Origin: Alphaproteobacteria bacterium
Lineage (GTDB): Bacteria; Pseudomonadota; Alphaproteobacteria; UBA2966
Assembly (NCBI GenBank): GCA_964291395.2
Contig: OZ219858.1
Location: 1 to 64,000, forward strand
Direction: 5' to 3'
Length of the DNA: 64,000 nt
The translations under genes were made by a program, and so were the position numbers. Every line of letters begins with the position of its first letter. Positions within the stretch are counted from its first letter, which is position 1. Below, in pieces: positions 1-64,000 of this stretch. The notes under the pieces were generated by a model. It did not search any database and had not been told where the DNA came from. It was given only the letters and a program-made list of their open reading frames with translations.

Positions 1-2879
1 AACGGCACCGGCACGACTTCCGCTTCGAGAAATCGCCCCTGGCCGATCTTGATGGGGAAGCTCGCGCCGATCTCGGCCTGCGCAGGCGCGACATAAGCCA
101 ATCCGATGATGCATCCGAGCGCCTCTGAACGCGCCGCGGACGTGACACGTCCCGCGATGCCGTTGCCGTACAAGGTGAGATGGCATTCCTCGGGCACGGG
201 TGCCTTGGGATCGTGGATCGCAAACCCCACGAGTTTGCGCATCAAGGGGCGGGCCTCGTGCACCCGGTTTGCCCGTCCGCCGACGAAGAAGGGCTTCTTG
301 CGGGAGATCGCCCACGTCATGTTGGCCTCCGCCGGATAGGTCAGACCATCCGTGTCCTGGCCGATGATGACATGGCCCTTCTCGAGGCGCAGCACGCGTT
401 GAGCCTCCAACCCGAAGGGCCGGATGCCGTGGGCCTCGCCCGCGGACATGAGCGCGTCCCACAGAGCCTCGCCCTGGCTCGAGGGAACGTGAATTTCGAA
501 CCCCAGTTCCCCGACGAATCCGATCCTCAGCAGGCGCGCGGGAATTCCCGCGACATGGCCGGTCCGAACATCCATGTAGGGAAAGGCATCTGGGGAGAGG
601 TCGATGTCGTCGGCCAGTGGCACCAGAAGCCTGCGCGCCTCGGGACCCGCCAGGCTCACGGCCGCGTAGGCGTTCGTAACATCCGAAATATCGACGGCAA
701 GGCGCCACTGCGCGTTCCACCACAACATCTCGCGATAGACGTCGGATGCGCCGCTCGAGGTCGTCGTGACGTAGAAGTGCCGTTCGTGGAACCGGCACGT
801 CACCCCGTCGTCCACGATTACACCAGTCTGATCGCACATCATGAGGTACCTGCTACGGCCCACGGGCTGGCGAGCGTAGGTAAACGTGTACATGCGGTTC
901 AGGAATTCCGCTGCGTCCGGTCCCCGAATCTCGATACCACCAAGCGTGGAGACATCGAGCATACCGACGCCGCCGCGCACGGCCCTGACTTCCTCCCGAA
1001 CGGACTGCTCGCGATCGTGAGGAGCGCCGTAGAACGACGGCCGCATCCACGGCCCCGCGACCATCATCCGGGCGCCCGCCTCGAGATGGCGATGGTGCAT
1101 CGGCGTGCACCGTACCGGTTCGAAATTGCGTCCCGCCAATACGCCGAAGGTTTCCGCGGTGTACGGCGGCCGCACGGTCGTCGGAGGCGCATCCGCCAGC
1201 GAACGCCCCGTGGCGCGGTACACGAGACGCAGTGTGTTGAGCGCCGAGTGCCTGCCCTGACTCGGCCCCATTCCGACGGTCGAGTAACGTTTCGTGAGTT
1301 CGATGTCGTCGAAACCATCCGCGCAGGCGTTGAGAATGTCCTGGACCTGCAGGTCCTCGTCGAAGTCGACGAAGTCCTTGCCGTCTTCATGAGGGAACAA
1401 TGGCCAATCGTGGTTCCGGTCGTCCGCGCCTCTGGCTTCGGGCACCGCCGGTTCCGCACCGGCTTCGAGGCCCAGGGCCGCGGCCGCGCGCCAGCCCGCA
1501 TGAACCCCTTCCGCGAGCACCGTGTCGAGCGCGTGGGAGCCGTTTACCGAGCCGGCCGCATGGCCGTGCGCGGGCAGGTTATGCGGAACGAAGGTCGAGG
1601 TCTTCTCGTCCATCGCCAGCCGGCCCCCGTCGTGACAGGGCAGTTGGCCGGCCGGCGCGTATCCCACGGACATACAGACGAGATCGCAATCCACGGTTTC
1701 ACCGCCGCGATACGTGCCCCGTCCCTCGATGCGGGACAGCACCGCGCCGCGGACCGAGCGGCCACCGTCCCCGGGATCGCGGAGCTGATGGTGCAACCCG
1801 TCTCGACACGCATCCCCGTTGCCTTGGCCGCCGCGGCCATTTCGCCGGCATCGGGTTCGGCCCGGAGATCGGCGATCGCGCCGATCTGAACGCCCGCATC
1901 GGCCAAGTCCAGAGCGACGCCGTAGCCGTCGTCGTTGGCCGTCGCGACGACCGCGCGCGTCCCGGGGCGGACCCCGTAGAGACGGATGAGCCGCTGTGCC
2001 GCGGTACCCATCATGACGCGCGGGAGATCGTTGTTTCGGAACACGAGCGGCTGCTCCATGGCGCCGGTGGCAAGAACGACCTCTCTCGCCCGGACCTTGA
2101 ACATCCGGTTCCCGCGAATCAGCGCGACGAAATTATCCGCGAACCAGCCGTTGGCGACGGTACCCGTCATCACCTGAATGCCGTCTTGAGCCGCCACGCT
2201 CTCCACGAGGCGTCGCCGTTCCCGCGCGCCGGCCTCACCGGCGGCGTCGAAGCGGGCGTAGTTCAAGGCTCCTCCGAGAATCGGATTCTCATCGACGAGG
2301 ATGACTTCCGCGCCGGCCTTCGCGGCCGCGACCGCGGCGCTCATTCCCGCCGGGCCGCCGCCGATCACGATGACGTCGCTGAACAGGTAGGCCTTGTCGA
2401 AGTATCCATGCGGGGCCGCCTCGTCGACACGCCCCAGCCCCGCCTTGCGGCGGATGAACGGCGCCCAAAACCTCCAGGCGCCGCGGGGCTTGTAAAATGC
2501 CTTGTAGTAGAAGCCGACGGGCAAGAACCGGTGCAGCCATCCGACCCACGTTCCCCGGTCGTGCGCGAGGCTGCCCTCGTAGTTCTGGTCCCCGAACATC
2601 AAGACCATCGCTGACGGGTTCGACGTCCGCCGGAACGTTTGGACGGCCGGGGAGCTGCACCAGAGTGTTCGCGTCCTGGCCCGTCATGGTCAGCGCCCCG
2701 CGCGGGCGGCGGTATTTGAAGGAACGCGACAGCACCCAAATGTCGTTGGCGGCCAGCGCGCTGGCGATCGTATCGCCGGCGCAGCCATCGACCGGCTGCC
2801 CTTCGAACTTGAACGTCCGGGTCCGCGACCTGTCGATGAGCAGCCCCGCCGGCGCGGAAAGGCGATTGATTCCCGTCAT
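1..2879 (-). CDS. mgdC: N-methylglutamate dehydrogenase subunit C-like (sarcosine oxidase alpha family); two apparent frameshifts (~2590, ~1770), 3' end runs off the window
   Basis: Three frames join into one SoxA-like protein: GDTIASALAAN..SRSFKYRRPRG, then GFYYKAF..GGGPAG, then DCDLVCMSVG..KDFVDFDED..RLEKGH. Lies downstream of mgdA/mgdB-like genes. Confidence 0.8.
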
Positions 2880-3181
2880 GTCCCCCCGCCTTCACCGCTG
2901 GGTACGGGGAACGAAGCCCGTTCCGTAAAGACGTCGGAAGACGGGTAGGTCCGGACGATCTCGTCCGTCGCGGTATCTCGCTCCGCGATAAACCAATAGG
3001 CGGTCGCGACGTGAAGCCACCATTCGCGCACGACGCCGCGCCGATTGTCCTCGAGGAACACGTGATCCGCCCATTCCGCATCGCTGGCCGTCTCGGGATC
3101 CGGCATGCCGACCACCTCCCCACCGTAGACGAACTCGGAGATGTTCCGTGGACCGTTCAGCGGACAACGCATGATCTTCAC
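2876..3181 (-). CDS. mgdB: N-methylglutamate dehydrogenase subunit B-like (sarcosine oxidase delta family)
   Basis: GTG start giving (M)KIMRCPLNGPRNISEFVYGGEV..REWWLH..FIAERDT; stop overlaps the next start (ATGA). Confidence 0.8.
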   Translation of the reverse strand: MKIMRCPLNGPRNISEFVYGGEVVGMPDPETASDAEWADHVFLEDNRRGVVREWWLHVATAYWFIAERDTATDEIVRTYPSSDVFTERASFPVPSGEGGGT

Positions 3182-3198
3182 GGCTTTCCCCCCGAACC

Positions 3199-4440
3199 CT
3201 AGTGCCCCACCGACGACGCGCCGCGTTCCCCGAGCTGTTCGAACGTGTCGAACCGGTCGAGGCGGAACGGCAGCAGGATGTCCGGGACCCGTCCGGTGGC
3301 GATGGTCTCCGCCATACGCTTGCCCGAGACGGGCGTCGCCTTGAATCCCCAAGTGCCCCAACCAGAATCGACGTAGTAGTTCCCGATCGGAGTCGATCCC
3401 ATGACGGGGCTGAAATCGGGCGTCATGTCGGCGAGGCCCGCCCACTGTCGCAGCAGGCGCACTTCGCTCAAGAAGGGGAACAGCTCGAGCATGTGACCCA
3501 TCATCCCCTCCTTGAAGTCGAGGCTCGAACGGGTCGAATACAGCGTGTAGGGATCGGTCGGGCCGCCCATGACCAGCTCTCCCCGGTCGCTCTGCGAGAC
3601 ATACACGTGGAGGCTGCCGGACACGACGATGGGATCGAGAAACGGTTTGAGGGGCTGGGACACGCAGGCTTGCAGCGGGATCGTCCGGATGGGCAGCTTG
3701 AAGCCCGCGATCGCCGCCATGACCGAGGAATGACCGGCCACGGCTTGCAGAACCTTACCGCAGGACACCATGCCCCGAGTGGTTTCCAGACCCGTGACGC
3801 GCCCGCCTTCCTTCAAGACGCCCGTGACCTCGGTCCGCTGATGAATTTCGACGCCGCGCCGCGCCGCGTTCGCGGCGTATCCCCACGCCACGGCGTCGTG
3901 CCGCACGATGGCGCCCGGTTCGTGATAGAGCGCGCCCATGATCGGGTAGCGCACGTCATCCGAAAGATTGAGCTGCGGACAGATCCGGGCGATCTCGTGC
4001 GGAAAGATCAACTCGGACTTGACGCCGAGATGCTTGTTGACTTCCGCCCGCCACCGGCTGGTGCGCAAGGCCGCGTCGGTGTGCGCGAGGGTGAGGTGGC
4101 CCCGCTCGGAGTAGAGGATGTTGTAGTCCAGCTCGTTCGACAGGTTTCGATAGAGCCGCACCGATTCGTCGTAGAAGCGGACGCCTTCGGGCGTTAGGTA
4201 GTTGGAGCGGATGATGGCGGTGTTTCGCGCCGTATTGCCGCCCGCCAGGTATCCCTTCTCCAGGACGGCGACGTTGGCGATGCCGTGTTCCTTGGCGAGA
4301 TAGTAGGCCGCCGCGAGCCCGTGCCCGCCGCCGCCGATGATGACGACGTCGTAGGACGGCTTGAGCTCGGTCGCGACCGGAACGTCGCGGCGGGCGGGGT
4401 AGCGCCGCCGCAGACCGTATTTCAACAAGCCGAAAGGCAT
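3199..4440 (-). CDS. mgdA: N-methylglutamate dehydrogenase subunit A-like (sarcosine oxidase beta family, FAD)
   Basis: MPFGLLKYGL N-terminus, GGGGHG FAD motif, GGNTARNTAIIRSNY, GWGTWGFKATP; 413 aa. Confidence 0.8.
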   Translation of the reverse strand: MPFGLLKYGLRRRYPARRDVPVATELKPSYDVVIIGGGGHGLAAAYYLAKEHGIANVAVLEKGYLAGGNTARNTAIIRSNYLTPEGVRFYDESVRLYRNLSNELDYNILYSERGHLTLAHTDAALRTSRWRAEVNKHLGVKSELIFPHEIARICPQLNLSDDVRYPIMGALYHEPGAIVRHDAVAWGYAANAARRGVEIHQRTEVTGVLKEGGRVTGLETTRGMVSCGKVLQAVAGHSSVMAAIAGFKLPIRTIPLQACVSQPLKPFLDPIVVSGSLHVYVSQSDRGELVMGGPTDPYTLYSTRSSLDFKEGMMGHMLELFPFLSEVRLLRQWAGLADMTPDFSPVMGSTPIGNYYVDSGWGTWGFKATPVSGKRMAETIATGRVPDILLPFRLDRFDTFEQLGERGASSVGH

Positions 4441-4610
4441 GGACCTTCAGGACTCCCGGACGAGACGAAGATGATTCTCGAACAGAATGTCATAGCAGGA
4501 AACTCCGGCGCATGCTCCCGTTGCGACGGAATCCCGCTCGACGAGACGATTTTCGATCCTCGGATGCCCGAATATGGCATCTTGACACGGGGCCCGATGG
4601 AAACACTTCG

Positions 4611-6742
4611 ATGGCTATGTCAGAGCGGTTCAATACCAACCCCTTGCCTCCCCCGGTGGCCGAGCGCCGCGAGACGGCGACCACGCGCCATGGCCATGTC
4701 GACCGGGATCCTTACGCGTGGCTGCGAGACCCGGATTGGCGGGAGGCGACGCGCGACCCCTCGTGCCTCTCGTCCAGGATTCGCCGGCATCTGGAAACGG
4801 AGAATGCCTACACGGACTCGGTGTTGGAACCAGCCGCCGATCTTCGCACGTTGTTGTACGAGGAATTGAAGGCCCGCGTGAAGCAGGACGACGGGTCGGT
4901 CCGTTCCCAGATGGCGACTACCTCTACTACCAGCGCTACGTGGAGGGAGGCCAGCATCCGGTGTACTGCCGGCGCCGAAAGGGATCGGACGTCGAGGAGA
5001 TTCTGGTCGACGGCAACCGGGAAGCCGGATCTTCGGGATACTTCCGCGTGGCACGGTGCCGCCACAGCCCCGACCACCGCCTCGTCGCCTTTACCGCCGA
5101 CCGCAACGGATCCGAGAACCATGAACTTCTGATCCGGGACCCGGAGACCGGCGGCGACCTCGAATCCGTGTCCACGTCGGCCCACGGTGACTTTGTCTGG
5201 TCGGCGGACAGCCGAACGGTCTTTTACACGGTGCTCGACGAACACCACCGGCCGAACAGGGTGTTGCGCCACCGCCTCGGCGAAGATCCGGCGAACGATG
5301 CCCTCGTCTATCTGGAACCGGACCCCGGCTTTTTCATCGATCTCGACAAGACCGAAAGCGGCCGGTTCATCGTGATTACGGCGCGGGACCACGCGCTGAC
5401 GTCCGAACTCAGGGTCGTCCCCGCGCGCGCTCCGACCGACCACCCCATCGTCATCGCCGCCCGCGAGCCGGGCGTCGACTACTCCATCGGCGACCACGGC
5501 AGCCGGATCCTGATCCTGACCAATGCGGATGGCGCGGAGGACTACAAGATCGCCGAGGCGCCTCTCGAGACCCCCGGCCGTGCCCATTGGCGGGATGTCA
5601 TTCCTCACGAGCCGGGGCGAATGATCCGGCGGCTCGTCCTGTTCAGGGACTTCTTCGTTCGTCTGGAACGGGTGAATGCCCTGCCCCGGATCGTCGTGCG
5701 GTCGTCGAGGAGCGGGGAGGAGTTCGAGATCGATTTCGACGAGGAGGCGTACGACCTCGGAATCAGTCGCGGGTTCGAATACGACACGACGACCCTGCGT
5801 TTCACCTATAGTTCGCTCACGACGCCGCCGCGCACCTTCGATTTCGACATGGAGTCGCGAGAGCGTGTGCTGCGCAAGGAACAGGAGATCCCGAGCGGTC
5901 ACGACCCGACCGACTACATCGCGCACCGCTTCAACGCGACGGGCCACGACGGAGTGGAGATACCGGTCTCCGTCCTGCGCCGGCACGATGTGGAAGCCGA
6001 CGGCACGCCGCCCCTGCTCCTCTACGGGTACGGCTCCTACGGCATGAGCATTCCCGCTTCGTTCTCGCCCAACCGGTTCAGTCTGGTCGATCGCGGTTTC
6101 ATCTACGCCGTCGCCCATGTCCGCGGCGGCATGGACCGGGGATATCCGTGGTATCGGGACGGGAAGCTCGAAAACAAGGCGAATACGTTCAAGGACTTCA
6201 TCTCCGCGGCGGAGGCGCTGATCGACCGGAAGTACACGGTCGGGGGATGCATCGTGGCGCATGGCGGCAGCGCCGGGGGCATGCTCGTCGGCGCCGTCAT
6301 CAACATGCGGCCCGACCTGTTCGGCGCGGCCGTCGCGGAAGTGCCGTTCGTCGATGTGCTCAACACGATGTCAGACGATTCGCTGCCCCTTACGCCGCCC
6401 GAGTGGGTCGAGTGGGGAAACCCGATTACCGACGCGGAAGCCTGCCGGCGCATGCGCGGCTATTCGCCCTACGACAACGTCACCGCGCAGGACTACCCGC
6501 CGGTCCTGGCGACAGCCGGCGTCTCGGACCCGCGCGTGACCTACTGGGAGCCCGCTAAGTGGATCGCCAGACTCCGCGCCCTCAAGACCGACGATAATCC
6601 GGTCCTCCTGCGGACGAACATGGGCGCAGGCCACGGGGGTGCCGCCGGGCGGTTCGAGCGCCTGGATGAGGTCGCTCTGATCTATGCCTTCATTCTGCGG
6701 GCGCTGAACAGGGGTGACATGACTCATGGAACCCGCCCTTGA
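4611..6742 (+). CDS. ptrB: oligopeptidase B (S9A prolyl oligopeptidase family), one apparent frameshift near 4900
   Basis: DPYAWLRD and ENAYT in the first frame; LLYGYGSYG, GGSAGG (catalytic Ser), DPRVTYWEPAKW and GHGG in the second. Confidence 0.9.
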
Positions 6743-6880
6743 GACGGCACCGGAATGACCTACGCATTTACCGAAACCTGAAAGAAGGATGCGAACACGA
6801 GCGTCACGAACACGGCAATAGGGAGCGGTAGTTCTTCAAGGTCTTGCCAATCTATGGCACGAGGACAACCGATTGGAACC

Positions 6881-6907
6881 GGTGTCGGATCCCGGGTCCG
6901 ACCGGGG
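6881..6907. repeat. short palindromic intergenic repeat (GTCGGA-N6-GTCCGA family)
   Basis: GGTGTCGGATCCCGGGTCCGACC; related copies at seven or more other intergenic sites. Confidence 0.6.
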
Positions 6908-6921
6908 CGACAAGGACGAGA

Positions 6922-7728
6922 TCAGGGTTCGGAACCGGGCATCCGGTTCTTGAAGGCCTGCAAGTAGTCCGCTTCGGTCGAAACGCTTGCGCCGGTGAGG
7001 CGAAGGGCCGCCCGAACCTCCGCTAGCGACGGGTCGGCGAGCGCAGCAAACAACCCCTCGCGCAGGCGCGTCGCATCATCCGTCGAGGTTGCGGCACCCG
7101 TCACGAATGGCAGCGCTGGAACGGGCGGCGACGTCGCCAGGATACGCGTTCCTTCGACCTCGTCGGGCGCTCGGTCCGACAGCAACGCGTGCGTTACGCA
7201 ATCGATAGCGCAGACATCCGCCTCGCCGGTCCGAACGCCGCGGATGGCGGCGCGATGCGATCCCGTCTCGATGATCCGGCCGAAATAGGAGTCCCGAGTC
7301 TCCCCGGAGGGAAGCAAGCGAGGCCACACGTGAAAGCCGGAATAGGAGTCGGGACCATTGAAGGCGAGGCGCCCTCCCCGCAGCCCGTCGATGCTCTCTG
7401 CCGCGGCGTCCGCCCTCACCAGGACATGACTGGCATACCGGGAGCCATCGCACCCCGGTGCGCCGTAATGGGGAGCCGCGACCAGCCGGACATCCCCGGC
7501 GATCAGGTTCACCAGGGGATGCCCGCAGGTCTGGCTGAACAGGAGGTTCGGCGAGCGCCAATGGCCGTAGACGTCCCTTGGCCACGTCAGCATCCTCGGG
7601 ACGCCAGCGATGCCACACTCCTCCAGGTGCCGCGCGACCCCCGCCCACCAGATTTCTGTCGCGGTCCGCAATTCGGCAATTCCATACATGGGCAGGCTGG
7701 CGACATGCCGGACCGGTTCAAGCGACAC
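6922..7728 (-). CDS. PhnD/SsuA-like substrate-binding-fold protein, no evident signal peptide
   Basis: ASLPMY, FSQTCGHP, SYSG, TGSHRAAI, AIDCVTH motifs; start overlaps the end of the XRE gene. Confidence 0.75.
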   Translation of the reverse strand: MSLEPVRHVASLPMYGIAELRTATEIWWAGVARHLEECGIAGVPRMLTWPRDVYGHWRSPNLLFSQTCGHPLVNLIAGDVRLVAAPHYGAPGCDGSRYASHVLVRADAAAESIDGLRGGRLAFNGPDSYSGFHVWPRLLPSGETRDSYFGRIIETGSHRAAIRGVRTGEADVCAIDCVTHALLSDRAPDEVEGTRILATSPPVPALPFVTGAATSTDDATRLREGLFAALADPSLAEVRAALRLTGASVSTEADYLQAFKNRMPGSEP

Positions 7729-8602
7729 GCGCTGCCTCTTGGGAGCCGCCAAGCTCCACGAGGCCGTCCCTCAACTCCGAGAGGAACGGCACGAGTTCGG
7801 TCGGCTGGATGACGGCCGCGCGAATGAGTCGGTCGAAGTGACCGTTCAGTACCGAGATGTGCTCCGTCGTGTTGAACACCAGATAGAACTGCCCGACGTA
7901 GAGCGCGGCGCGCTGATGTCCGAAGATCGTATATGGCGCGGAGTAGTGCGTCAGTCCATCGAAGAGGTACATGCGCAGGCTGGGATAGAGTTCTTCGACC
8001 ACCTCGATCAATCGGTCGAGCTGCTGGACGCGCGCGGGGGTCTTCAAGGTGCACCATATCCCGGCGCCGCCCGCGAACGTCTCCAGAGCTTGGCGCGACA
8101 TGCATATCTCCATGTCCGTCTCGGGCAAGCGAAAATGCTCCAGCTTGTCGCGCGAGGCGCTGATCGCGCGATCGGGGGCCCTGGTCTCGAAGTGACGGTA
8201 TTCGTGTCGCAGGACCTCTTCGGTCTTCGCGAGGTCCGGAACCGTTGTCGGCACGTAGCGCACCTTGTAGCCGGCGGCCTCCTCGAACCAGCTGACCAGC
8301 TGCTCATCGACGGGCGTCCGTGCGCTCTCGGCGATCTGGAGCGACTCGTGGATAATGTCGGCGCCAAGCTTGTCGACGTGACTGAGGCCGAGAAGCCAGT
8401 CGAGACTCACCTGAAACTCGGCCGCGACGGCCGCGATCGTATCCGCGCGGGGCAGCCGGTCCATGTCCTCCGACAGCAGTTGGGTCAGGGTGGAGCGGTC
8501 GATACCCACGCGACGCGCGAGCGCCGAGCGCGATGACCCCGAACGCCCGAGGACTTCGGTCAAACGCGCGCGAAACGTGCGGGAAACCTCTCTTCTATCC
8601 AC
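7718..8602 (-). CDS. XRE-family HTH transcriptional regulator with C-terminal sensor domain
   Basis: SRSALARRVGIDRSTLTQLL..VSLDWLLG HTH; 294 aa. Confidence 0.85.
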   Translation of the reverse strand: MDRREVSRTFRARLTEVLGRSGSSRSALARRVGIDRSTLTQLLSEDMDRLPRADTIAAVAAEFQVSLDWLLGLSHVDKLGADIIHESLQIAESARTPVDEQLVSWFEEAAGYKVRYVPTTVPDLAKTEEVLRHEYRHFETRAPDRAISASRDKLEHFRLPETDMEICMSRQALETFAGGAGIWCTLKTPARVQQLDRLIEVVEELYPSLRMYLFDGLTHYSAPYTIFGHQRAALYVGQFYLVFNTTEHISVLNGHFDRLIRAAVIQPTELVPFLSELRDGLVELGGSQEAARVA

Positions 8603-8793
8603 GAGGCACCATCCAGTTCATCCGTTTATTTTATTCTCATCTTGTGGTTTTTCATAAACGTATTCTCAAAATTACCTCGTTCAGTGACTGAACGTTACAA
8701 TTCCCACGTTGCGGCAATCCGATCCCTTGCATAGCAATGGTTTCGCCGAAATGGGGTCGGATCTGAGATTCGATCCCAGGTCCGACACGGGGA
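8603..8793. promoter_or_regulatory. AT-richer divergent promoter region between the XRE regulator and the desaturase
   Basis: Noncoding, visibly A/T-enriched, between divergent starts; contains a repeat copy at 8753-8792. Confidence 0.5.
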
Positions 8794-9732
8794 ATGATCA
8801 TGACGCGTGCCAGGTGTCTGGGTGAGCAGCCGGCTTCGTTCTGGCGGCGCTGGGAAGCGCCCACCTGGCTCGTCGTCGTCGCGGTCTACGGTTGCTGGCT
8901 GGCGCTGACCTACCATGCGGCATCGCTGCCATGGTGGATCCTGGTGCCCGCCGGCGGTTGGGTGGTGTGCTGGCACGGCTCGCTGCAGCACGAGGCGGTG
9001 CACCGGCATCCGACCCGGTCCGACAGGATCAACGGCGTGATCGCCTGGCCACCCCTCGCGCTGTGGATGCCCTACGAGATCTACCGCGAAACCCACCTCG
9101 CCCACCATGGCTGTCCGGTCCTGACCGATCCACTCGAGGACACGGAATCGTTTTACATCCGGGAGGCGTCCTGGAAGCGCATGAGCCGCACACACAGGGC
9201 CGTCTTGTCCTTCAACCACACCCTGCTCGGCCGGTTGGCCATCGGCCCCGCGCTCGTCGCCGGCACGCACTGGCGGGCTGAATTGCGCCGCATCGCTTCC
9301 GGGGACTTCACCCACGCGGGCATCTGGATACGCCACGCCGTCGGCGTCGGCCTCGTTCTCGCCTGGGTTACGCTCGTTTGCGACCTGCCCACCTGGCAGT
9401 ATGCCGCTCTCTTCGCGTACCCCGGCTTGTCGCTCACGCTGTTGCGCTCGTATGCCGAGCATCAGCCGGCGAGCGACAGGAAGCAGCGCACCGCAATCGT
9501 CATCGGCGGCCCGTTGAGCGGTCTGCTTTACCTAAACAACAATCTCCACGTGGTCCACCACGCCCACCCCGGTCTCGCCTGGTACGCCATTCCGGATGAA
9601 TTTTGTGGAAGGCGCGACATCTACACGTCGCAAACGGGCGGGAACGTCTACGCCGGCTATCCGACGATCTTGCGCCGATTTCTACTTCACGCCCGCGACT
9701 ACCCGGTACACCCGGAACATCGGCCCGCGTGA
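8794..9732 (+). CDS. membrane fatty acid desaturase-family di-iron protein
   Basis: His boxes HEAVH, HLAHH and NNNLHVVHH; hydrophobic helices. Confidence 0.85.
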   Translation: MIMTRARCLGEQPASFWRRWEAPTWLVVVAVYGCWLALTYHAASLPWWILVPAGGWVVCWHGSLQHEAVHRHPTRSDRINGVIAWPPLALWMPYEIYRETHLAHHGCPVLTDPLEDTESFYIREASWKRMSRTHRAVLSFNHTLLGRLAIGPALVAGTHWRAELRRIASGDFTHAGIWIRHAVGVGLVLAWVTLVCDLPTWQYAALFAYPGLSLTLLRSYAEHQPASDRKQRTAIVIGGPLSGLLYLNNNLHVVHHAHPGLAWYAIPDEFCGRRDIYTSQTGGNVYAGYPTILRRFLLHARDYPVHPEHRPA

Positions 9733-9751
9733 GTCCCGAAGGAGGAATGCC

Positions 9752-10810
9752 ATGAGCGGGGAATCATCAGGCCCCGGCGAGGGTCTCCTTGAGCGCCTGT
9801 CGGAAGGTCCCGTCATCTGCGCCGAAGGCTACCTGTTCGAACTCGAACAACGGGGTTACGTCTCGGCCGGTGCCTACGTGCCGGAGGTAGTCCTCGAGCA
9901 TCCCGGGGCGATCGAGCAGCTCCACCGCGAGTTTCTGCGTGCGGGCTCGGACGTCATCGAGGCGTTTACCTACTACGGCCATCGCGAGAAGCTTCGCCTC
10001 GTCGGCAAGGAAGACGTGCTCGAAGACCTCAATCGTCACGCGGTTCGTATCGCCCGGAAGGTCGCGGACGAGGGGGACGCCCTGGTCGCCGGCAACGTGT
10101 GCAACACGAATGTCTTTCTCGAAGACAGCCAAAAAACCAAGGATGACGCCCGGGCGATGTTCGAGGAGCAGGTCGGCTGGGCCGTGGAGGAAGGCGTCGA
10201 CTGCATCATCGCAGAGACGTTCTCGTGGGCCGAGGAGGCGGAGATCGCCCTGGAAGTGATCAAGCAGACGGGATTACCGTCGGTGATCACCATGGCGATC
10301 CACCGCGAGCCAGAAACCTACGAAGGTCTCGCGCCCGAGGACTGCTGCAAGCGGCTAGAGGACGCGGGCGCGGATGTGGTGGGCCTCAACTGCATGCGGG
10401 GTCCCGGCACTATGCTGCCGTTGCTGCGCAAGATCCGCCGTGCGGTGAAATGCCACGTGGCGGCTCTCCCGGTCCCCTTTCGGACCAGCGAGGCGGAGCC
10501 CACCTTCCACCATCTGCACGATGCGAATTGCGGCTGTTTGCCCGAAGGTGGCACCTTCCCGACCGCGCTCGATCCCTTCACCTGCAACCGTTACGAGATC
10601 GCCGAGTTCGCCAAGGAAGCCGCGGACATCGGCGTGCATTACCTCGGCGTCTGCTGCGGTGCCAAGCCTCACCACATCCGCAGCATGGCGGAGGCTCTGG
10701 ACCGACGCCCCCCGGCCAGCAAATATTCGCCGGACATGTCCAAGCATGCCTACTTTGGCGACGCGAACCTGATCGGCGCGGAATACCGGAAACTCTCCAC
10801 CAGATTGTAA
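9752..10810 (+). CDS. betaine-homocysteine S-methyltransferase-like (homocysteine S-methyltransferase family)
   Basis: RBS AGGAGG; ELEQRGYV..PEVVLEHP..QLHREFLRAGS resembles mammalian BHMT; Zn ligands GLNC and GVCCG. Confidence 0.85.
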   Translation: MSGESSGPGEGLLERLSEGPVICAEGYLFELEQRGYVSAGAYVPEVVLEHPGAIEQLHREFLRAGSDVIEAFTYYGHREKLRLVGKEDVLEDLNRHAVRIARKVADEGDALVAGNVCNTNVFLEDSQKTKDDARAMFEEQVGWAVEEGVDCIIAETFSWAEEAEIALEVIKQTGLPSVITMAIHREPETYEGLAPEDCCKRLEDAGADVVGLNCMRGPGTMLPLLRKIRRAVKCHVAALPVPFRTSEAEPTFHHLHDANCGCLPEGGTFPTALDPFTCNRYEIAEFAKEAADIGVHYLGVCCGAKPHHIRSMAEALDRRPPASKYSPDMSKHAYFGDANLIGAEYRKLSTRL

Positions 10811-10909
10811 TTGCTTCCTGTGCCGATGGCGTCGAAGGGAATCGGTGTCAGACCCCATATTTATCGTTCGTCCGACACCTGTTCCCTACCCGACGTTTCT
10901 CTTCTGAGC

Positions 10910-11551
10910 CTATACCTCGATCACCTGGACGCCGTATTCGCCGGCGGCATCCTCGAGCCAGGCCCAGAGATAGTCTGCGAAGCTTCGCGTCACGTGGATC
11001 TCGAAGGACGCGCTGCCGTCGGCCTCGTCCGCCCGCCGATACAGGGTCACGGCCGCCCGTGCCAGCAGGCTCTGCGCGCAGTGCCCGGGCCGGAAGACGT
11101 CCGGATGCAGATCCAGCGGGCATCCCTTCATCAGAACGTCGCGGGCGTTCGGCCCCCGCAAGACGATGACCGTGCGTGCGTCGCTTACGTCGGCGACCGA
11201 TCCGCCGCAGCCCGCGGCCGCCGAGATCAATTCCCCGGCGAGCGCCTCCTCGGCGCCGGCGGCGGTTACGATCAGCCATTCAACGGGTGCCAACCAAAGA
11301 ACCCGCGGACCTTCTTCCAGATCGTCTTCCCCGGCCGATGTATTGGGAACGGTCGGCAACACGCAGCCGACAGTGCCTGAGGCGGCCTCCATGAACTCCT
11401 CGTTCCCGGGGTCGCCGCGCAGGTTGAGTTGGCCCAGGAATGTGCGCTCGCCAAGCCGCACGCCGGCATTGGACTTCTCTCGATCCGCCGCCGCCCGGGC
11501 GGCGAGACCGAGATGCGCCAACGCGCTCTGCCGCTGGTAGGGCTCAGCCAT
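10910..11551 (-). CDS. soxG: sarcosine oxidase gamma subunit
   Basis: QLNLRG, LWLAPVEWL, KGCPLDLHP, RSFADYLW; last gene of the BDAG order. Confidence 0.9.
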   Translation of the reverse strand: MAEPYQRQSALAHLGLAARAAADREKSNAGVRLGERTFLGQLNLRGDPGNEEFMEAASGTVGCVLPTVPNTSAGEDDLEEGPRVLWLAPVEWLIVTAAGAEEALAGELISAAAGCGGSVADVSDARTVIVLRGPNARDVLMKGCPLDLHPDVFRPGHCAQSLLARAAVTLYRRADEADGSASFEIHVTRSFADYLWAWLEDAAGEYGVQVIEV

Positions 11552-14549
11552 GCAGGCGCCCTCCCTCGGGGTCGAAGAACACGGGCTCGACCACCCGGGC
11601 CATCACGCGTTTCCCGGGGAGCGGCGCGAACACGGACTCGCCGACGCGCGACCGGCCGGAGCGGATCAGGGCCAGGGCGATCGACCGCCCCACGTTGGCG
11701 CTGTAGTAGCTGGAGGTCACGTGGCCGATCATCTCCATGGGCGGCATCGGGCGGGGCTCGGCCACGATCTGCGCTCCTTCCGGAAGTACTTCCGATTCGT
11801 CCTCTGTCAGCAGGCCGACGAGTTGCTTGCGGTCTTCCCGCGCGGTGTCGGACCGGGACAGGCTGCGCTTGCCGATGAAATCCTTTTTCTTCGACACCAT
11901 GCGTTCGAGACCGAGGTCGATGGGCGTCACCGTTCCGTCCGTTTCCTGCCCCGTGATGATGTAGCCCTTCTCCGCACGCAGCACATGCATGGCCTCGGTG
12001 CCGTAGGGGGTGATCCCGTATTTTTCGCCGGCCGTCATCAGCGCGTTCCACAACGCCATGCCGTAGCGCGCCGCGACATTGATCTCGAAGCTGACTTCGC
12101 CCGAAAAACTGATGCGGAAGACCCGTGCGGGGATCCCGGCCACCCGCCCCTCGGCCATGGCCATGAACGGTAAAGCCTCGGAATCGAGAGGCAGGTCCTC
12201 GGACAGATCATCCATCAGCCGGCGGGCGCCGGGACCGCAGAGTCCGGCGCTGGCCCACTGTTCCGTCACCGAGGTGAGCCGAACGTCGAGTTCGGGCCAC
12301 TCCGTCTGGAGCCATTCCTCCAGCCAGGACATGACCCGCGCCGCGCCGCCCGAAGTGGTCGTCATCAGGTAGTGATGGTCGCCGAGGCGGGTGGTCACGC
12401 CGTCGTCGAAAACCATGCCGTCCTCGCCGCACATCAGGCCGTAGCGTGAGCGCCCGACGGCGAGCGAATCCCACGTGTTCGTATAGACACGATTGAGAAA
12501 CGTCACCGTATCGCGGCCCTGGATATCGATCTTGCCGAGCGTGCTGGCGTCGAGCACGCCGATGGCGTTGCGGGCGGCCAGACATTCCCGGTTCACCGCC
12601 TCCTGCATGCTCTCGCCGGCGCGGGGGTAGTACCAGGGCCGCTTCCACTGGCCCACGTCCTCGAACTTGGCTCCCGCCGCCACGTGCCAGTGGTGCATCG
12701 GGGTCTTACGTACGGGATCGGCGAAATCGCCGACGTCGCGCCCCGCGAGCGCGCCGTAAGTGACCGCCGTGTAGGGCGGTCGGAAGGTGGTGGTGCCGAC
12801 CTCCGGGATGGGTCGTCCCAACACCCCGCTGAGGATCGCGAGGCCCGCCACGTTCGAGGTCTTGCCCTGATCGGTCGCCATGCCGAGCGTCGTATACCGC
12901 TTGAGGTGTTCTACCGACTCGTACCCCTCGCGGGCGGCCAGCGAGATGTCCGCAGCCGTCACGTCGTACTGCAAGTCCACGAAAGCCTTGGCCTCTCCGC
13001 CCCGCTTGAGCGACGGCACGTGGAACAACCGCCGGGCGGGAGCCGGTGAATTCCGCTCCGCTGCCGGCGCCTTGCGGGCGCGCCCGCGCCGCTTGACTCC
13101 GGCATCCCGGGCCGCTCTCGCACCGGCTTCGAACCCGCTCTCCAGGCACGCAGCGAGTTCGAATGATCCCGCGGCGGCACCGGCGGCCCGGGAGGCGAGC
13201 GGCGTCCTCCCCGGCACGAAGCAAGCCCAATCGGAGTCGAAGTCCAGCTTGCCACCCGAATGGCAATGCAGGTGAACGCAGGGGTTCCAGCCGCCCGAAA
13301 CGGCCAGCAGGTCGCAGCCGATCGTACGCGCGGAACCGCCCGTAGGTATGCCCTCATCGTTCAGGATCGAGACGTCGGCGCCCGCCACCTGCCGCCGGCC
13401 CTTCACGTCGACGACGGCAAAGCCGTTCAGAACCTCGATGTCACGCGCCGCTGCCAGAGCCGCGGCGTCGTCTCCGGCCTCCGGCCGGGCATCCACGATC
13501 GCCGCGACCGGCACGCCGCCGTCGGCGAGATCCGCCGCCGCGGCATAACCGCTGTCGTTGTTGGTGAACACGACTGCGCGCTGGCCGGGCCTGACCGCAT
13601 AACGGTTGACGTAGGCGGCCGCCGCCGAGGCAAGCATCACGCCGGGCCGGTCGTTGTTGCGAAACACGATGGGACGCTCGAGCGCGCCGGCGGCGAGCAC
13701 GACCTGCTTGGCCCGCACCTTCCAGAGACGCTGGCGCACCCCGTCCACTCCGGGACCCAGATAATCGGTGCGCCGTTCCAGCAGAGCGACGTGGTTGTGC
13801 TCGTAGTGCCCGAAGGCCGTCGTGCGCGTGAGCACGCGGACGTTCGCCGTGCCCGCGAACTCCTCGCAGGCCGCCGCGAGCCAATCGGCTCCCGGTGCGC
13901 CGTCGACCTGCTGGCGGTTGTTGAGCAACTGGCCGCCGAGCTCGTTCTGCTCGTCCGCAATGATCACCCGCGCTCCGGTTCGTCCGGCTCTGGACGCGGC
14001 AGCGAGGCCCGTCGGCCCGCCTCCAACGACCAGCACGTCGCAGTGGGCGTGCATGTGGTCGTAGGTATCCGGGTCGGGATCCCTCGGCACGCGCCCTAGG
14101 CCAGCGGCGCGGCGGATCATTCCTTCGTAGGCGTGCCACAGCGGCTTCGGCCACATGAACGTCTTGTAGTAGAAGCCCGCCGGCAGCAGCGGCGCGAACA
14201 GGCTGTTGATCGCCAGGAAATCGACGGCGAGGGACGGCCAGGCGTTGACACTGGCCGCGCTCAAGCCATCGTAGAGCTCGACCTGCGTCGCCCGCAGGTT
14301 TGGCACGGTCCGGGGACCGCTCTCCAGCTGAACGATCGCGTTCGGTTCCTCGGCACCGGCCGAGAAGATGCCCCGAAAACGGTGGAGCTTGAAGCTCCGG
14401 CCCACCCGCCGGACGCCGTTCGCCATCAATGCCGAGGCCAAGGTATCGCCCGCGAACCCCTGGTAGCGCGTTCCATCGAACGAAAAGGACAGCGGCCGGG
14501 TGCGGTCGATCCGGCCACCGCTGGCCAGACGCATGCGCTGCGGTCTCAT
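11544..14549 (-). CDS. soxA: sarcosine oxidase alpha subunit
   Basis: GDTLASALMANG, GFYYKTFMWP, KRYTTLGMATDQGK, C-terminal GcvT domain (LRAEKG); ATGA overlap with soxD. Confidence 0.92.
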   Translation of the reverse strand: MRPQRMRLASGGRIDRTRPLSFSFDGTRYQGFAGDTLASALMANGVRRVGRSFKLHRFRGIFSAGAEEPNAIVQLESGPRTVPNLRATQVELYDGLSAASVNAWPSLAVDFLAINSLFAPLLPAGFYYKTFMWPKPLWHAYEGMIRRAAGLGRVPRDPDPDTYDHMHAHCDVLVVGGGPTGLAAASRAGRTGARVIIADEQNELGGQLLNNRQQVDGAPGADWLAAACEEFAGTANVRVLTRTTAFGHYEHNHVALLERRTDYLGPGVDGVRQRLWKVRAKQVVLAAGALERPIVFRNNDRPGVMLASAAAAYVNRYAVRPGQRAVVFTNNDSGYAAAADLADGGVPVAAIVDARPEAGDDAAALAAARDIEVLNGFAVVDVKGRRQVAGADVSILNDEGIPTGGSARTIGCDLLAVSGGWNPCVHLHCHSGGKLDFDSDWACFVPGRTPLASRAAGAAAGSFELAACLESGFEAGARAARDAGVKRRGRARKAPAAERNSPAPARRLFHVPSLKRGGEAKAFVDLQYDVTAADISLAAREGYESVEHLKRYTTLGMATDQGKTSNVAGLAILSGVLGRPIPEVGTTTFRPPYTAVTYGALAGRDVGDFADPVRKTPMHHWHVAAGAKFEDVGQWKRPWYYPRAGESMQEAVNRECLAARNAIGVLDASTLGKIDIQGRDTVTFLNRVYTNTWDSLAVGRSRYGLMCGEDGMVFDDGVTTRLGDHHYLMTTTSGGAARVMSWLEEWLQTEWPELDVRLTSVTEQWASAGLCGPGARRLMDDLSEDLPLDSEALPFMAMAEGRVAGIPARVFRISFSGEVSFEINVAARYGMALWNALMTAGEKYGITPYGTEAMHVLRAEKGYIITGQETDGTVTPIDLGLERMVSKKKDFIGKRSLSRSDTAREDRKQLVGLLTEDESEVLPEGAQIVAEPRPMPPMEMIGHVTSSYYSANVGRSIALALIRSGRSRVGESVFAPLPGKRVMARVVEPVFFDPEGGRLHG

Positions 14550-14830
14550 GACCCTTCCCCGTCCGGACGGGGCTTGCCCATCTCGTACACCGCAAGGATC
14601 TCGTTGGTCGCGGTGTTGCGAAGTACGTTGAACCAGCGCCTGCAGCCGTGCGTGTGCACCCAGCGCTCGGCATGCGGACCCTTCGGATTGGTGCGGTTGA
14701 AAAGGTAATCGGCCCAGGCCTCGTCGGTGAGCGCTTCCGGTTCCGAGGGCCGCGTGATGTGCGCTTCGCCGCCGCAGCTGAATTCGATCTCGTCGCGCGG
14801 CCCACACCAAGGACAGGTGATCAACAACAC
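14546..14830 (-). CDS. soxD: sarcosine oxidase delta subunit
   Basis: MLLITCPWCGPRDEIEF..WVHTHGCRRWFN Zn motif. Confidence 0.92.
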   Translation of the reverse strand: MLLITCPWCGPRDEIEFSCGGEAHITRPSEPEALTDEAWADYLFNRTNPKGPHAERWVHTHGCRRWFNVLRNTATNEILAVYEMGKPRPDGEGS

Positions 14831-14841
14831 GGCCCTGCTCC

Positions 14842-16095
14842 CTAGTGCGCGACGCCCGCCGCGCCGTGCTCGTCGATGAGCTTGCCGGCCGCGAAGCGGT
14901 CCAAAGAAAACGGAGCATTCAACGAATGCGGTTCACCGCGGGCAATTGTATGGGCGAATACCCAGCCCGAGCCGGGTGTGGCCTTGAACCCGCCGGTGCC
15001 CCAACCGCAGTTGATGAACAAGTTCTCGACAGGCGTTTTCCCGATGATCGGGCTGGCGTCGGGGCAGACATCGACGATTCCGCCCCACTGGCGCATCATG
15101 CGAAGCCGGCTGAAGATCGGGAACAACTCCATCGCCGCCGCTACCATATGCTCGATGACGGGAAGGCTGCCCCGTTGGGTATAACCGTTGTGCCCGTCTA
15201 TTCCCGCTCCCATTACGAGCTCTCCGCGATCGGACTGGCTGACGTAGACGTGCACCGTGCCAGACATGACCACTGTGTCGAGGATTGGCTTGATCGGTTC
15301 CGAGACCAAAGCCTGAAGCGGGTGGCTCTCGATGGGCATGCGGAAGCCCGCCATTGCGGCCAGCACGCTGGAGTGACCGGCCACCACGATACCGACCTTG
15401 TCGGCCATGATGGTCCCGCGCGTCGTCTCGATTCCGGTCACACGGCCGCCCTCGCGCAGGATGTCCGTGACCTCGCAGTTCTGGATTATGTCCACGCCTC
15501 GGGCATCGGCGGCCCGCGCGAGGCCCCAGGCGACGGCATCGTGCCGGGCAACACCCCCGCGCCGTTGAAGCGATCCCCCGAGTACCGGGTAGCGCGCGCC
15601 AGGGGAGACGTTGAGGATCGGCACCATCGCCTTGATCTCCTCAGCCGACAGAACCTCCGAATCGATACCGTTGAGCCGGATGGCATTGACCCGCCGCGAT
15701 ATCTCGCGCAGATCATGAAGGTTGTGCGCCAGGTTCAGGACCCCGCGCTGACTCAGCATGATGTTGAAGTTGAGGTCCTGGCTCAGCCCCTCATAGAGCT
15801 GCAGCGCCTTCTCATAGATGCCAGCACTCTCGTCCCACAAGTAGTTGGAGCGGATGATCGTGGTGTTCCGGCCAGTGTTGCCGCCCCCGAGCCATCCCCT
15901 CTCGATCACGGCGATGTCCGTGACGCCATGCTCCTTGGCAAGGTAGTAGGCGGTCGCCAAGCCGTGCCCGCCGCCGCCGATGACGACGACGTGATAGCGC
16001 TCCTTCGGGTCCGGGCTGCGCCAAGCGCGTTGCCAGCCTTCGTGATAGCCGAAGGCGTTTCGTACCAGACTGACGATGGAATAGCGCGCGGCCAT
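14842..16095 (-). CDS. soxB: sarcosine oxidase beta subunit
   Basis: [43 protein letters not shown]-terminal HGAAGVAH; 417 aa. Confidence 0.93.
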
Positions 16096-16268
16096 CGCTT
16101 CGAGTCCTCTCCTCCCCATGTCACCAATCAACCCCGAGTTTAGGCACCTCGCTCGGGCCGCGAAAGCCGGGCTCGAACCGCCAACGGCCTCCGCCCCGGT
16201 AGTATCCGCTATCGATCCGTTTTCGGCACGGAGTTACGGCCGAGCGTTCCCGATCGACGGGGTCCGGA

Positions 16269-17195
16269 TCAACGAACTCCAGGGCGTACCAGGCCGCCAC
16301 CGGTGCCGACGATCTCGATATCCGCGTGTTTGCGCAATCCGCCGAGGACTTCGGTGAGAACCTCTCGCGTGATCACCTGTTGGATTTGGGGCATGGCCTC
16401 CTGCATGCTCGGCGTCTCAGCGCGGCGGCGTCCCTCGACGAGAATCACATGCCAGCCGAACTGGGTCTTGACCGGCGCCTTCGAGAACTCGCCCGGCGCC
16501 AGGGCGAAGGCCGCCCTGGAAAACTCGTCGACCATCTGCGCCCGCGAGAAATAGCCGAGATCACCACCGGCCTCCCGTGACGGTCCGATCGACCTCTTGC
16601 GCGCCAGCGTCTGGAAGTCCGCCCCGCCCTCAAGTTCCCGGATGACCGTCCGGGCATCCTCCTCACTCGCCAGCAGGATATGACGGGCCTTGATTTCGTC
16701 GTCGGTCGCCTCGGAAGCGATTTTGTCGTAAGCCCTGCGAATCCGGGCTTCCGACAGCCCTTCCTGAAGCTTGCGCTCGAGGTAGGCCTCCCAGAGCACG
16801 TCGGCCTCCGCGGCCTCGAGACGTCGCTGGATCTCGGGATCGTCCCGAAGACCTTCCTTGCGGGCCGCTTCGACGACGAGAAAGCGGTCGATGGCACGCT
16901 CCACCACCAGCGCAAAGAGCTGTTCCCGAGGCATCCCACTAACTTCAGCGGGAAGTTGCTCGAGCATGCGCAAGACGTCGGACTGGCGAACTTCCTCGCC
17001 GTTCACTCGGGCGATCACCGAGTCCTCCGCCGGCATGGACTGAGGCAATGGCTGCATGCCGGGCGGGGTTTGGGCCCGAACCTCGGCGGAGCCTCCCGGG
17101 AGAGTTGCCACCACGCCCACGCCGATCCAGGCCACAGCTGCCAGCCGGCGCACAAAAATCTCACGCGGCTCACGCGTTCGGGGGAGCAAATTCAC
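16269..17195 (-). CDS. periplasmic parvulin-type peptidyl-prolyl isomerase (PpiC/PrsA-like); start approximate
   Basis: KARHILL, GGDLGYF, PVKTQFGWHVI; signal-like N-terminus. Confidence 0.88.
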   Translation of the reverse strand: MNLLPRTREPREIFVRRLAAVAWIGVGVVATLPGGSAEVRAQTPPGMQPLPQSMPAEDSVIARVNGEEVRQSDVLRMLEQLPAEVSGMPREQLFALVVERAIDRFLVVEAARKEGLRDDPEIQRRLEAAEADVLWEAYLERKLQEGLSEARIRRAYDKIASEATDDEIKARHILLASEEDARTVIRELEGGADFQTLARKRSIGPSREAGGDLGYFSRAQMVDEFSRAAFALAPGEFSKAPVKTQFGWHVILVEGRRRAETPSMQEAMPQIQQVITREVLTEVLGGLRKHADIEIVGTGGGLVRPGVR

Positions 17196-17322
17196 GACGG
17201 TTCCCTTTCCATGGGGTGCCCCCTCACGCTCGCGCCCGCGCGTGGAGCCCACATCACCTGGTCAGCGGGCGGGGTCCCGAGAAGCCGAAGGGACGCCCTT
17301 CCCCAATTTGACGGACGGTAGC

Positions 17323-17763
17323 TCAGATCCCCGGCCGACCGCGCGTCTCGAACACGGTGCCGTCACCGTAGAAGTGCCACGGCTTCGCCGCAATGGCTTC
17401 GATTTCGACCAACCAGTCCTCGGACGCGAGTCCCGAGACAAGGACGAGCGTCGAGGCCGGCCGCGCATCGCCCAGCAGGCTCTCGCGCACGCTCCGCACC
17501 TTGGGGATGTCCTCGCGGTTCACGAGATAGGTGTTGAGCCGCGTGATGTCCTCGAAGTCCATACTGGCGGACCGGAGCGCCTCGCGGATGTTCCTGAGCG
17601 CTGCTTCCGCCTGCGCTTCGACGCCCTCCGCCAGCGATCCGTCCGGGTTGACCCCGACCTGTCCCGATATGAACAGGACGTGGCAATTCTGCATCGACTC
17701 GACCGCGTGGCTATAGGTGCTGAAGGGCGGCGCCACGGTTTCTGGATTGTGAAGCTTGTTCAT
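17323..17763 (-). CDS. RidA/YjgF family protein
   Basis: YSHAV..LFISGQVG..PASTLV..LVEIEAIA; short C-terminal extension. Confidence 0.85.
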   Translation of the reverse strand: MNKLHNPETVAPPFSTYSHAVESMQNCHVLFISGQVGVNPDGSLAEGVEAQAEAALRNIREALRSASMDFEDITRLNTYLVNREDIPKVRSVRESLLGDARPASTLVLVSGLASEDWLVEIEAIAAKPWHFYGDGTVFETRGRPGI

Positions 17764-17824
17764 CGGCTTGTCCTCCGGCGGTTCCTGGTAGGGCGAACAC
17801 CTGCCGATCATATAGGAACCCGTC

Positions 17825-18805
17825 TCAGGGGGAAGCCGACAGAGACACGCAGGCGGCGAGGGTTCGCTCGGCGTCGGCCACGATGCGGGCGACCACATCA
17901 CCGGCGGGCTCGATCGCGTGCACGAGGTCGAGCCCCTGGCCACCCACGACTACGCTTTCCTCCGTATCACCGGACCGCAGCGCCACGTGGAATGCGTCGA
18001 CGGGAGAGTCCGCGCCCTCCGCTATCTCCTGGCGAAGCGCATCCTCGGCGCCGCTCCAGCGGTCGAAGAACCTGTTGCGCACCGCGCGAATCCGATACGG
18101 CACCGGCCAAGGCAGCTCGCGCACGATGTCGAATACGCTGGTGCGTACCGTGTCGTCGCCGCCCGCCGACACCAGGCGGGCCTTCGTATTTTCGTGGCCC
18201 AGCGCCTCGCTCGTAGCGAAGAAGCGGGTACCGATGAGCACGCCCGCCGCGCCCAGGGTCAGTGCGGCCGCCAGCCCGCGGCCATCGGAAATGCCCCCCG
18301 CCGCGACGACCGGCATCGGGGCGACCGCATCGACGACGGCCGGCACCAGCGTCATGGTAGTCCGGGCTCCCCCGTGCCCGCCGGCCTCGGTGCCTTGCGC
18401 GACGATGACATCGGCCCCGGCGCGCGCGGCCGAGCGCGCGTGCTCCAGCGTCTGAACCTGACAGATCACGGGGACGCCGGCCTCCTTGGCGCGGGCGGCG
18501 AAAGGCGCAGGATCGCCGAAGGACAGGAACACCGCTGCCGGCGCGTGCTCAAGCGCCAGATCGAGCAGCTCCGGCCGGTCGGCCAATCGCCAGGTGATGA
18601 ATCCGATGCCGACGCGGGTGTTGCCCGCCGCCCGCAGCTCGCGCTCTATCCAGTTCCGGTCTCCGTAGCCGCCTCCGATCAGGCCGAGGCCTCCGGCCGC
18701 CGTGACGGCCGCCGCCAGCGCGCCGCCCGCCACCGTAGCCATGGGAGCGGAGATGATGGGATGGGTAATGTCGAGAGCCTCCGTGAGCGGAGTCTTCAAG
18801 GGCAT
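17825..18805 (-). CDS. nitronate monooxygenase / 2-nitropropane dioxygenase family flavoprotein
   Basis: PIISAPM, QGTEAGGHG, AAGGISDGRG, IGTRF. Confidence 0.88.
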   Translation of the reverse strand: MPLKTPLTEALDITHPIISAPMATVAGGALAAAVTAAGGLGLIGGGYGDRNWIERELRAAGNTRVGIGFITWRLADRPELLDLALEHAPAAVFLSFGDPAPFAARAKEAGVPVICQVQTLEHARSAARAGADVIVAQGTEAGGHGGARTTMTLVPAVVDAVAPMPVVAAGGISDGRGLAAALTLGAAGVLIGTRFFATSEALGHENTKARLVSAGGDDTVRTSVFDIVRELPWPVPYRIRAVRNRFFDRWSGAEDALRQEIAEGADSPVDAFHVALRSGDTEESVVVGGQGLDLVHAIEPAGDVVARIVADAERTLAACVSLSASP

Positions 18806-19040
18806 GGTGAACCTCCTGCCAGGGATCGGGACGGACCTCAGGCCCGAACCCGATCTCCGTTATATGGAATTCCGGCCTGTCTCTTCCATTCGTTCACGGA
18901 GGAATATCCAGGAATACGGCAACCGGAGCCGGAGCGCCTCTCCGGAACGAACGGTTCGAAGCCCGGGTCCGCCGCGCCGCCGTCGCTCGGCGGATGGACG
19001 CGCCATGGTTGGTTCATCGCCTTCCGGCAAGCTAAATTCG

Positions 19041-19075
19041 TATCGGATCCGGGGTCCGAGCCCGGATCCGACACC
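19041..19075. repeat. short palindromic intergenic repeat, three 12-bp-spaced units
   Basis: ATCGGATCCGGG GTCCGAGCCCGG ATCCGACACC. Confidence 0.6.
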
Positions 19076-19089
19076 AACAAGGAGCGAAC

Positions 19090-21267
19090 ATGCCCTATCG
19101 CATCGGGGTCGACATCGGCGGCACGTTCACTGACTTCGCGCTGTTCGACGAGGCGAGCCGCGCCATGGCCATTCACAAGCGGCTGACGACGCCGGCCGAT
19201 CCCTCGACCGCTGTGCTCGAGGGCATTGCCACCCTGCTCGAGGACCATCGCGTCGCCGTGTCGGATGTCCACGCCGTGGTCCACGGCACGACCCTCGTGA
19301 CCAACGCCGTGATCGAGCGCCGCGGTGCCACGACCGGCATGTTGGCGACCGAAGGCTTCATGGATATCCCCGACATGCGACTCGAGTTGCGCTACGACAT
19401 GTTCGATCTGCGCCTCAAGTACCCGCCCCCGGTGGTTCCGCGATACATGCGCGCCGAAGTACCCGAGCGCATCAGCTACGAAGGAGACGTCCAGACACCC
19501 CTCGACATCGACGACGCCCGAGCCGCCATCCAGGGCCTCATCGACGCGCACGGGATCGAAGCCCTCGCCGTGTGCTTTCTCCACTCCTATCTCGATGCCC
19601 GCCACGAAGACGCGGTCAAGGAACTCTGCACCCGGGAGTTCCCCGACCTCCATGTCTCCACCTCGTCCGAGGTCTTTCCCCAGATGCGCGAGTACGAGCG
19701 CTGGACGACGGCCATGATCAACGCCTACACGCAGCCCATGTTCGACCGCTACCTCCGGCGCCTCGAGCAGGGTCTCGACGACCTCGGCATCACCGGCCGT
19801 TTCTACATGATGACCTCGAACGGCGGCACCGTGACCCCGGATATCGCGCGCCGCTTTCCCGTGCGCATGATGGAATCGGGTCCCGCCGCGGGGGCGCTGA
19901 TGTCCGCGCATCACGGCCGCCTACTCGAGATCCCCGACGTGCTCAGTTTCGACATGGGGGGCACGACGGCCAAGGGCGCCCTGGTTCGCGGCCACGCGCC
20001 GCTCAAGAAGTACGAGATGGAAGTCGCACGGGTGCATGAGTTCAAGAAAGGCTCGGGCCTGCTGGTGAAGGTGCCGGTGATCGACATGATCGAGATCGGG
20101 GCCGGCGGCGGCTCCATCGCGGAAGCCGATGACCGCGGTCTGATCCGGGTGGGGCCGCGCTCCGCCGGCGCGGACCCGGGGCCCGCCTGCTATGGACGGG
20201 GCGGCACCCAGTCCACGCTCACCGATGCCAATGTCGTGCTCGGCTATCTCGACCCCGATTTCTTCCTCGGCGGCGAGATGCATCTCGATAGAGCGGCGGC
20301 CGAATATGCCATCACCGAGCACGTGGCGAAGCCGCTCGGCCTGACGCTGACCCGTGCCGCCTGGGGCATCCACGAGATCATCGACGAGGATGTCGCTCGT
20401 GCCTTCCGCATTCACGCCTCCGAGCGGGGATTTGACTACCGTGGCTGCTCGATGGTGGCCTTCGGCGGCTCCGGCCCGGTCCATGCCGCCGGCGTCGCCC
20501 GCAAGCTCCGCATCCGGCGTGTCGTCTTCCCGCTCGCCGCCGGCGTCATGTCGGCCCTCGGCCTGCTGGTTTCGCCGCTCTCCTTCGAGGTGCTCCGGTC
20601 CAACCTCGTCTTCCTGGACGATTTGAACGACGACTGGGTCGAGCGCTACCTGCGGCTTCCCGTCGACGAGGCTTGCGGATACCTCATCGGGGCCGGCGTG
20701 CCCGAGAGCGACATCGAGATCACGCTCCGGCTCGACATGCGCTACCACGGCCAGGGCTACGAGATCGAGGTGACCTTGCCGACCGATGCCGGACCCGACC
20801 TCGCGGGCGTCGCGGACCTGCGCCCGCGCCTGCAGGAAATGTTCGAGGCCCGCTACGCCGAGATTTTCTCCGAAGTGCTGCTCGAAGAATCCCTCGAGGT
20901 GATGAACTGGAAAGTCGAGGCCACCGGGCCCGAAACGGCGGCAGCGGAAGGGTACGGAATTTCGGGCGCCGGCGAAGGCGGCTCGTCCGCCTCCGGCAAG
21001 GCTTCGGCGGACACGGCCCGCAAGGGGACGCGCCCCGCTTACTTCCCGGAGGCCGGCGACTTCGTCGAGGCTACGGTATATGACCGCATGGCCCTGACGC
21101 CGGGCACCGGGATCTCCGGCCCGGCGCTGATCGAGGAACGTGAATCCACCTGCGTCATCGGCCCCGCCGACACGGCGCGGATCGACGCGCACCATAACCT
21201 CATCGTCGACCTCGCCGCGGGTCCGACCGAAACCCCGGCGGAGACCGGCGAGGCCGTTTCCGCATGA
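19090..21267 (+). CDS. hydantoinase A/oxoprolinase family ATP-binding subunit
   Basis: GVDIGGTFTD, HGTTLVTNA, SGPAAG, DMGGTT, IGAGGGSI, SAGADPGP. Confidence 0.92.
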   Translation: MPYRIGVDIGGTFTDFALFDEASRAMAIHKRLTTPADPSTAVLEGIATLLEDHRVAVSDVHAVVHGTTLVTNAVIERRGATTGMLATEGFMDIPDMRLELRYDMFDLRLKYPPPVVPRYMRAEVPERISYEGDVQTPLDIDDARAAIQGLIDAHGIEALAVCFLHSYLDARHEDAVKELCTREFPDLHVSTSSEVFPQMREYERWTTAMINAYTQPMFDRYLRRLEQGLDDLGITGRFYMMTSNGGTVTPDIARRFPVRMMESGPAAGALMSAHHGRLLEIPDVLSFDMGGTTAKGALVRGHAPLKKYEMEVARVHEFKKGSGLLVKVPVIDMIEIGAGGGSIAEADDRGLIRVGPRSAGADPGPACYGRGGTQSTLTDANVVLGYLDPDFFLGGEMHLDRAAAEYAITEHVAKPLGLTLTRAAWGIHEIIDEDVARAFRIHASERGFDYRGCSMVAFGGSGPVHAAGVARKLRIRRVVFPLAAGVMSALGLLVSPLSFEVLRSNLVFLDDLNDDWVERYLRLPVDEACGYLIGAGVPESDIEITLRLDMRYHGQGYEIEVTLPTDAGPDLAGVADLRPRLQEMFEARYAEIFSEVLLEESLEVMNWKVEATGPETAAAEGYGISGAGEGGSSASGKASADTARKGTRPAYFPEAGDFVEATVYDRMALTPGTGISGPALIEERESTCVIGPADTARIDAHHNLIVDLAAGPTETPAETGEAVSA

Positions 21268-22862
21268 CGGCGCCGAATTATGACCCGGTCAGTCTCAAGA
21301 TCCTCTGGGACCGGCTCGTCAGCATCACCGACGAAGGGGTCTCGGCCCTGATCCGCACCGCCTTCTCGACCGTGGTCCGCGAAGCTTACGACCTCTCGGT
21401 CGTGCTGCTCGACACCGACCGCGAACTTCTGGCCCAGGGCACCCAGTCGATCCCGTCCTTCACGGGCTCGGCCCCCGCGACACTCGCCCACATGCTGGCC
21501 AAATTTCCGCCCGGGAACCTCGCGCCGGGGGACGTGGTGATCACCAACGACCCCTGGATGGGAACGGGCCACACCTACGACATCAATGTCATGGCGCCGG
21601 TATTCCGTGACGGCCGCGTCGTGGCCTACGCCCTCTCCATCACGCACCTGCCCGACATCGGCGGGCAGGGATTCGGCAGCGAAGCCACGGAGATCTACCA
21701 GGAAGGCCTGCGCCTGCCGGTCCTCAAACTGATGCGCGGCGGCCGGCTCGACCAACTGCTCATCGACCTGCTGCGCGTCAACGTCCGCGTGCCCGAGCAG
21801 GTCATCGGCGACGTCATGGCCAACGTCGCCTGCGTGAACGTGCTGGCGCGTCAGCTCAACGCCTTCATGGACGACTATGCCGTCGCCGACATCACGCCCT
21901 TGAGCCGCCAGATCCGCGCCTTCTCGGAACGCGCCATGCGGAGCCGCATCGGCGGGATGCCCGACGGCGCCTACCCGGCCGAAATTACCATTGAGGGCGT
22001 CGAATCTCCGCTGACCCTGCGCTGCGTAGTCACCATCCGGGGCGATACTGTCTCCATCGAATACACCGGCACCGACGCCTGCGTACGCCACGGCATCAAC
22101 GTCCCCTTCTGCTTCACCAACGGCTATTCCATCCACGCCGTGAAGTGCGTCGCCGCCGCCGCAATCCCCAACAACGGAGGTGTGACCCGAGCCATCTCCG
22201 TGAGCGCGCCCGAAGGCTCGATCCTCAATGCCCGGCCGCCCTTCGCCGTGGCGGCCCGCCATTCGGTAGGCTGGTTCCTGCCGACGCTGATCTTCCGAGC
22301 GCTCGCCCCCGCGGTATCCGAGGCCGTGCAGGCGGATTCCGGCATGATCAACATGGTCGGCTTTCGCGGCCTCCACCGCAATGGCCGTCCCGTCACCGCG
22401 CTACATTTCGCCTCCGGCGGCTTCGGTGCCGCGGACGGCAACGACGGCGAGCCGACCCTGTCCACCCCCTCCTCCAACGCGGCGATACCCGTCGAAGTGT
22501 GGGAGGCGGCGACCAGCATCACGATGACGCGGAAGGCCTTGCGCCCGGGCTCCGGCGGCGACGGGGCGGCGCGCGGCGGCCTGGGACAGGAGGTGTTCAT
22601 GCGCAACGACACCGGCCACGACCTCGTCGTCGACGTCATGGGCGTGCGCACCGACTATCCGGCGCAAGGCATGCTCGGCGGGGGAGCCGGGGCCGCCCGG
22701 GAGATTCGCGTCGACGGCCGACAAATCGGCCACAAGGGGCGCTTCGTCCTTGGGCCCGGCGAGACGCTCGAACGCTACGAGGCCGGCGGTGGCGGTTTCG
22801 GCAATCCCGCCGACCGGCCGGCGGACAAGGTTGCCGAGGACCGGCGGCTGGGGTTGGTTTGA
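21264..22862 (+). CDS. hydantoinase B/oxoprolinase family subunit
   Basis: NDPWMGTGH, HLPDIGG, EIYQEGL, GGGGFGNP; ATGA-coupled to subunit A. Confidence 0.92.
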   Translation: MTAPNYDPVSLKILWDRLVSITDEGVSALIRTAFSTVVREAYDLSVVLLDTDRELLAQGTQSIPSFTGSAPATLAHMLAKFPPGNLAPGDVVITNDPWMGTGHTYDINVMAPVFRDGRVVAYALSITHLPDIGGQGFGSEATEIYQEGLRLPVLKLMRGGRLDQLLIDLLRVNVRVPEQVIGDVMANVACVNVLARQLNAFMDDYAVADITPLSRQIRAFSERAMRSRIGGMPDGAYPAEITIEGVESPLTLRCVVTIRGDTVSIEYTGTDACVRHGINVPFCFTNGYSIHAVKCVAAAAIPNNGGVTRAISVSAPEGSILNARPPFAVAARHSVGWFLPTLIFRALAPAVSEAVQADSGMINMVGFRGLHRNGRPVTALHFASGGFGAADGNDGEPTLSTPSSNAAIPVEVWEAATSITMTRKALRPGSGGDGAARGGLGQEVFMRNDTGHDLVVDVMGVRTDYPAQGMLGGGAGAAREIRVDGRQIGHKGRFVLGPGETLERYEAGGGGFGNPADRPADKVAEDRRLGLV

Positions 22863-22907
22863 ATTTGGGTCGGACTTGGGATCCGATCTCGACTGAAGGA
22901 GGTCGCC

Positions 22908-23735
22908 GTGACGCGGATTCGCCGGGGGTTCGTCGATATCGAGGAGGGGCAAGTCCACTACCACGAGGGGGGTGACGGCGACCCGCCGCTCGTCATGATC
23001 CACGGCTCGCCGATCTCGGCGCGCACGCTTCGGCCGTTCATCGAGCGCCTGTCCCCGTCGCGCCGGGTGATCGCCCCCGACACGCTGGGCAACGGACACT
23101 CCAGCCCACCGGGCCCCGCCGAACCGGATCTCCCCTACCTGGCGGACGCCCACCTGCGGGCCCTCGATACCCTCGGCGTCGGTACGTTCCACCTCTATGG
23201 CCATCACACCGGTGCCAAGATCGCCGTCGAAATCGCCATAGCCCGCCCCGACCGCGTCGGCAAGGTGATCCTCGACGGCTCGTCCGTGCGCTCGGCCGCC
23301 GATGCCGACGTGCTGCTCTCGGGCATCAAACCGATCGAAGTGGACGACGACGGCACGCACCTGCTGCGCGCCTGGCACATGGTGCGGGACGCCTACCTGT
23401 TCTTTCCCTGGTGGAACCATCGGGCGGACGCCCGCCGCGAGCTCGGCCTGCCCGACACGGCGACGCTGCACGAGGAAACGGTAGACATGCTGGCGTGCAT
23501 CCGCACCTATGATCTCGTCTACGGCGCCGCCTTCCGCCATTCCCTGCGCGAACGGCTCCCGCGCCTGACGATGCCCGTGCTTGTCGCGGCGGCGGAGAGC
23601 GATCAGCTCTACGGCGAGATCGACGACGTCGCCGCGCTGGTGCCGGATGCCGAGACCGCCCGCCTGCCCTCGCGCCGCGACGCCGCCGGCTGGGACGCGG
23701 CGGCGGACGCGTTCGCGGCATTCCTCGACGAGTAA
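22908..23735 (+). CDS. alpha/beta hydrolase fold protein (GHHTG elbow)
   Basis: LVMIHGSP, IAPDTLGNG, YGHHTGA. Confidence 0.8.
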   Translation: MTRIRRGFVDIEEGQVHYHEGGDGDPPLVMIHGSPISARTLRPFIERLSPSRRVIAPDTLGNGHSSPPGPAEPDLPYLADAHLRALDTLGVGTFHLYGHHTGAKIAVEIAIARPDRVGKVILDGSSVRSAADADVLLSGIKPIEVDDDGTHLLRAWHMVRDAYLFFPWWNHRADARRELGLPDTATLHEETVDMLACIRTYDLVYGAAFRHSLRERLPRLTMPVLVAAAESDQLYGEIDDVAALVPDAETARLPSRRDAAGWDAAADAFAAFLDE

Positions 23736-23870
23736 AACAGCACCACTCTTCCCGAGAATTGCTCCCTCTCCGCTCATGAGCACGGGGAGAGGAGGACCCC
23801 GAGGGCGCGAACGGGAGGGGTGTTTGGTATAGTTGCCTCCGATCCAGCCCCTGCCCCACGGAGTACTCCC

Positions 23871-24908
23871 ATGTCGGAACCCGCCCGTCTCACCCTCGAC
23901 GAAGTCCACGCGCTGGCCATGGAGATCTTCGCCGCTCATGGGCTGTCCGAGGACCAAGCCACGGCCGTCGCCGACACGGTCACCGCCGCCGAACGCGACG
24001 ACTGCAAATCACACGGTCTCTTCCGCGTGCCGGGCTACATGGCTTCCGTGAAGAGTGGGAAGGTCACCCCTGACGCCGTGCCGGCAGTGCACCACCTGGC
24101 GCCGGGGGTCGTGCAGGTCGACGCGCGCAACGGCTTCGCCCCCCTCGCATTGAAAGTCGGCCGCGAGCCGTTGGCCGGGAAGGCCCGCGAGCAGGGCATC
24201 GCCGTGCTGGCGCTCGTCAACGGCTATCACTTCGCCGCGTTGTGGCCGGAGACCGAAGCGCTCGCCGAGCAAGGACTGGTCGCTTTCGCCTGTACCAGTT
24301 ACATGCCTTGCGTGGCGCCGGCAGGCGGGACCCGCCCTCTCTACGGCACCAACCCGATAGCCTTTTCCTGGCCGCGGGGGGAGGGCAAGCCGCCGATGGT
24401 GTTCGACCAGGCGACCGCCGCCAGCGCCCGGGGCGAGATCATGATTCACGAGCGCGACGGCAAGCCCATTCCGGAAGGCTGGGCCATCGATCCGGACGGC
24501 AACCCCACCACCGACCCGGCGGCAGCCCTCGCGGGCGCGCAACTGCCGTTCGGAGGCTACAAGGGGGCGGCGGTCGCTCTGATGGTGGAGCTGCTGGCCG
24601 GCGCCCTGATCGGTGACGTCTTCAGCTACGAGGCGGGCGGGCGGGACAACGGCGACGGCGGGCCGTCAAAGGGCGGCGAGTTCATGTTCGCCATCGATCC
24701 GGCGCGCTGCACGGGGGGCGATGGAAGCGACAAGGGACGCGCGGCCCAGCTCACCCACGCTGAGGGCATATTCGAAAAGATCCTCGGGCAGGACGGCGCG
24801 CGCCTGCCTTCGGACCGCCGCTACACGGCACGCCTGCGCACACCTGCAGAGGGCATCACGATCCCGCGGTCGCTTTACGACACGTTGATGGAACTGAAGG
24901 CGGGGTAA
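23871..24908 (+). CDS. Ldh_2 (malate/L-lactate dehydrogenase type 2) family oxidoreductase, DpkA/ComC-like
   Basis: SHGLFR, HFAALWPE, GTNPIAFSWP, PFGGYKG. Confidence 0.85.
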   Translation: MSEPARLTLDEVHALAMEIFAAHGLSEDQATAVADTVTAAERDDCKSHGLFRVPGYMASVKSGKVTPDAVPAVHHLAPGVVQVDARNGFAPLALKVGREPLAGKAREQGIAVLALVNGYHFAALWPETEALAEQGLVAFACTSYMPCVAPAGGTRPLYGTNPIAFSWPRGEGKPPMVFDQATAASARGEIMIHERDGKPIPEGWAIDPDGNPTTDPAAALAGAQLPFGGYKGAAVALMVELLAGALIGDVFSYEAGGRDNGDGGPSKGGEFMFAIDPARCTGGDGSDKGRAAQLTHAEGIFEKILGQDGARLPSDRRYTARLRTPAEGITIPRSLYDTLMELKAG

Positions 24909-24981
24909 GTAAGTTTTCCGACAGGAAACCACTCACGCGTTGGGGAGGAACCGGCGTGGGTGTCGAACCCCGCGGTCGCCG

Positions 24982-26004
24982 CTATCCACCAGGCCCGACA
25001 CCCATGTCAGATGCGACCTGCATCGATTTCGCGATCTTCAGGCGCCGATGCTCGCCGGCCCGCACGGGCGGGTATTTGGGCGGCGCATCCGGGCCCGTGC
25101 AGGTCGGGATGCATTCCATCAGCGTGTCGTGGTTGGGGTTCACGAAGTAGAGCAGGGAGAGCCGGTCCGCGGCCGTCCCGGTACCGGAAGGGGGATTGGC
25201 GACGCGGTGGAGAGCCGAGGGCCACAGGTCGTTGGTCCAGTGGCTCAGCAGGTCACCGGCGTTGACGACGAAGCCGCCGGGCACCGCCGGGACGTCCACC
25301 CATTCACCGCACGGCCTGCGGAACTGGAGACCGCCAGGAACATCCTCGAGCCGCAGGATGGTGAGCGCCGTGTAGTCCGTGTGCGCACCGGCGCGGAACT
25401 GCCCCACCGCCGGGTCCGTCTCCTGAGGCGGGTACCAGGTGGCGCGAAAGGTGCTGCAATGGCGGTCGAACTTGTCGTCAAACCAATTCTCGTCAAGACC
25501 CAGCCCCAGCGCGCAGAGACGCATGAGGTCGCTCGCCAATCCTTCGAATGCCCGGTAGGCGGCTTCCAACGCCGAACGGAATCCCGGCAGGCCCGATGGC
25601 CAGCGGTTGGGGGCGAAAGCCAGCCGTCCGAGGCCTTCCGTTACGTAGGCATCCCCGCCGGGACTAGGATGCCCCATGACGAAGGACTCCTTGAGGTCCG
25701 GTGGCGACGCTTCGTCGAGGGTGTAGGACACTGTCTCATCGCCGATGCCGATGTAGCCGCGAAAGGCACCGCCGAGATCGCTGCGGAGTGCCCGCTTGGA
25801 CTTGAGCGGAAGCCCGAAGAAGGCGCGGGAAACCCGGGCGGCCTCGTCGAGCGATCCGTCGTCGAGCCCATGTCCGGTGACGATCATGAAGCCGCCGTGC
25901 CCGAGCGCCCGGGCGATCTCCGCCGACACCTCCGCTCTGGCCGCAACCGGCCCCTCCGGGGCGGAGCCGAGATCGATGATCGGGACGGGCTCGGGTGTGT
26001 TCAC
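24982..26004 (-). CDS. isopenicillin N synthase-like 2OG-Fe(II) oxygenase
   Basis: VPIIDL, HTD, HRV and RLS motifs. Confidence 0.88.
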   Translation of the reverse strand: MNTPEPVPIIDLGSAPEGPVAARAEVSAEIARALGHGGFMIVTGHGLDDGSLDEAARVSRAFFGLPLKSKRALRSDLGGAFRGYIGIGDETVSYTLDEASPPDLKESFVMGHPSPGGDAYVTEGLGRLAFAPNRWPSGLPGFRSALEAAYRAFEGLASDLMRLCALGLGLDENWFDDKFDRHCSTFRATWYPPQETDPAVGQFRAGAHTDYTALTILRLEDVPGGLQFRRPCGEWVDVPAVPGGFVVNAGDLLSHWTNDLWPSALHRVANPPSGTGTAADRLSLLYFVNPNHDTLMECIPTCTGPDAPPKYPPVRAGEHRRLKIAKSMQVASDMGVGPGG

Positions 26005-26178
26005 GAGCCAAATTGTCGCGGGCCCCGAGTGTCCGGGCAAGGCCCACGAGGCCGTTGGACAGCCGTCGCCATGACAGCTTCCATCACCGCATGCTGATGT
26101 CGGGCCAATTGCCCCTATCCTCATCTTCTCTTCGCGCGGTGAGCGTCGAAACCTAGTTCCCCGCCCCCGGTCGGGGGG

Positions 26179-27054
26179 TCAAGAGGGGGGTGGATCTTCT
26201 TCCGCGTACCAGTCCAGGATCTCGTCGCCGGTCATGAATATCGTGTCGTCACGCGCGAGCAGCAAGTCGACGACCTCGGCGTAGTACGGAAAGCGATGAG
26301 GCACGGCACACTGATGGGGGTGCGTGGCGAGCGTCAGCACCCGTGGCTGCCCGGCCAACTCGTCATCGAAGGTCCTGAGCGTGTCCTTGAAACGCTGCAG
26401 CACCTCGGACGAGGACTGCTTCTCCACGGCGTAGATCATGGCATCGTTGAGCTCGAACCCGTAAGGGATGGAGAGCAATGGACCGTGTTCGGTGGTCATC
26501 CAGCAGGGCAGATCGTCGAGCACCCAGTCGAGCACGTACTCGATGCCCGCGGCCCGCAGGTAATCGGGCGTATCGAAGGTTTCCGCGAAGCCCGGCCCCA
26601 TCCAGCCGCGCGGGCGCGCTCCGGTGAAATCGGCGATGCGGTCGATCGCCTTGTTGATGGCGCCCTCCTCGTCCTCCTCGTTGTGGAGGATGCGCTGCAG
26701 GAAGCCGTGGCCGATGAACCTCCAGCCCGCCGCCTTCATGGCCTGAGCGAGGGAGGGGTACTGGTCGATGACAGCGGCGTTGATGTTGACGCCCACCGGA
26801 ACCTTGCGGTCGGCGAACAGCTTGAGGAGCCGAGGCATCCCGCAGCGGAGCCCGTATTCCGCCCAGCTGTAATTCGGAATATCGGGCCGGGGATCGAGGC
26901 CGTGCGGGATGGTGAGAGCCTTCCGGGGCATCGACTGGTCGAACGGCCAATATTCGACGTTGACGATGATCTGCACGATCAGCGGCTTGCCCGTCGGCGG
27001 GTCGATCCGGGGACGCTCGCTCGACATCTGGAAGGGAATGCGTGGGTTCGTCAT
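26179..27054 (-). CDS. polysaccharide deacetylase family protein (PuuE allantoinase-like)
   Basis: NVEYW, YSWAEYGLRCG, PRGWMGPG, DDLP, HPH. Confidence 0.85.
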   Translation of the reverse strand: MTNPRIPFQMSSERPRIDPPTGKPLIVQIIVNVEYWPFDQSMPRKALTIPHGLDPRPDIPNYSWAEYGLRCGMPRLLKLFADRKVPVGVNINAAVIDQYPSLAQAMKAAGWRFIGHGFLQRILHNEEDEEGAINKAIDRIADFTGARPRGWMGPGFAETFDTPDYLRAAGIEYVLDWVLDDLPCWMTTEHGPLLSIPYGFELNDAMIYAVEKQSSSEVLQRFKDTLRTFDDELAGQPRVLTLATHPHQCAVPHRFPYYAEVVDLLLARDDTIFMTGDEILDWYAEEDPPPS

Positions 27055-27181
27055 GGCTGTCTCCCTGGAAATTGCTCCTGCATTCTACCCTCACCCCGAT
27101 GCCCTCCCTACAAGGGAAGGGACCTTTGCGCCGGCCACGCAGGCAGGCGGGAAGCGGGCGGCGGCGGCGAATGTAGGAAAC

Positions 27182-28411
27182 TTAGGTCCATATCTCTCTC
27201 CGCCAGCGGACGGCGATCACCGCCGTGAGAGCGAGACCCGCCAGCGAACCCAGTGTCATCGCCGGCACGAAGCCGAAGGAATCGATGAAAAAGCCATAAC
27301 CGAGCAGCCCCGTGGGCAGGCCATAGACGGCGAGGATGCGCACGCCCATGACGCGGCCGCGGAAGGCCTCCGGCGTCACTCGCAGGAGGATGACCGCCAG
27401 CGCGATCATGCCGATGTTCTGCACCGCGCCGATGATCATGAGCATGACGATCCCCGGCAGCTTCGCTTCCTGAACGCCGAAGACCAGGATCCCGAGATAC
27501 CAGGCGGCGATGCTGAGCACCATGAACTTGCCGACGCGCGTGGGCCCGCCGGTCACGGTCATGGCCAGCGAGCCGATCAGCGACCCCGCCGCGAACGACG
27601 CCACCAGGTGGCCGAGGCCGATCTGATCGATGGCGTAGATCTCCTTGGCCACGTGCGGCAGCAAGCCCATGGTCACCGGGAACGCGAGCAGGTTCACGAG
27701 GAAAGCGAGGATCATCAACGCCAACACGGTTGGCGAGTGCCAGACGAAGGTGATTCCTTCCTTGAATTCGTGCCAGGCACCCAAAGCCGCGGCCGGCGGG
27801 CCGATGACGGCGCGGCGCGGGGCGGAAACCTGAAACGTCAGCAGGAGGCCGACCGCGTAGAAGGCCGTGACGAAGACGTAGGCCGAACCGATGCCGAGTG
27901 CGGCGAACAGGCCCGCCCCTGCCAGCGCCCCGGCGATGCGCGCCGTGTCCCAGGTCATGCGGTTGAGGCCCATGGCGGCGGCCAACGCGCCAGGCGGTAT
28001 GGTGTCGCCGATCAGGGCGTTGCGCATCGACCAATCCGAGGGGCGCGCCAAGCCGGCAAGGAAGGCGATGACGAGAACCGCCCAGGCGGTGAGCGCGTCG
28101 GCGAAGGCAAGGACCATGAGCGTGCCGGCCAGCGCCATGTAACTCGTCCGGGTACAGCAGAGCAGGGCACGGCGGCCGATGCGGTCAGCAACGACGCCGA
28201 TCAGGGGCGCGATCAGCGTGCCGACGTACTGAAGCGAGGCGAACACCGTGAGCCAGAGCACCGATCCCGTCTCCACCAGCACGTACCAGCCGAGGATCAG
28301 AGTCTCCATCTCGAAGGCCCAGGACGTCAGCATGTCGGCCGGCCATTGAAAGCGGTAGCTGCGCACCCGGAAAGGCGCCAGCGCCGGCGCGGTGTCGAGC
28401 CGGATCAGCAT
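27182..28411 (-). CDS. MFS transporter
   Basis: GVVADRIGRR motif A, FRGRVMG, about 12 hydrophobic segments. Confidence 0.88.
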   Translation of the reverse strand: MLIRLDTAPALAPFRVRSYRFQWPADMLTSWAFEMETLILGWYVLVETGSVLWLTVFASLQYVGTLIAPLIGVVADRIGRRALLCCTRTSYMALAGTLMVLAFADALTAWAVLVIAFLAGLARPSDWSMRNALIGDTIPPGALAAAMGLNRMTWDTARIAGALAGAGLFAALGIGSAYVFVTAFYAVGLLLTFQVSAPRRAVIGPPAAALGAWHEFKEGITFVWHSPTVLALMILAFLVNLLAFPVTMGLLPHVAKEIYAIDQIGLGHLVASFAAGSLIGSLAMTVTGGPTRVGKFMVLSIAAWYLGILVFGVQEAKLPGIVMLMIIGAVQNIGMIALAVILLRVTPEAFRGRVMGVRILAVYGLPTGLLGYGFFIDSFGFVPAMTLGSLAGLALTAVIAVRWRREIWT

Positions 28412-28502
28412 CCGTCCTCTTCCGTCAAGGCTCCGGAGGACAGGCCTCAATCCCCCCTCGGGCCGGGGGAGGGAGATGCTTGGGATGCGGGACTGGCGTA
28501 CC

Positions 28503-29177
28503 TCACGCGCCCGGAATCTCGTGCTTGGGGGCGCCGTCGGGATCGACGGCGCGGGCCACGAAGCCGGCCGCTTCCGGCTCGAACGCCTCCCACACCCGCC
28601 GCAGCTCGGCGATCGGCGTCTCGTGAAGATCGACCCGCAAGTCGATGAGCGGCCAGTCGAGTTCGTCCGCCACCAAGAGATGAGCCGAGCGCTCCGCGTT
28701 AGCCTCCCCGCCTTTCGCGAGTCCCGCTTCCAGCGCCAGCAAGAGGCGCTCGCCGAGGTGCAGGTTCGCGTCCGCGGCATCGAACCCGTCCACCGTGGCC
28801 TGGGGCACGTCCGCGCTCGAGAGCACGTTTCCGCCGGCGACACAGTGGATGGTCTCGGCGCAGAGATGGATGCCGAGGCAGCTGTCGCCATCGTAATGGG
28901 CCGTGCCTCCCCTGCGGTCGACGACCATGATCTGGCGCCAGGCGATGCCGTGCCCGACCGACACCAGGTGGTCGACGGTCGCTTGAGCGTCCCTGCCGTC
29001 CGTCAGTGTCTGGAGGGCGACGGGCCCGAGGCTGGGATCGGCGTAGTTCTGGATCAGGGCCGCCCCGGTCTTGGCCTTGACCCAGGAGCAACGGGCGCCG
29101 ACGGCGAGGCTCGACGTCGACACGCAGACCCCGAACATGCCCGTACGCGCGCAGTATCCGGCAACCGAGAACGTCAT
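28503..29177 (-). CDS. DUF1028 (Ntn-hydrolase-like) protein
   Basis: MTFSV..SSLAVGARC..GNVL..DLRVD. Confidence 0.85.
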   Translation of the reverse strand: MTFSVAGYCARTGMFGVCVSTSSLAVGARCSWVKAKTGAALIQNYADPSLGPVALQTLTDGRDAQATVDHLVSVGHGIAWRQIMVVDRRGGTAHYDGDSCLGIHLCAETIHCVAGGNVLSSADVPQATVDGFDAADANLHLGERLLLALEAGLAKGGEANAERSAHLLVADELDWPLIDLRVDLHETPIAELRRVWEAFEPEAAGFVARAVDPDGAPKHEIPGA

Positions 29178-29200
29178 GGCATTTCCTCCCTTGCCCATCG

Positions 29201-29223
29201 GAGTCGGACCTGGGGTCCGACCT
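29201..29223. repeat. short palindromic intergenic repeat
   Basis: GAGTCGGACCTGGGGTCCGACC. Confidence 0.55.
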
Positions 29224-29280
29224 TGCTCTGATACTTCCAGTTGTACGCGCTAGACTTGCCAAAAAACAGGGAGACCCCAC

Positions 29281-30192
29281 ATGCGCGCACCATCCGACTT
29301 CACCCACCACTTCGCCGAGCTTGACCGGCTCAAGCTGCACTACGTGCGCGAGGGCGACCCGGATCGCCTTACACTCTTCCTGCTCCACGGCTGGCCGGAG
29401 TTCTGGTACACGTACCACCGCAACATCGGTTCCCTGGCCGAGCACTTCGACGTCATCGCGCCGGATATCCGGGGCTTCGGCGAGTCGGACGATCCCTGCG
29501 GCGTGCCTGCGGTCGAGGACTTTACGCTCGACATCGTGGCACTGGCGGACCATCTGGGAATCGAGCGGTTCGGTACGGTTGGCCACGATATCGGCGCCTG
29601 GATCGCCCAGGAGCTCGGCCGCCGGCTGCCAGACCGTGTGGTAGGATTGTTCTTCGGGAGCTGCGTCAATCTGGGCGTGGGCGCACGCTGGGCCGAGCCC
29701 GACCACCACATCGAGGTCTGGTACCAGAGCTTTCATCGCCTGCCCTGGGCGCACGACCTCGTCGGCCACGACCGCGACACCGTGCGCCTCTATTTCGGCC
29801 ATTTCCTGCGCCATTGGTCCCACGACAAGGCTGGCCGCGAGGCCGACCTCGAGCACTTCGTCGACGCCTATGCCGCGCCCGGGCGCGTCGAGGCGAGCTT
29901 CAAGTGGTACAAATCCTGGGCCGAGCTGCGCTTACAGGCCTCACGCGAAGGGCCGCCCAAGCTGCCCAAGATCGCCTCTCCCGCGCGGGTGTTCTGGGGC
30001 GAGCTCGATCCGCCCAACAAGGTGGAATGGCGAGACGGCCTGATGAACTATTTCGATAACATCGACGTGCATACCGTGCCGGACGCCGGTCACTTCGTCC
30101 ACTACGACCAGCCCGACCTCTTCAACGCCGAGTGCATCAAGTTCTTCAAGGAACTGACGCCCTTCACCGGGACTCGAGAGCCGCGTCGATGA
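29281..30192 (+). CDS. epoxide hydrolase / haloacetate dehalogenase-like alpha/beta hydrolase
   Basis: HGWPE, GHDIGA (Asp nucleophile), AGHFVH. Confidence 0.85.
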   Translation: MRAPSDFTHHFAELDRLKLHYVREGDPDRLTLFLLHGWPEFWYTYHRNIGSLAEHFDVIAPDIRGFGESDDPCGVPAVEDFTLDIVALADHLGIERFGTVGHDIGAWIAQELGRRLPDRVVGLFFGSCVNLGVGARWAEPDHHIEVWYQSFHRLPWAHDLVGHDRDTVRLYFGHFLRHWSHDKAGREADLEHFVDAYAAPGRVEASFKWYKSWAELRLQASREGPPKLPKIASPARVFWGELDPPNKVEWRDGLMNYFDNIDVHTVPDAGHFVHYDQPDLFNAECIKFFKELTPFTGTREPRR

Positions 30193-32555
30193 GTTCGGCA
30201 ATGCGGCTCGGCTTGAGCGGGTTGGTGTTGACGTTGGCGCCGATGCCGGCGAGCGCGTCGGCGATGGCATTGGTCAGCGCCGGCACTCCGCCGATCACGC
30301 CGCCCTCTCCCAAGCCCTTGAATCCGCCGGGATTCTCGTCAGTGATCGACTGGATGTGCTCGACGTCGATCATCGGCACGTCAAGTGCCGTCGGCAGCGA
30401 ATATTCAAGCAAGGTGGCGTTCTGAAGTTGGCCCGCATCGTCGTAGACGAGCTCTTCCATCAGCACTTCGCCCAGCGCCTGCACGGTACCACCGTGGATC
30501 TGCCCGTCGACAATCATCGGATTGATGACGCGTCCGCAGTCGTGCACCACGACGTAGCGTTCCACCTCGACCGTACCGTCCGCCGGTTCGATGGCCACAG
30601 CAGCGACGTGCACCGCGTTCGAGATCGTCGGCATGCCGGCGTCATAGTGGTCGGTCGCCTCGAGACCGTAGTCGTCGCCCTCAGGCATGACATGGGGCGT
30701 CAGGGAATAGGCCACTTCGGCGATCTCGCGCACGGTCATGCGCATGTCGGGCACGCCCTGGACCATGGCGACGCCGTTTTCGATGACGATGTCGTCGGCG
30801 CTGACCTCGAGCACGTGGGCGGCGATGCGCTTCATCTTCTCGGCCACCACGAGGCAGGCCCGAACCGCCGCGCCGCCGCCGGTGACCGTCCCGCGGCTCG
30901 CGAAGGTGTTGGTGCCCTCGGGCGTCAGGCCGGTATCGCCGACCACGATGGACACGTCTTCGAAAGGCACGGCGAGCTGGTCGGCGACGATCTGCGCGAA
31001 AGAGGTGTGGTAGCCCTGGCCGCACGCGGCGTGGCTAATGAAGGCCTTGACCTTGCCGTCGGAGGCAACCCGAACGAGCGCGCCGTCGAAGCCCGGCAGA
31101 ACGGACCAGCCCCGTGCCCGGACGGCGGCGACACCCATGCCCGAGTTCTCGGTATAGCAGCAGATGCCGATGCCCCGGTACTTGCCGTCGACCAGGCGGT
31201 CGGCCGGCTGACTGGCCCGGAACTCCTCGTAGCCGATCATCTCCAGCGCGCGCTCGAGGGATTCGGAATAGCTGCCGGTGCGATAGTGCGTGCCCACCGC
31301 GGTCGTGTACGGGAGCTGCTCGGGCTTTATGAGATTGCGTCGTCGCACCTCCGCCGGATCGATGCCGATCTCACGGGCGATGCGGTCCATCATGCCTTCG
31401 ATGGCCAGCATGGCGGTGGGCTGCGCCGTACCGCGGTAGGCACCGGCCGGGCAGGTGTGGCTTGCCACCGCGCGGGTCTCGTAACCGTAGTTGCGAATGT
31501 GATAAGGCCCGAGGACGAACCGCACGCCACCGACCGACTCCAAGGTCGCGCCGAAGGGATAGGACGAATAAGCGCCGGCGTTGGCCATCATGTTGCAGCG
31601 CATGGCGACGATGACCCCATCCCCATCGATGCCGGCCTCCACGGTGTAGATGTGCTCGCGGGCATGGATGTTGGTGAGCAGCTCTTCGCGCCGGTCCTGG
31701 ATCCACTTCACGGGCCGCCCGTATTTCAGCGCCAGCGCCGGACAGACCAGCTCCTCCGGATAGAAGTGCGCCTTCGTACCGAAGCCGCCGCCGACATCGG
31801 GCGTGATCACGCGGATGCCCGATTCCGGATGCCCGAGCAGCTTGGCCAAGGCCGTTTTCACGACGTTGGGGATCTGCGTCGCCGTCCACATCGTCAATTC
31901 CTCGCCCGCCCGGCCGGTAGTGGCGAGACAACCCCGCGGCTCCATCGGCACGCCGGCGATGCGGCCGGTCCGGAAGGTCTCTTTGATGATGCGGGTGGCG
32001 TCCGTAAAGGCCTCGTCGAGGCCCTCGGTGGCGAATGTCGATTCGAGTACGACGTTGGTGCCGAGTTCCTCGTGAACCAGCGGCGCATCATCGCGCGCCG
32101 CACTCTCGAGATCCACGGCGGCCGGCAGGGGATCGTACGTGACGAGGACCCGTTCCACCCCGTCCTCGGCCACGTAAGGGATTTTCGGCCACGACCACGG
32201 CGACCGCCTCACCGACGAAACGCACCTTCTCGCGGGCGACGGCATCACGGGTGGTATCGCGGTGGCCCTCGAGCAGGAAGCCGGTGTGGATCGGCCGGGT
32301 CAATCGAGCGATATCCTCGCCGGTAAGCACGTCGATGACGCCCGGGAGCGCCAAGGCCTCCTCCGCGTCAATCAAGACGATGCGGGCGTGGGCCTCGGAG
32401 CTCAGGACGAAACCGAGGTGGAGGGTGTTGGAAGGTTCGGGAACGTCGTCGATGTAGCAGCCCTGGCCCGTGAGCAACCAGGCGTCCTCGCGGCGGGGGA
32501 TGCTCCGGCCGACGATCTTCCAGGAATCGTCGCCCGGCCTGTCTGGAACGGCCAT
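30164..32555 (-). CDS. xanthine dehydrogenase/CoxL-family molybdopterin large subunit, one apparent frameshift near 32180
   Basis: RREDAWLLTGQGCYIDD N-terminus; MEPRG, VGGGFGTK, AYRG, GQIHGG, KGLGE. Confidence 0.88.
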
Positions 32556-32558
32556 GGC

Positions 32559-33041
32559 TCAGCCTTCTCCGGTCGGCATGCTGCGGGCCGCCTCGGCCAC
32601 GGCCTTGATGATGTTCACGTAGCCGGTGCAGCGGCAGACGTTGTTGGTGAGCCCGCGGCGGATCTCGGTCTCGTCGGGCGACGGATTTTGCCGCAGCAAC
32701 TCCACCGTGGTGAGCACGAAGCCGGGCGTGCAATAGCCGCATTGCAGCGCGTGATTGCGATGGAATGCATCTTGGATGGGGCTGAGGCTTGCCTCGGCGC
32801 TGACCCCTTCGATGGTCGTGATCTCGGACCCGGAGACCTGGACAGCGAAATGCAGACAACTCCGCGCCGTCTGCCCGTCGAGAAGCACTGTACAGGCACC
32901 GCAGACCCCCTGCTCGCAACCGATATGGGTGCCGGTGAGCCCCAGCTCGCGACGCAGGAAATCCACGAGCAGATACCGCGGCTCGACGCTGCGCACGTAT
33001 TCCGCACCGTTGACGGTTAGCCTGACCTCGACCTTGCTCAT
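32559..33041 (-). CDS. CoxS-like [2Fe-2S] subunit
   Basis: GCEQGVCGACTV, QCGYCTPG, CRCTGY. Confidence 0.93.
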   Translation of the reverse strand: MSKVEVRLTVNGAEYVRSVEPRYLLVDFLRRELGLTGTHIGCEQGVCGACTVLLDGQTARSCLHFAVQVSGSEITTIEGVSAEASLSPIQDAFHRNHALQCGYCTPGFVLTTVELLRQNPSPDETEIRRGLTNNVCRCTGYVNIIKAVAEAARSMPTGEG

Positions 33042-33895
33042 GCGATCGCTTCCCTCACGGCCCGCTCGACGAGCGTCGCGGTCAAGCGCCGGCGGTAGGC
33101 GGCACTGGCGTGGATGTCGTCAGCAGGATCGACGGATTGGGCCGCGGCTTCGCCGGCCGCGCGCAGGATGTCCGCGTCGAACGGATTTTCCACGAGGATG
33201 CACTCCGCTTCGGCGAGGCGGACGGGTGTCGGCCCGACACCCATGACCGCCAGGCGCACCCCGGCGCACGCCCCGTCCTTCGACATCTCCAACGCCGCGG
33301 CGACGCCGACGACCGCGAAGCCATGCCGGCGGTTCCCCACTTCGGCGAAGGCCGCGCGGTGGTTCGACCCGGCTCGGGGAAAACGGACGGCGTGGAGCAT
33401 CTCGCCTTCCCGGAGGGAGGTCGTCAGGTCGGAGAGGAAGAAGCCGGACGCGGCAACCGTGCGCTCGGCTCCGGCGCTCCGCACGAGGAGTTCGGCGTCC
33501 AGCGCCAAAGCCACCGCGGGCAACTCCGCCAAGCGGTCGGCATGGGCCAGAGTCCCGCCCACAGTTCCCCGGTTGCGGTGAGCCGTGCCGCCGAGATGAG
33601 GCAGAGCCGCGGCGAGCAGAGGACAGGCTTCGCGCACCTTCGACGACCGCTCCGCCGTCATCTGGCGGGTCATCGTACCGCAGACGAGGGAACCGTTCTC
33701 CATCCTGATGTAAGCGAGCGAAGGGCAGCGGCCCAGATCGATGATTACCGCGGGCTGGACGATGCGGAGGTTGAGCATTGGAACGAGACTCTGCCCACCG
33801 GCGAGCAGCCGGGCGTCGTCACCGTGCCGGCGCAGCAAGTCCAGCACTTCCTCTTCCGTCTCCGGCGAAACGTACTCGAACGGCGCCGGTTTCAC
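33038..33895 (-). CDS. CoxM-like FAD-binding subunit
   Basis: MKPAPFEY, AGGQSL, RNRGTVGG, DDIHASAAYR. Confidence 0.93.
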   Translation of the reverse strand: MKPAPFEYVSPETEEEVLDLLRRHGDDARLLAGGQSLVPMLNLRIVQPAVIIDLGRCPSLAYIRMENGSLVCGTMTRQMTAERSSKVREACPLLAAALPHLGGTAHRNRGTVGGTLAHADRLAELPAVALALDAELLVRSAGAERTVAASGFFLSDLTTSLREGEMLHAVRFPRAGSNHRAAFAEVGNRRHGFAVVGVAAALEMSKDGACAGVRLAVMGVGPTPVRLAEAECILVENPFDADILRAAGEAAAQSVDPADDIHASAAYRRRLTATLVERAVREAIA

Positions 33896-34032
33896 CCGTC
33901 GGCCTCCCCGTGCTCCCGGCTATCGCGTCCGGGCGGCGTATCTAATCACGCTGCCCGGCAAGGGTCGACCCATGCGGCCTGTCCGTTCGTAGCCTAAACT
34001 CGGAGTCGCGAGACACGAAGGGGGATCAGTTC

Positions 34033-35436
34033 ATGACCGATGACCCGGCCATGATGACGGCGATGGAGCTTGTCACCCGGTATCGCCGCAAAACGCTCTC
34101 ACCCGTCGAAGCGACGGCAGCGGTCCTTGCGCGCATCGACCGGTGCGACCCCGCACTCAACGCCTTCTGCGTGCTCGATGGCGATTTCGCGATGGCTGGA
34201 GCCCGGGAGTCCGAAGCGCGCTGGCGGAGGGGCGAGCCGCAGGGCCTGATTGACGGCGTGCCGACGACCATCAAGGACGTCATACTGGCGAAAGGCTGGC
34301 CGACGCGGCGCGGCTCCAAGACGACGCCGGCCGAGGGCCCGTGGGACGTCGACGCACCTGCCTCGGCGCGCGTGCGCGAGCACGGCGCGGTGCTTCTCGG
34401 CAAGACCACGACACCGGAATACGGGTGGAAAGGCGTCACCGATTGCCCGCTTACGGGCACCACGCGGAATCCCTGGAACGCGGATCTGACGCCGGGCGGC
34501 TCGAGCGGCGGCGCCACGGCGGCGTGTGCCACGGGCATGGGCGCACTCCACGTCGGCAGTGACGGCGGGGGCTCGATCCGCATGCCATGCGCCTTCACGG
34601 GCGTTTTCGGCATCAAGGCCACCTCGGGCCGCGTACCCGTGTATCCCCCGAACTACCTTGCCGACACCGTCCATCACGGTCCAATCACGCGGACGGTTGC
34701 CGACAGCGCGCTCTTGCTGACGGTCCTCTCGAAGCCGGACGCGCGCGATTGGTTCGCCATTCCGTACGAGCCCCGCGACTGGCGCGTGGGGCTCGACGAC
34801 GGTGTGCGCGGAATGCGCATCGCCTATTCGCGGAACTTGGGCTACGCCGACGTCGACCCGGAAATCGCCAACCTGGTTGAGGCGGCGGTCCAGGTTCTGG
34901 CCGATCTCGGCGCCGTGGTGGAGGAACAGGATCCGGGGTTCGAGGACCCCATGGAGCCCTTCCGCGCGAACTTCTTCTCGTGCCTGCGACCGGTCATCGA
35001 TGCGGTTCCGGAAGATCGCCGGGACCAACTCGATCCGGGTTTCGTGCGCTGGGTCGACGCCTACCGGGACACGGATGCCGACTCTCTACTCGCCGCTCAG
35101 GGCATCCGCATGAACCTCGGCCATGTCATGAACATGTTTCTCGATTCCTGGGACCTTTTGCTCACGCCCCAGGTCCCGATCCCGGCCTTCGAGGTGAATG
35201 CCGAAGTCCCCGCAGGACGGGGAATGAAAAGCTGGATGGAGTGGAGCCCGTTCACCTACCCTTTCAACTTCACGGGCCACCCGGCCGCGACGGTGCCGTG
35301 CGGCCTGACGTCCGATGGCCTGCCCGCGGCCATCCAGCTTGTCGGACCCCGCTATCGCGAGGATCTGGTACTGCGGGCCGCCCGGGCGTACGAAACGGCC
35401 CATCCCTTCGTCATGCCGCCCTTGCCATCGGTGTAG
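34033..35436 (+). CDS. amidase signature family enzyme
   Basis: TIKD, GGSSGG, GSDGGGSIRMP. Confidence 0.92.
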   Translation: MTDDPAMMTAMELVTRYRRKTLSPVEATAAVLARIDRCDPALNAFCVLDGDFAMAGARESEARWRRGEPQGLIDGVPTTIKDVILAKGWPTRRGSKTTPAEGPWDVDAPASARVREHGAVLLGKTTTPEYGWKGVTDCPLTGTTRNPWNADLTPGGSSGGATAACATGMGALHVGSDGGGSIRMPCAFTGVFGIKATSGRVPVYPPNYLADTVHHGPITRTVADSALLLTVLSKPDARDWFAIPYEPRDWRVGLDDGVRGMRIAYSRNLGYADVDPEIANLVEAAVQVLADLGAVVEEQDPGFEDPMEPFRANFFSCLRPVIDAVPEDRRDQLDPGFVRWVDAYRDTDADSLLAAQGIRMNLGHVMNMFLDSWDLLLTPQVPIPAFEVNAEVPAGRGMKSWMEWSPFTYPFNFTGHPAATVPCGLTSDGLPAAIQLVGPRYREDLVLRAARAYETAHPFVMPPLPSV

Positions 35437-35498
35437 GGCGGCGTTTCCCTTTTCTCCACAGGAGATGGAAGAGGCGAACGACGTTCGCCGAAGGGACC

Positions 35499-35840
35499 CT
35501 ACCGGAACGGGCCCCATTCTCGGGTGGGAGCGCCCTCACCGTCCGGAACCTCCTCGATGAGGAAATAGGCCGACGTGGCGTATTTGCGGCGGACTTCCGC
35601 CGCTTTTTGGTAGGCCTCGGAGTAGTACCAGCCCTCGGCGGCTTCCTTGCTCTCGAAGCCGAGGATGACGAAGCGGCCCGGCTCGAAGTCGCCTTCCAGG
35701 ATCTTGGCGTCGCCCGCCCCACGGGCCCGTCCCACGTACCAGCCTCCGTGTTCAATCACGGTTGGCGGCACCAAGGCGCTATAGCCCTTGTAAGGCTCGG
35801 GCTCGAGGACATCTACGTTGGCAACCACGTATGCGACCAT
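35499..35840 (-). CDS. DUF1330 family protein
   Basis: AYVVANV..HGGWY..LEG..GF..WYYSEAYQ pattern. Confidence 0.8.
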   Translation of the reverse strand: MVAYVVANVDVLEPEPYKGYSALVPPTVIEHGGWYVGRARGAGDAKILEGDFEPGRFVILGFESKEAAEGWYYSEAYQKAAEVRRKYATSAYFLIEEVPDGEGAPTREWGPFR

Positions 35841-35906
35841 CACGGCCTCCCTTTCATGAGCGATTGTGCGCGAAATCATGCCGGGCGCTCCGAACCGCGT
35901 CAAAAT

Positions 35907-35933
35907 CGGGGTCGGACCCGAGGTCCGATCCCC
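35907..35933. repeat. short palindromic intergenic repeat
   Basis: GGGGTCGGACCCGAGGTCCGATCCCC. Confidence 0.6.
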
Positions 35934-36002
35934 ATCGACGATTTTTCCGCTACCATGGGCTTAGGTACCGCTCAACCCCCGCGACCCGTAGTCTCAAACC
36001 CG

Positions 36003-36896
36003 ATGACAGCGCTCAATCCCGAACCGGCCGCCCAGGCCAGGCGTCAGCGCGTGCTGTCGGGTGCAGCCCTGGTCACCGGGGCGGGGCTGATGTTCGCCCT
36101 GGCCGGCATGTCCATCAAAATGGCGGGGGAGACTCTCGGCAGCACCCACATCCTCTTCTGGCGTAATGTGCTGAGCCTGTTGATCCTGACCCCGTGGATC
36201 CTCTGGAACTGGCCCCATTCCTTGCGGCCCGCCCACACGGGCCTGATCGTGCTGCGCGGCGTTTCCGTCGTGGCGGCACTGCTCTGCTATTACTACGCGG
36301 TCACGGTGATCCCCCTGGCGGACGCACTGCTGTTCAATTTCAGCGCACCCATATTCGTACCGGTGCTCGGGCTACTGCTGTTCGGTTTCGCCCTGAACCG
36401 GGCGGTACTGCTCGCCGTGATCATCGGCTTCATCGGGGTCGCCTTGATCCTCAAGCCGGGCACGAACCTCTTCCAGCCGGTGGCACTGATCGCGCTGGCT
36501 TCGGGCGCCTTGGGTGGCCTTTCGGCCGTCGCCATCTGGCGCATGCCGGCGAACGAAAGCGCGACGCGTATCGCCGTGTTCTTCGCCTTGATCGGCATCG
36601 CGATCACCTCGGTGGCGATTGTCGCAGACCCCCGCCTACCGCCACCCGAGTCCTGGAGTCCACTCGTCATGCTGGGCGTGTTTTCGACAGCCGCCCACCT
36701 GCTTTACGTGCGTGGCTGCCTAATCGCTCCGACCGATCAGGTATCGACCCTCACGTACACGTCGGTGTTTTTCGGCGCCGCGATCGGCTGGATGATCTGG
36801 GACGAGCGCGTGGACTGGTTCATGACCGCGGGCACGGTGCTCGTCATCGGTGCCAGCGCAATCTCTGTTCGCGCCGGACGGGGCACTGCCGCTTGA
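36003..36896 (+). CDS. DMT/EamA family transporter
   Basis: About 10 hydrophobic segments; LADALLFNFSAPIF and GFIGVALILKPG. Confidence 0.88.
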   Translation: MTALNPEPAAQARRQRVLSGAALVTGAGLMFALAGMSIKMAGETLGSTHILFWRNVLSLLILTPWILWNWPHSLRPAHTGLIVLRGVSVVAALLCYYYAVTVIPLADALLFNFSAPIFVPVLGLLLFGFALNRAVLLAVIIGFIGVALILKPGTNLFQPVALIALASGALGGLSAVAIWRMPANESATRIAVFFALIGIAITSVAIVADPRLPPPESWSPLVMLGVFSTAAHLLYVRGCLIAPTDQVSTLTYTSVFFGAAIGWMIWDERVDWFMTAGTVLVIGASAISVRAGRGTAA

Positions 36897-37159
36897 ACCT
36901 TCAAGCTATTGAAATTGAGAATCTTTCCGCTTTCGCGAAAGCGTTGGCCGTGGCCTCGTCGGGACGCGCCTTGACGCGCCAGGCAAGGGCCGTGGCCTTG
37001 GTCGCCTCGGAGCCCGGCAGCCGGCTGACAGGGTGTGACAGACCGCACCGATGCGGCCTCATCCTTGCCCTCGGTCTGCCCGTTTACCGGGCTCACCCGA
37101 ACGTTTAGCATCGCACAAGCGAACGAAAGTCCAGCTTCTCCCATTCGCAGGTGAACGGC

Positions 37160-37627
37160 ATGCTCGATATTGGCGACTCGTTTCCCAACCTGACGTTCAA
37201 TCTCGTGGGCGGTGCCGGAACCGTCGCCATCCCGGACGATCTCGAGGCCGACTACAACATCGTCCTGTTCTATCGCGGCCATTGGTGACCCTATTGCCGT
37301 CGTCAGTTGGACGACTGGGAAGCCCACAAATCGGAACTCGAGGCGATCGACGCCAGGGTGGCCGTCGCAGGCAGCGTGGACAGCGCCTGGCACGCCCAGG
37401 AGATCGCCGACGGCGTCTCGTTCCCGATCGCCCAGGGCGTGAGCCGCGAGCAGGGCGAGGCGGTCGGCGCTTTCTGGGAGGATGACCGCAAGTTCATCCA
37501 GCCCGCGGAGTTCATCCTGCTCAAGGACGGCACGGTGCGCGGCTCTTCCTACGCCGCCGGCCCCCTCGGCCGCCTGGATGCTTCGGACGCCATCAAACTG
37601 ATTACCTTCTGGGAATCGAACAAGTAA
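37160..37627 (+). CDS. peroxiredoxin-like (AhpC/TSA) selenoprotein with UxxC motif; in-frame TGA at 37286-37288
   Basis: MLDIGDSFP..VLFYRGHW-TGA-PYCRRQL reads through in frame into ORF 37307-37627; TGA occupies the first Cys of the family's WCPYC motif; SECIS-like hairpin follows. Confidence 0.88.
37297..37318 (+). other. bacterial SECIS-like hairpin
   Basis: GTCGTC-AGTTG-GACGAC stem-loop; loop starts 17 nt after the TGA with G at loop position 2. Confidence 0.7.
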
Positions 37628-37675
37628 GCCAACTCGCGGCCCGAGGCCGAGTTCCGCGAGCGAAGCGGAGTCCGC

Positions 37676-38182
37676 CTAGAAGAAGATGGTGATGCTGCGG
37701 GGCAGCAGCGACTGATCAAGAACGACCTTGCGCCTGACGATCCGGTAGCTACCATTCTCCGCCCGGAGCCGGTCTTCCCGACGGCCCACGAAGATCTTCT
37801 CCGTCCGCTCCAGCCGTGACTGATAGACCATCAGGTTGCAGCGCACGTCGAGTTCGCCGTCGCCGCCAGCGCCGGCCTCGTCGACCTCGACGTTGGAGAT
37901 GAAATAGCGCAGGCGCGAGGGCGGCTGCTCCGCATGCGCCAAGTGATGGCGCAGGCGCTGCACGCGCGCCGCCATGAAATCCTTGTCGTCATCGACGTGC
38001 GGCAGAAACTCCTCGCCGCGCTCGGAATCCTCCCGGTCCACCGTCGTTTCCCGGATGGGCATGAGGTAGCGCGTATCGTCAGTAAAGAGATCGAGCCACT
38101 CCTCGAAGCGGCCCTCCGCCAGCATGCGGACTTCCCGATAGAGGAACCGTTCAACCCTGTGCTGCAAGTCTGGGCTTGTCAT
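37676..38182 (-). CDS. aromatic ring-hydroxylating dioxygenase beta subunit
   Basis: FLYREVRML..WLDL..AEQPPSR..ISNV..GRRED..C-terminal ITIFF. Confidence 0.9.
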   Translation of the reverse strand: MTSPDLQHRVERFLYREVRMLAEGRFEEWLDLFTDDTRYLMPIRETTVDREDSERGEEFLPHVDDDKDFMAARVQRLRHHLAHAEQPPSRLRYFISNVEVDEAGAGGDGELDVRCNLMVYQSRLERTEKIFVGRREDRLRAENGSYRIVRRKVVLDQSLLPRSITIFF

Positions 38183-39509
38183 AGACCATCCGCGCTCCTT
38201 TGCCGCCATCCATCAGGTCCGCCCAGTGCCGGTAGAACAGCCTCTGATTCTCCTCGGATACGTAGGTCGAAATGTGCCCGGGCACGTCGTCGAACCCCTC
38301 GACCGGGTCCCGCTCGAGGGTCATCTGGTAGTTGAAGTCGAGGCGTTGGCCGATCACGCCGGCCGTCGACTGCGTGACCTGCTCGAAGTTCTCCGTGTCG
38401 TCCGGGCCGACGATGCCGGACGTCGACTGAAAACGCGTGAAATCAATCCGCGCCATATCCTTGACCACCTGCGGCGCGTCCCGGTCGGTAGCCGCCCACT
38501 GCCATACCTCGAGACGGCCCGGACCCTTCGGCGTCCACAAGTACAGGCCGATCGGCCGCAGCGTGCTGAAATCGTTGATCGAGAAGTTCGGAAACAGATT
38601 GCCGAACGGCAACGCGTGGACCTTGGCCTGGGCTTCCGAAAGCTTGAGCAGACGGGCGTGGCATTCCTCGACGTACTCCACGACCTCGGGACCCATGTCC
38701 GCGGCCAGCATACGGTCGACCTTGACCCGTTCGCCGGAGAGGGTGAACTGCGTGAAGCCGTGGCCGTTGTCCATGGCAATGTCGTAATATGTGAGCTTGC
38801 CCTCGCGGTAGATCAGGGGATTGGCGGGGTTGAGCTGCCGGATGTCCAGCGCGTAGGCCGATCCGTGGCTGTGGGCGAGATGGTATGAGTCGCCGACGAA
38901 GTTCTCCGAGGCGATCTTCCAGTTGCCGTCCACCGAGTAGCGCTGCTGCCCCGGGATCACCTCGATGCCCCCCAGCGACCGCTCGATCAGGATGTCCAGA
39001 TACCAGCGCGCGTTGCCGAGGTAGTCATCGAGACTCCCGGCGTCTTCGTCCCAGTTGCCGAACACGAACCCGCCGTAGCTGGCCAGCCGCGGCACCCGGT
39101 GCAGACCCCAGTCCTCCTTGTCGAGACCCCCGAAATAACCGTCCTCGAAGTTCGGCACCGCCTTGAGCGAACCATCGGCGCCGTAAGTCCAGCCGTGGAA
39201 AGGACAGGCGAACTGGCGCGCGTTGCCCGCGTCCGTGCGGCACACCCGCATGCCCCGGTGGCGGCAGGAGTTGAGAAAAGCCCGAACCTCGCCGTCCCCG
39301 CCCCGCCAGATCAGCACCGGGTCCTCGCCCATGTAGTTGGTGGTGTAGTCCCCGGGGGCGGGAATCTGACTCTCGTGCGCAAGATAGAGCCAGCATTTGG
39401 CGAAGATATTCTCCAACTCGGCACGGTAAACCTCCGGATCAAAGAAAATCCGGCGGCTGATCAGACCCTCCTCAACCCTCACCAGATCGCGAACACGGAT
39501 ATCCGACAT
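38151..39509 (-). CDS. Rieske ring-hydroxylating dioxygenase alpha subunit
   Basis: CRHRG..CPFHGW Rieske motif; ENFVGDSYH..H; DD.ENF. Confidence 0.92.
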   Translation of the reverse strand: MSDIRVRDLVRVEEGLISRRIFFDPEVYRAELENIFAKCWLYLAHESQIPAPGDYTTNYMGEDPVLIWRGGDGEVRAFLNSCRHRGMRVCRTDAGNARQFACPFHGWTYGADGSLKAVPNFEDGYFGGLDKEDWGLHRVPRLASYGGFVFGNWDEDAGSLDDYLGNARWYLDILIERSLGGIEVIPGQQRYSVDGNWKIASENFVGDSYHLAHSHGSAYALDIRQLNPANPLIYREGKLTYYDIAMDNGHGFTQFTLSGERVKVDRMLAADMGPEVVEYVEECHARLLKLSEAQAKVHALPFGNLFPNFSINDFSTLRPIGLYLWTPKGPGRLEVWQWAATDRDAPQVVKDMARIDFTRFQSTSGIVGPDDTENFEQVTQSTAGVIGQRLDFNYQMTLERDPVEGFDDVPGHISTYVSEENQRLFYRHWADLMDGGKGARMVYDKPRLAAQG

Positions 39510-39648
39510 GGTCACCTCCCTTCGCCCCATCATAGCCGCAACCGCCACGAGGGAAAACGCCCGCCTCCAACGCCAGCCGTCCAACCCCAGGCCCGACTCG
39601 ATTCATCATTTCGGGTGAAAACAGTACAATGAGGACCGGAGGGAAATC

Positions 39649-40980
39649 ATGAGTGCACTCTCGGCTCCAAGCGGTCAACCCCTGATCATCGACGATGCGG
39701 AGGCGGGCGTTTTCCGCGTCAATCGGGCCGCCTACGCCTCCGAAGAGGTGTTCGAGCGCGAGCAGCGCGCCCTCTACGATCACTGCTGGCTGCTGCTGGG
39801 ACATGAATCCGAGATCTCCCGACCGGGAGATTTCAAGACCCGCACCATAGCGCTGAGGCCGATCATCCTCTGCCGGGGCGACGACGGACGCGTTCGCGCG
39901 TTCATCAATTCCTGCCCCCATCGCGGCGCGGAGCTGTGTCGCGAAACCGAGGGCAACCGATCCATCTTCCACTGCATGTACCACTCGTGGACGTTCAGGA
40001 ACACGGGCGAGGTGCATACGGTGCGGGCCGAGGAGGGATACACCGGCGGATTCCGGCGTGAGGACTTCCACCTCAAGCAGGTGCCGCGCCTCGAGAGCTA
40101 CCGGGAATTCGTCTTCATCTGCTTCGATCCGGACGCGCCCGATCTGGTGACCTACCTCGGAAACGCGGCGCGTTATCTCGACTATCTCGCCGACCAGGGC
40201 GGCAACGGCATGGAAATCGTCGAGGGCACCCAGCTCTACGCCGCGCGGGCGAACTGGAAGCTGCAAATGGAGAACGTCATCGACTTCTACCATACGGTGC
40301 CGCTGCACACGTCCTACTTCCGCTTCCTCGAGAGCACCGGCGCCGACATCTCCGGCGGCGTGGGCGGCGCCGGCTATGACCTCGGCAACGGGCATTCCGC
40401 CGTGCATTTCAAGGCGGGCTGGGGCCGTCCCGTGGCCCGCTGGGAACCCCGCTGGGGCGAGGCGGAGAAACACCGGCTGGAAGCGCTCCGCACCGATATC
40501 GAGTCGCGCGTCGGAGCGCAGCGCGCCGAGATGATCTGCGACTGGGACCACAACATCCTGGTCTTTCCCAACTTGACCGTCGCCGACGTGGTGGCCCTGG
40601 TGGTGCGCGTGGTCAATCCGATCGCGCCCGGCATGATGGAGATCACCCAGTGGTGCCTGGCGCCCAAGGGCGAACCCGAGGAGGCCCGCTCGCGGCGGCT
40701 GCACGCCTTCAACACCTTCCTCGGTCCGGGCGGTTTCGCCACGCCCGACGACATCGAAGTCTTCGAAGGCTCGCAGCGCGCCTTCTGCGCCCACCGGGAA
40801 CTCGCCTGGTCCGATTTTTCACGAGGCTACCACGGGGAAGCGACCCGGCCCGAAACGGAGATCCGGTCCGACTACGAGGGTCAAATCCGGGCCTTCTACC
40901 GCGAATGGGCGGCGCGCATGGGAGCCATTGTCTCACATCGCGTGGACGGCGCCCTGCCCCGCGAGGCAGCCGCGGAATGA
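39649..40980 (+). CDS. Rieske ring-hydroxylating dioxygenase alpha subunit (second, divergent)
   Basis: CPHRG..CMYHSW; ENVIDFYH..H; FLGPGGFATPDD. Confidence 0.92.
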   Translation: MSALSAPSGQPLIIDDAEAGVFRVNRAAYASEEVFEREQRALYDHCWLLLGHESEISRPGDFKTRTIALRPIILCRGDDGRVRAFINSCPHRGAELCRETEGNRSIFHCMYHSWTFRNTGEVHTVRAEEGYTGGFRREDFHLKQVPRLESYREFVFICFDPDAPDLVTYLGNAARYLDYLADQGGNGMEIVEGTQLYAARANWKLQMENVIDFYHTVPLHTSYFRFLESTGADISGGVGGAGYDLGNGHSAVHFKAGWGRPVARWEPRWGEAEKHRLEALRTDIESRVGAQRAEMICDWDHNILVFPNLTVADVVALVVRVVNPIAPGMMEITQWCLAPKGEPEEARSRRLHAFNTFLGPGGFATPDDIEVFEGSQRAFCAHRELAWSDFSRGYHGEATRPETEIRSDYEGQIRAFYREWAARMGAIVSHRVDGALPREAAAE

Positions 40981-41483
40981 CGGCCGCGGCCGCCGGCACG
41001 CCAACCGTCACGGCATCCGATCTGGAGAGTTTCCTCTATCACGAAGCGGACCTGCTCGACTCCTGGCGCCTTGAGGATTGGCTGGAACTCTTCCTGCCCG
41101 ACGGCACCTACGAGGTGCCGACGACGGACGCGCCCGACGGCTCGCCCGAGTCGACCCTCCATTTCGTCGCCGACACGATGACCGTGCTGAAAGGCCGGGT
41201 GAACCGCCTGATGAGCCCGGATGGCTATGCCGAGAGCCCACACGCCCGAACCCGACGCTTCATCTCGAACGTCCGTCTGGTCGAGGCGGAGGGGGACATG
41301 GTGCGCCTCGCGGCGAACTTCATGATCGCCCGCATGAAAAAGGGCGCCCAGGACCTGTTCATCGGCCACTACGACCACCGGCTGAAGGTCGCGGGCAACG
41401 GCGAGCTTCGGTTCCAACGTCGGCGATCTATCCTCGATCTGGAAGCCCTGCGCCCGCAGCGATCGGTGAGCATCATCATCTAG
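40977..41483 (+). CDS. aromatic ring-hydroxylating dioxygenase beta subunit
   Basis: FLYHEADLLD..WLEL..ESPHARTRRFISNV; ATGA-coupled to the alpha subunit. Confidence 0.9.
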   Translation: MTAAAAGTPTVTASDLESFLYHEADLLDSWRLEDWLELFLPDGTYEVPTTDAPDGSPESTLHFVADTMTVLKGRVNRLMSPDGYAESPHARTRRFISNVRLVEAEGDMVRLAANFMIARMKKGAQDLFIGHYDHRLKVAGNGELRFQRRRSILDLEALRPQRSVSIII

Positions 41484-41564
41484 GGCGGCCTGGGCTCGAC
41501 CGGAGCCGACCCGCCACTCCTTGTCGCTCACGTCAGCGGATTCATACGCCGCGTCGCGACCTCG

Positions 41565-41595
41565 GGAGCGGTTCGGGCCTGGCCCGGACCGCTCC
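41565..41595. repeat. GC-rich intergenic hairpin (possible repeat-family member or terminator)
   Basis: GGAGCGGTTCGGGCC-T-GGCCCGGACCGCTCC. Confidence 0.5.
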
Positions 41596-41644
41596 GGATC
41601 CATTCGCTTGCCCGGGCACATGGGCTCCTGTACTCACGGATGCC

Positions 41645-42880
41645 ATGTCAGCTAACACCGCTGCCACGTCCGCCTTCCACGCACCCACGCACCCTTACCG
41701 CTGGGCCATGCTGGCCGGCGTCTGGCTGATCTATTTCTCGTTCGGAATCTTCGTCGCGTCGATGGCGCCGCTCGTGGCGCCGATCACGGCTGATCTCGAG
41801 ATTTCCCATGGCGCCATGGGCACCGTGCTGGGCGCCTGGCCTCTGGTCTACATCGCCTCGTCGATCCCCGCGGGCGCCCTGATCGACCGCATGGGTCCGC
41901 GCCGCTCCATCATGCTGTGCACGGTGCTGATCACGCTGTCGGGCATTCTGCGCGGCATCGCCGACGACCACCTGTCGATGTTCCTGGCAGTGGCCGTGTT
42001 CGGACTCGGGGGACCGTTGATCTCGATCGGCGCACCGAAAGTGATGAGCCTTTGGTTCGAGGGCAAGGAGCGGGGCCTTGCCATGGGGATCTACATCTCG
42101 GGGCCGGCGGTCGGCAACATCACGTCGCTGGCACTCACCAACAGCGTCATGATGCCGTTCTATGCGGGAGATTGGCGCGCCGTCCTGTTCACTTATGCAG
42201 GCGTTGCCGTGCTCTGCGGCGGGCTGTGGGTGCTCATCTCGGCCCACCCGGCGAGTCGCACGATGGAGCGGCAGATCGCGGGAGAGCCCAAGCGTTCTCA
42301 GATTCAGGTGTTCGGAGAGCTTCTGTCGGAGCCCGTCGTGCGTCTCATCCTGGTGATGAGCGTCGGCATGTTCATCTTCAACCACGGACTCAACAACTGG
42401 CTGCCGGAAATCCTGCGTACCGGGGGAATGGATGCCGCCACCGCCGGTTACTGGGCGTCGATCCCGACGGCCGTCGGCGTCTTCGCGGCGCTGTCGATAC
42501 CCCGCTTCGCGACGGAAGACCGGCGCCTTTCGGTTCTGGGCCTCCTGTTCCTCGCGGCCGGTGCCGCCACGATGCTGCTGCACCTCTCCGCCGGGCCGTT
42601 GCTGGCGGTTGGACTCGTATGCCAGGGCATTGCGCGCGGCGCCATGATGGCCGTCTCCATTCTCGTGCTCGTGGAATCGCCCGGCGTGGACTCGCGAAAC
42701 TCCGGCGCCGCCGGAGGCCTGTTCTTTTCCGCGGCCGAGGTGGGCGGTGTCCTCGGTCCGGTCCTGGTGGGAGCGATCCATGACCTGACCGGGGGCTTCG
42801 CCGCCTCTCTCTACATGATGACCGCCATCTGCGCCGTTCTGCTCCTTCTCCTCTGCCGGCTACGGTCGCTGACGCGGTAG
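41645..42880 (+). CDS. MFS transporter (CynX/NimT-like)
   Basis: GALIDRMGPRR, WFEGKERG, NWLPEIL; about 12 TM segments. Confidence 0.85.
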   Translation: MSANTAATSAFHAPTHPYRWAMLAGVWLIYFSFGIFVASMAPLVAPITADLEISHGAMGTVLGAWPLVYIASSIPAGALIDRMGPRRSIMLCTVLITLSGILRGIADDHLSMFLAVAVFGLGGPLISIGAPKVMSLWFEGKERGLAMGIYISGPAVGNITSLALTNSVMMPFYAGDWRAVLFTYAGVAVLCGGLWVLISAHPASRTMERQIAGEPKRSQIQVFGELLSEPVVRLILVMSVGMFIFNHGLNNWLPEILRTGGMDAATAGYWASIPTAVGVFAALSIPRFATEDRRLSVLGLLFLAAGAATMLLHLSAGPLLAVGLVCQGIARGAMMAVSILVLVESPGVDSRNSGAAGGLFFSAAEVGGVLGPVLVGAIHDLTGGFAASLYMMTAICAVLLLLLCRLRSLTR

Positions 42881-43096
42881 TCACGACATGGCACCATCGC
42901 CCCTTCGGGACTCGCCGGCGAAATGCCCCGCAACAGATGCATCGTCGACCGCAGGAACGGGGACGGCGCGACGTTCCTTATTACGGCGATTTACAAGTTC
43001 GCGGATTGCGCCTATTGAGGCCCCGCACGCACGGCACGGCTCCGTGCTCCCGACGACACCCGCACTCGACGGAATGGCTCCGTCCTGGGGCACAAC

Positions 43097-44326
43097 ATGA
43101 CCGATTCAGCGACGGCGGGCGCCGCCTTCAGGCGGCGGGTCATAGTCATCATCGCCGCGGCCAGCGTCATCGCGGCGCTGTCCTTCGGCATCCGGTCGTC
43201 GTTCGGTATCTTCCTGCAACCCGTCTCGGCCGACCTCGGCTGGGGCCGCGAGATCTTCGCATTCTCCATCGCGCTCTCGTCCGTCCTGTGGGGCGCGGCC
43301 CAGCCCTTCGCCGGCATGCTAGCCGACCGCTTCGGCTCGGGCAGGGTCCTTGCCGCAGGCGCCCTGATGTACGCCGCGGGCATCGCGCTCATGGCATGGT
43401 CCTCGACCCCGCTGGCCGCTCACCTCACGATCGGCGTCCTCGTCGGACTGGGCAACGCCGGCTGCGGGTTGTGGATCGTATACGCGGCGGTGGCCAGGGC
43501 TGCGGCCCCGGAACGCCGCACCCTGGCGGTAGGCATCGTGTCGGCCGCCGGATCCTTCGGCCAGTTCGCCGTGGTGCCGATCGGGCAGGCCTTCCTCGAC
43601 ACCTACGGCTGGCAGACCGCGTTCGTCCTGCTGGGGATCGCCGCGCTCGCGATGCTGCCGATGGCCGGCGCCATCACCGGCCGCGCCGCGGCATCGGCCG
43701 TCGCTCCACAGAGGTTCCGGGCCGCGCTGACGGAGGCCGCGCGCCATCGCGGCTACCTTCTGCTCAATGCCGGGTTCTTCGTCTGCGGATTCCAGGTCAT
43801 CTTCATCAGCACCCACCTGCCGGCCTACGTGGCGGACCGCGGCCTGCCGGCGGAAATAGGCGCCTGGACGCTGGCCCTTGTCGGCCTGGTAAACATCGTC
43901 GGCTCCATCGTCAGCGGGATGCTGGGCGACCGCTTCAGCAAGAAGAGTCTCCTCACGCTGCTGTACCTCGGCCGGGCCGTCGTGATCGCGGCCTTCGTCC
44001 TGTCACCCCCGTCCATTGCCGGCACACTGACGTTCGGCGTGGTCATGGGTCTCGTGTGGTTCAGCGTCATACCGCTGACGACGGCCCTGGTCGCTCAGAT
44101 CTTCGGTTCGCAATACCTGGGGACTCTTTCCGGCATCGTGTTCCTCAGCCATCAGACCGGCGCCTTCCTCGGCGCGTGGCTGGGCGGCCGCCTGTTCGAT
44201 GCGACGGGCTCCTACGATGTCACATGGTGGATCGCGGTCGCCCTCGGCCTCGCCGCGGCGGCCCTTCACTATCCCATCGACGAACGGCCGCTCAGGCGCG
44301 CGGCTCCCGCAGAAGGCGCCGCCTGA
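43097..44326 (+). CDS. MFS transporter; its 3' end is the apparent integration target
   Basis: GMLADRFGSGR, GFFVCGFQ, SHQTGAFLGAWLGG. Confidence 0.9.
   Translation: MTDSATAGAAFRRRVIVIIAAASVIAALSFGIRSSFGIFLQPVSADLGWGREIFAFSIALSSVLWGAAQPFAGMLADRFGSGRVLAAGALMYAAGIALMAWSSTPLAAHLTIGVLVGLGNAGCGLWIVYAAVARAAAPERRTLAVGIVSAAGSFGQFAVVPIGQAFLDTYGWQTAFVLLGIAALAMLPMAGAITGRAAASAVAPQRFRAALTEAARHRGYLLLNAGFFVCGFQVIFISTHLPAYVADRGLPAEIGAWTLALVGLVNIVGSIVSGMLGDRFSKKSLLTLLYLGRAVVIAAFVLSPPSIAGTLTFGVVMGLVWFSVIPLTTALVAQIFGSQYLGTLSGIVFLSHQTGAFLGAWLGGRLFDATGSYDVTWWIAVALGLAAAALHYPIDERPLRRAAPAEGAA
44184..44310 (+). repeat. left copy of a 127-bp direct repeat (attL-like)
   Basis: Matches 52939-53065; last 74 bp (44237-44310) identical. 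Confidence 0.93.
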
Positions 44327-44373
44327 CCGGCCACGACGGAGTCCAGGACACTGCAGTAATTTCGGAGACCGTG

Positions 44374-45276
44374 TTACGACTCATCGACCTCCGCAATCAG
44401 CCATTCCCGAAATGCGACCGCTTTCGGTGCTGTAAACGCGGCTTCCGGCCCCACGAAATAATACGCAAGATCGAGCGGCATCGTAGTCGGGAATGGACAT
44501 ACCAGCCGGCCAGCCGCTATATCGTCGGCCGCCAAGGATACGCGTCCCAATGCGACACCCAGCCCGTCGACCGCGGCCTGCAGCGCGAAAACAGACTGAG
44601 CGAACCGTAGTCCTCGCGTGGGATCGACCCCCTCTACCTCGGCCGCGAGCAACCACATCGTCCAATCCGGGCTCACATCCGCGAAATCATACGTATCGTC
44701 GTGAATAAGCATGTGGGAACGCAAATCCGCAGGCGCCTTGAGCGGCGATTTCCCTTCAAGCAAGCGCGGACTGCACATGGGCGTTACCGCCTCGGATAGC
44801 AATTTTTCGACTCTGAGCATCGGGTAATTGCCGTCACCGAACCGAACGGCGAGATCGATGTCCGATGTCGAGAAGTCAACCAATTCAATCGTCGTGGAAA
44901 GCCTTACGTCGACATCGGGGTGGGCACCGAGAAAACGATCCAGCCGCGGGATCAACCATTTTGCGGCGAAGGACGGTGCGGTACTGATGGTGAGGACGTT
45001 TTTCGTTTTCTCCTTCCGCGCTTCATCCAGGGCGGCGGCAATTCGCATGCATCCTTCGCGGATACCGGGCAGGAACGCCTGCCCGGCGTCGGTAAGACGC
45101 ACGGCACGATTGAAGCGTAGGAACAGCGGCACGCCCAATAATTCTTCCAGGGACTTGATCCGCTGGCTGATGGCAGCCGGCGTGACTTTCAGTTCCTGAC
45201 CCGCGCGCTGAAAGCTCAGGTGCCGCGCACAAGCTTCGAACGCCTGCAACTGTTCAGTCGAGGGCAGACGTACCAT
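44374..45276 (-). CDS. LysR family regulator, GcvA-like
   Basis: LQAFEACARHLSF..AAISQRIKSLEE, SFAAKWLIPRL, GLGVALG. Confidence 0.9.
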   Translation of the reverse strand: MVRLPSTEQLQAFEACARHLSFQRAGQELKVTPAAISQRIKSLEELLGVPLFLRFNRAVRLTDAGQAFLPGIREGCMRIAAALDEARKEKTKNVLTISTAPSFAAKWLIPRLDRFLGAHPDVDVRLSTTIELVDFSTSDIDLAVRFGDGNYPMLRVEKLLSEAVTPMCSPRLLEGKSPLKAPADLRSHMLIHDDTYDFADVSPDWTMWLLAAEVEGVDPTRGLRFAQSVFALQAAVDGLGVALGRVSLAADDIAAGRLVCPFPTTMPLDLAYYFVGPEAAFTAPKAVAFREWLIAEVDES

Positions 45277-45561
45277 GGTATGCGCCGATAGAGCTTCTTT
45301 GTCCGAAATAATAACCGGGCGGATAACAGAGTATCGTACAAACGGATCACGCCAAAGCGTTCGTCCCGACTCAGAAGCTTGGGAGGACGGGACGCTCGCA
45401 TGCTGGACATCGATCACGGAATCCAGCCCGGATACCTCGCGGCGACCCGTCTAATGAGACTGATCTCAGTGTCCTTTTACGCGGATCTCGACTCTCGGAT
45501 CAGCCGGCAGGCATTTGTGCTCACCGGTACTCTGCACTCGGTGAAATTCGAGGCGCACTAC

Positions 45562-46164
45562 TCAAAAGCGGTTCTTTATCCTTCGTGCCATTGTTTCCGG
45601 CGGGGTGCCGAAGGCAAAGTGAGTGAGATAGCGACCATCCGGCGCCATCAGGAACGTGACGGTGGAATGGTCGAGCACGTAGTCCCCATCTGTGAGGACC
45701 GTTTTTCTGTAGTACGTGCGAAACGCCTTCGCAGCCGTCGCCACCTGGTCTGCCGTGCCCGTCAAACCGGCAATTTGTGGATGGAAGTTCGCGACGTACT
45801 CGGCAAGGACCTGAGGCGAGTCCCGTTCCGGATCCAAGGTTATGAACAGCGGTTGGATTTTCCGGGCGTCGACCCCGAGCCTGTCCAGTGTCATCGAGAT
45901 TTCCAGCAACGTGGTCGGGCAGATGTCGGGACAGGAAGTGTAGCCAAACGAGATGAGCAGATACTTCCCCCGGTAGAACTCATCGGTCACGGCCCGTCCG
46001 CTGTGGTCGATGAGTTCGAACCGTCCGCCAATGTGGAAAACCTTAACGCTTCCGGTGGTTGAAACCTTCGATTCGGCGTATACGCCGGGTCCACCGGTCG
46101 AAAGGGTCGTCAGCGCAAAGAAGGCGACGGTCGCCAAAGCGGTCTTACTTGTCGATCTCTTCAA
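45562..46164 (-). CDS. SCO1/SenC family copper-binding protein
   Basis: FGYTSCPDICP (CxxxC), DPERD, LDHS; TTG start after GAGGAG; signal/anchor N-terminus. Confidence 0.9.
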   Translation of the reverse strand: MKRSTSKTALATVAFFALTTLSTGGPGVYAESKVSTTGSVKVFHIGGRFELIDHSGRAVTDEFYRGKYLLISFGYTSCPDICPTTLLEISMTLDRLGVDARKIQPLFITLDPERDSPQVLAEYVANFHPQIAGLTGTADQVATAAKAFRTYYRKTVLTDGDYVLDHSTVTFLMAPDGRYLTHFAFGTPPETMARRIKNRF

Positions 46165-46213
46165 GAAAGACTCCTCGACCCGACTTTCGGTGCAGCCTCG
46201 AACGGCAATCGAT

Positions 46214-47458
46214 TCAGTGGCAGTAGGCGACCGCGCCAGCCATATATAGGCCCCAGGGCTCCTTACCCACATCGTCAATCACCTTCACGAGACGTTGCTT
46301 CGGAACGTCGATCACCGCAACTTGAGCGGTCTTGCTGAGCGCGATGTAGACCTTGGTACCATCGGGTGTCGTCACGCCAATCTCGGGCGACGAGGGCAAC
46401 GGAATTTCCGCGACCACCTCGGGCTCGGTCAGGTCGACGACCAACGCCTTGTTCTCGGCCCGACTCGGGATCACCGCCGTGGTCTCGAACCAACCCGTGT
46501 TGACCCCCGTCATGTCCCGTGCGCCAGGGATGCGGGCCATCTCCTCCAGCGTCCGCATGGAGATGACAGAGATCGTCCCGTCGCCGTTGTTGAGAGAAAT
46601 CAACTGGAGGCTGTCCGCCGTCGCGTAGGTACGAAACGGCACGTCCCCTAGAACCAGGGTCTTCACCTTCTCCTGCGTGCGCAGGTCGATGACGGTCAAC
46701 GTGTCGCTGGCTCCGTGCGAGGCAAATCCCCTGGATCCGAAGGTGGTGCGGCTGAGGTTGATGACGCCCGGGATCAGCCGCTGCGTTCCCGGATCGACTA
46801 TCCCCATTCTGTCACCGGCGGTGTACGCTCCGATCCCGCCCGATGCCGGCCGCCGGTCCGTTGGGCCGATCGGAATCTCCCCGACCACCTCGCCACTGGC
46901 GACGTCGATGACGCTTACCTCCGCCGACCCTAGATTGCCGACATAAAGCAGCTTCCCGTCGGGACCGAAGACCATGGTGTCCGGACCGTGCAGGCCGGGC
47001 ACCGTTCTCAGCACGCGGCCGTGCCGTAGCGAGACGAGAAAGACTTTTCCGGCCTCGACGCTGCTGGCCGCCACGATCTCGCCGTCGCGGTCGATCTCCA
47101 TACGATCCGGATCGTCCCCGAGCTCGATCCTACGGACCACCGCGAGGGTTTCCAAGTCTACCACTGCGATGCTGTCGTCCACGGTGTTGCTGGCAAGCAG
47201 GAAACCCAGCGGCCTGGATGTACTCGCATCCGTCGGAAGCAGAAGCTGATTGGGAATCTGGTCGAGCCGGAGCGTGGTCTCGAGTTCGTCGGACTCGGTG
47301 TCGATAATCGCCACCTCGCTGGTCGCGCGGTCGGGCACGAATACATAGCGCCGCACGTCGTCGAGCGCCGCCACCGGGTGAATGACCGCGAGCAGAAGCC
47401 CGGCCATCGCGCCGACCCGAACCGCGACGGTCGTCGGCGGACGGGCTCTGCCTAGCAC
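46214..47458 (-). CDS. YVTN/YncE-type beta-propeller protein, probably exported
   Basis: Repeated ..VSVID/..TPDGTKVYI/..GPDGKLLYVGN blades; hydrophobic N-terminus; ends in YCH; GTG 2 nt after the chaperonin stop. Confidence 0.82.
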   Translation of the reverse strand: MLGRARPPTTVAVRVGAMAGLLLAVIHPVAALDDVRRYVFVPDRATSEVAIIDTESDELETTLRLDQIPNQLLLPTDASTSRPLGFLLASNTVDDSIAVVDLETLAVVRRIELGDDPDRMEIDRDGEIVAASSVEAGKVFLVSLRHGRVLRTVPGLHGPDTMVFGPDGKLLYVGNLGSAEVSVIDVASGEVVGEIPIGPTDRRPASGGIGAYTAGDRMGIVDPGTQRLIPGVINLSRTTFGSRGFASHGASDTLTVIDLRTQEKVKTLVLGDVPFRTYATADSLQLISLNNGDGTISVISMRTLEEMARIPGARDMTGVNTGWFETTAVIPSRAENKALVVDLTEPEVVAEIPLPSSPEIGVTTPDGTKVYIALSKTAQVAVIDVPKQRLVKVIDDVGKEPWGLYMAGAVAYCH

Positions 47459-47460
47459 CG

Positions 47461-49059
47461 TCAGCCCCCGCTCTCCGCGGCTGGGGCATCTCCGATCAGG
47501 ATGTCGTCGATACGCAGGATCGTGACGGCGACCTCGGTCGCCGAGGCGAGCGCCTGGGTCTTTATCTCCAGGGGCTCGAGAATCCCGGCTTCCCAGGCGT
47601 CGACGAGCTGCCCCGACACGACGTCGAATCCGCACCAGGTGTCGTGCCGCTCATGACGGGCTTCCACCAAGCTCAACTGGTCGATCGCATCTGCACCGGA
47701 GCTCTCTATGAGCGTCCGCGGCACGACGGTCATGGCATCGGCGAACGCTTCGGTGACGAGACGCTCCTTCCCTGTCAGCCCCGCGCGTGCGCGCTCCCTC
47801 AACCGCCGGGTCAGCTCGACCTCGACAGCCCCGGCCCCGGCCACCACCTTGCCACGCGTCAGCGCGCTGCCGATATCACCCACCGCATCTTCGAGGGCCC
47901 GCCGGGCCTCTTCCGCGGCATGCGCCGTGCTCCCCTTCACGAGTAGCGTCACCGCCTTCGGATCCTCGCAATCCTCCACGTAAATGAACGTCGACTTTCC
48001 GAGGGTTTCCTCGTGAATCCTGCCCGCTCGGCCGAGATGGGCGGCGTCCAGCATGTGCGGCGACGAGACGATCCGGGCTCCGGTCGCCTTGGCGAGCCGC
48101 ACCAGATCGCCGCGGGGGACCCGGCGGACTGCGAAGACCCCGGCCTGGCTCAGGAAGTCGTCCGCCGGCTCCTCGATATTCTGCTGGCAGAACAAAACAT
48201 TGCAGCCCGAGGCAACGATCCGTTCGACCATCTCGGCCAGATTCTTCCGCTCCTGCTCCACGAAGGCCTGCATTTGACGGGGGTCGCTGATGTGAATCTG
48301 GGTGGCGATCTCCGGGTCCTTGATCTCGATCGGCTGATCGATCAGCCCCACGTTCGCCCTTTCGACGCGCGTCGGCATGGACGGGTGCGCGCGCTCCCGC
48401 GCCAGCAGCACGCCCTTCATCAGCGTGCTGGCCTCGGTCGGCTCACCGACCATGCGCTCTAGCTTCACTCCGTCGTCGTCGATCACCGCGCGCTTGCCGT
48501 CGTACCGGATCACCTTTCTCACCGCCTGGATGGCGAGCGATGCCAGCGTTTCCTTAGCCGATTCGACGGCCTTTCCGGTCATTGCGGTATGGGCGACCCG
48601 CGTGATGATCTCGTCGTCGTCGGGACCGACCGCCTCGCCGATGTCCTCGAGGATCTCCTGGGCCATGCGTTCGGCGGTGCGAAAACCTCGGGCGATGACG
48701 GCTGGATGAAGGTCCATCTCCAGCAGGTCTTCAGCCTTGCGCAACACCTCGCCGGCGAGCACGATGACGGTCGTCGTGCCGTCTCCGACTTTGTCCTGCT
48801 GCGTGACGGCCGCCTCGATGGCCAGCTTGGCGGCGGGATGCCTGACCCGCATTTCGTTGAGGAGCGTGAAGCCGTCGTTCGTCACGACGATGTCGCCCAG
48901 GCCGTCGACGACCATCTTGTCCATGCCCTTGGGCCCGAGCGTGGAGCGCACGGTTTGGGCAAGGGCATGGATGACCGAGATGTTCGACCGGTGGGCGTCC
49001 CTGCCGGTCGTCCTTTCCATGTCCTCGGATACTCCGAGCGTGTCCCGCCTGTTCACCAT
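47461..49059 (-). CDS. group II chaperonin (thermosome/CCT-like) subunit
   Basis: GRDA..NI, RSTLGPKGMDKM, VTNDG, HPAAK, GDGTTT, AMTGK, lid-like segment IHISDPRQMQAFVEQE, NVLFCQ, VPRTL, ILRIDD; 532 aa. Confidence 0.93.
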   Translation of the reverse strand: MVNRRDTLGVSEDMERTTGRDAHRSNISVIHALAQTVRSTLGPKGMDKMVVDGLGDIVVTNDGFTLLNEMRVRHPAAKLAIEAAVTQQDKVGDGTTTVIVLAGEVLRKAEDLLEMDLHPAVIARGFRTAERMAQEILEDIGEAVGPDDDEIITRVAHTAMTGKAVESAKETLASLAIQAVRKVIRYDGKRAVIDDDGVKLERMVGEPTEASTLMKGVLLARERAHPSMPTRVERANVGLIDQPIEIKDPEIATQIHISDPRQMQAFVEQERKNLAEMVERIVASGCNVLFCQQNIEEPADDFLSQAGVFAVRRVPRGDLVRLAKATGARIVSSPHMLDAAHLGRAGRIHEETLGKSTFIYVEDCEDPKAVTLLVKGSTAHAAEEARRALEDAVGDIGSALTRGKVVAGAGAVEVELTRRLRERARAGLTGKERLVTEAFADAMTVVPRTLIESSGADAIDQLSLVEARHERHDTWCGFDVVSGQLVDAWEAGILEPLEIKTQALASATEVAVTILRIDDILIGDAPAAESGG

Positions 49060-49233
49060 GCCGATAGCCCTCCCTCACCGGCGCGCCCACTACCGGCCTG
49101 GCAAGGAGCCTCCCAAAATCCCGGATTGCCGGGGATTGCGAGCGGCTCCTTCCTCAGGCTCCGCACCGTGCGTGGGCGTCCGTCCCCACGGCCCTCGCGA
49201 AAGGAGGGGTGGCTTCCGTCGCCGGCCCGTCGG

Positions 49234-50559
49234 CTAGATCCGGAACGCCTTCATTGCCTCTCCCCAGGCGCGTTTGCGGAAGGCATCGGACGTCACGTCC
49301 ACCGTGCCCTCCGTCATGACGCCGGTGATGGGCTCGAAGGGTTCCGTGAGCTCCGGCGCGTGATGCGTGTCGATCAGTTCGTCGAGCTTGAACTTCTTCT
49401 TGCCCAAACCGATCTTCATCATCGTATCGTTCCACAGCGAGTCGACCGACGCGTAGTTGAGCCCGTAGTGCCAACGGGCCCGGAAGTACTCCGACACCCA
49501 TTCCACGGGGGCGGGCGTACCGGAAACCTGGGCGGCGATCTCGACCGTCTCCCCCCAGTTGTCCCGCATGAACTCGCAGGCCTTCTTGTGGCCCTCGATC
49601 ACCGCGAGGATCATCTCGTCGGGAAGACCCGGCCGAGCCGCCAGCCCAACGCACTGCACGTAGGTCTGGGTGTCCCGGCCGTCGGCGCTCATCATGTGGT
49701 CGCCGCCGTCGAGGCAGTGGCCGATCACCTTGGCCTCCTTGAAGTATTCCGGATACGAGTCGTACTGCTCGCAGATGGTCTGCGCGTCGACCTGGCCCGT
49801 GACCAGGGCCGTGGCCACCTCGGGTGGCGGCAGGTAGTGGATCTTGAAGTCCTTCTCCGGATCGAGCCCGTGGTCCATGATGGTCCGGAAGCACGCGGCG
49901 TGCGTGATCGTCCCGGGCACGAGCGTGGATATCCGGACGGGATCTCCGTCCGCCTTCCGCTTGGCCGCATACTCGAAGAACTTAGGGAAATCCGTGAGGC
50001 CCTGATCGTAGAGTTCCTGCCGGACGGCCCAGCCGCCGTGGCCGACCATGCCGCCCACGATGTGCTTCGAGGGGATGCCCTTCTGGGCCGCGACCCCGGG
50101 CGTGTTGCTGCCGACGTAGGCGAAGTCAATCTCTTCCGCGATGAACGCTTCCATCACCTGCGGACCGGAGGGCGCGCCGAGGAACTTGGTATCCCAGCCC
50201 ATGCTCTCGAAGATCCCCTTCTTCTCGAGAATGTAGCCCAGGAGCTCACAATCGAGAGTATTGATGTAGCCGTATCGTATAGTGCCTTTCGTGGCACCCT
50301 TCGTGGACGTCCCGGCTTTCGCGCCGGTCGGGGTCGCCGCGATCGAACTCGCAAGGGCGAACGCCGTGCCGCCCGCCGCCGCGGCTTGACCGAACTCGCG
50401 ACGCGTGAGACTACGGGCACGCACGCGGTCCAACTCTGCCCTGTGTTCGTGATACTCCCGGTGGGTCTTCTGAAACGCCTTGGGCGTTATGTCCGGATCC
50501 ATGACCAAGTCCCAGAAGCCCGTCTCTCCGGTCCCATCCTGGTTGCGCTTGGTTGTCAT
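49234..50559 (-). CDS. NitT/TauT-family ABC substrate-binding protein with twin-arginine signal
   Basis: RBS AAGGAG; LTRREF followed by an Ala-rich helix; SGPQVMEAFIAEEIDFAYVG typical of SsuA/NrtA-like SBPs. Confidence 0.8.
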   Translation of the reverse strand: MTTKRNQDGTGETGFWDLVMDPDITPKAFQKTHREYHEHRAELDRVRARSLTRREFGQAAAAGGTAFALASSIAATPTGAKAGTSTKGATKGTIRYGYINTLDCELLGYILEKKGIFESMGWDTKFLGAPSGPQVMEAFIAEEIDFAYVGSNTPGVAAQKGIPSKHIVGGMVGHGGWAVRQELYDQGLTDFPKFFEYAAKRKADGDPVRISTLVPGTITHAACFRTIMDHGLDPEKDFKIHYLPPPEVATALVTGQVDAQTICEQYDSYPEYFKEAKVIGHCLDGGDHMMSADGRDTQTYVQCVGLAARPGLPDEMILAVIEGHKKACEFMRDNWGETVEIAAQVSGTPAPVEWVSEYFRARWHYGLNYASVDSLWNDTMMKIGLGKKKFKLDELIDTHHAPELTEPFEPITGVMTEGTVDVTSDAFRKRAWGEAMKAFRI

Positions 50560-50624
50560 CTTCTTGCTCCTTCGCCGCCGTTGCTGTCGCGCCTGCATTC
50601 AGTGTGATCCGACGGTAACGGCGC

Positions 50625-50861
50625 CTATTCCGCCGCTTGCGGCTTTCGTTTGATGGTCAAGCCTTCGGGTTCATCGCCGTATTCCGGCAGATGCTCCCCC
50701 GCCTTGTAATGATTGAAGCCCGGATGTTCTCGCACGATGACGTAGACGTACTCCCGTGGCGCCTCGAAATGGTCCACGACCGCATTCGTGAGGGCTTCCT
50801 GAAGCGCATGAATGTCTTCTCTGGAGCGGCCCTCCCGCACATCAATCTGAATGATCGGCAT
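50625..50861 (-). CDS. 4-oxalocrotonate tautomerase-superfamily protein, CaaD alpha-subunit-like
   Basis: N-terminal Pro1 (MPIIQIDVREGRS) and GEHLPEY; 78 aa. Confidence 0.85.
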   Translation of the reverse strand: MPIIQIDVREGRSREDIHALQEALTNAVVDHFEAPREYVYVIVREHPGFNHYKAGEHLPEYGDEPEGLTIKRKPQAAE

Positions 50862-51003
50862 AACTTTACTCCCGCGTGTTCACTTCAGCTTCGCGGCCCG
50901 TCACATTAACCCGCACGACCCGGCCGCCCGAGGAAACGCACGAGCCGATGAGTAGAAGTATCGGCCTGCACCGGGATCCTGGCAAACGAATAGTGACAGC
51001 GTC

Positions 51004-51026
51004 TCGGATAAACCCGGTTTATCCGA
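51004..51026. promoter_or_regulatory. perfect inverted repeat in an intra-operon spacer
   Basis: TCGGATAAAC-CCG-GTTTATCCGA. Confidence 0.45.
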
Positions 51027-51066
51027 AGAATTGGGACTTGCCCGCCCTCGCGCCATTTTCACGAAC

Positions 51067-59593: not shown

Positions 59594-61692
59594 ATGATCC
59601 GACTGGCATTCGACATCGGCGGAACGTTCACCGACATCGTGCTGCACGATTCCCTGTCGGGGGCACTGCACGTCGCCAAGACGTTGACCACGCCGGACGA
59701 CTTGGCTCGTGCGGTCATGACCGGCCTGGATGCGGTTCTGGACGAGACGGGGTGGAAATCCTCCGACATAGACGTCCTCCTTCACGCCACGACCGTGGCG
59801 ACGAACGCCATCCTTGAACGAAAGGGCGCCAAGACGGCGCTCCTGACGACCGAGGGATTCCGGGATGTCCTGATCCTGGGCCGCCAGAAACGTTACGAGA
59901 CTTACGACCTCTATTTTCGCAAACCGGAGCCGTTGACACGACGCCGGCACATCTACGAGGTCTCCGAGCGCCTCGATACCGACGGAAGCGTCATTACGCC
60001 GATCGACATGGATGGTCTCGACTCGGTGGCCGACCGGCTCCTGGCAGAGGGGATCGAGTCGGCCGCGATCGTTTTCCTGCATTCCTATGCCAACGCGGAC
60101 CATGAAAGAGCCGCCGCGCGGCGCCTCGCGGAACGCGTGCCCGGTCTGGTCATCTCGGCGTCCTGCGACATCTCCCCTCGCATCCGTGAATACGAACGCA
60201 GCAGCACGACCCTCGCCAACGCCTTCGTCAAGCCGATCACGGCCCGGTACCTCGACAGACTGCAGGAGACCTTGGGGAAGCGGGGGTTTTCGGCACCGCT
60301 CCACGTGATGCAGTCGAACGGTGGGCTCGTGACGCCGGAGATCGCCCGTGACTATCCCGTCCGCATCGTCGAGTCGGGCCCGGCGGCCGGTGTTCTGCTC
60401 GCGCGGCACATCGGACGTCGGGAATCCACGGACCACGTGCTGACATTCGACATGGGCGGCACGACCGCCAAACTCGGCGTCGTGGACGACGGCGAGCCGG
60501 CCATCACGCCCGCTTTCGAAGTCGACACGATCGACTCCCGGCGCTATAGCGGCTTGCCCCTGTCGACCCCCGCGATCGAGCTTCTGGAGATCGGCGCCGG
60601 CGGCGGCAGCATCGCGGCCACCGACGGACACACCATCCAGGTAGGTCCCCAGAGCGCCGGCGCGGACCCGGGGCCCATCTGCTACGGCGGCGGGGGCGAC
60701 CGGCCGACGGTCACCGACGCCAATCTCGTGCTCGGCTACCTCGATCCGGGATATTTCAACGGCGGTGCCATGACGTTGGATCTGGAGTCGGCGGAGGCCG
60801 GCCTGCGGCGGACGATCGCCGACCCCTTGGGCCTGTCGCTGGAAGACGCGGCATGGGGCATTCACGCGGTCGCCAACGCCAACATGGAGCGCGCGATGCG
60901 GGTCATGTCGGTCGAAAAAGGCCGTGACCCCCGCAAGTACACGCTGGTCGCCTTCGGCGGCGCGGGACCGATCCACGCGGCACGAATCGCGCGCTCGCTC
61001 TCGATTCCCCGCGTCATCGTCCCCGCCGCGGCAGGAGTCGGCTCTGCGGTCGGGCTGCTTACCGCCGAAACCCGCATCGACGTGACCCTCACGCGCACCA
61101 TGGCGCTGGAGGCGAGCGCGAGCAGGCAGATCGCGGCGGCGTATGCGGAACTCGAGTCTCTGGTGGCGCGAGAGGCGCCACGCCTCGGTCCGGCCGCGCC
61201 AAGGCTCTCGCGCTATGCCTATCTCCGACAGGCAGGGCAGGGCTTCGAGATCAACGTCAACCTGCCCGACGGCCCCATCGACGACGGTTACGCCGACCGC
61301 GTGATCGAGGCCTTCCACGCCACGTATGAGCGGGACTACGGCTATCGCGACGAGGCATCCGGTGTCGAGGCCGTGGACTGGTGCCTGGCGGCGACGTTTT
61401 TCGACGATACGACCGGCCAACTCGAGACGAAAGCGGTCCCGCGCGAGGAGAGCGGACGGATCGACGGCGATCGGCAGGTGTATCTGCCCGAATACGGCAC
61501 GCAGGTGTCCTGCCGCATCCTGGACCGTGCAACGCTGCCCGTTCCGATGGTTCCGATGGTTCCGATGGCCTCGTAGGCCCCGCGATCATCGAAGACCCTG
61601 AGTCGACGATACTTGCACTACCGGGCGACCGCCTTAGCATGTCGGAGCGCGGCGACGTCATCATCGCCATCAACGCAAGGGAAAACGGTTGA
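59594..61692 (+). CDS. hydantoinase A/oxoprolinase subunit, apparent frameshift near 61540
   Basis: FDIGGTFTD, SGPAAG, DMGGTT; the expected C-terminus GPAIIEDPEST lies in another frame ending at 61692. Confidence 0.88.
61541..61567 (+). repeat. 9-bp tandem repeat (GTTCCGATG)x3
   Basis: Seen directly in the sequence. Confidence 0.9.
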
Positions 61693-63422
61693 ACGACGCG
61701 AACTCACGATCGATGACCGACCTCGGACGGAACGCCCGCATCGACCCCATCACCTTGTCGATCGTCTGGAGCAAGCTGATGTCCATCGTCGAGGAGATGG
61801 GCGGCACGCTGCGCCGCACGGCCTATTCGCCCGCGGTTCGGGAGGGGGACGACTTTTCGTCAGGGTTGTTCGACCGCAAGGGGCGCCTGATCGCCCAGGG
61901 ACAGTTTTCCCCCGCGCATATCGGGGCCATGCCCAATGTCATCCGCAACGTCTCCAAATACATTCCCGTGGAAACTCTGGTCCCCGGCGACGTCATCCTG
62001 TTCAACGATTCGTCGCTGGGCTCCGGCCACTTTCCCGACTTCTTCCTTATCATGCCGGTGTTCGTCGACGACCGGCTCGTCGGCTACTCGGGGGCAACGG
62101 CGCATCACATCGACACCGGTGGCGCGACGCCCGGCTCGCAGGAGATCGCGGGCGTCAGCGAGGCCTACCAGGAAGGGCTCCGGCTCCTGCCCGTGCGCCT
62201 GTTCCGCGCAGGCGAACTGGACGAGGACATCATGCGCACGATCCTCGGCAACGTCCGGGTCCCCGATCTCGTTCAGGGCGACCTCTTCGCGCAGCGGAAC
62301 GCAGCCCACGTCGGCATGACCCGCATGCTCGCAATCTTCGAGGAGTACGGCGAAGAGCTGATCGAGAACACGTTCGAGGAGATTCTCGCCGCCTCCGAAG
62401 CGCGCATGCGCGAGTTCATCCGGACCCTGCCCGATGGGTCCTGGGAATTCGAGGACTTTCTCGACGATGCCGGGCCCCGATCGGACCCCGTGCGTTTCCA
62501 CGTCCGCGTCACCGTCGATGACGGCGATATCGAGCTCGATTTTTCGGGAAGCAGCGATCAGGTCCCGGCGGGGATCAATTCCTACTACAACTTCACCCGG
62601 GCCTGGGGAAACTTCACCGCGATGGCGCTGGCCAAGGCCATTATGCCTCAGAACGAGGGAACCATCCGGCCGATCAAGATCACGGCCCGCGAGGGCTCGT
62701 TCTTCAATGCGGTGCATCCGGCGCCGTCCGGCGGGCGGGCGACCAACCAGGTCCGCCTGTTCGAGGTGGTCAACGGCGCCCTGGCCAAAGCCTTACCCCA
62801 CCGCGCCATGGGGGCCTTCACCCACTGGAGCAACCCCAACATCGGCGGCCTCGACGACCGCACGGGCAAGCCCTTCGTGCAGTACGATCTTCTCTTCGGA
62901 GGCTATGGCGGTCAGCACGACAAGGACGGCGAGGAAGGCATGGCGCCGCTGATGAACTGCACCAACATCCCCGTCGAGGTGTACGAGCATGCGGGGCCCC
63001 TTTTGGTGAAACGCCTCGAGCTGATGGCGGATTCGGGCGGCGCCGGAAAATTCCGCGGCGGACTCGGACTTCGCAAGGACGTTCAACTCAGATGCAAGGA
63101 GGCCCTGGCCACCTTGCTCACCGACCGGCGCAAACACGCGCCTTTCGGCGTCTTCGGTGGCAGTTCCGGCAAGAAGGCGGAGATCATCCTGTTCCGGAAC
63201 GGAGATTCGATTTCGCTCGAGACCAAGGAGACGCGAGCCCTGAAGAAGGGTGACGTGTTGAGCTTCCAACTGTCCGGGGCGGGCGGCTATGGCGACCCGG
63301 CCGAGCGTGAGCCCCGGCGGATCGAGGACGATCTGGCGGACGGTTACGTCACCGAGGAAGGCGCCCGGCGCGACTATGGAGTCGAGATCAAGGACGGCAA
63401 GGTCGTCGGCGGAAAAGCCTAA
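61689..63422 (+). CDS. hydantoinase B/oxoprolinase subunit
   Basis: DPITLSIV, RTAYSPAVRE.DDFS, HHIDTGG, YQEGL, GGYGDP. Confidence 0.92.
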   Translation: MNDANSRSMTDLGRNARIDPITLSIVWSKLMSIVEEMGGTLRRTAYSPAVREGDDFSSGLFDRKGRLIAQGQFSPAHIGAMPNVIRNVSKYIPVETLVPGDVILFNDSSLGSGHFPDFFLIMPVFVDDRLVGYSGATAHHIDTGGATPGSQEIAGVSEAYQEGLRLLPVRLFRAGELDEDIMRTILGNVRVPDLVQGDLFAQRNAAHVGMTRMLAIFEEYGEELIENTFEEILAASEARMREFIRTLPDGSWEFEDFLDDAGPRSDPVRFHVRVTVDDGDIELDFSGSSDQVPAGINSYYNFTRAWGNFTAMALAKAIMPQNEGTIRPIKITAREGSFFNAVHPAPSGGRATNQVRLFEVVNGALAKALPHRAMGAFTHWSNPNIGGLDDRTGKPFVQYDLLFGGYGGQHDKDGEEGMAPLMNCTNIPVEVYEHAGPLLVKRLELMADSGGAGKFRGGLGLRKDVQLRCKEALATLLTDRRKHAPFGVFGGSSGKKAEIILFRNGDSISLETKETRALKKGDVLSFQLSGAGGYGDPAEREPRRIEDDLADGYVTEEGARRDYGVEIKDGKVVGGKA

Positions 63423-63444
63423 CGATTGCAGGCGGGGAACGAAC

Positions 63445-64000
63445 ATGGATGAAGTCGGCAAACTCGAACTGATCCGCGAGGCGCTCATCGCGGTTACCCA
63501 GGAAATGAGGGCGAACGTGATCCACTCGTCCTATTCCTCGATCATTTACGAGGGCCATGACTTCTCCACCGCGCTCGTGGGACCCGATGGACGCTACGTG
63601 GCGCAGTGCGACGGGGATCACCCGCTCCACGTCTTCTCGGTACCGTATTCGACACGGAAGATCCTCGAGGAATTCGGAGACGACATCCGTGAAGGCGACA
63701 TATTTCTTCACAACGACCCTTACACGGGCGGAACGCATCTGAACGATATCCTGCAACTGCATCCCGTCGTCCATGAGGGCGACATCGTGATGTTCGCGGC
63801 CATCCGCTACCACTTCGGCGACGTGGGCGGCATGACGGCGGGCAGCCTGTCGGGCGAAGCGCGTGAGATCTTCCAGGAAGGCCTTCGCATCACGCCCACG
63901 AAAATCTGCAACTCAGGGGTGATGAACGAAGCTTACCTCAGCCTCCTCTTCAACAATATGCGCCAACCCCTGGAGCGCCGCGGTGACTTCAACGCCATGT
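63445..64000 (+). CDS. second hydantoinase B/oxoprolinase subunit (partial, runs off the window)
   Basis: MDEVGKLELIRE..SYSSIIYEGHDFS..NDPYTGGTHLND..HFGDVGG..IFQEGL; absent from the ORF track. Confidence 0.88.
   Translation, partial: MDEVGKLELIREALIAVTQEMRANVIHSSYSSIIYEGHDFSTALVGPDGRYVAQCDGDHPLHVFSVPYSTRKILEEFGDDIREGDIFLHNDPYTGGTHLNDILQLHPVVHEGDIVMFAAIRYHFGDVGGMTAGSLSGEAREIFQEGLRITPTKICNSGVMNEAYLSLLFNNMRQPLERRGDFNAM

What the first reader, a model, noticed from the sequence alone, without database searches (positions are those of the whole stretch)
47461..49059. Archaeal-type group II chaperonin (thermosome) inside a bacterial transport operon
Seen: a full-length 532-aa protein with thermosome signatures (GRDA..NI, TLGPKGMDKM, TNDG, GDGTTT, ILRIDD) and a built-in-lid-like segment. 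There are no GroEL motifs and no groES, dnaK or prefoldin nearby. Known: bacteria normally use GroEL; the bacterial thermosome-like (group III) chaperonins described mainly from Firmicutes typically sit with dnaK/dnaJ. Inference: an interdomain transfer recruited as a client-specific chaperone rather than a general heat-shock protein.
Basis: partly seen in the sequence, partly recalled or inferred. Interest (0 to 1): 0.87.

Follow-up and report, generated by a model that had tools for sequence, protein, structure and literature searches.

The report
True archaeal-type chaperonin in bacterial transporter operon
A sponge-associated bacterium carries a genuine archaeal-type (group II) protein-folding cage as a fixed part of a small, rare nutrient-transporter gene cassette, so bacteria may have taken this machine to serve one dedicated job.

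Summary
Window 47461-49059 (minus strand) encodes an intact 532-aa group II chaperonin. It passes both NCBIfam thermosome cut-offs, models onto solved thermosomes at TM 0.87-0.93, and keeps the nucleotide-sensing-loop lysine and a full lid. It is therefore not a group III chaperonin. It is not an assembly chimera: its GC3 matches the neighbouring genes, and an independent sponge-metagenome contig spans both junctions. The gene lies in an 8.6-kb island that is missing from all 5 congeners. It follows a Tat-signal substrate-binding protein (SBP) gene and sits 2 nt before a secreted beta-propeller gene, next to ABC ATPase and permease genes. The same gene set (SBP, permease, ATPase, thermosome, propeller) recurs on metagenome contigs at 55-67% identity. 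The SBP family has only 13 clusters in 5.8 billion proteins, and six of them share contig lengths with clusters of the thermosome clade. The clade of 19 is monophyletic and joins Woesearchaeota/Nanoarchaeota thermosomes in the unrooted tree; rooting with GroEL is unresolved. My reading: an archaeal thermosome was taken up by bacteria and became a cassette-dedicated folding machine. Its most likely client is the Tat-exported SBP-like protein, but that step is inferred, not shown. I found no description of this in print.

The parts
47461..49059 (-). Group II chaperonin (thermosome-type), 532 aa (P0001). A Shine-Dalgarno-like GGGAGGG lies 8 nt before the ATG.
46214..47458 (-). Secreted YVTN/YncE-type 7-bladed beta-propeller, 414 aa. 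Its GTG start lies 2 nt after the thermosome stop. It has a Sec-type signal peptide (no twin arginine), and the family ends in an invariant Cys-His.
49234..50559 (-). SBP-like protein of the NMT1_2/SsuA/NrtA fold, 441 aa. It has a conserved N-terminal stretch of about 50 aa, a twin-arginine motif (S/T-R-R-E-F), a weakly hydrophobic region and an A-x-A site. C104, C263, H281, C282, M289, M290, C303, H324 and H364 are invariant.
51067..51849 (-). ABC transporter ATPase, 260 aa; 67% identical to the ATPase of the L087 cassette.
51822..52757 (-). ABC transporter permease (BPD_transp_1); 55% identical to the L087 permease. The true start may be residue 23 (MASTTT..., about 52691), as in P0136.
45562..46164 (-). 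SCO1/SenC copper-chaperone-type protein. The start is uncertain (TTG at 46164 or 46137, or upstream at 46278). It is part of the island in this genome. In L087 no ORF of 120 aa or more was listed in the about 460 bp that remain after the propeller, to the end of the contig.
44374..45417 (-). LysR-type regulator at the edge of the island.
50625..50861 (-). Small 4-oxalocrotonate-tautomerase-family gene (78 aa) between the ATPase and SBP genes. Congener G005, which lacks the cassette, also has it, so it is probably older than the island and splits the island in two.
44339..52938 (.). Extent of the island relative to congener G001, whose MFS-gene block and the block that starts at window 52939 abut.

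Best explanation
The gene encodes a working-looking group II chaperonin that bacteria acquired from archaea, most likely from a Woesearchaeota/Nanoarchaeota-like DPANN lineage. In bacteria it has become a fixed member of a rare five-gene cassette: a Tat-signal SBP-like protein, an ABC permease, an ABC ATPase, the thermosome and a secreted beta-propeller. I propose that it assembles into a lidded, ATP-driven folding cage in the cytoplasm and serves a protein of its own cassette rather than the general proteome. The likeliest client is the about 48-kDa SBP-like protein. That protein must be folded, and perhaps loaded with a metal or cofactor, in the cytoplasm before Tat export, and it carries an unusually long, conserved stretch ahead of its twin-arginine motif. 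Shown here: group II identity, an intact ATP site, loop and lid, bacterial host and genuine linkage, conserved synteny, and presence of the locus in the contigs of an RNA library. Inferred: ring assembly, dedication to the cassette, the identity of the client, and the substrate of the transporter.
For: Identity: thermosome HMMs score above their cut-offs. PDB sequence scores are 498 bits for the M. maripaludis chaperonin against 324 or less for CCT. The model reaches TM 0.87-0.93 against closed thermosomes. K163 aligns with Lys165 of the Thermococcus nucleotide-sensing loop, and there are no gaps in the loop or the lid. The GDGTTT and NDG motifs are invariant across the clade.

Bacterial host and real linkage: the genome is in 3 contigs with uniform GC of 0.637-0.640, and the thermosome GC3 of 0.844 compares with 0.817-0.878 in the SBP, permease, MFS and Rieske genes. 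A 7083-nt contig from an independent sponge metagenome (X4) spans 45500-51364, and contigs of X2 and X10 bridge the propeller-thermosome junction.

Recent gain: 0 of 60 relatives have the thermosome. 0 of 30 have the propeller and 0 of 30 the SBP. All 5 congeners lack the island.

Cassette: the thermosome stop and the propeller start are 2 nt apart. L087 has SBP-permease-ATPase-thermosome-propeller on one strand, with 8 nt between the last two. L088 and L089 show ATPase-thermosome-propeller. Identities to the window are SBP 61%, permease 55%, ATPase 67%, thermosome 59-60% and propeller 28%.

Co-occurrence: the SBP family has only 13 clusters at E<=1e-20 in 5.8 billion proteins. Six of them have the same longest-contig length as a cluster of the thermosome clade.

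Tat route: the R-R-E motif is invariant, W16, M20, D21 and F29 upstream of it are invariant, and the genome has TatC.

RNA library: contigs of a sponge metatranscriptome (X16) lie on SCO1, the propeller, the thermosome (47817-48166), the SBP and the ATPase, with 0-4 differences each.

Phylogeny: the clade of 19 is monophyletic (SH-aLRT 100). It groups with 15 Woesearchaeota/Nanoarchaeota rows at 98-99. Holding those 15 rows together without the clade costs 14.2 lnL, p-AU 0.036.
Against: There is no direct evidence of binding, folding or ring assembly.

Gene context was seen directly in only 4 loci (the window, L087, L088, L089). For 6 more it rests on equal contig lengths, which is an inference.

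One SBP cluster (P0134, 88% identical to the L087 SBP) carries the name of Afipia carboxidovorans OM5 and a 3.75-Mb contig. No clade thermosome cluster carries such a contig or, except P0015, an NCBI source. An intact SBP may therefore exist without the thermosome. I could not fetch that locus.

The window's gene order differs from that of L087, and an older tautomerase gene sits inside the island.

The window's propeller is closer (45-52%) to stand-alone propellers of other alphaproteobacteria than to the L087 propeller (29%). One such relative, in G222, sits in an unrelated context. The propeller is therefore not specific to the cassette.

The genome already has two groESL operons and dnaK, so the need for another chaperonin is not obvious.

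Rooting with GroEL cannot show the direction of transfer. A tree with GroEL attached to the bacterial stem is 11.9 lnL better than the quick free tree, p-AU 0.74.

The AU group was named after I had seen the tree. RNA-library contigs can contain DNA (the tool's own caveat).
Confidence: 0.55

Rival explanations
1. The thermosome is a general or stress chaperonin that travels on the island as a passenger. It helps the host proteome at large, for example in the sponge habitat, and its place in the operon has no functional meaning.
For: Group III chaperonins were reported to protect E. coli from heat shock when expressed alone (passages of PMC5220055). The island is recent. One SBP homologue may exist without a thermosome.
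Against: The same neighbours recur at 55-67% identity in contigs from other sources, with 2-8 nt between the thermosome and the next gene. Thermosome-clade and SBP-family clusters share contig lengths in 6 cases. No clade member was seen in any other context. In a close relative a single deletion removed the permease 3' half, the ATPase, the SBP and the thermosome together (P0136).
Confidence: 0.2
2. The dedicated client is the beta-propeller encoded 2 nt downstream, by analogy with eukaryotic CCT, which folds WD40 propellers (recalled knowledge).
For: Thermosome-propeller adjacency with 2-8 nt spacing was seen in 4 of 4 loci. CCT-G-beta complexes are among the structural matches.
Against: Both propellers carry Sec-type signal peptides without a twin arginine. 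They should therefore cross the membrane unfolded and fold in the periplasm, out of reach of a cytoplasmic cage. The propeller family is large (487 proteins at E<=1e-10 among the candidates scored) and occurs without a thermosome, for example in G222. The two cassette propellers are only 28-29% identical.
Confidence: 0.12
3. The clade is not a transfer from archaea. It is an old bacterial lineage that is sister to archaeal thermosomes, a deep branch like the one proposed for group III.
For: With GroEL as outgroup, the tree that keeps all 38 archaeal rows on one side is not rejected and has the higher likelihood (p-AU 0.74).
Against: The GroEL branch is about 5 changes per column and joins the longest ingroup stem, the pattern expected from long-branch attraction. 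Without the outgroup the clade sits inside the Woesearchaeota/Nanoarchaeota group, and p-AU is 0.036 against keeping that group whole. Scores fall from euryarchaeal (485-498 bits) to crenarchaeal (400-443) to CCT (324 or less). The distribution in bacteria is extremely patchy.
Confidence: 0.08
4. It is an ordinary group III (bacterial thermosome-like) chaperonin.
For: It is a thermosome-like gene in a bacterium that also has GroEL.
Against: It is not in the dnaK operon. Its nucleotide-sensing loop is full length and keeps the lysine, and its lid has no deletions (features as described in passages of PMC5635000). No group III structure is among the 60 best PDB sequences, the 60th of which scores 275 bits. 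That last point assumes the Ch-CPN entries are in the PDB copy.
Confidence: 0.01
5. It is an assembly chimera or archaeal contamination.
For: CheckM-type contamination of the genome is 9%.
Against: Composition and GC3 are uniform, and there are bacterial ribosome-binding sites. The contig is 1.33 Mb and also carries dnaK. Independent metagenome contigs span the junctions.
Confidence: 0.01

Closest known systems
Archaeal thermosomes (group II chaperonins), e.g. M. maripaludis Mm-cpn and Thermococcus KS-1 CPN
   Same: They share 46-48% identity and full-length collinearity, with 1 internal gap against Thermococcus. The GDGTTT and NDG ATP-site motifs, the nucleotide-sensing-loop lysine and the helical-protrusion lid are all present. 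The model superposes on closed structures at TM 0.87-0.93.
   Different: The host is a bacterium without prefoldin. The methionine/glycine-rich C-terminal tail seen in the 5 archaeal rows of the alignment is missing. The clade has its own motifs (CQQNIEEPAD, AVRRVP, PRTLIES). The gene is embedded in an ABC-transporter cassette and not free-standing.
Group III chaperonins (Carboxydothermus hydrogenoformans Ch-CPN and relatives)
   Same: Both are thermosome-like chaperonins with a built-in lid in a bacterium that also has GroEL/GroES.
   Different: Group III genes lie in the dnaK operon (with one exception), have a nucleotide-sensing loop six residues shorter with Arg in place of Lys, and have deletions in the lid (passages of PMC5635000 and PMC12696368). 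None of these holds here.
Eukaryotic CCT/TRiC with its beta-propeller clients
   Same: Both are group II cages. Here a 7-bladed propeller is encoded immediately downstream. CCT-G-beta complexes are structural matches at TM about 0.89.
   Different: CCT scores are much lower (324 bits or less, 34-35% identity). Here there is a single subunit gene, not eight. The propeller here has a Sec signal peptide, so it is unlikely to be a cytoplasmic client.
Tat-pathway signal-peptide chaperones (TorD/DmsD/NapD-type; recalled from general knowledge, not tested)
   Same: This is a resemblance in how it may work only: a cytoplasmic factor encoded beside a Tat substrate that has a long conserved region ahead of the twin arginines.
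   Different: There is no sequence or fold relationship. Those are small ATP-independent binders, whereas this is a roughly 1-MDa-type ATPase cage if it assembles like its relatives.
NitT/TauT-family ABC importers (SsuABC, TauABC, NrtABCD/CmpABCD, PqqT)
   Same: The SBP has the NMT1_2 fold, with best Foldseek matches SsuA (E 2e-11), then Thi5, CmpA, NrtC, TauA and PqqT. The cassette also has a BPD_transp_1 permease and an ABC_tran ATPase.
   Different: The SBP family is sharply separate: 13 clusters, sequence E>=0.003 to any solved chain, and identity of 20% or less to the structural matches. It has invariant Cys/His/Met residues and a long pre-Tat region. The substrate is unknown.

Membership tests
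Group II chaperonin (thermosome/CCT) | Full-length Cpn60_TCP1 protein that scores above curated thermosome model cut-offs | tested here: met
   Pfam 521.1 bits. NCBIfam thermosome_alpha 618.7 (cut-off 450) and thermosome_beta 609 (cut-off 400). The older subfamily model TIGR02339 scores 594.4, below its cut-off of 671.1.
Group II chaperonin (thermosome/CCT) | Built-in lid (helical protrusion of the apical domain), with no GroES needed | tested here: met
   There is no gap against the Thermococcus or Methanocaldococcus thermosome in residues 235-290. Lidless Mm-cpn chains align in two stretches that break at residue 246. The model has helix 260-283 and reaches TM 0.87-0.93 against closed thermosomes.
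Group II chaperonin (thermosome/CCT) | Long nucleotide-sensing loop with a conserved lysine | tested here: met
   K163 is invariant in 24 of 24 aligned sequences. It aligns with residue 165 of a Thermococcus thermosome in TAITGK, with no gap. Lys165 is named as the group II residue in passages of PMC5635000.
Group II chaperonin (thermosome/CCT) | ATP-binding motifs intact | tested here: met
   T60-N61-D62-G63 and V91-G92-D93-G94-T95-T96 are invariant, and D391 lies in the conserved E-D-A motif. Which aspartate is catalytic is recalled, not tested.
Group II chaperonin (thermosome/CCT) | Phylogenetic place among archaeal/eukaryotic group II sequences | tested here: inconclusive
   In the unrooted tree the clade sits within Woesearchaeota/Nanoarchaeota thermosomes (SH-aLRT 98-99; p-AU 0.036 against excluding it). 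GroEL rooting is unresolved. No TACK, Asgard, CCT or group III sequences could be included.
Group II chaperonin (thermosome/CCT) | Double-ring 16- to 18-mer that folds proteins with ATP | not testable with these tools
   Two copies exceed the size limit of the complex predictor. This needs purification, electron microscopy, and ATPase and refolding assays.
Group III chaperonin | Encoded within the dnaK/dnaJ/grpE operon | tested here: not met
   The neighbours are SBP and propeller genes. The only full HSP70 match is at C3:873228-875015.
Group III chaperonin | Nucleotide-sensing loop six residues shorter, with Arg in place of Lys; deletions in the lid | tested here: not met
   The loop is full length with Lys163 and the lid has no deletion. 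Definition from passages of PMC5635000.
Group III chaperonin | Monophyletic with Ch-CPN | not tested
   No group III sequence could be obtained. Indirectly, none is among the 60 best PDB sequences. The supplementary list of 195 group III members in PMC5635000 could not be seen.
Group I chaperonin (GroEL) | Scores above the GroEL model cut-offs; works with GroES | tested here: not met
   The GroEL models score 20-91 bits against cut-offs of 352-1041. The genome's two true groES-groEL pairs are on C1.
NitT/TauT-type ABC importer (the cassette) | NMT1-type SBP plus BPD_transp_1 permease plus ABC_tran ATPase | tested here: met
   window; L087; fold matches to SsuA, CmpA, NrtA and TauA.
Tat-exported protein (the SBP-like protein) | Twin-arginine motif, weakly hydrophobic region, A-x-A site; Tat machinery in the genome | tested here: met
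   S/T-R-R-E-F, with R53, R54 and E55 invariant in 14 of 14 sequences. AKA lies before the mature part. TatC scores 242.6 bits. Export itself cannot be tested here.

The most novel reading that the evidence does not exclude
Bacteria captured a DPANN-archaeal thermosome and turned it into a single-client, pre-export folding cage. The cage folds, and perhaps helps load with a metal or cofactor, one Tat-exported SBP-like protein, recognised through its long conserved pre-twin-arginine region. The SBP-like protein then works in the periplasm with the co-encoded Cys-His-tailed beta-propeller. That would be a new class of Tat-substrate maturation factor and the first group II chaperonin with a defined natural client in a genetically simple setting.
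Probability: 0.25. Interest if true: 0.85.

Novelty: new variant of a known kind. Interest (0 to 1): 0.75.

Why it matters
In the passages I read, group II chaperonins are described as archaeal and eukaryotic, and the only bacterial thermosome-like proteins described are the divergent group III ones in dnaK operons. Here a true group II chaperonin forms its own bacterial clade. It is fixed in a five-gene cassette and is present in the contigs of a sponge metatranscriptome. If it serves one cassette protein, it offers a rare natural system in which a group II chaperonin has a single, genetically defined client and no prefoldin. That is useful for the long-standing question of how these cages choose and fold substrates. 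It is also a clean case of archaea-to-bacteria transfer of a large molecular machine followed by specialisation.

Tried and rejected
It therefore cannot show that species-representative bacterial genomes lack the clade.

tblastn against plasmids found only haloarchaeal thermosomes (33 records, at most 43% identity). megablast of the locus against plasmids found only a 41-base ABC-motif match.

I could not fetch the Afipia carboxidovorans OM5 locus behind SBP cluster P0134.

PQQ-uptake idea. PqqT is among the SBP fold matches (ranks 38-41), and YncE, named a 'PQQ-dependent catabolism-associated' propeller, is a weak hit. The own genome gave no pqqC match, but that model rang in no control genome either, so the result is uninformative. 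The PQQ_2 matches (3 places) all lie in a single 481-aa frame, which I take to be BamB-like from recall. I dropped the idea as unsupported.

Copper idea. It rests on SCO1 next door, the His/Cys/Met invariants in the SBP and the Cys-His end of the propeller. This is adjacency and residues only. SCO1 is not seen after the L087 propeller. I keep it as a lead.

Rfam found nothing at gathering scores in the window. The promoter and terminator scan gave no more sites than shuffles.

The AlphaFold model of the SBP was mediocre (mean pLDDT 64.9), so I did not read an active site from it.

Complex prediction on the mature SBP and the mature propeller returned 'weak support'. The median score was 0.45 and the best of 3 controls 0.00. 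The mark was reached by 58 of 80 solved complexes and 2 of 110 mismatched pairs, but at 0.60 or under by only 7 of those 80 and by both mismatches that passed. The runs agree in at least 77% of contacts, and the partner's pLDDT is at least 84. The tool states that such a pass is more often wrong than right unless the guess was likely beforehand. I treat it as a lead only.

GroEL as outgroup did not resolve the root.

In read laying, the RNA run X16 left 7 of 30 bins without cover, and the short 'skips' joints had sides of only 20-31 letters. I draw nothing from either.

SECIS check for the side finding: the 70 nt from the TGA fold no better than shuffles (z 0.32).

In one search my coordinates for the propeller were out of frame, so that row of the codon-position table is void.

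The tree used 31 of the 80 archaeal loci, chosen for taxonomic spread, and 7 of the 102 archaeal proteins P0020-P0121. The other rows were left out to save time. The label 'bacterial clade' for P0002-P0019 rests on context seen for P0007 (the L087 thermosome) and for the thermosomes of L088 and L089, which I did not match to a cluster, and on equal contig lengths for 6 clusters (P0007 among them). For the rest, including the basal P0018, the host is unknown.

Papers. For PMC5635000, PMC12696368 and PMC5220055 I saw passages found by term search. For PMC8166112 I saw only a reference-list passage. PMC2996707 (Techtmann and Robb 2010) is not held, and what I say of it comes from how the other papers cite it. 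My statement that I found no description in print rests on searches only. The supplementary list and tree of group III members in PMC5635000 could bear on whether any clade member was ever counted there.

I did not use the search of protein representatives. I did not use the look-up of encoding contigs, which was closed.
Full report
WHAT IS THERE. The finding's coordinates hold an ORF of 532 aa on the minus strand, 47461..49059. Pfam gives Cpn60_TCP1 at 521.1 bits over residues 33-521. NCBIfam gives thermosome_alpha 618.7 bits (cut-off 450) and thermosome_beta 609 (cut-off 400). CCT models score 265-392 bits and GroEL models 20-91, all far below their cut-offs. Against solved structures the order by sequence score is: M. 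maripaludis chaperonin about 498 bits, Thermococcus KS-1 485-489, crenarchaeal thermosomes 400-443, CCT subunits 324 or less. An AlphaFold model built on 24 sequences has mean pLDDT 86.4. It superposes on closed thermosomes at TM 0.87-0.93 with 46-48% identity.

GROUP II, NOT GROUP III. Passages of An et al. 2017 (PMC5635000) and of a 2025 paper (PMC12696368) define group III. Its genes are encoded, with one exception, in the dnaK operon. Its nucleotide-sensing loop is six residues shorter, with Arg155 where group II has Lys165. Its lid has deletions. Here the protein aligns to a Thermococcus thermosome with a single internal gap column over about 531 residues. K163 falls on residue 165 of that sequence (TAITGK), and residues 235-290, the lid, have no gap. 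K163, the NDG motif and GDGTT are invariant in 24 of 24 aligned sequences. The only full HSP70 gene is 824 kb away on the same contig. No group III sequence could be obtained, so I have no joint tree. None appears among the 60 best PDB sequences.

IT BELONGS TO THIS BACTERIUM. The genome has three contigs (2.64 Mb, 0.20 Mb, 1.33 Mb) with GC of 0.640, 0.637 and 0.638. The window is the start of the 1.33-Mb contig, which also carries dnaK. The thermosome gene has GC3 of 0.844. The SBP has 0.857, the permease 0.817, the MFS gene 0.878 and the two Rieske genes 0.837 and 0.838 (the propeller row of that table is void, see Tried and rejected). A GGGAGGG ribosome-binding site precedes the ATG. The genome has two groES-groEL pairs, TatC and no prefoldin. 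The 7.3-kb stretch is held by 20 listed sequencing runs from 15 studies. Twelve of these runs, from 9 studies, are labelled sponge metagenome and hold 0.46-0.66 of the words. I laid four runs. In X4, one 7083-nt contig lies on 45500-51364 with 112 differences, running from SCO1 to the ATPase gene. X2 (45500-47910) and X10 (47379-47542) also bridge the propeller-thermosome junction. Chimerism is excluded.

THE ISLAND. None of 60 related genomes (46 genera) has the thermosome at E<=1e-40. None of 30 has the propeller and none of 30 the SBP at E<=1e-20. DNA comparison with the five congeners shows that the flanking MFS gene and the gene starting near 53118 lie next to each other in them. In G001 the two blocks abut, which puts the island at about 44339-52938. 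On the minus strand the island holds permease, ATPase, a small tautomerase gene, the SBP, the thermosome, the propeller, SCO1 and LysR. G005, which lacks the rest, has the tautomerase gene (50625-50861; Pfam PF01361, 47.8 bits) at that spot. The island therefore flanks an older gene on both sides. I cannot say how that arose.

THE CASSETTE RECURS. The homologue search gave 18 clusters (P0002-P0019) at 93-54% identity, all from metagenome sources except P0015. They rank above the archaeal hits, which start at 53%. They share motifs that the 5 archaeal rows of the alignment lack (CQQNIEEPAD, AVRRVP, PRTLIES), and they lack the Met/Gly-rich C-terminal tail. A metagenome scan with a clade-specific 80-residue segment found 4 loci. 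Three are of the clade and one (L090) is of archaeal type. L087 (10.6 kb) carries, on one strand, the SBP (4290-5618), permease, ATPase, thermosome (7365-8933) and propeller (8942-10102). L088 and L089 show ATPase-thermosome-propeller. Identities to the window are SBP 61%, permease 55%, ATPase 67%, thermosome 59-60% and propeller 28%. The gap between the thermosome and the propeller is 2 nt in the window and 8 nt in L087 and L088. The L087 SBP is 88% identical to a protein named from Afipia carboxidovorans OM5, so that contig is bacterial.

THE SBP IS THE TIGHTEST PARTNER. The SBP family is tiny and sharply bounded: 13 clusters at E<=1e-20 in 5.8 billion proteins. It was found in 0 of 400 phylum genomes and 0 of 400 class genomes. 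Six of the 13 clusters have the same longest-contig length as a thermosome-clade cluster: 9854, 14113, 7350, 15703, 11390 and 11501. I take this to mean the same contigs. The family is strongly conserved, with mean column identity of 70%. It has an invariant twin-arginine motif preceded by a conserved stretch of about 50 residues (W16, M20, D21 and F29 invariant). It also has invariant Cys, His and Met residues, including H281-C282 and M289-M290. Its fold is that of SsuA, TauA, NrtA, CmpA, Thi5 and PqqT, but its sequence is remote from all solved chains (E>=0.003).

The propeller, in contrast, belongs to a large family: 487 proteins at E<=1e-10 among the candidates scored. All 11 aligned members end in Cys-His. 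The window's copy is 45-52% identical to stand-alone members. The member in G222 sits beside an autotransporter and an S41 peptidase. Both cassette propellers have Sec-type signal peptides.

PHYLOGENY. I built a tree of 59 rows: the 19 clade rows, 38 archaeal rows and 2 own GroELs (LG+C20+F+G4 PMSF, quick search). The 19 are monophyletic (SH-aLRT 100) and sit with 15 Woesearchaeota/Nanoarchaeota-type rows (98). Without GroEL the same grouping has support of 99. Forcing the 15 rows to be a clade without the bacterial rows costs 14.2 lnL, p-AU 0.036; I named that group after seeing the tree. With GroEL, a tree that holds all archaeal rows on one side, with GroEL joining the bacterial stem, is 11.9 lnL better than the quick free tree and is not rejected, p-AU 0.74. 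The GroEL branch is about 5 changes per column, so I read this as an unresolved root that is prone to long-branch attraction. The donor is therefore probably a DPANN lineage, but this is not proven.

RNA LIBRARY. Contigs of one sponge metatranscriptome (X16, 0.34 of the words) lie on SCO1/propeller (46012-46226), the propeller (46612-47055), the thermosome (47817-48166), the thermosome-SBP spacer and SBP end (49075-49303), the SBP, the SBP leader/tautomerase and the ATPase, with 0-4 differences each. The tool warns that DNA can be present in RNA libraries and that contigs show neither strand nor a single transcript.

HOW IT MOST LIKELY WORKS. Shown: an intact group II chaperonin gene with its ATP site, sensing loop and lid conserved across a bacterial clade, welded into a conserved cassette. 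Inferred: it forms a lidded ATP-driven cage in the cytoplasm and serves the cassette. Among the cassette proteins, the SBP-like protein is the one that must fold in the cytoplasm, because it is a Tat substrate. At about 48 kDa, I judge it small enough for such a cage (recalled, not tested). It has an unusual conserved pre-Tat region that could be a recognition handle, and its family co-occurs most tightly with the thermosome clade. I put about 0.55 on 'cassette-dedicated chaperonin' and about 0.3 on 'the SBP is the client'. The propeller is a weaker candidate because it should be exported unfolded. A complex prediction for the mature SBP with the mature propeller gave only weak support (median 0.45, best control 0.00; counts in Tried and rejected), so a periplasmic SBP-propeller pair is a lead only. 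The transported substrate is unknown. A LysR regulator and, in this genome only, SCO1 are attached.

WEAK POINTS. The OM5 SBP homologue may lack a thermosome, which I could not check. Context was seen directly in only four loci. In a close relative, protein P0136 joins permease residues 23-163 directly to the propeller. That means a deletion removed the rest of the permease, the ATPase, the SBP and the thermosome together while the propeller stayed. This fits a functional unit of ABC transporter plus thermosome, but it also shows that the unit is dispensable in some lineages.

COMPARISON AND NOVELTY. By every sequence and structure feature tested, the protein is a member of group II. It fails the tested group III features. 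In seven literature searches I found no paper describing a bacterial group II clade or a thermosome in an ABC-transporter operon. The reviews and papers I read in passages describe group III as the only bacterial thermosome-like group. I rate it a new variant of a known kind: a known machine in a new host domain, a new fixed genetic context and probably a new, narrow role.

Noticed in passing
window 53118-54665 (-); L094 1903-3519 (-): The two 'unknown' ORFs just outside the island are one reading frame with a single in-frame TGA at 53994-53996 (...KVWPI*LAPAGLGL...). Congener G005 has the same TGA at the same place, and the 35 codons after it are conserved as protein. The genome encodes SelB (425.6 bits, cut-off 242). 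This is a candidate selenoprotein of an unknown family: it has no Pfam, NCBIfam or PDB sequence match. The 70 nt from the TGA fold no better than shuffles.
   Followed up: partly
protein P0136 (relative, 89% identical propeller); corresponds to window about 47459-52270: A 555-aa metagenome protein joins residues 23-163 of the permease (79% identity) directly to the propeller. In a close relative, therefore, one deletion removed the rest of the permease, the ATPase, the tautomerase, the SBP and the thermosome.
   Followed up: partly
window 50625-50861 (-): A 78-aa 4-oxalocrotonate-tautomerase-family gene, too short for the 80-aa ORF list, sits between the ATPase and SBP genes. Congener G005, which lacks the cassette, has it at the same spot, so the island lies on both sides of an older gene.
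   Followed up: partly
proteins P0126, P0130, P0132, P0133 (alignment A3, columns 456-482): Four of the 14 SBP-family members carry an extra C-terminal stretch of about 27 residues that ends in Cys plus two or three residues (CGLV, CAI, CGFV, CSIV). Its meaning is unknown.
   Followed up: no
window 46214-46219 (propeller C-terminus); alignment A4: The whole propeller family, in and outside the cassette, ends in an invariant Cys-His and shares an NTGWFETTA-like motif. This could be a metal ligand pair, and SCO1 follows it in this genome.
   Followed up: partly
window 38151-44326 and 54851-56537: The island is set among aromatic-catabolism-type genes: two Rieske oxygenase large subunits, two MFS transporters, a GST and a LigB-type extradiol dioxygenase. 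These are conserved in the congeners.
   Followed up: no
G000 contig C3 (1.33 Mb): The only full-length dnaK of the genome lies on this second large replicon (C3:873228-875015). C3 therefore behaves as a chromid or second chromosome, not a dispensable plasmid.
   Followed up: no
window 45500-52800: Twelve runs labelled sponge metagenome, from 9 studies, hold 0.46-0.66 of the sampled words of the stretch. The contigs of the two runs that I laid (X2, X4) differ from the window at about 1-2% of positions. A close relative that carries the island therefore seems widespread in sponges.
   Followed up: partly
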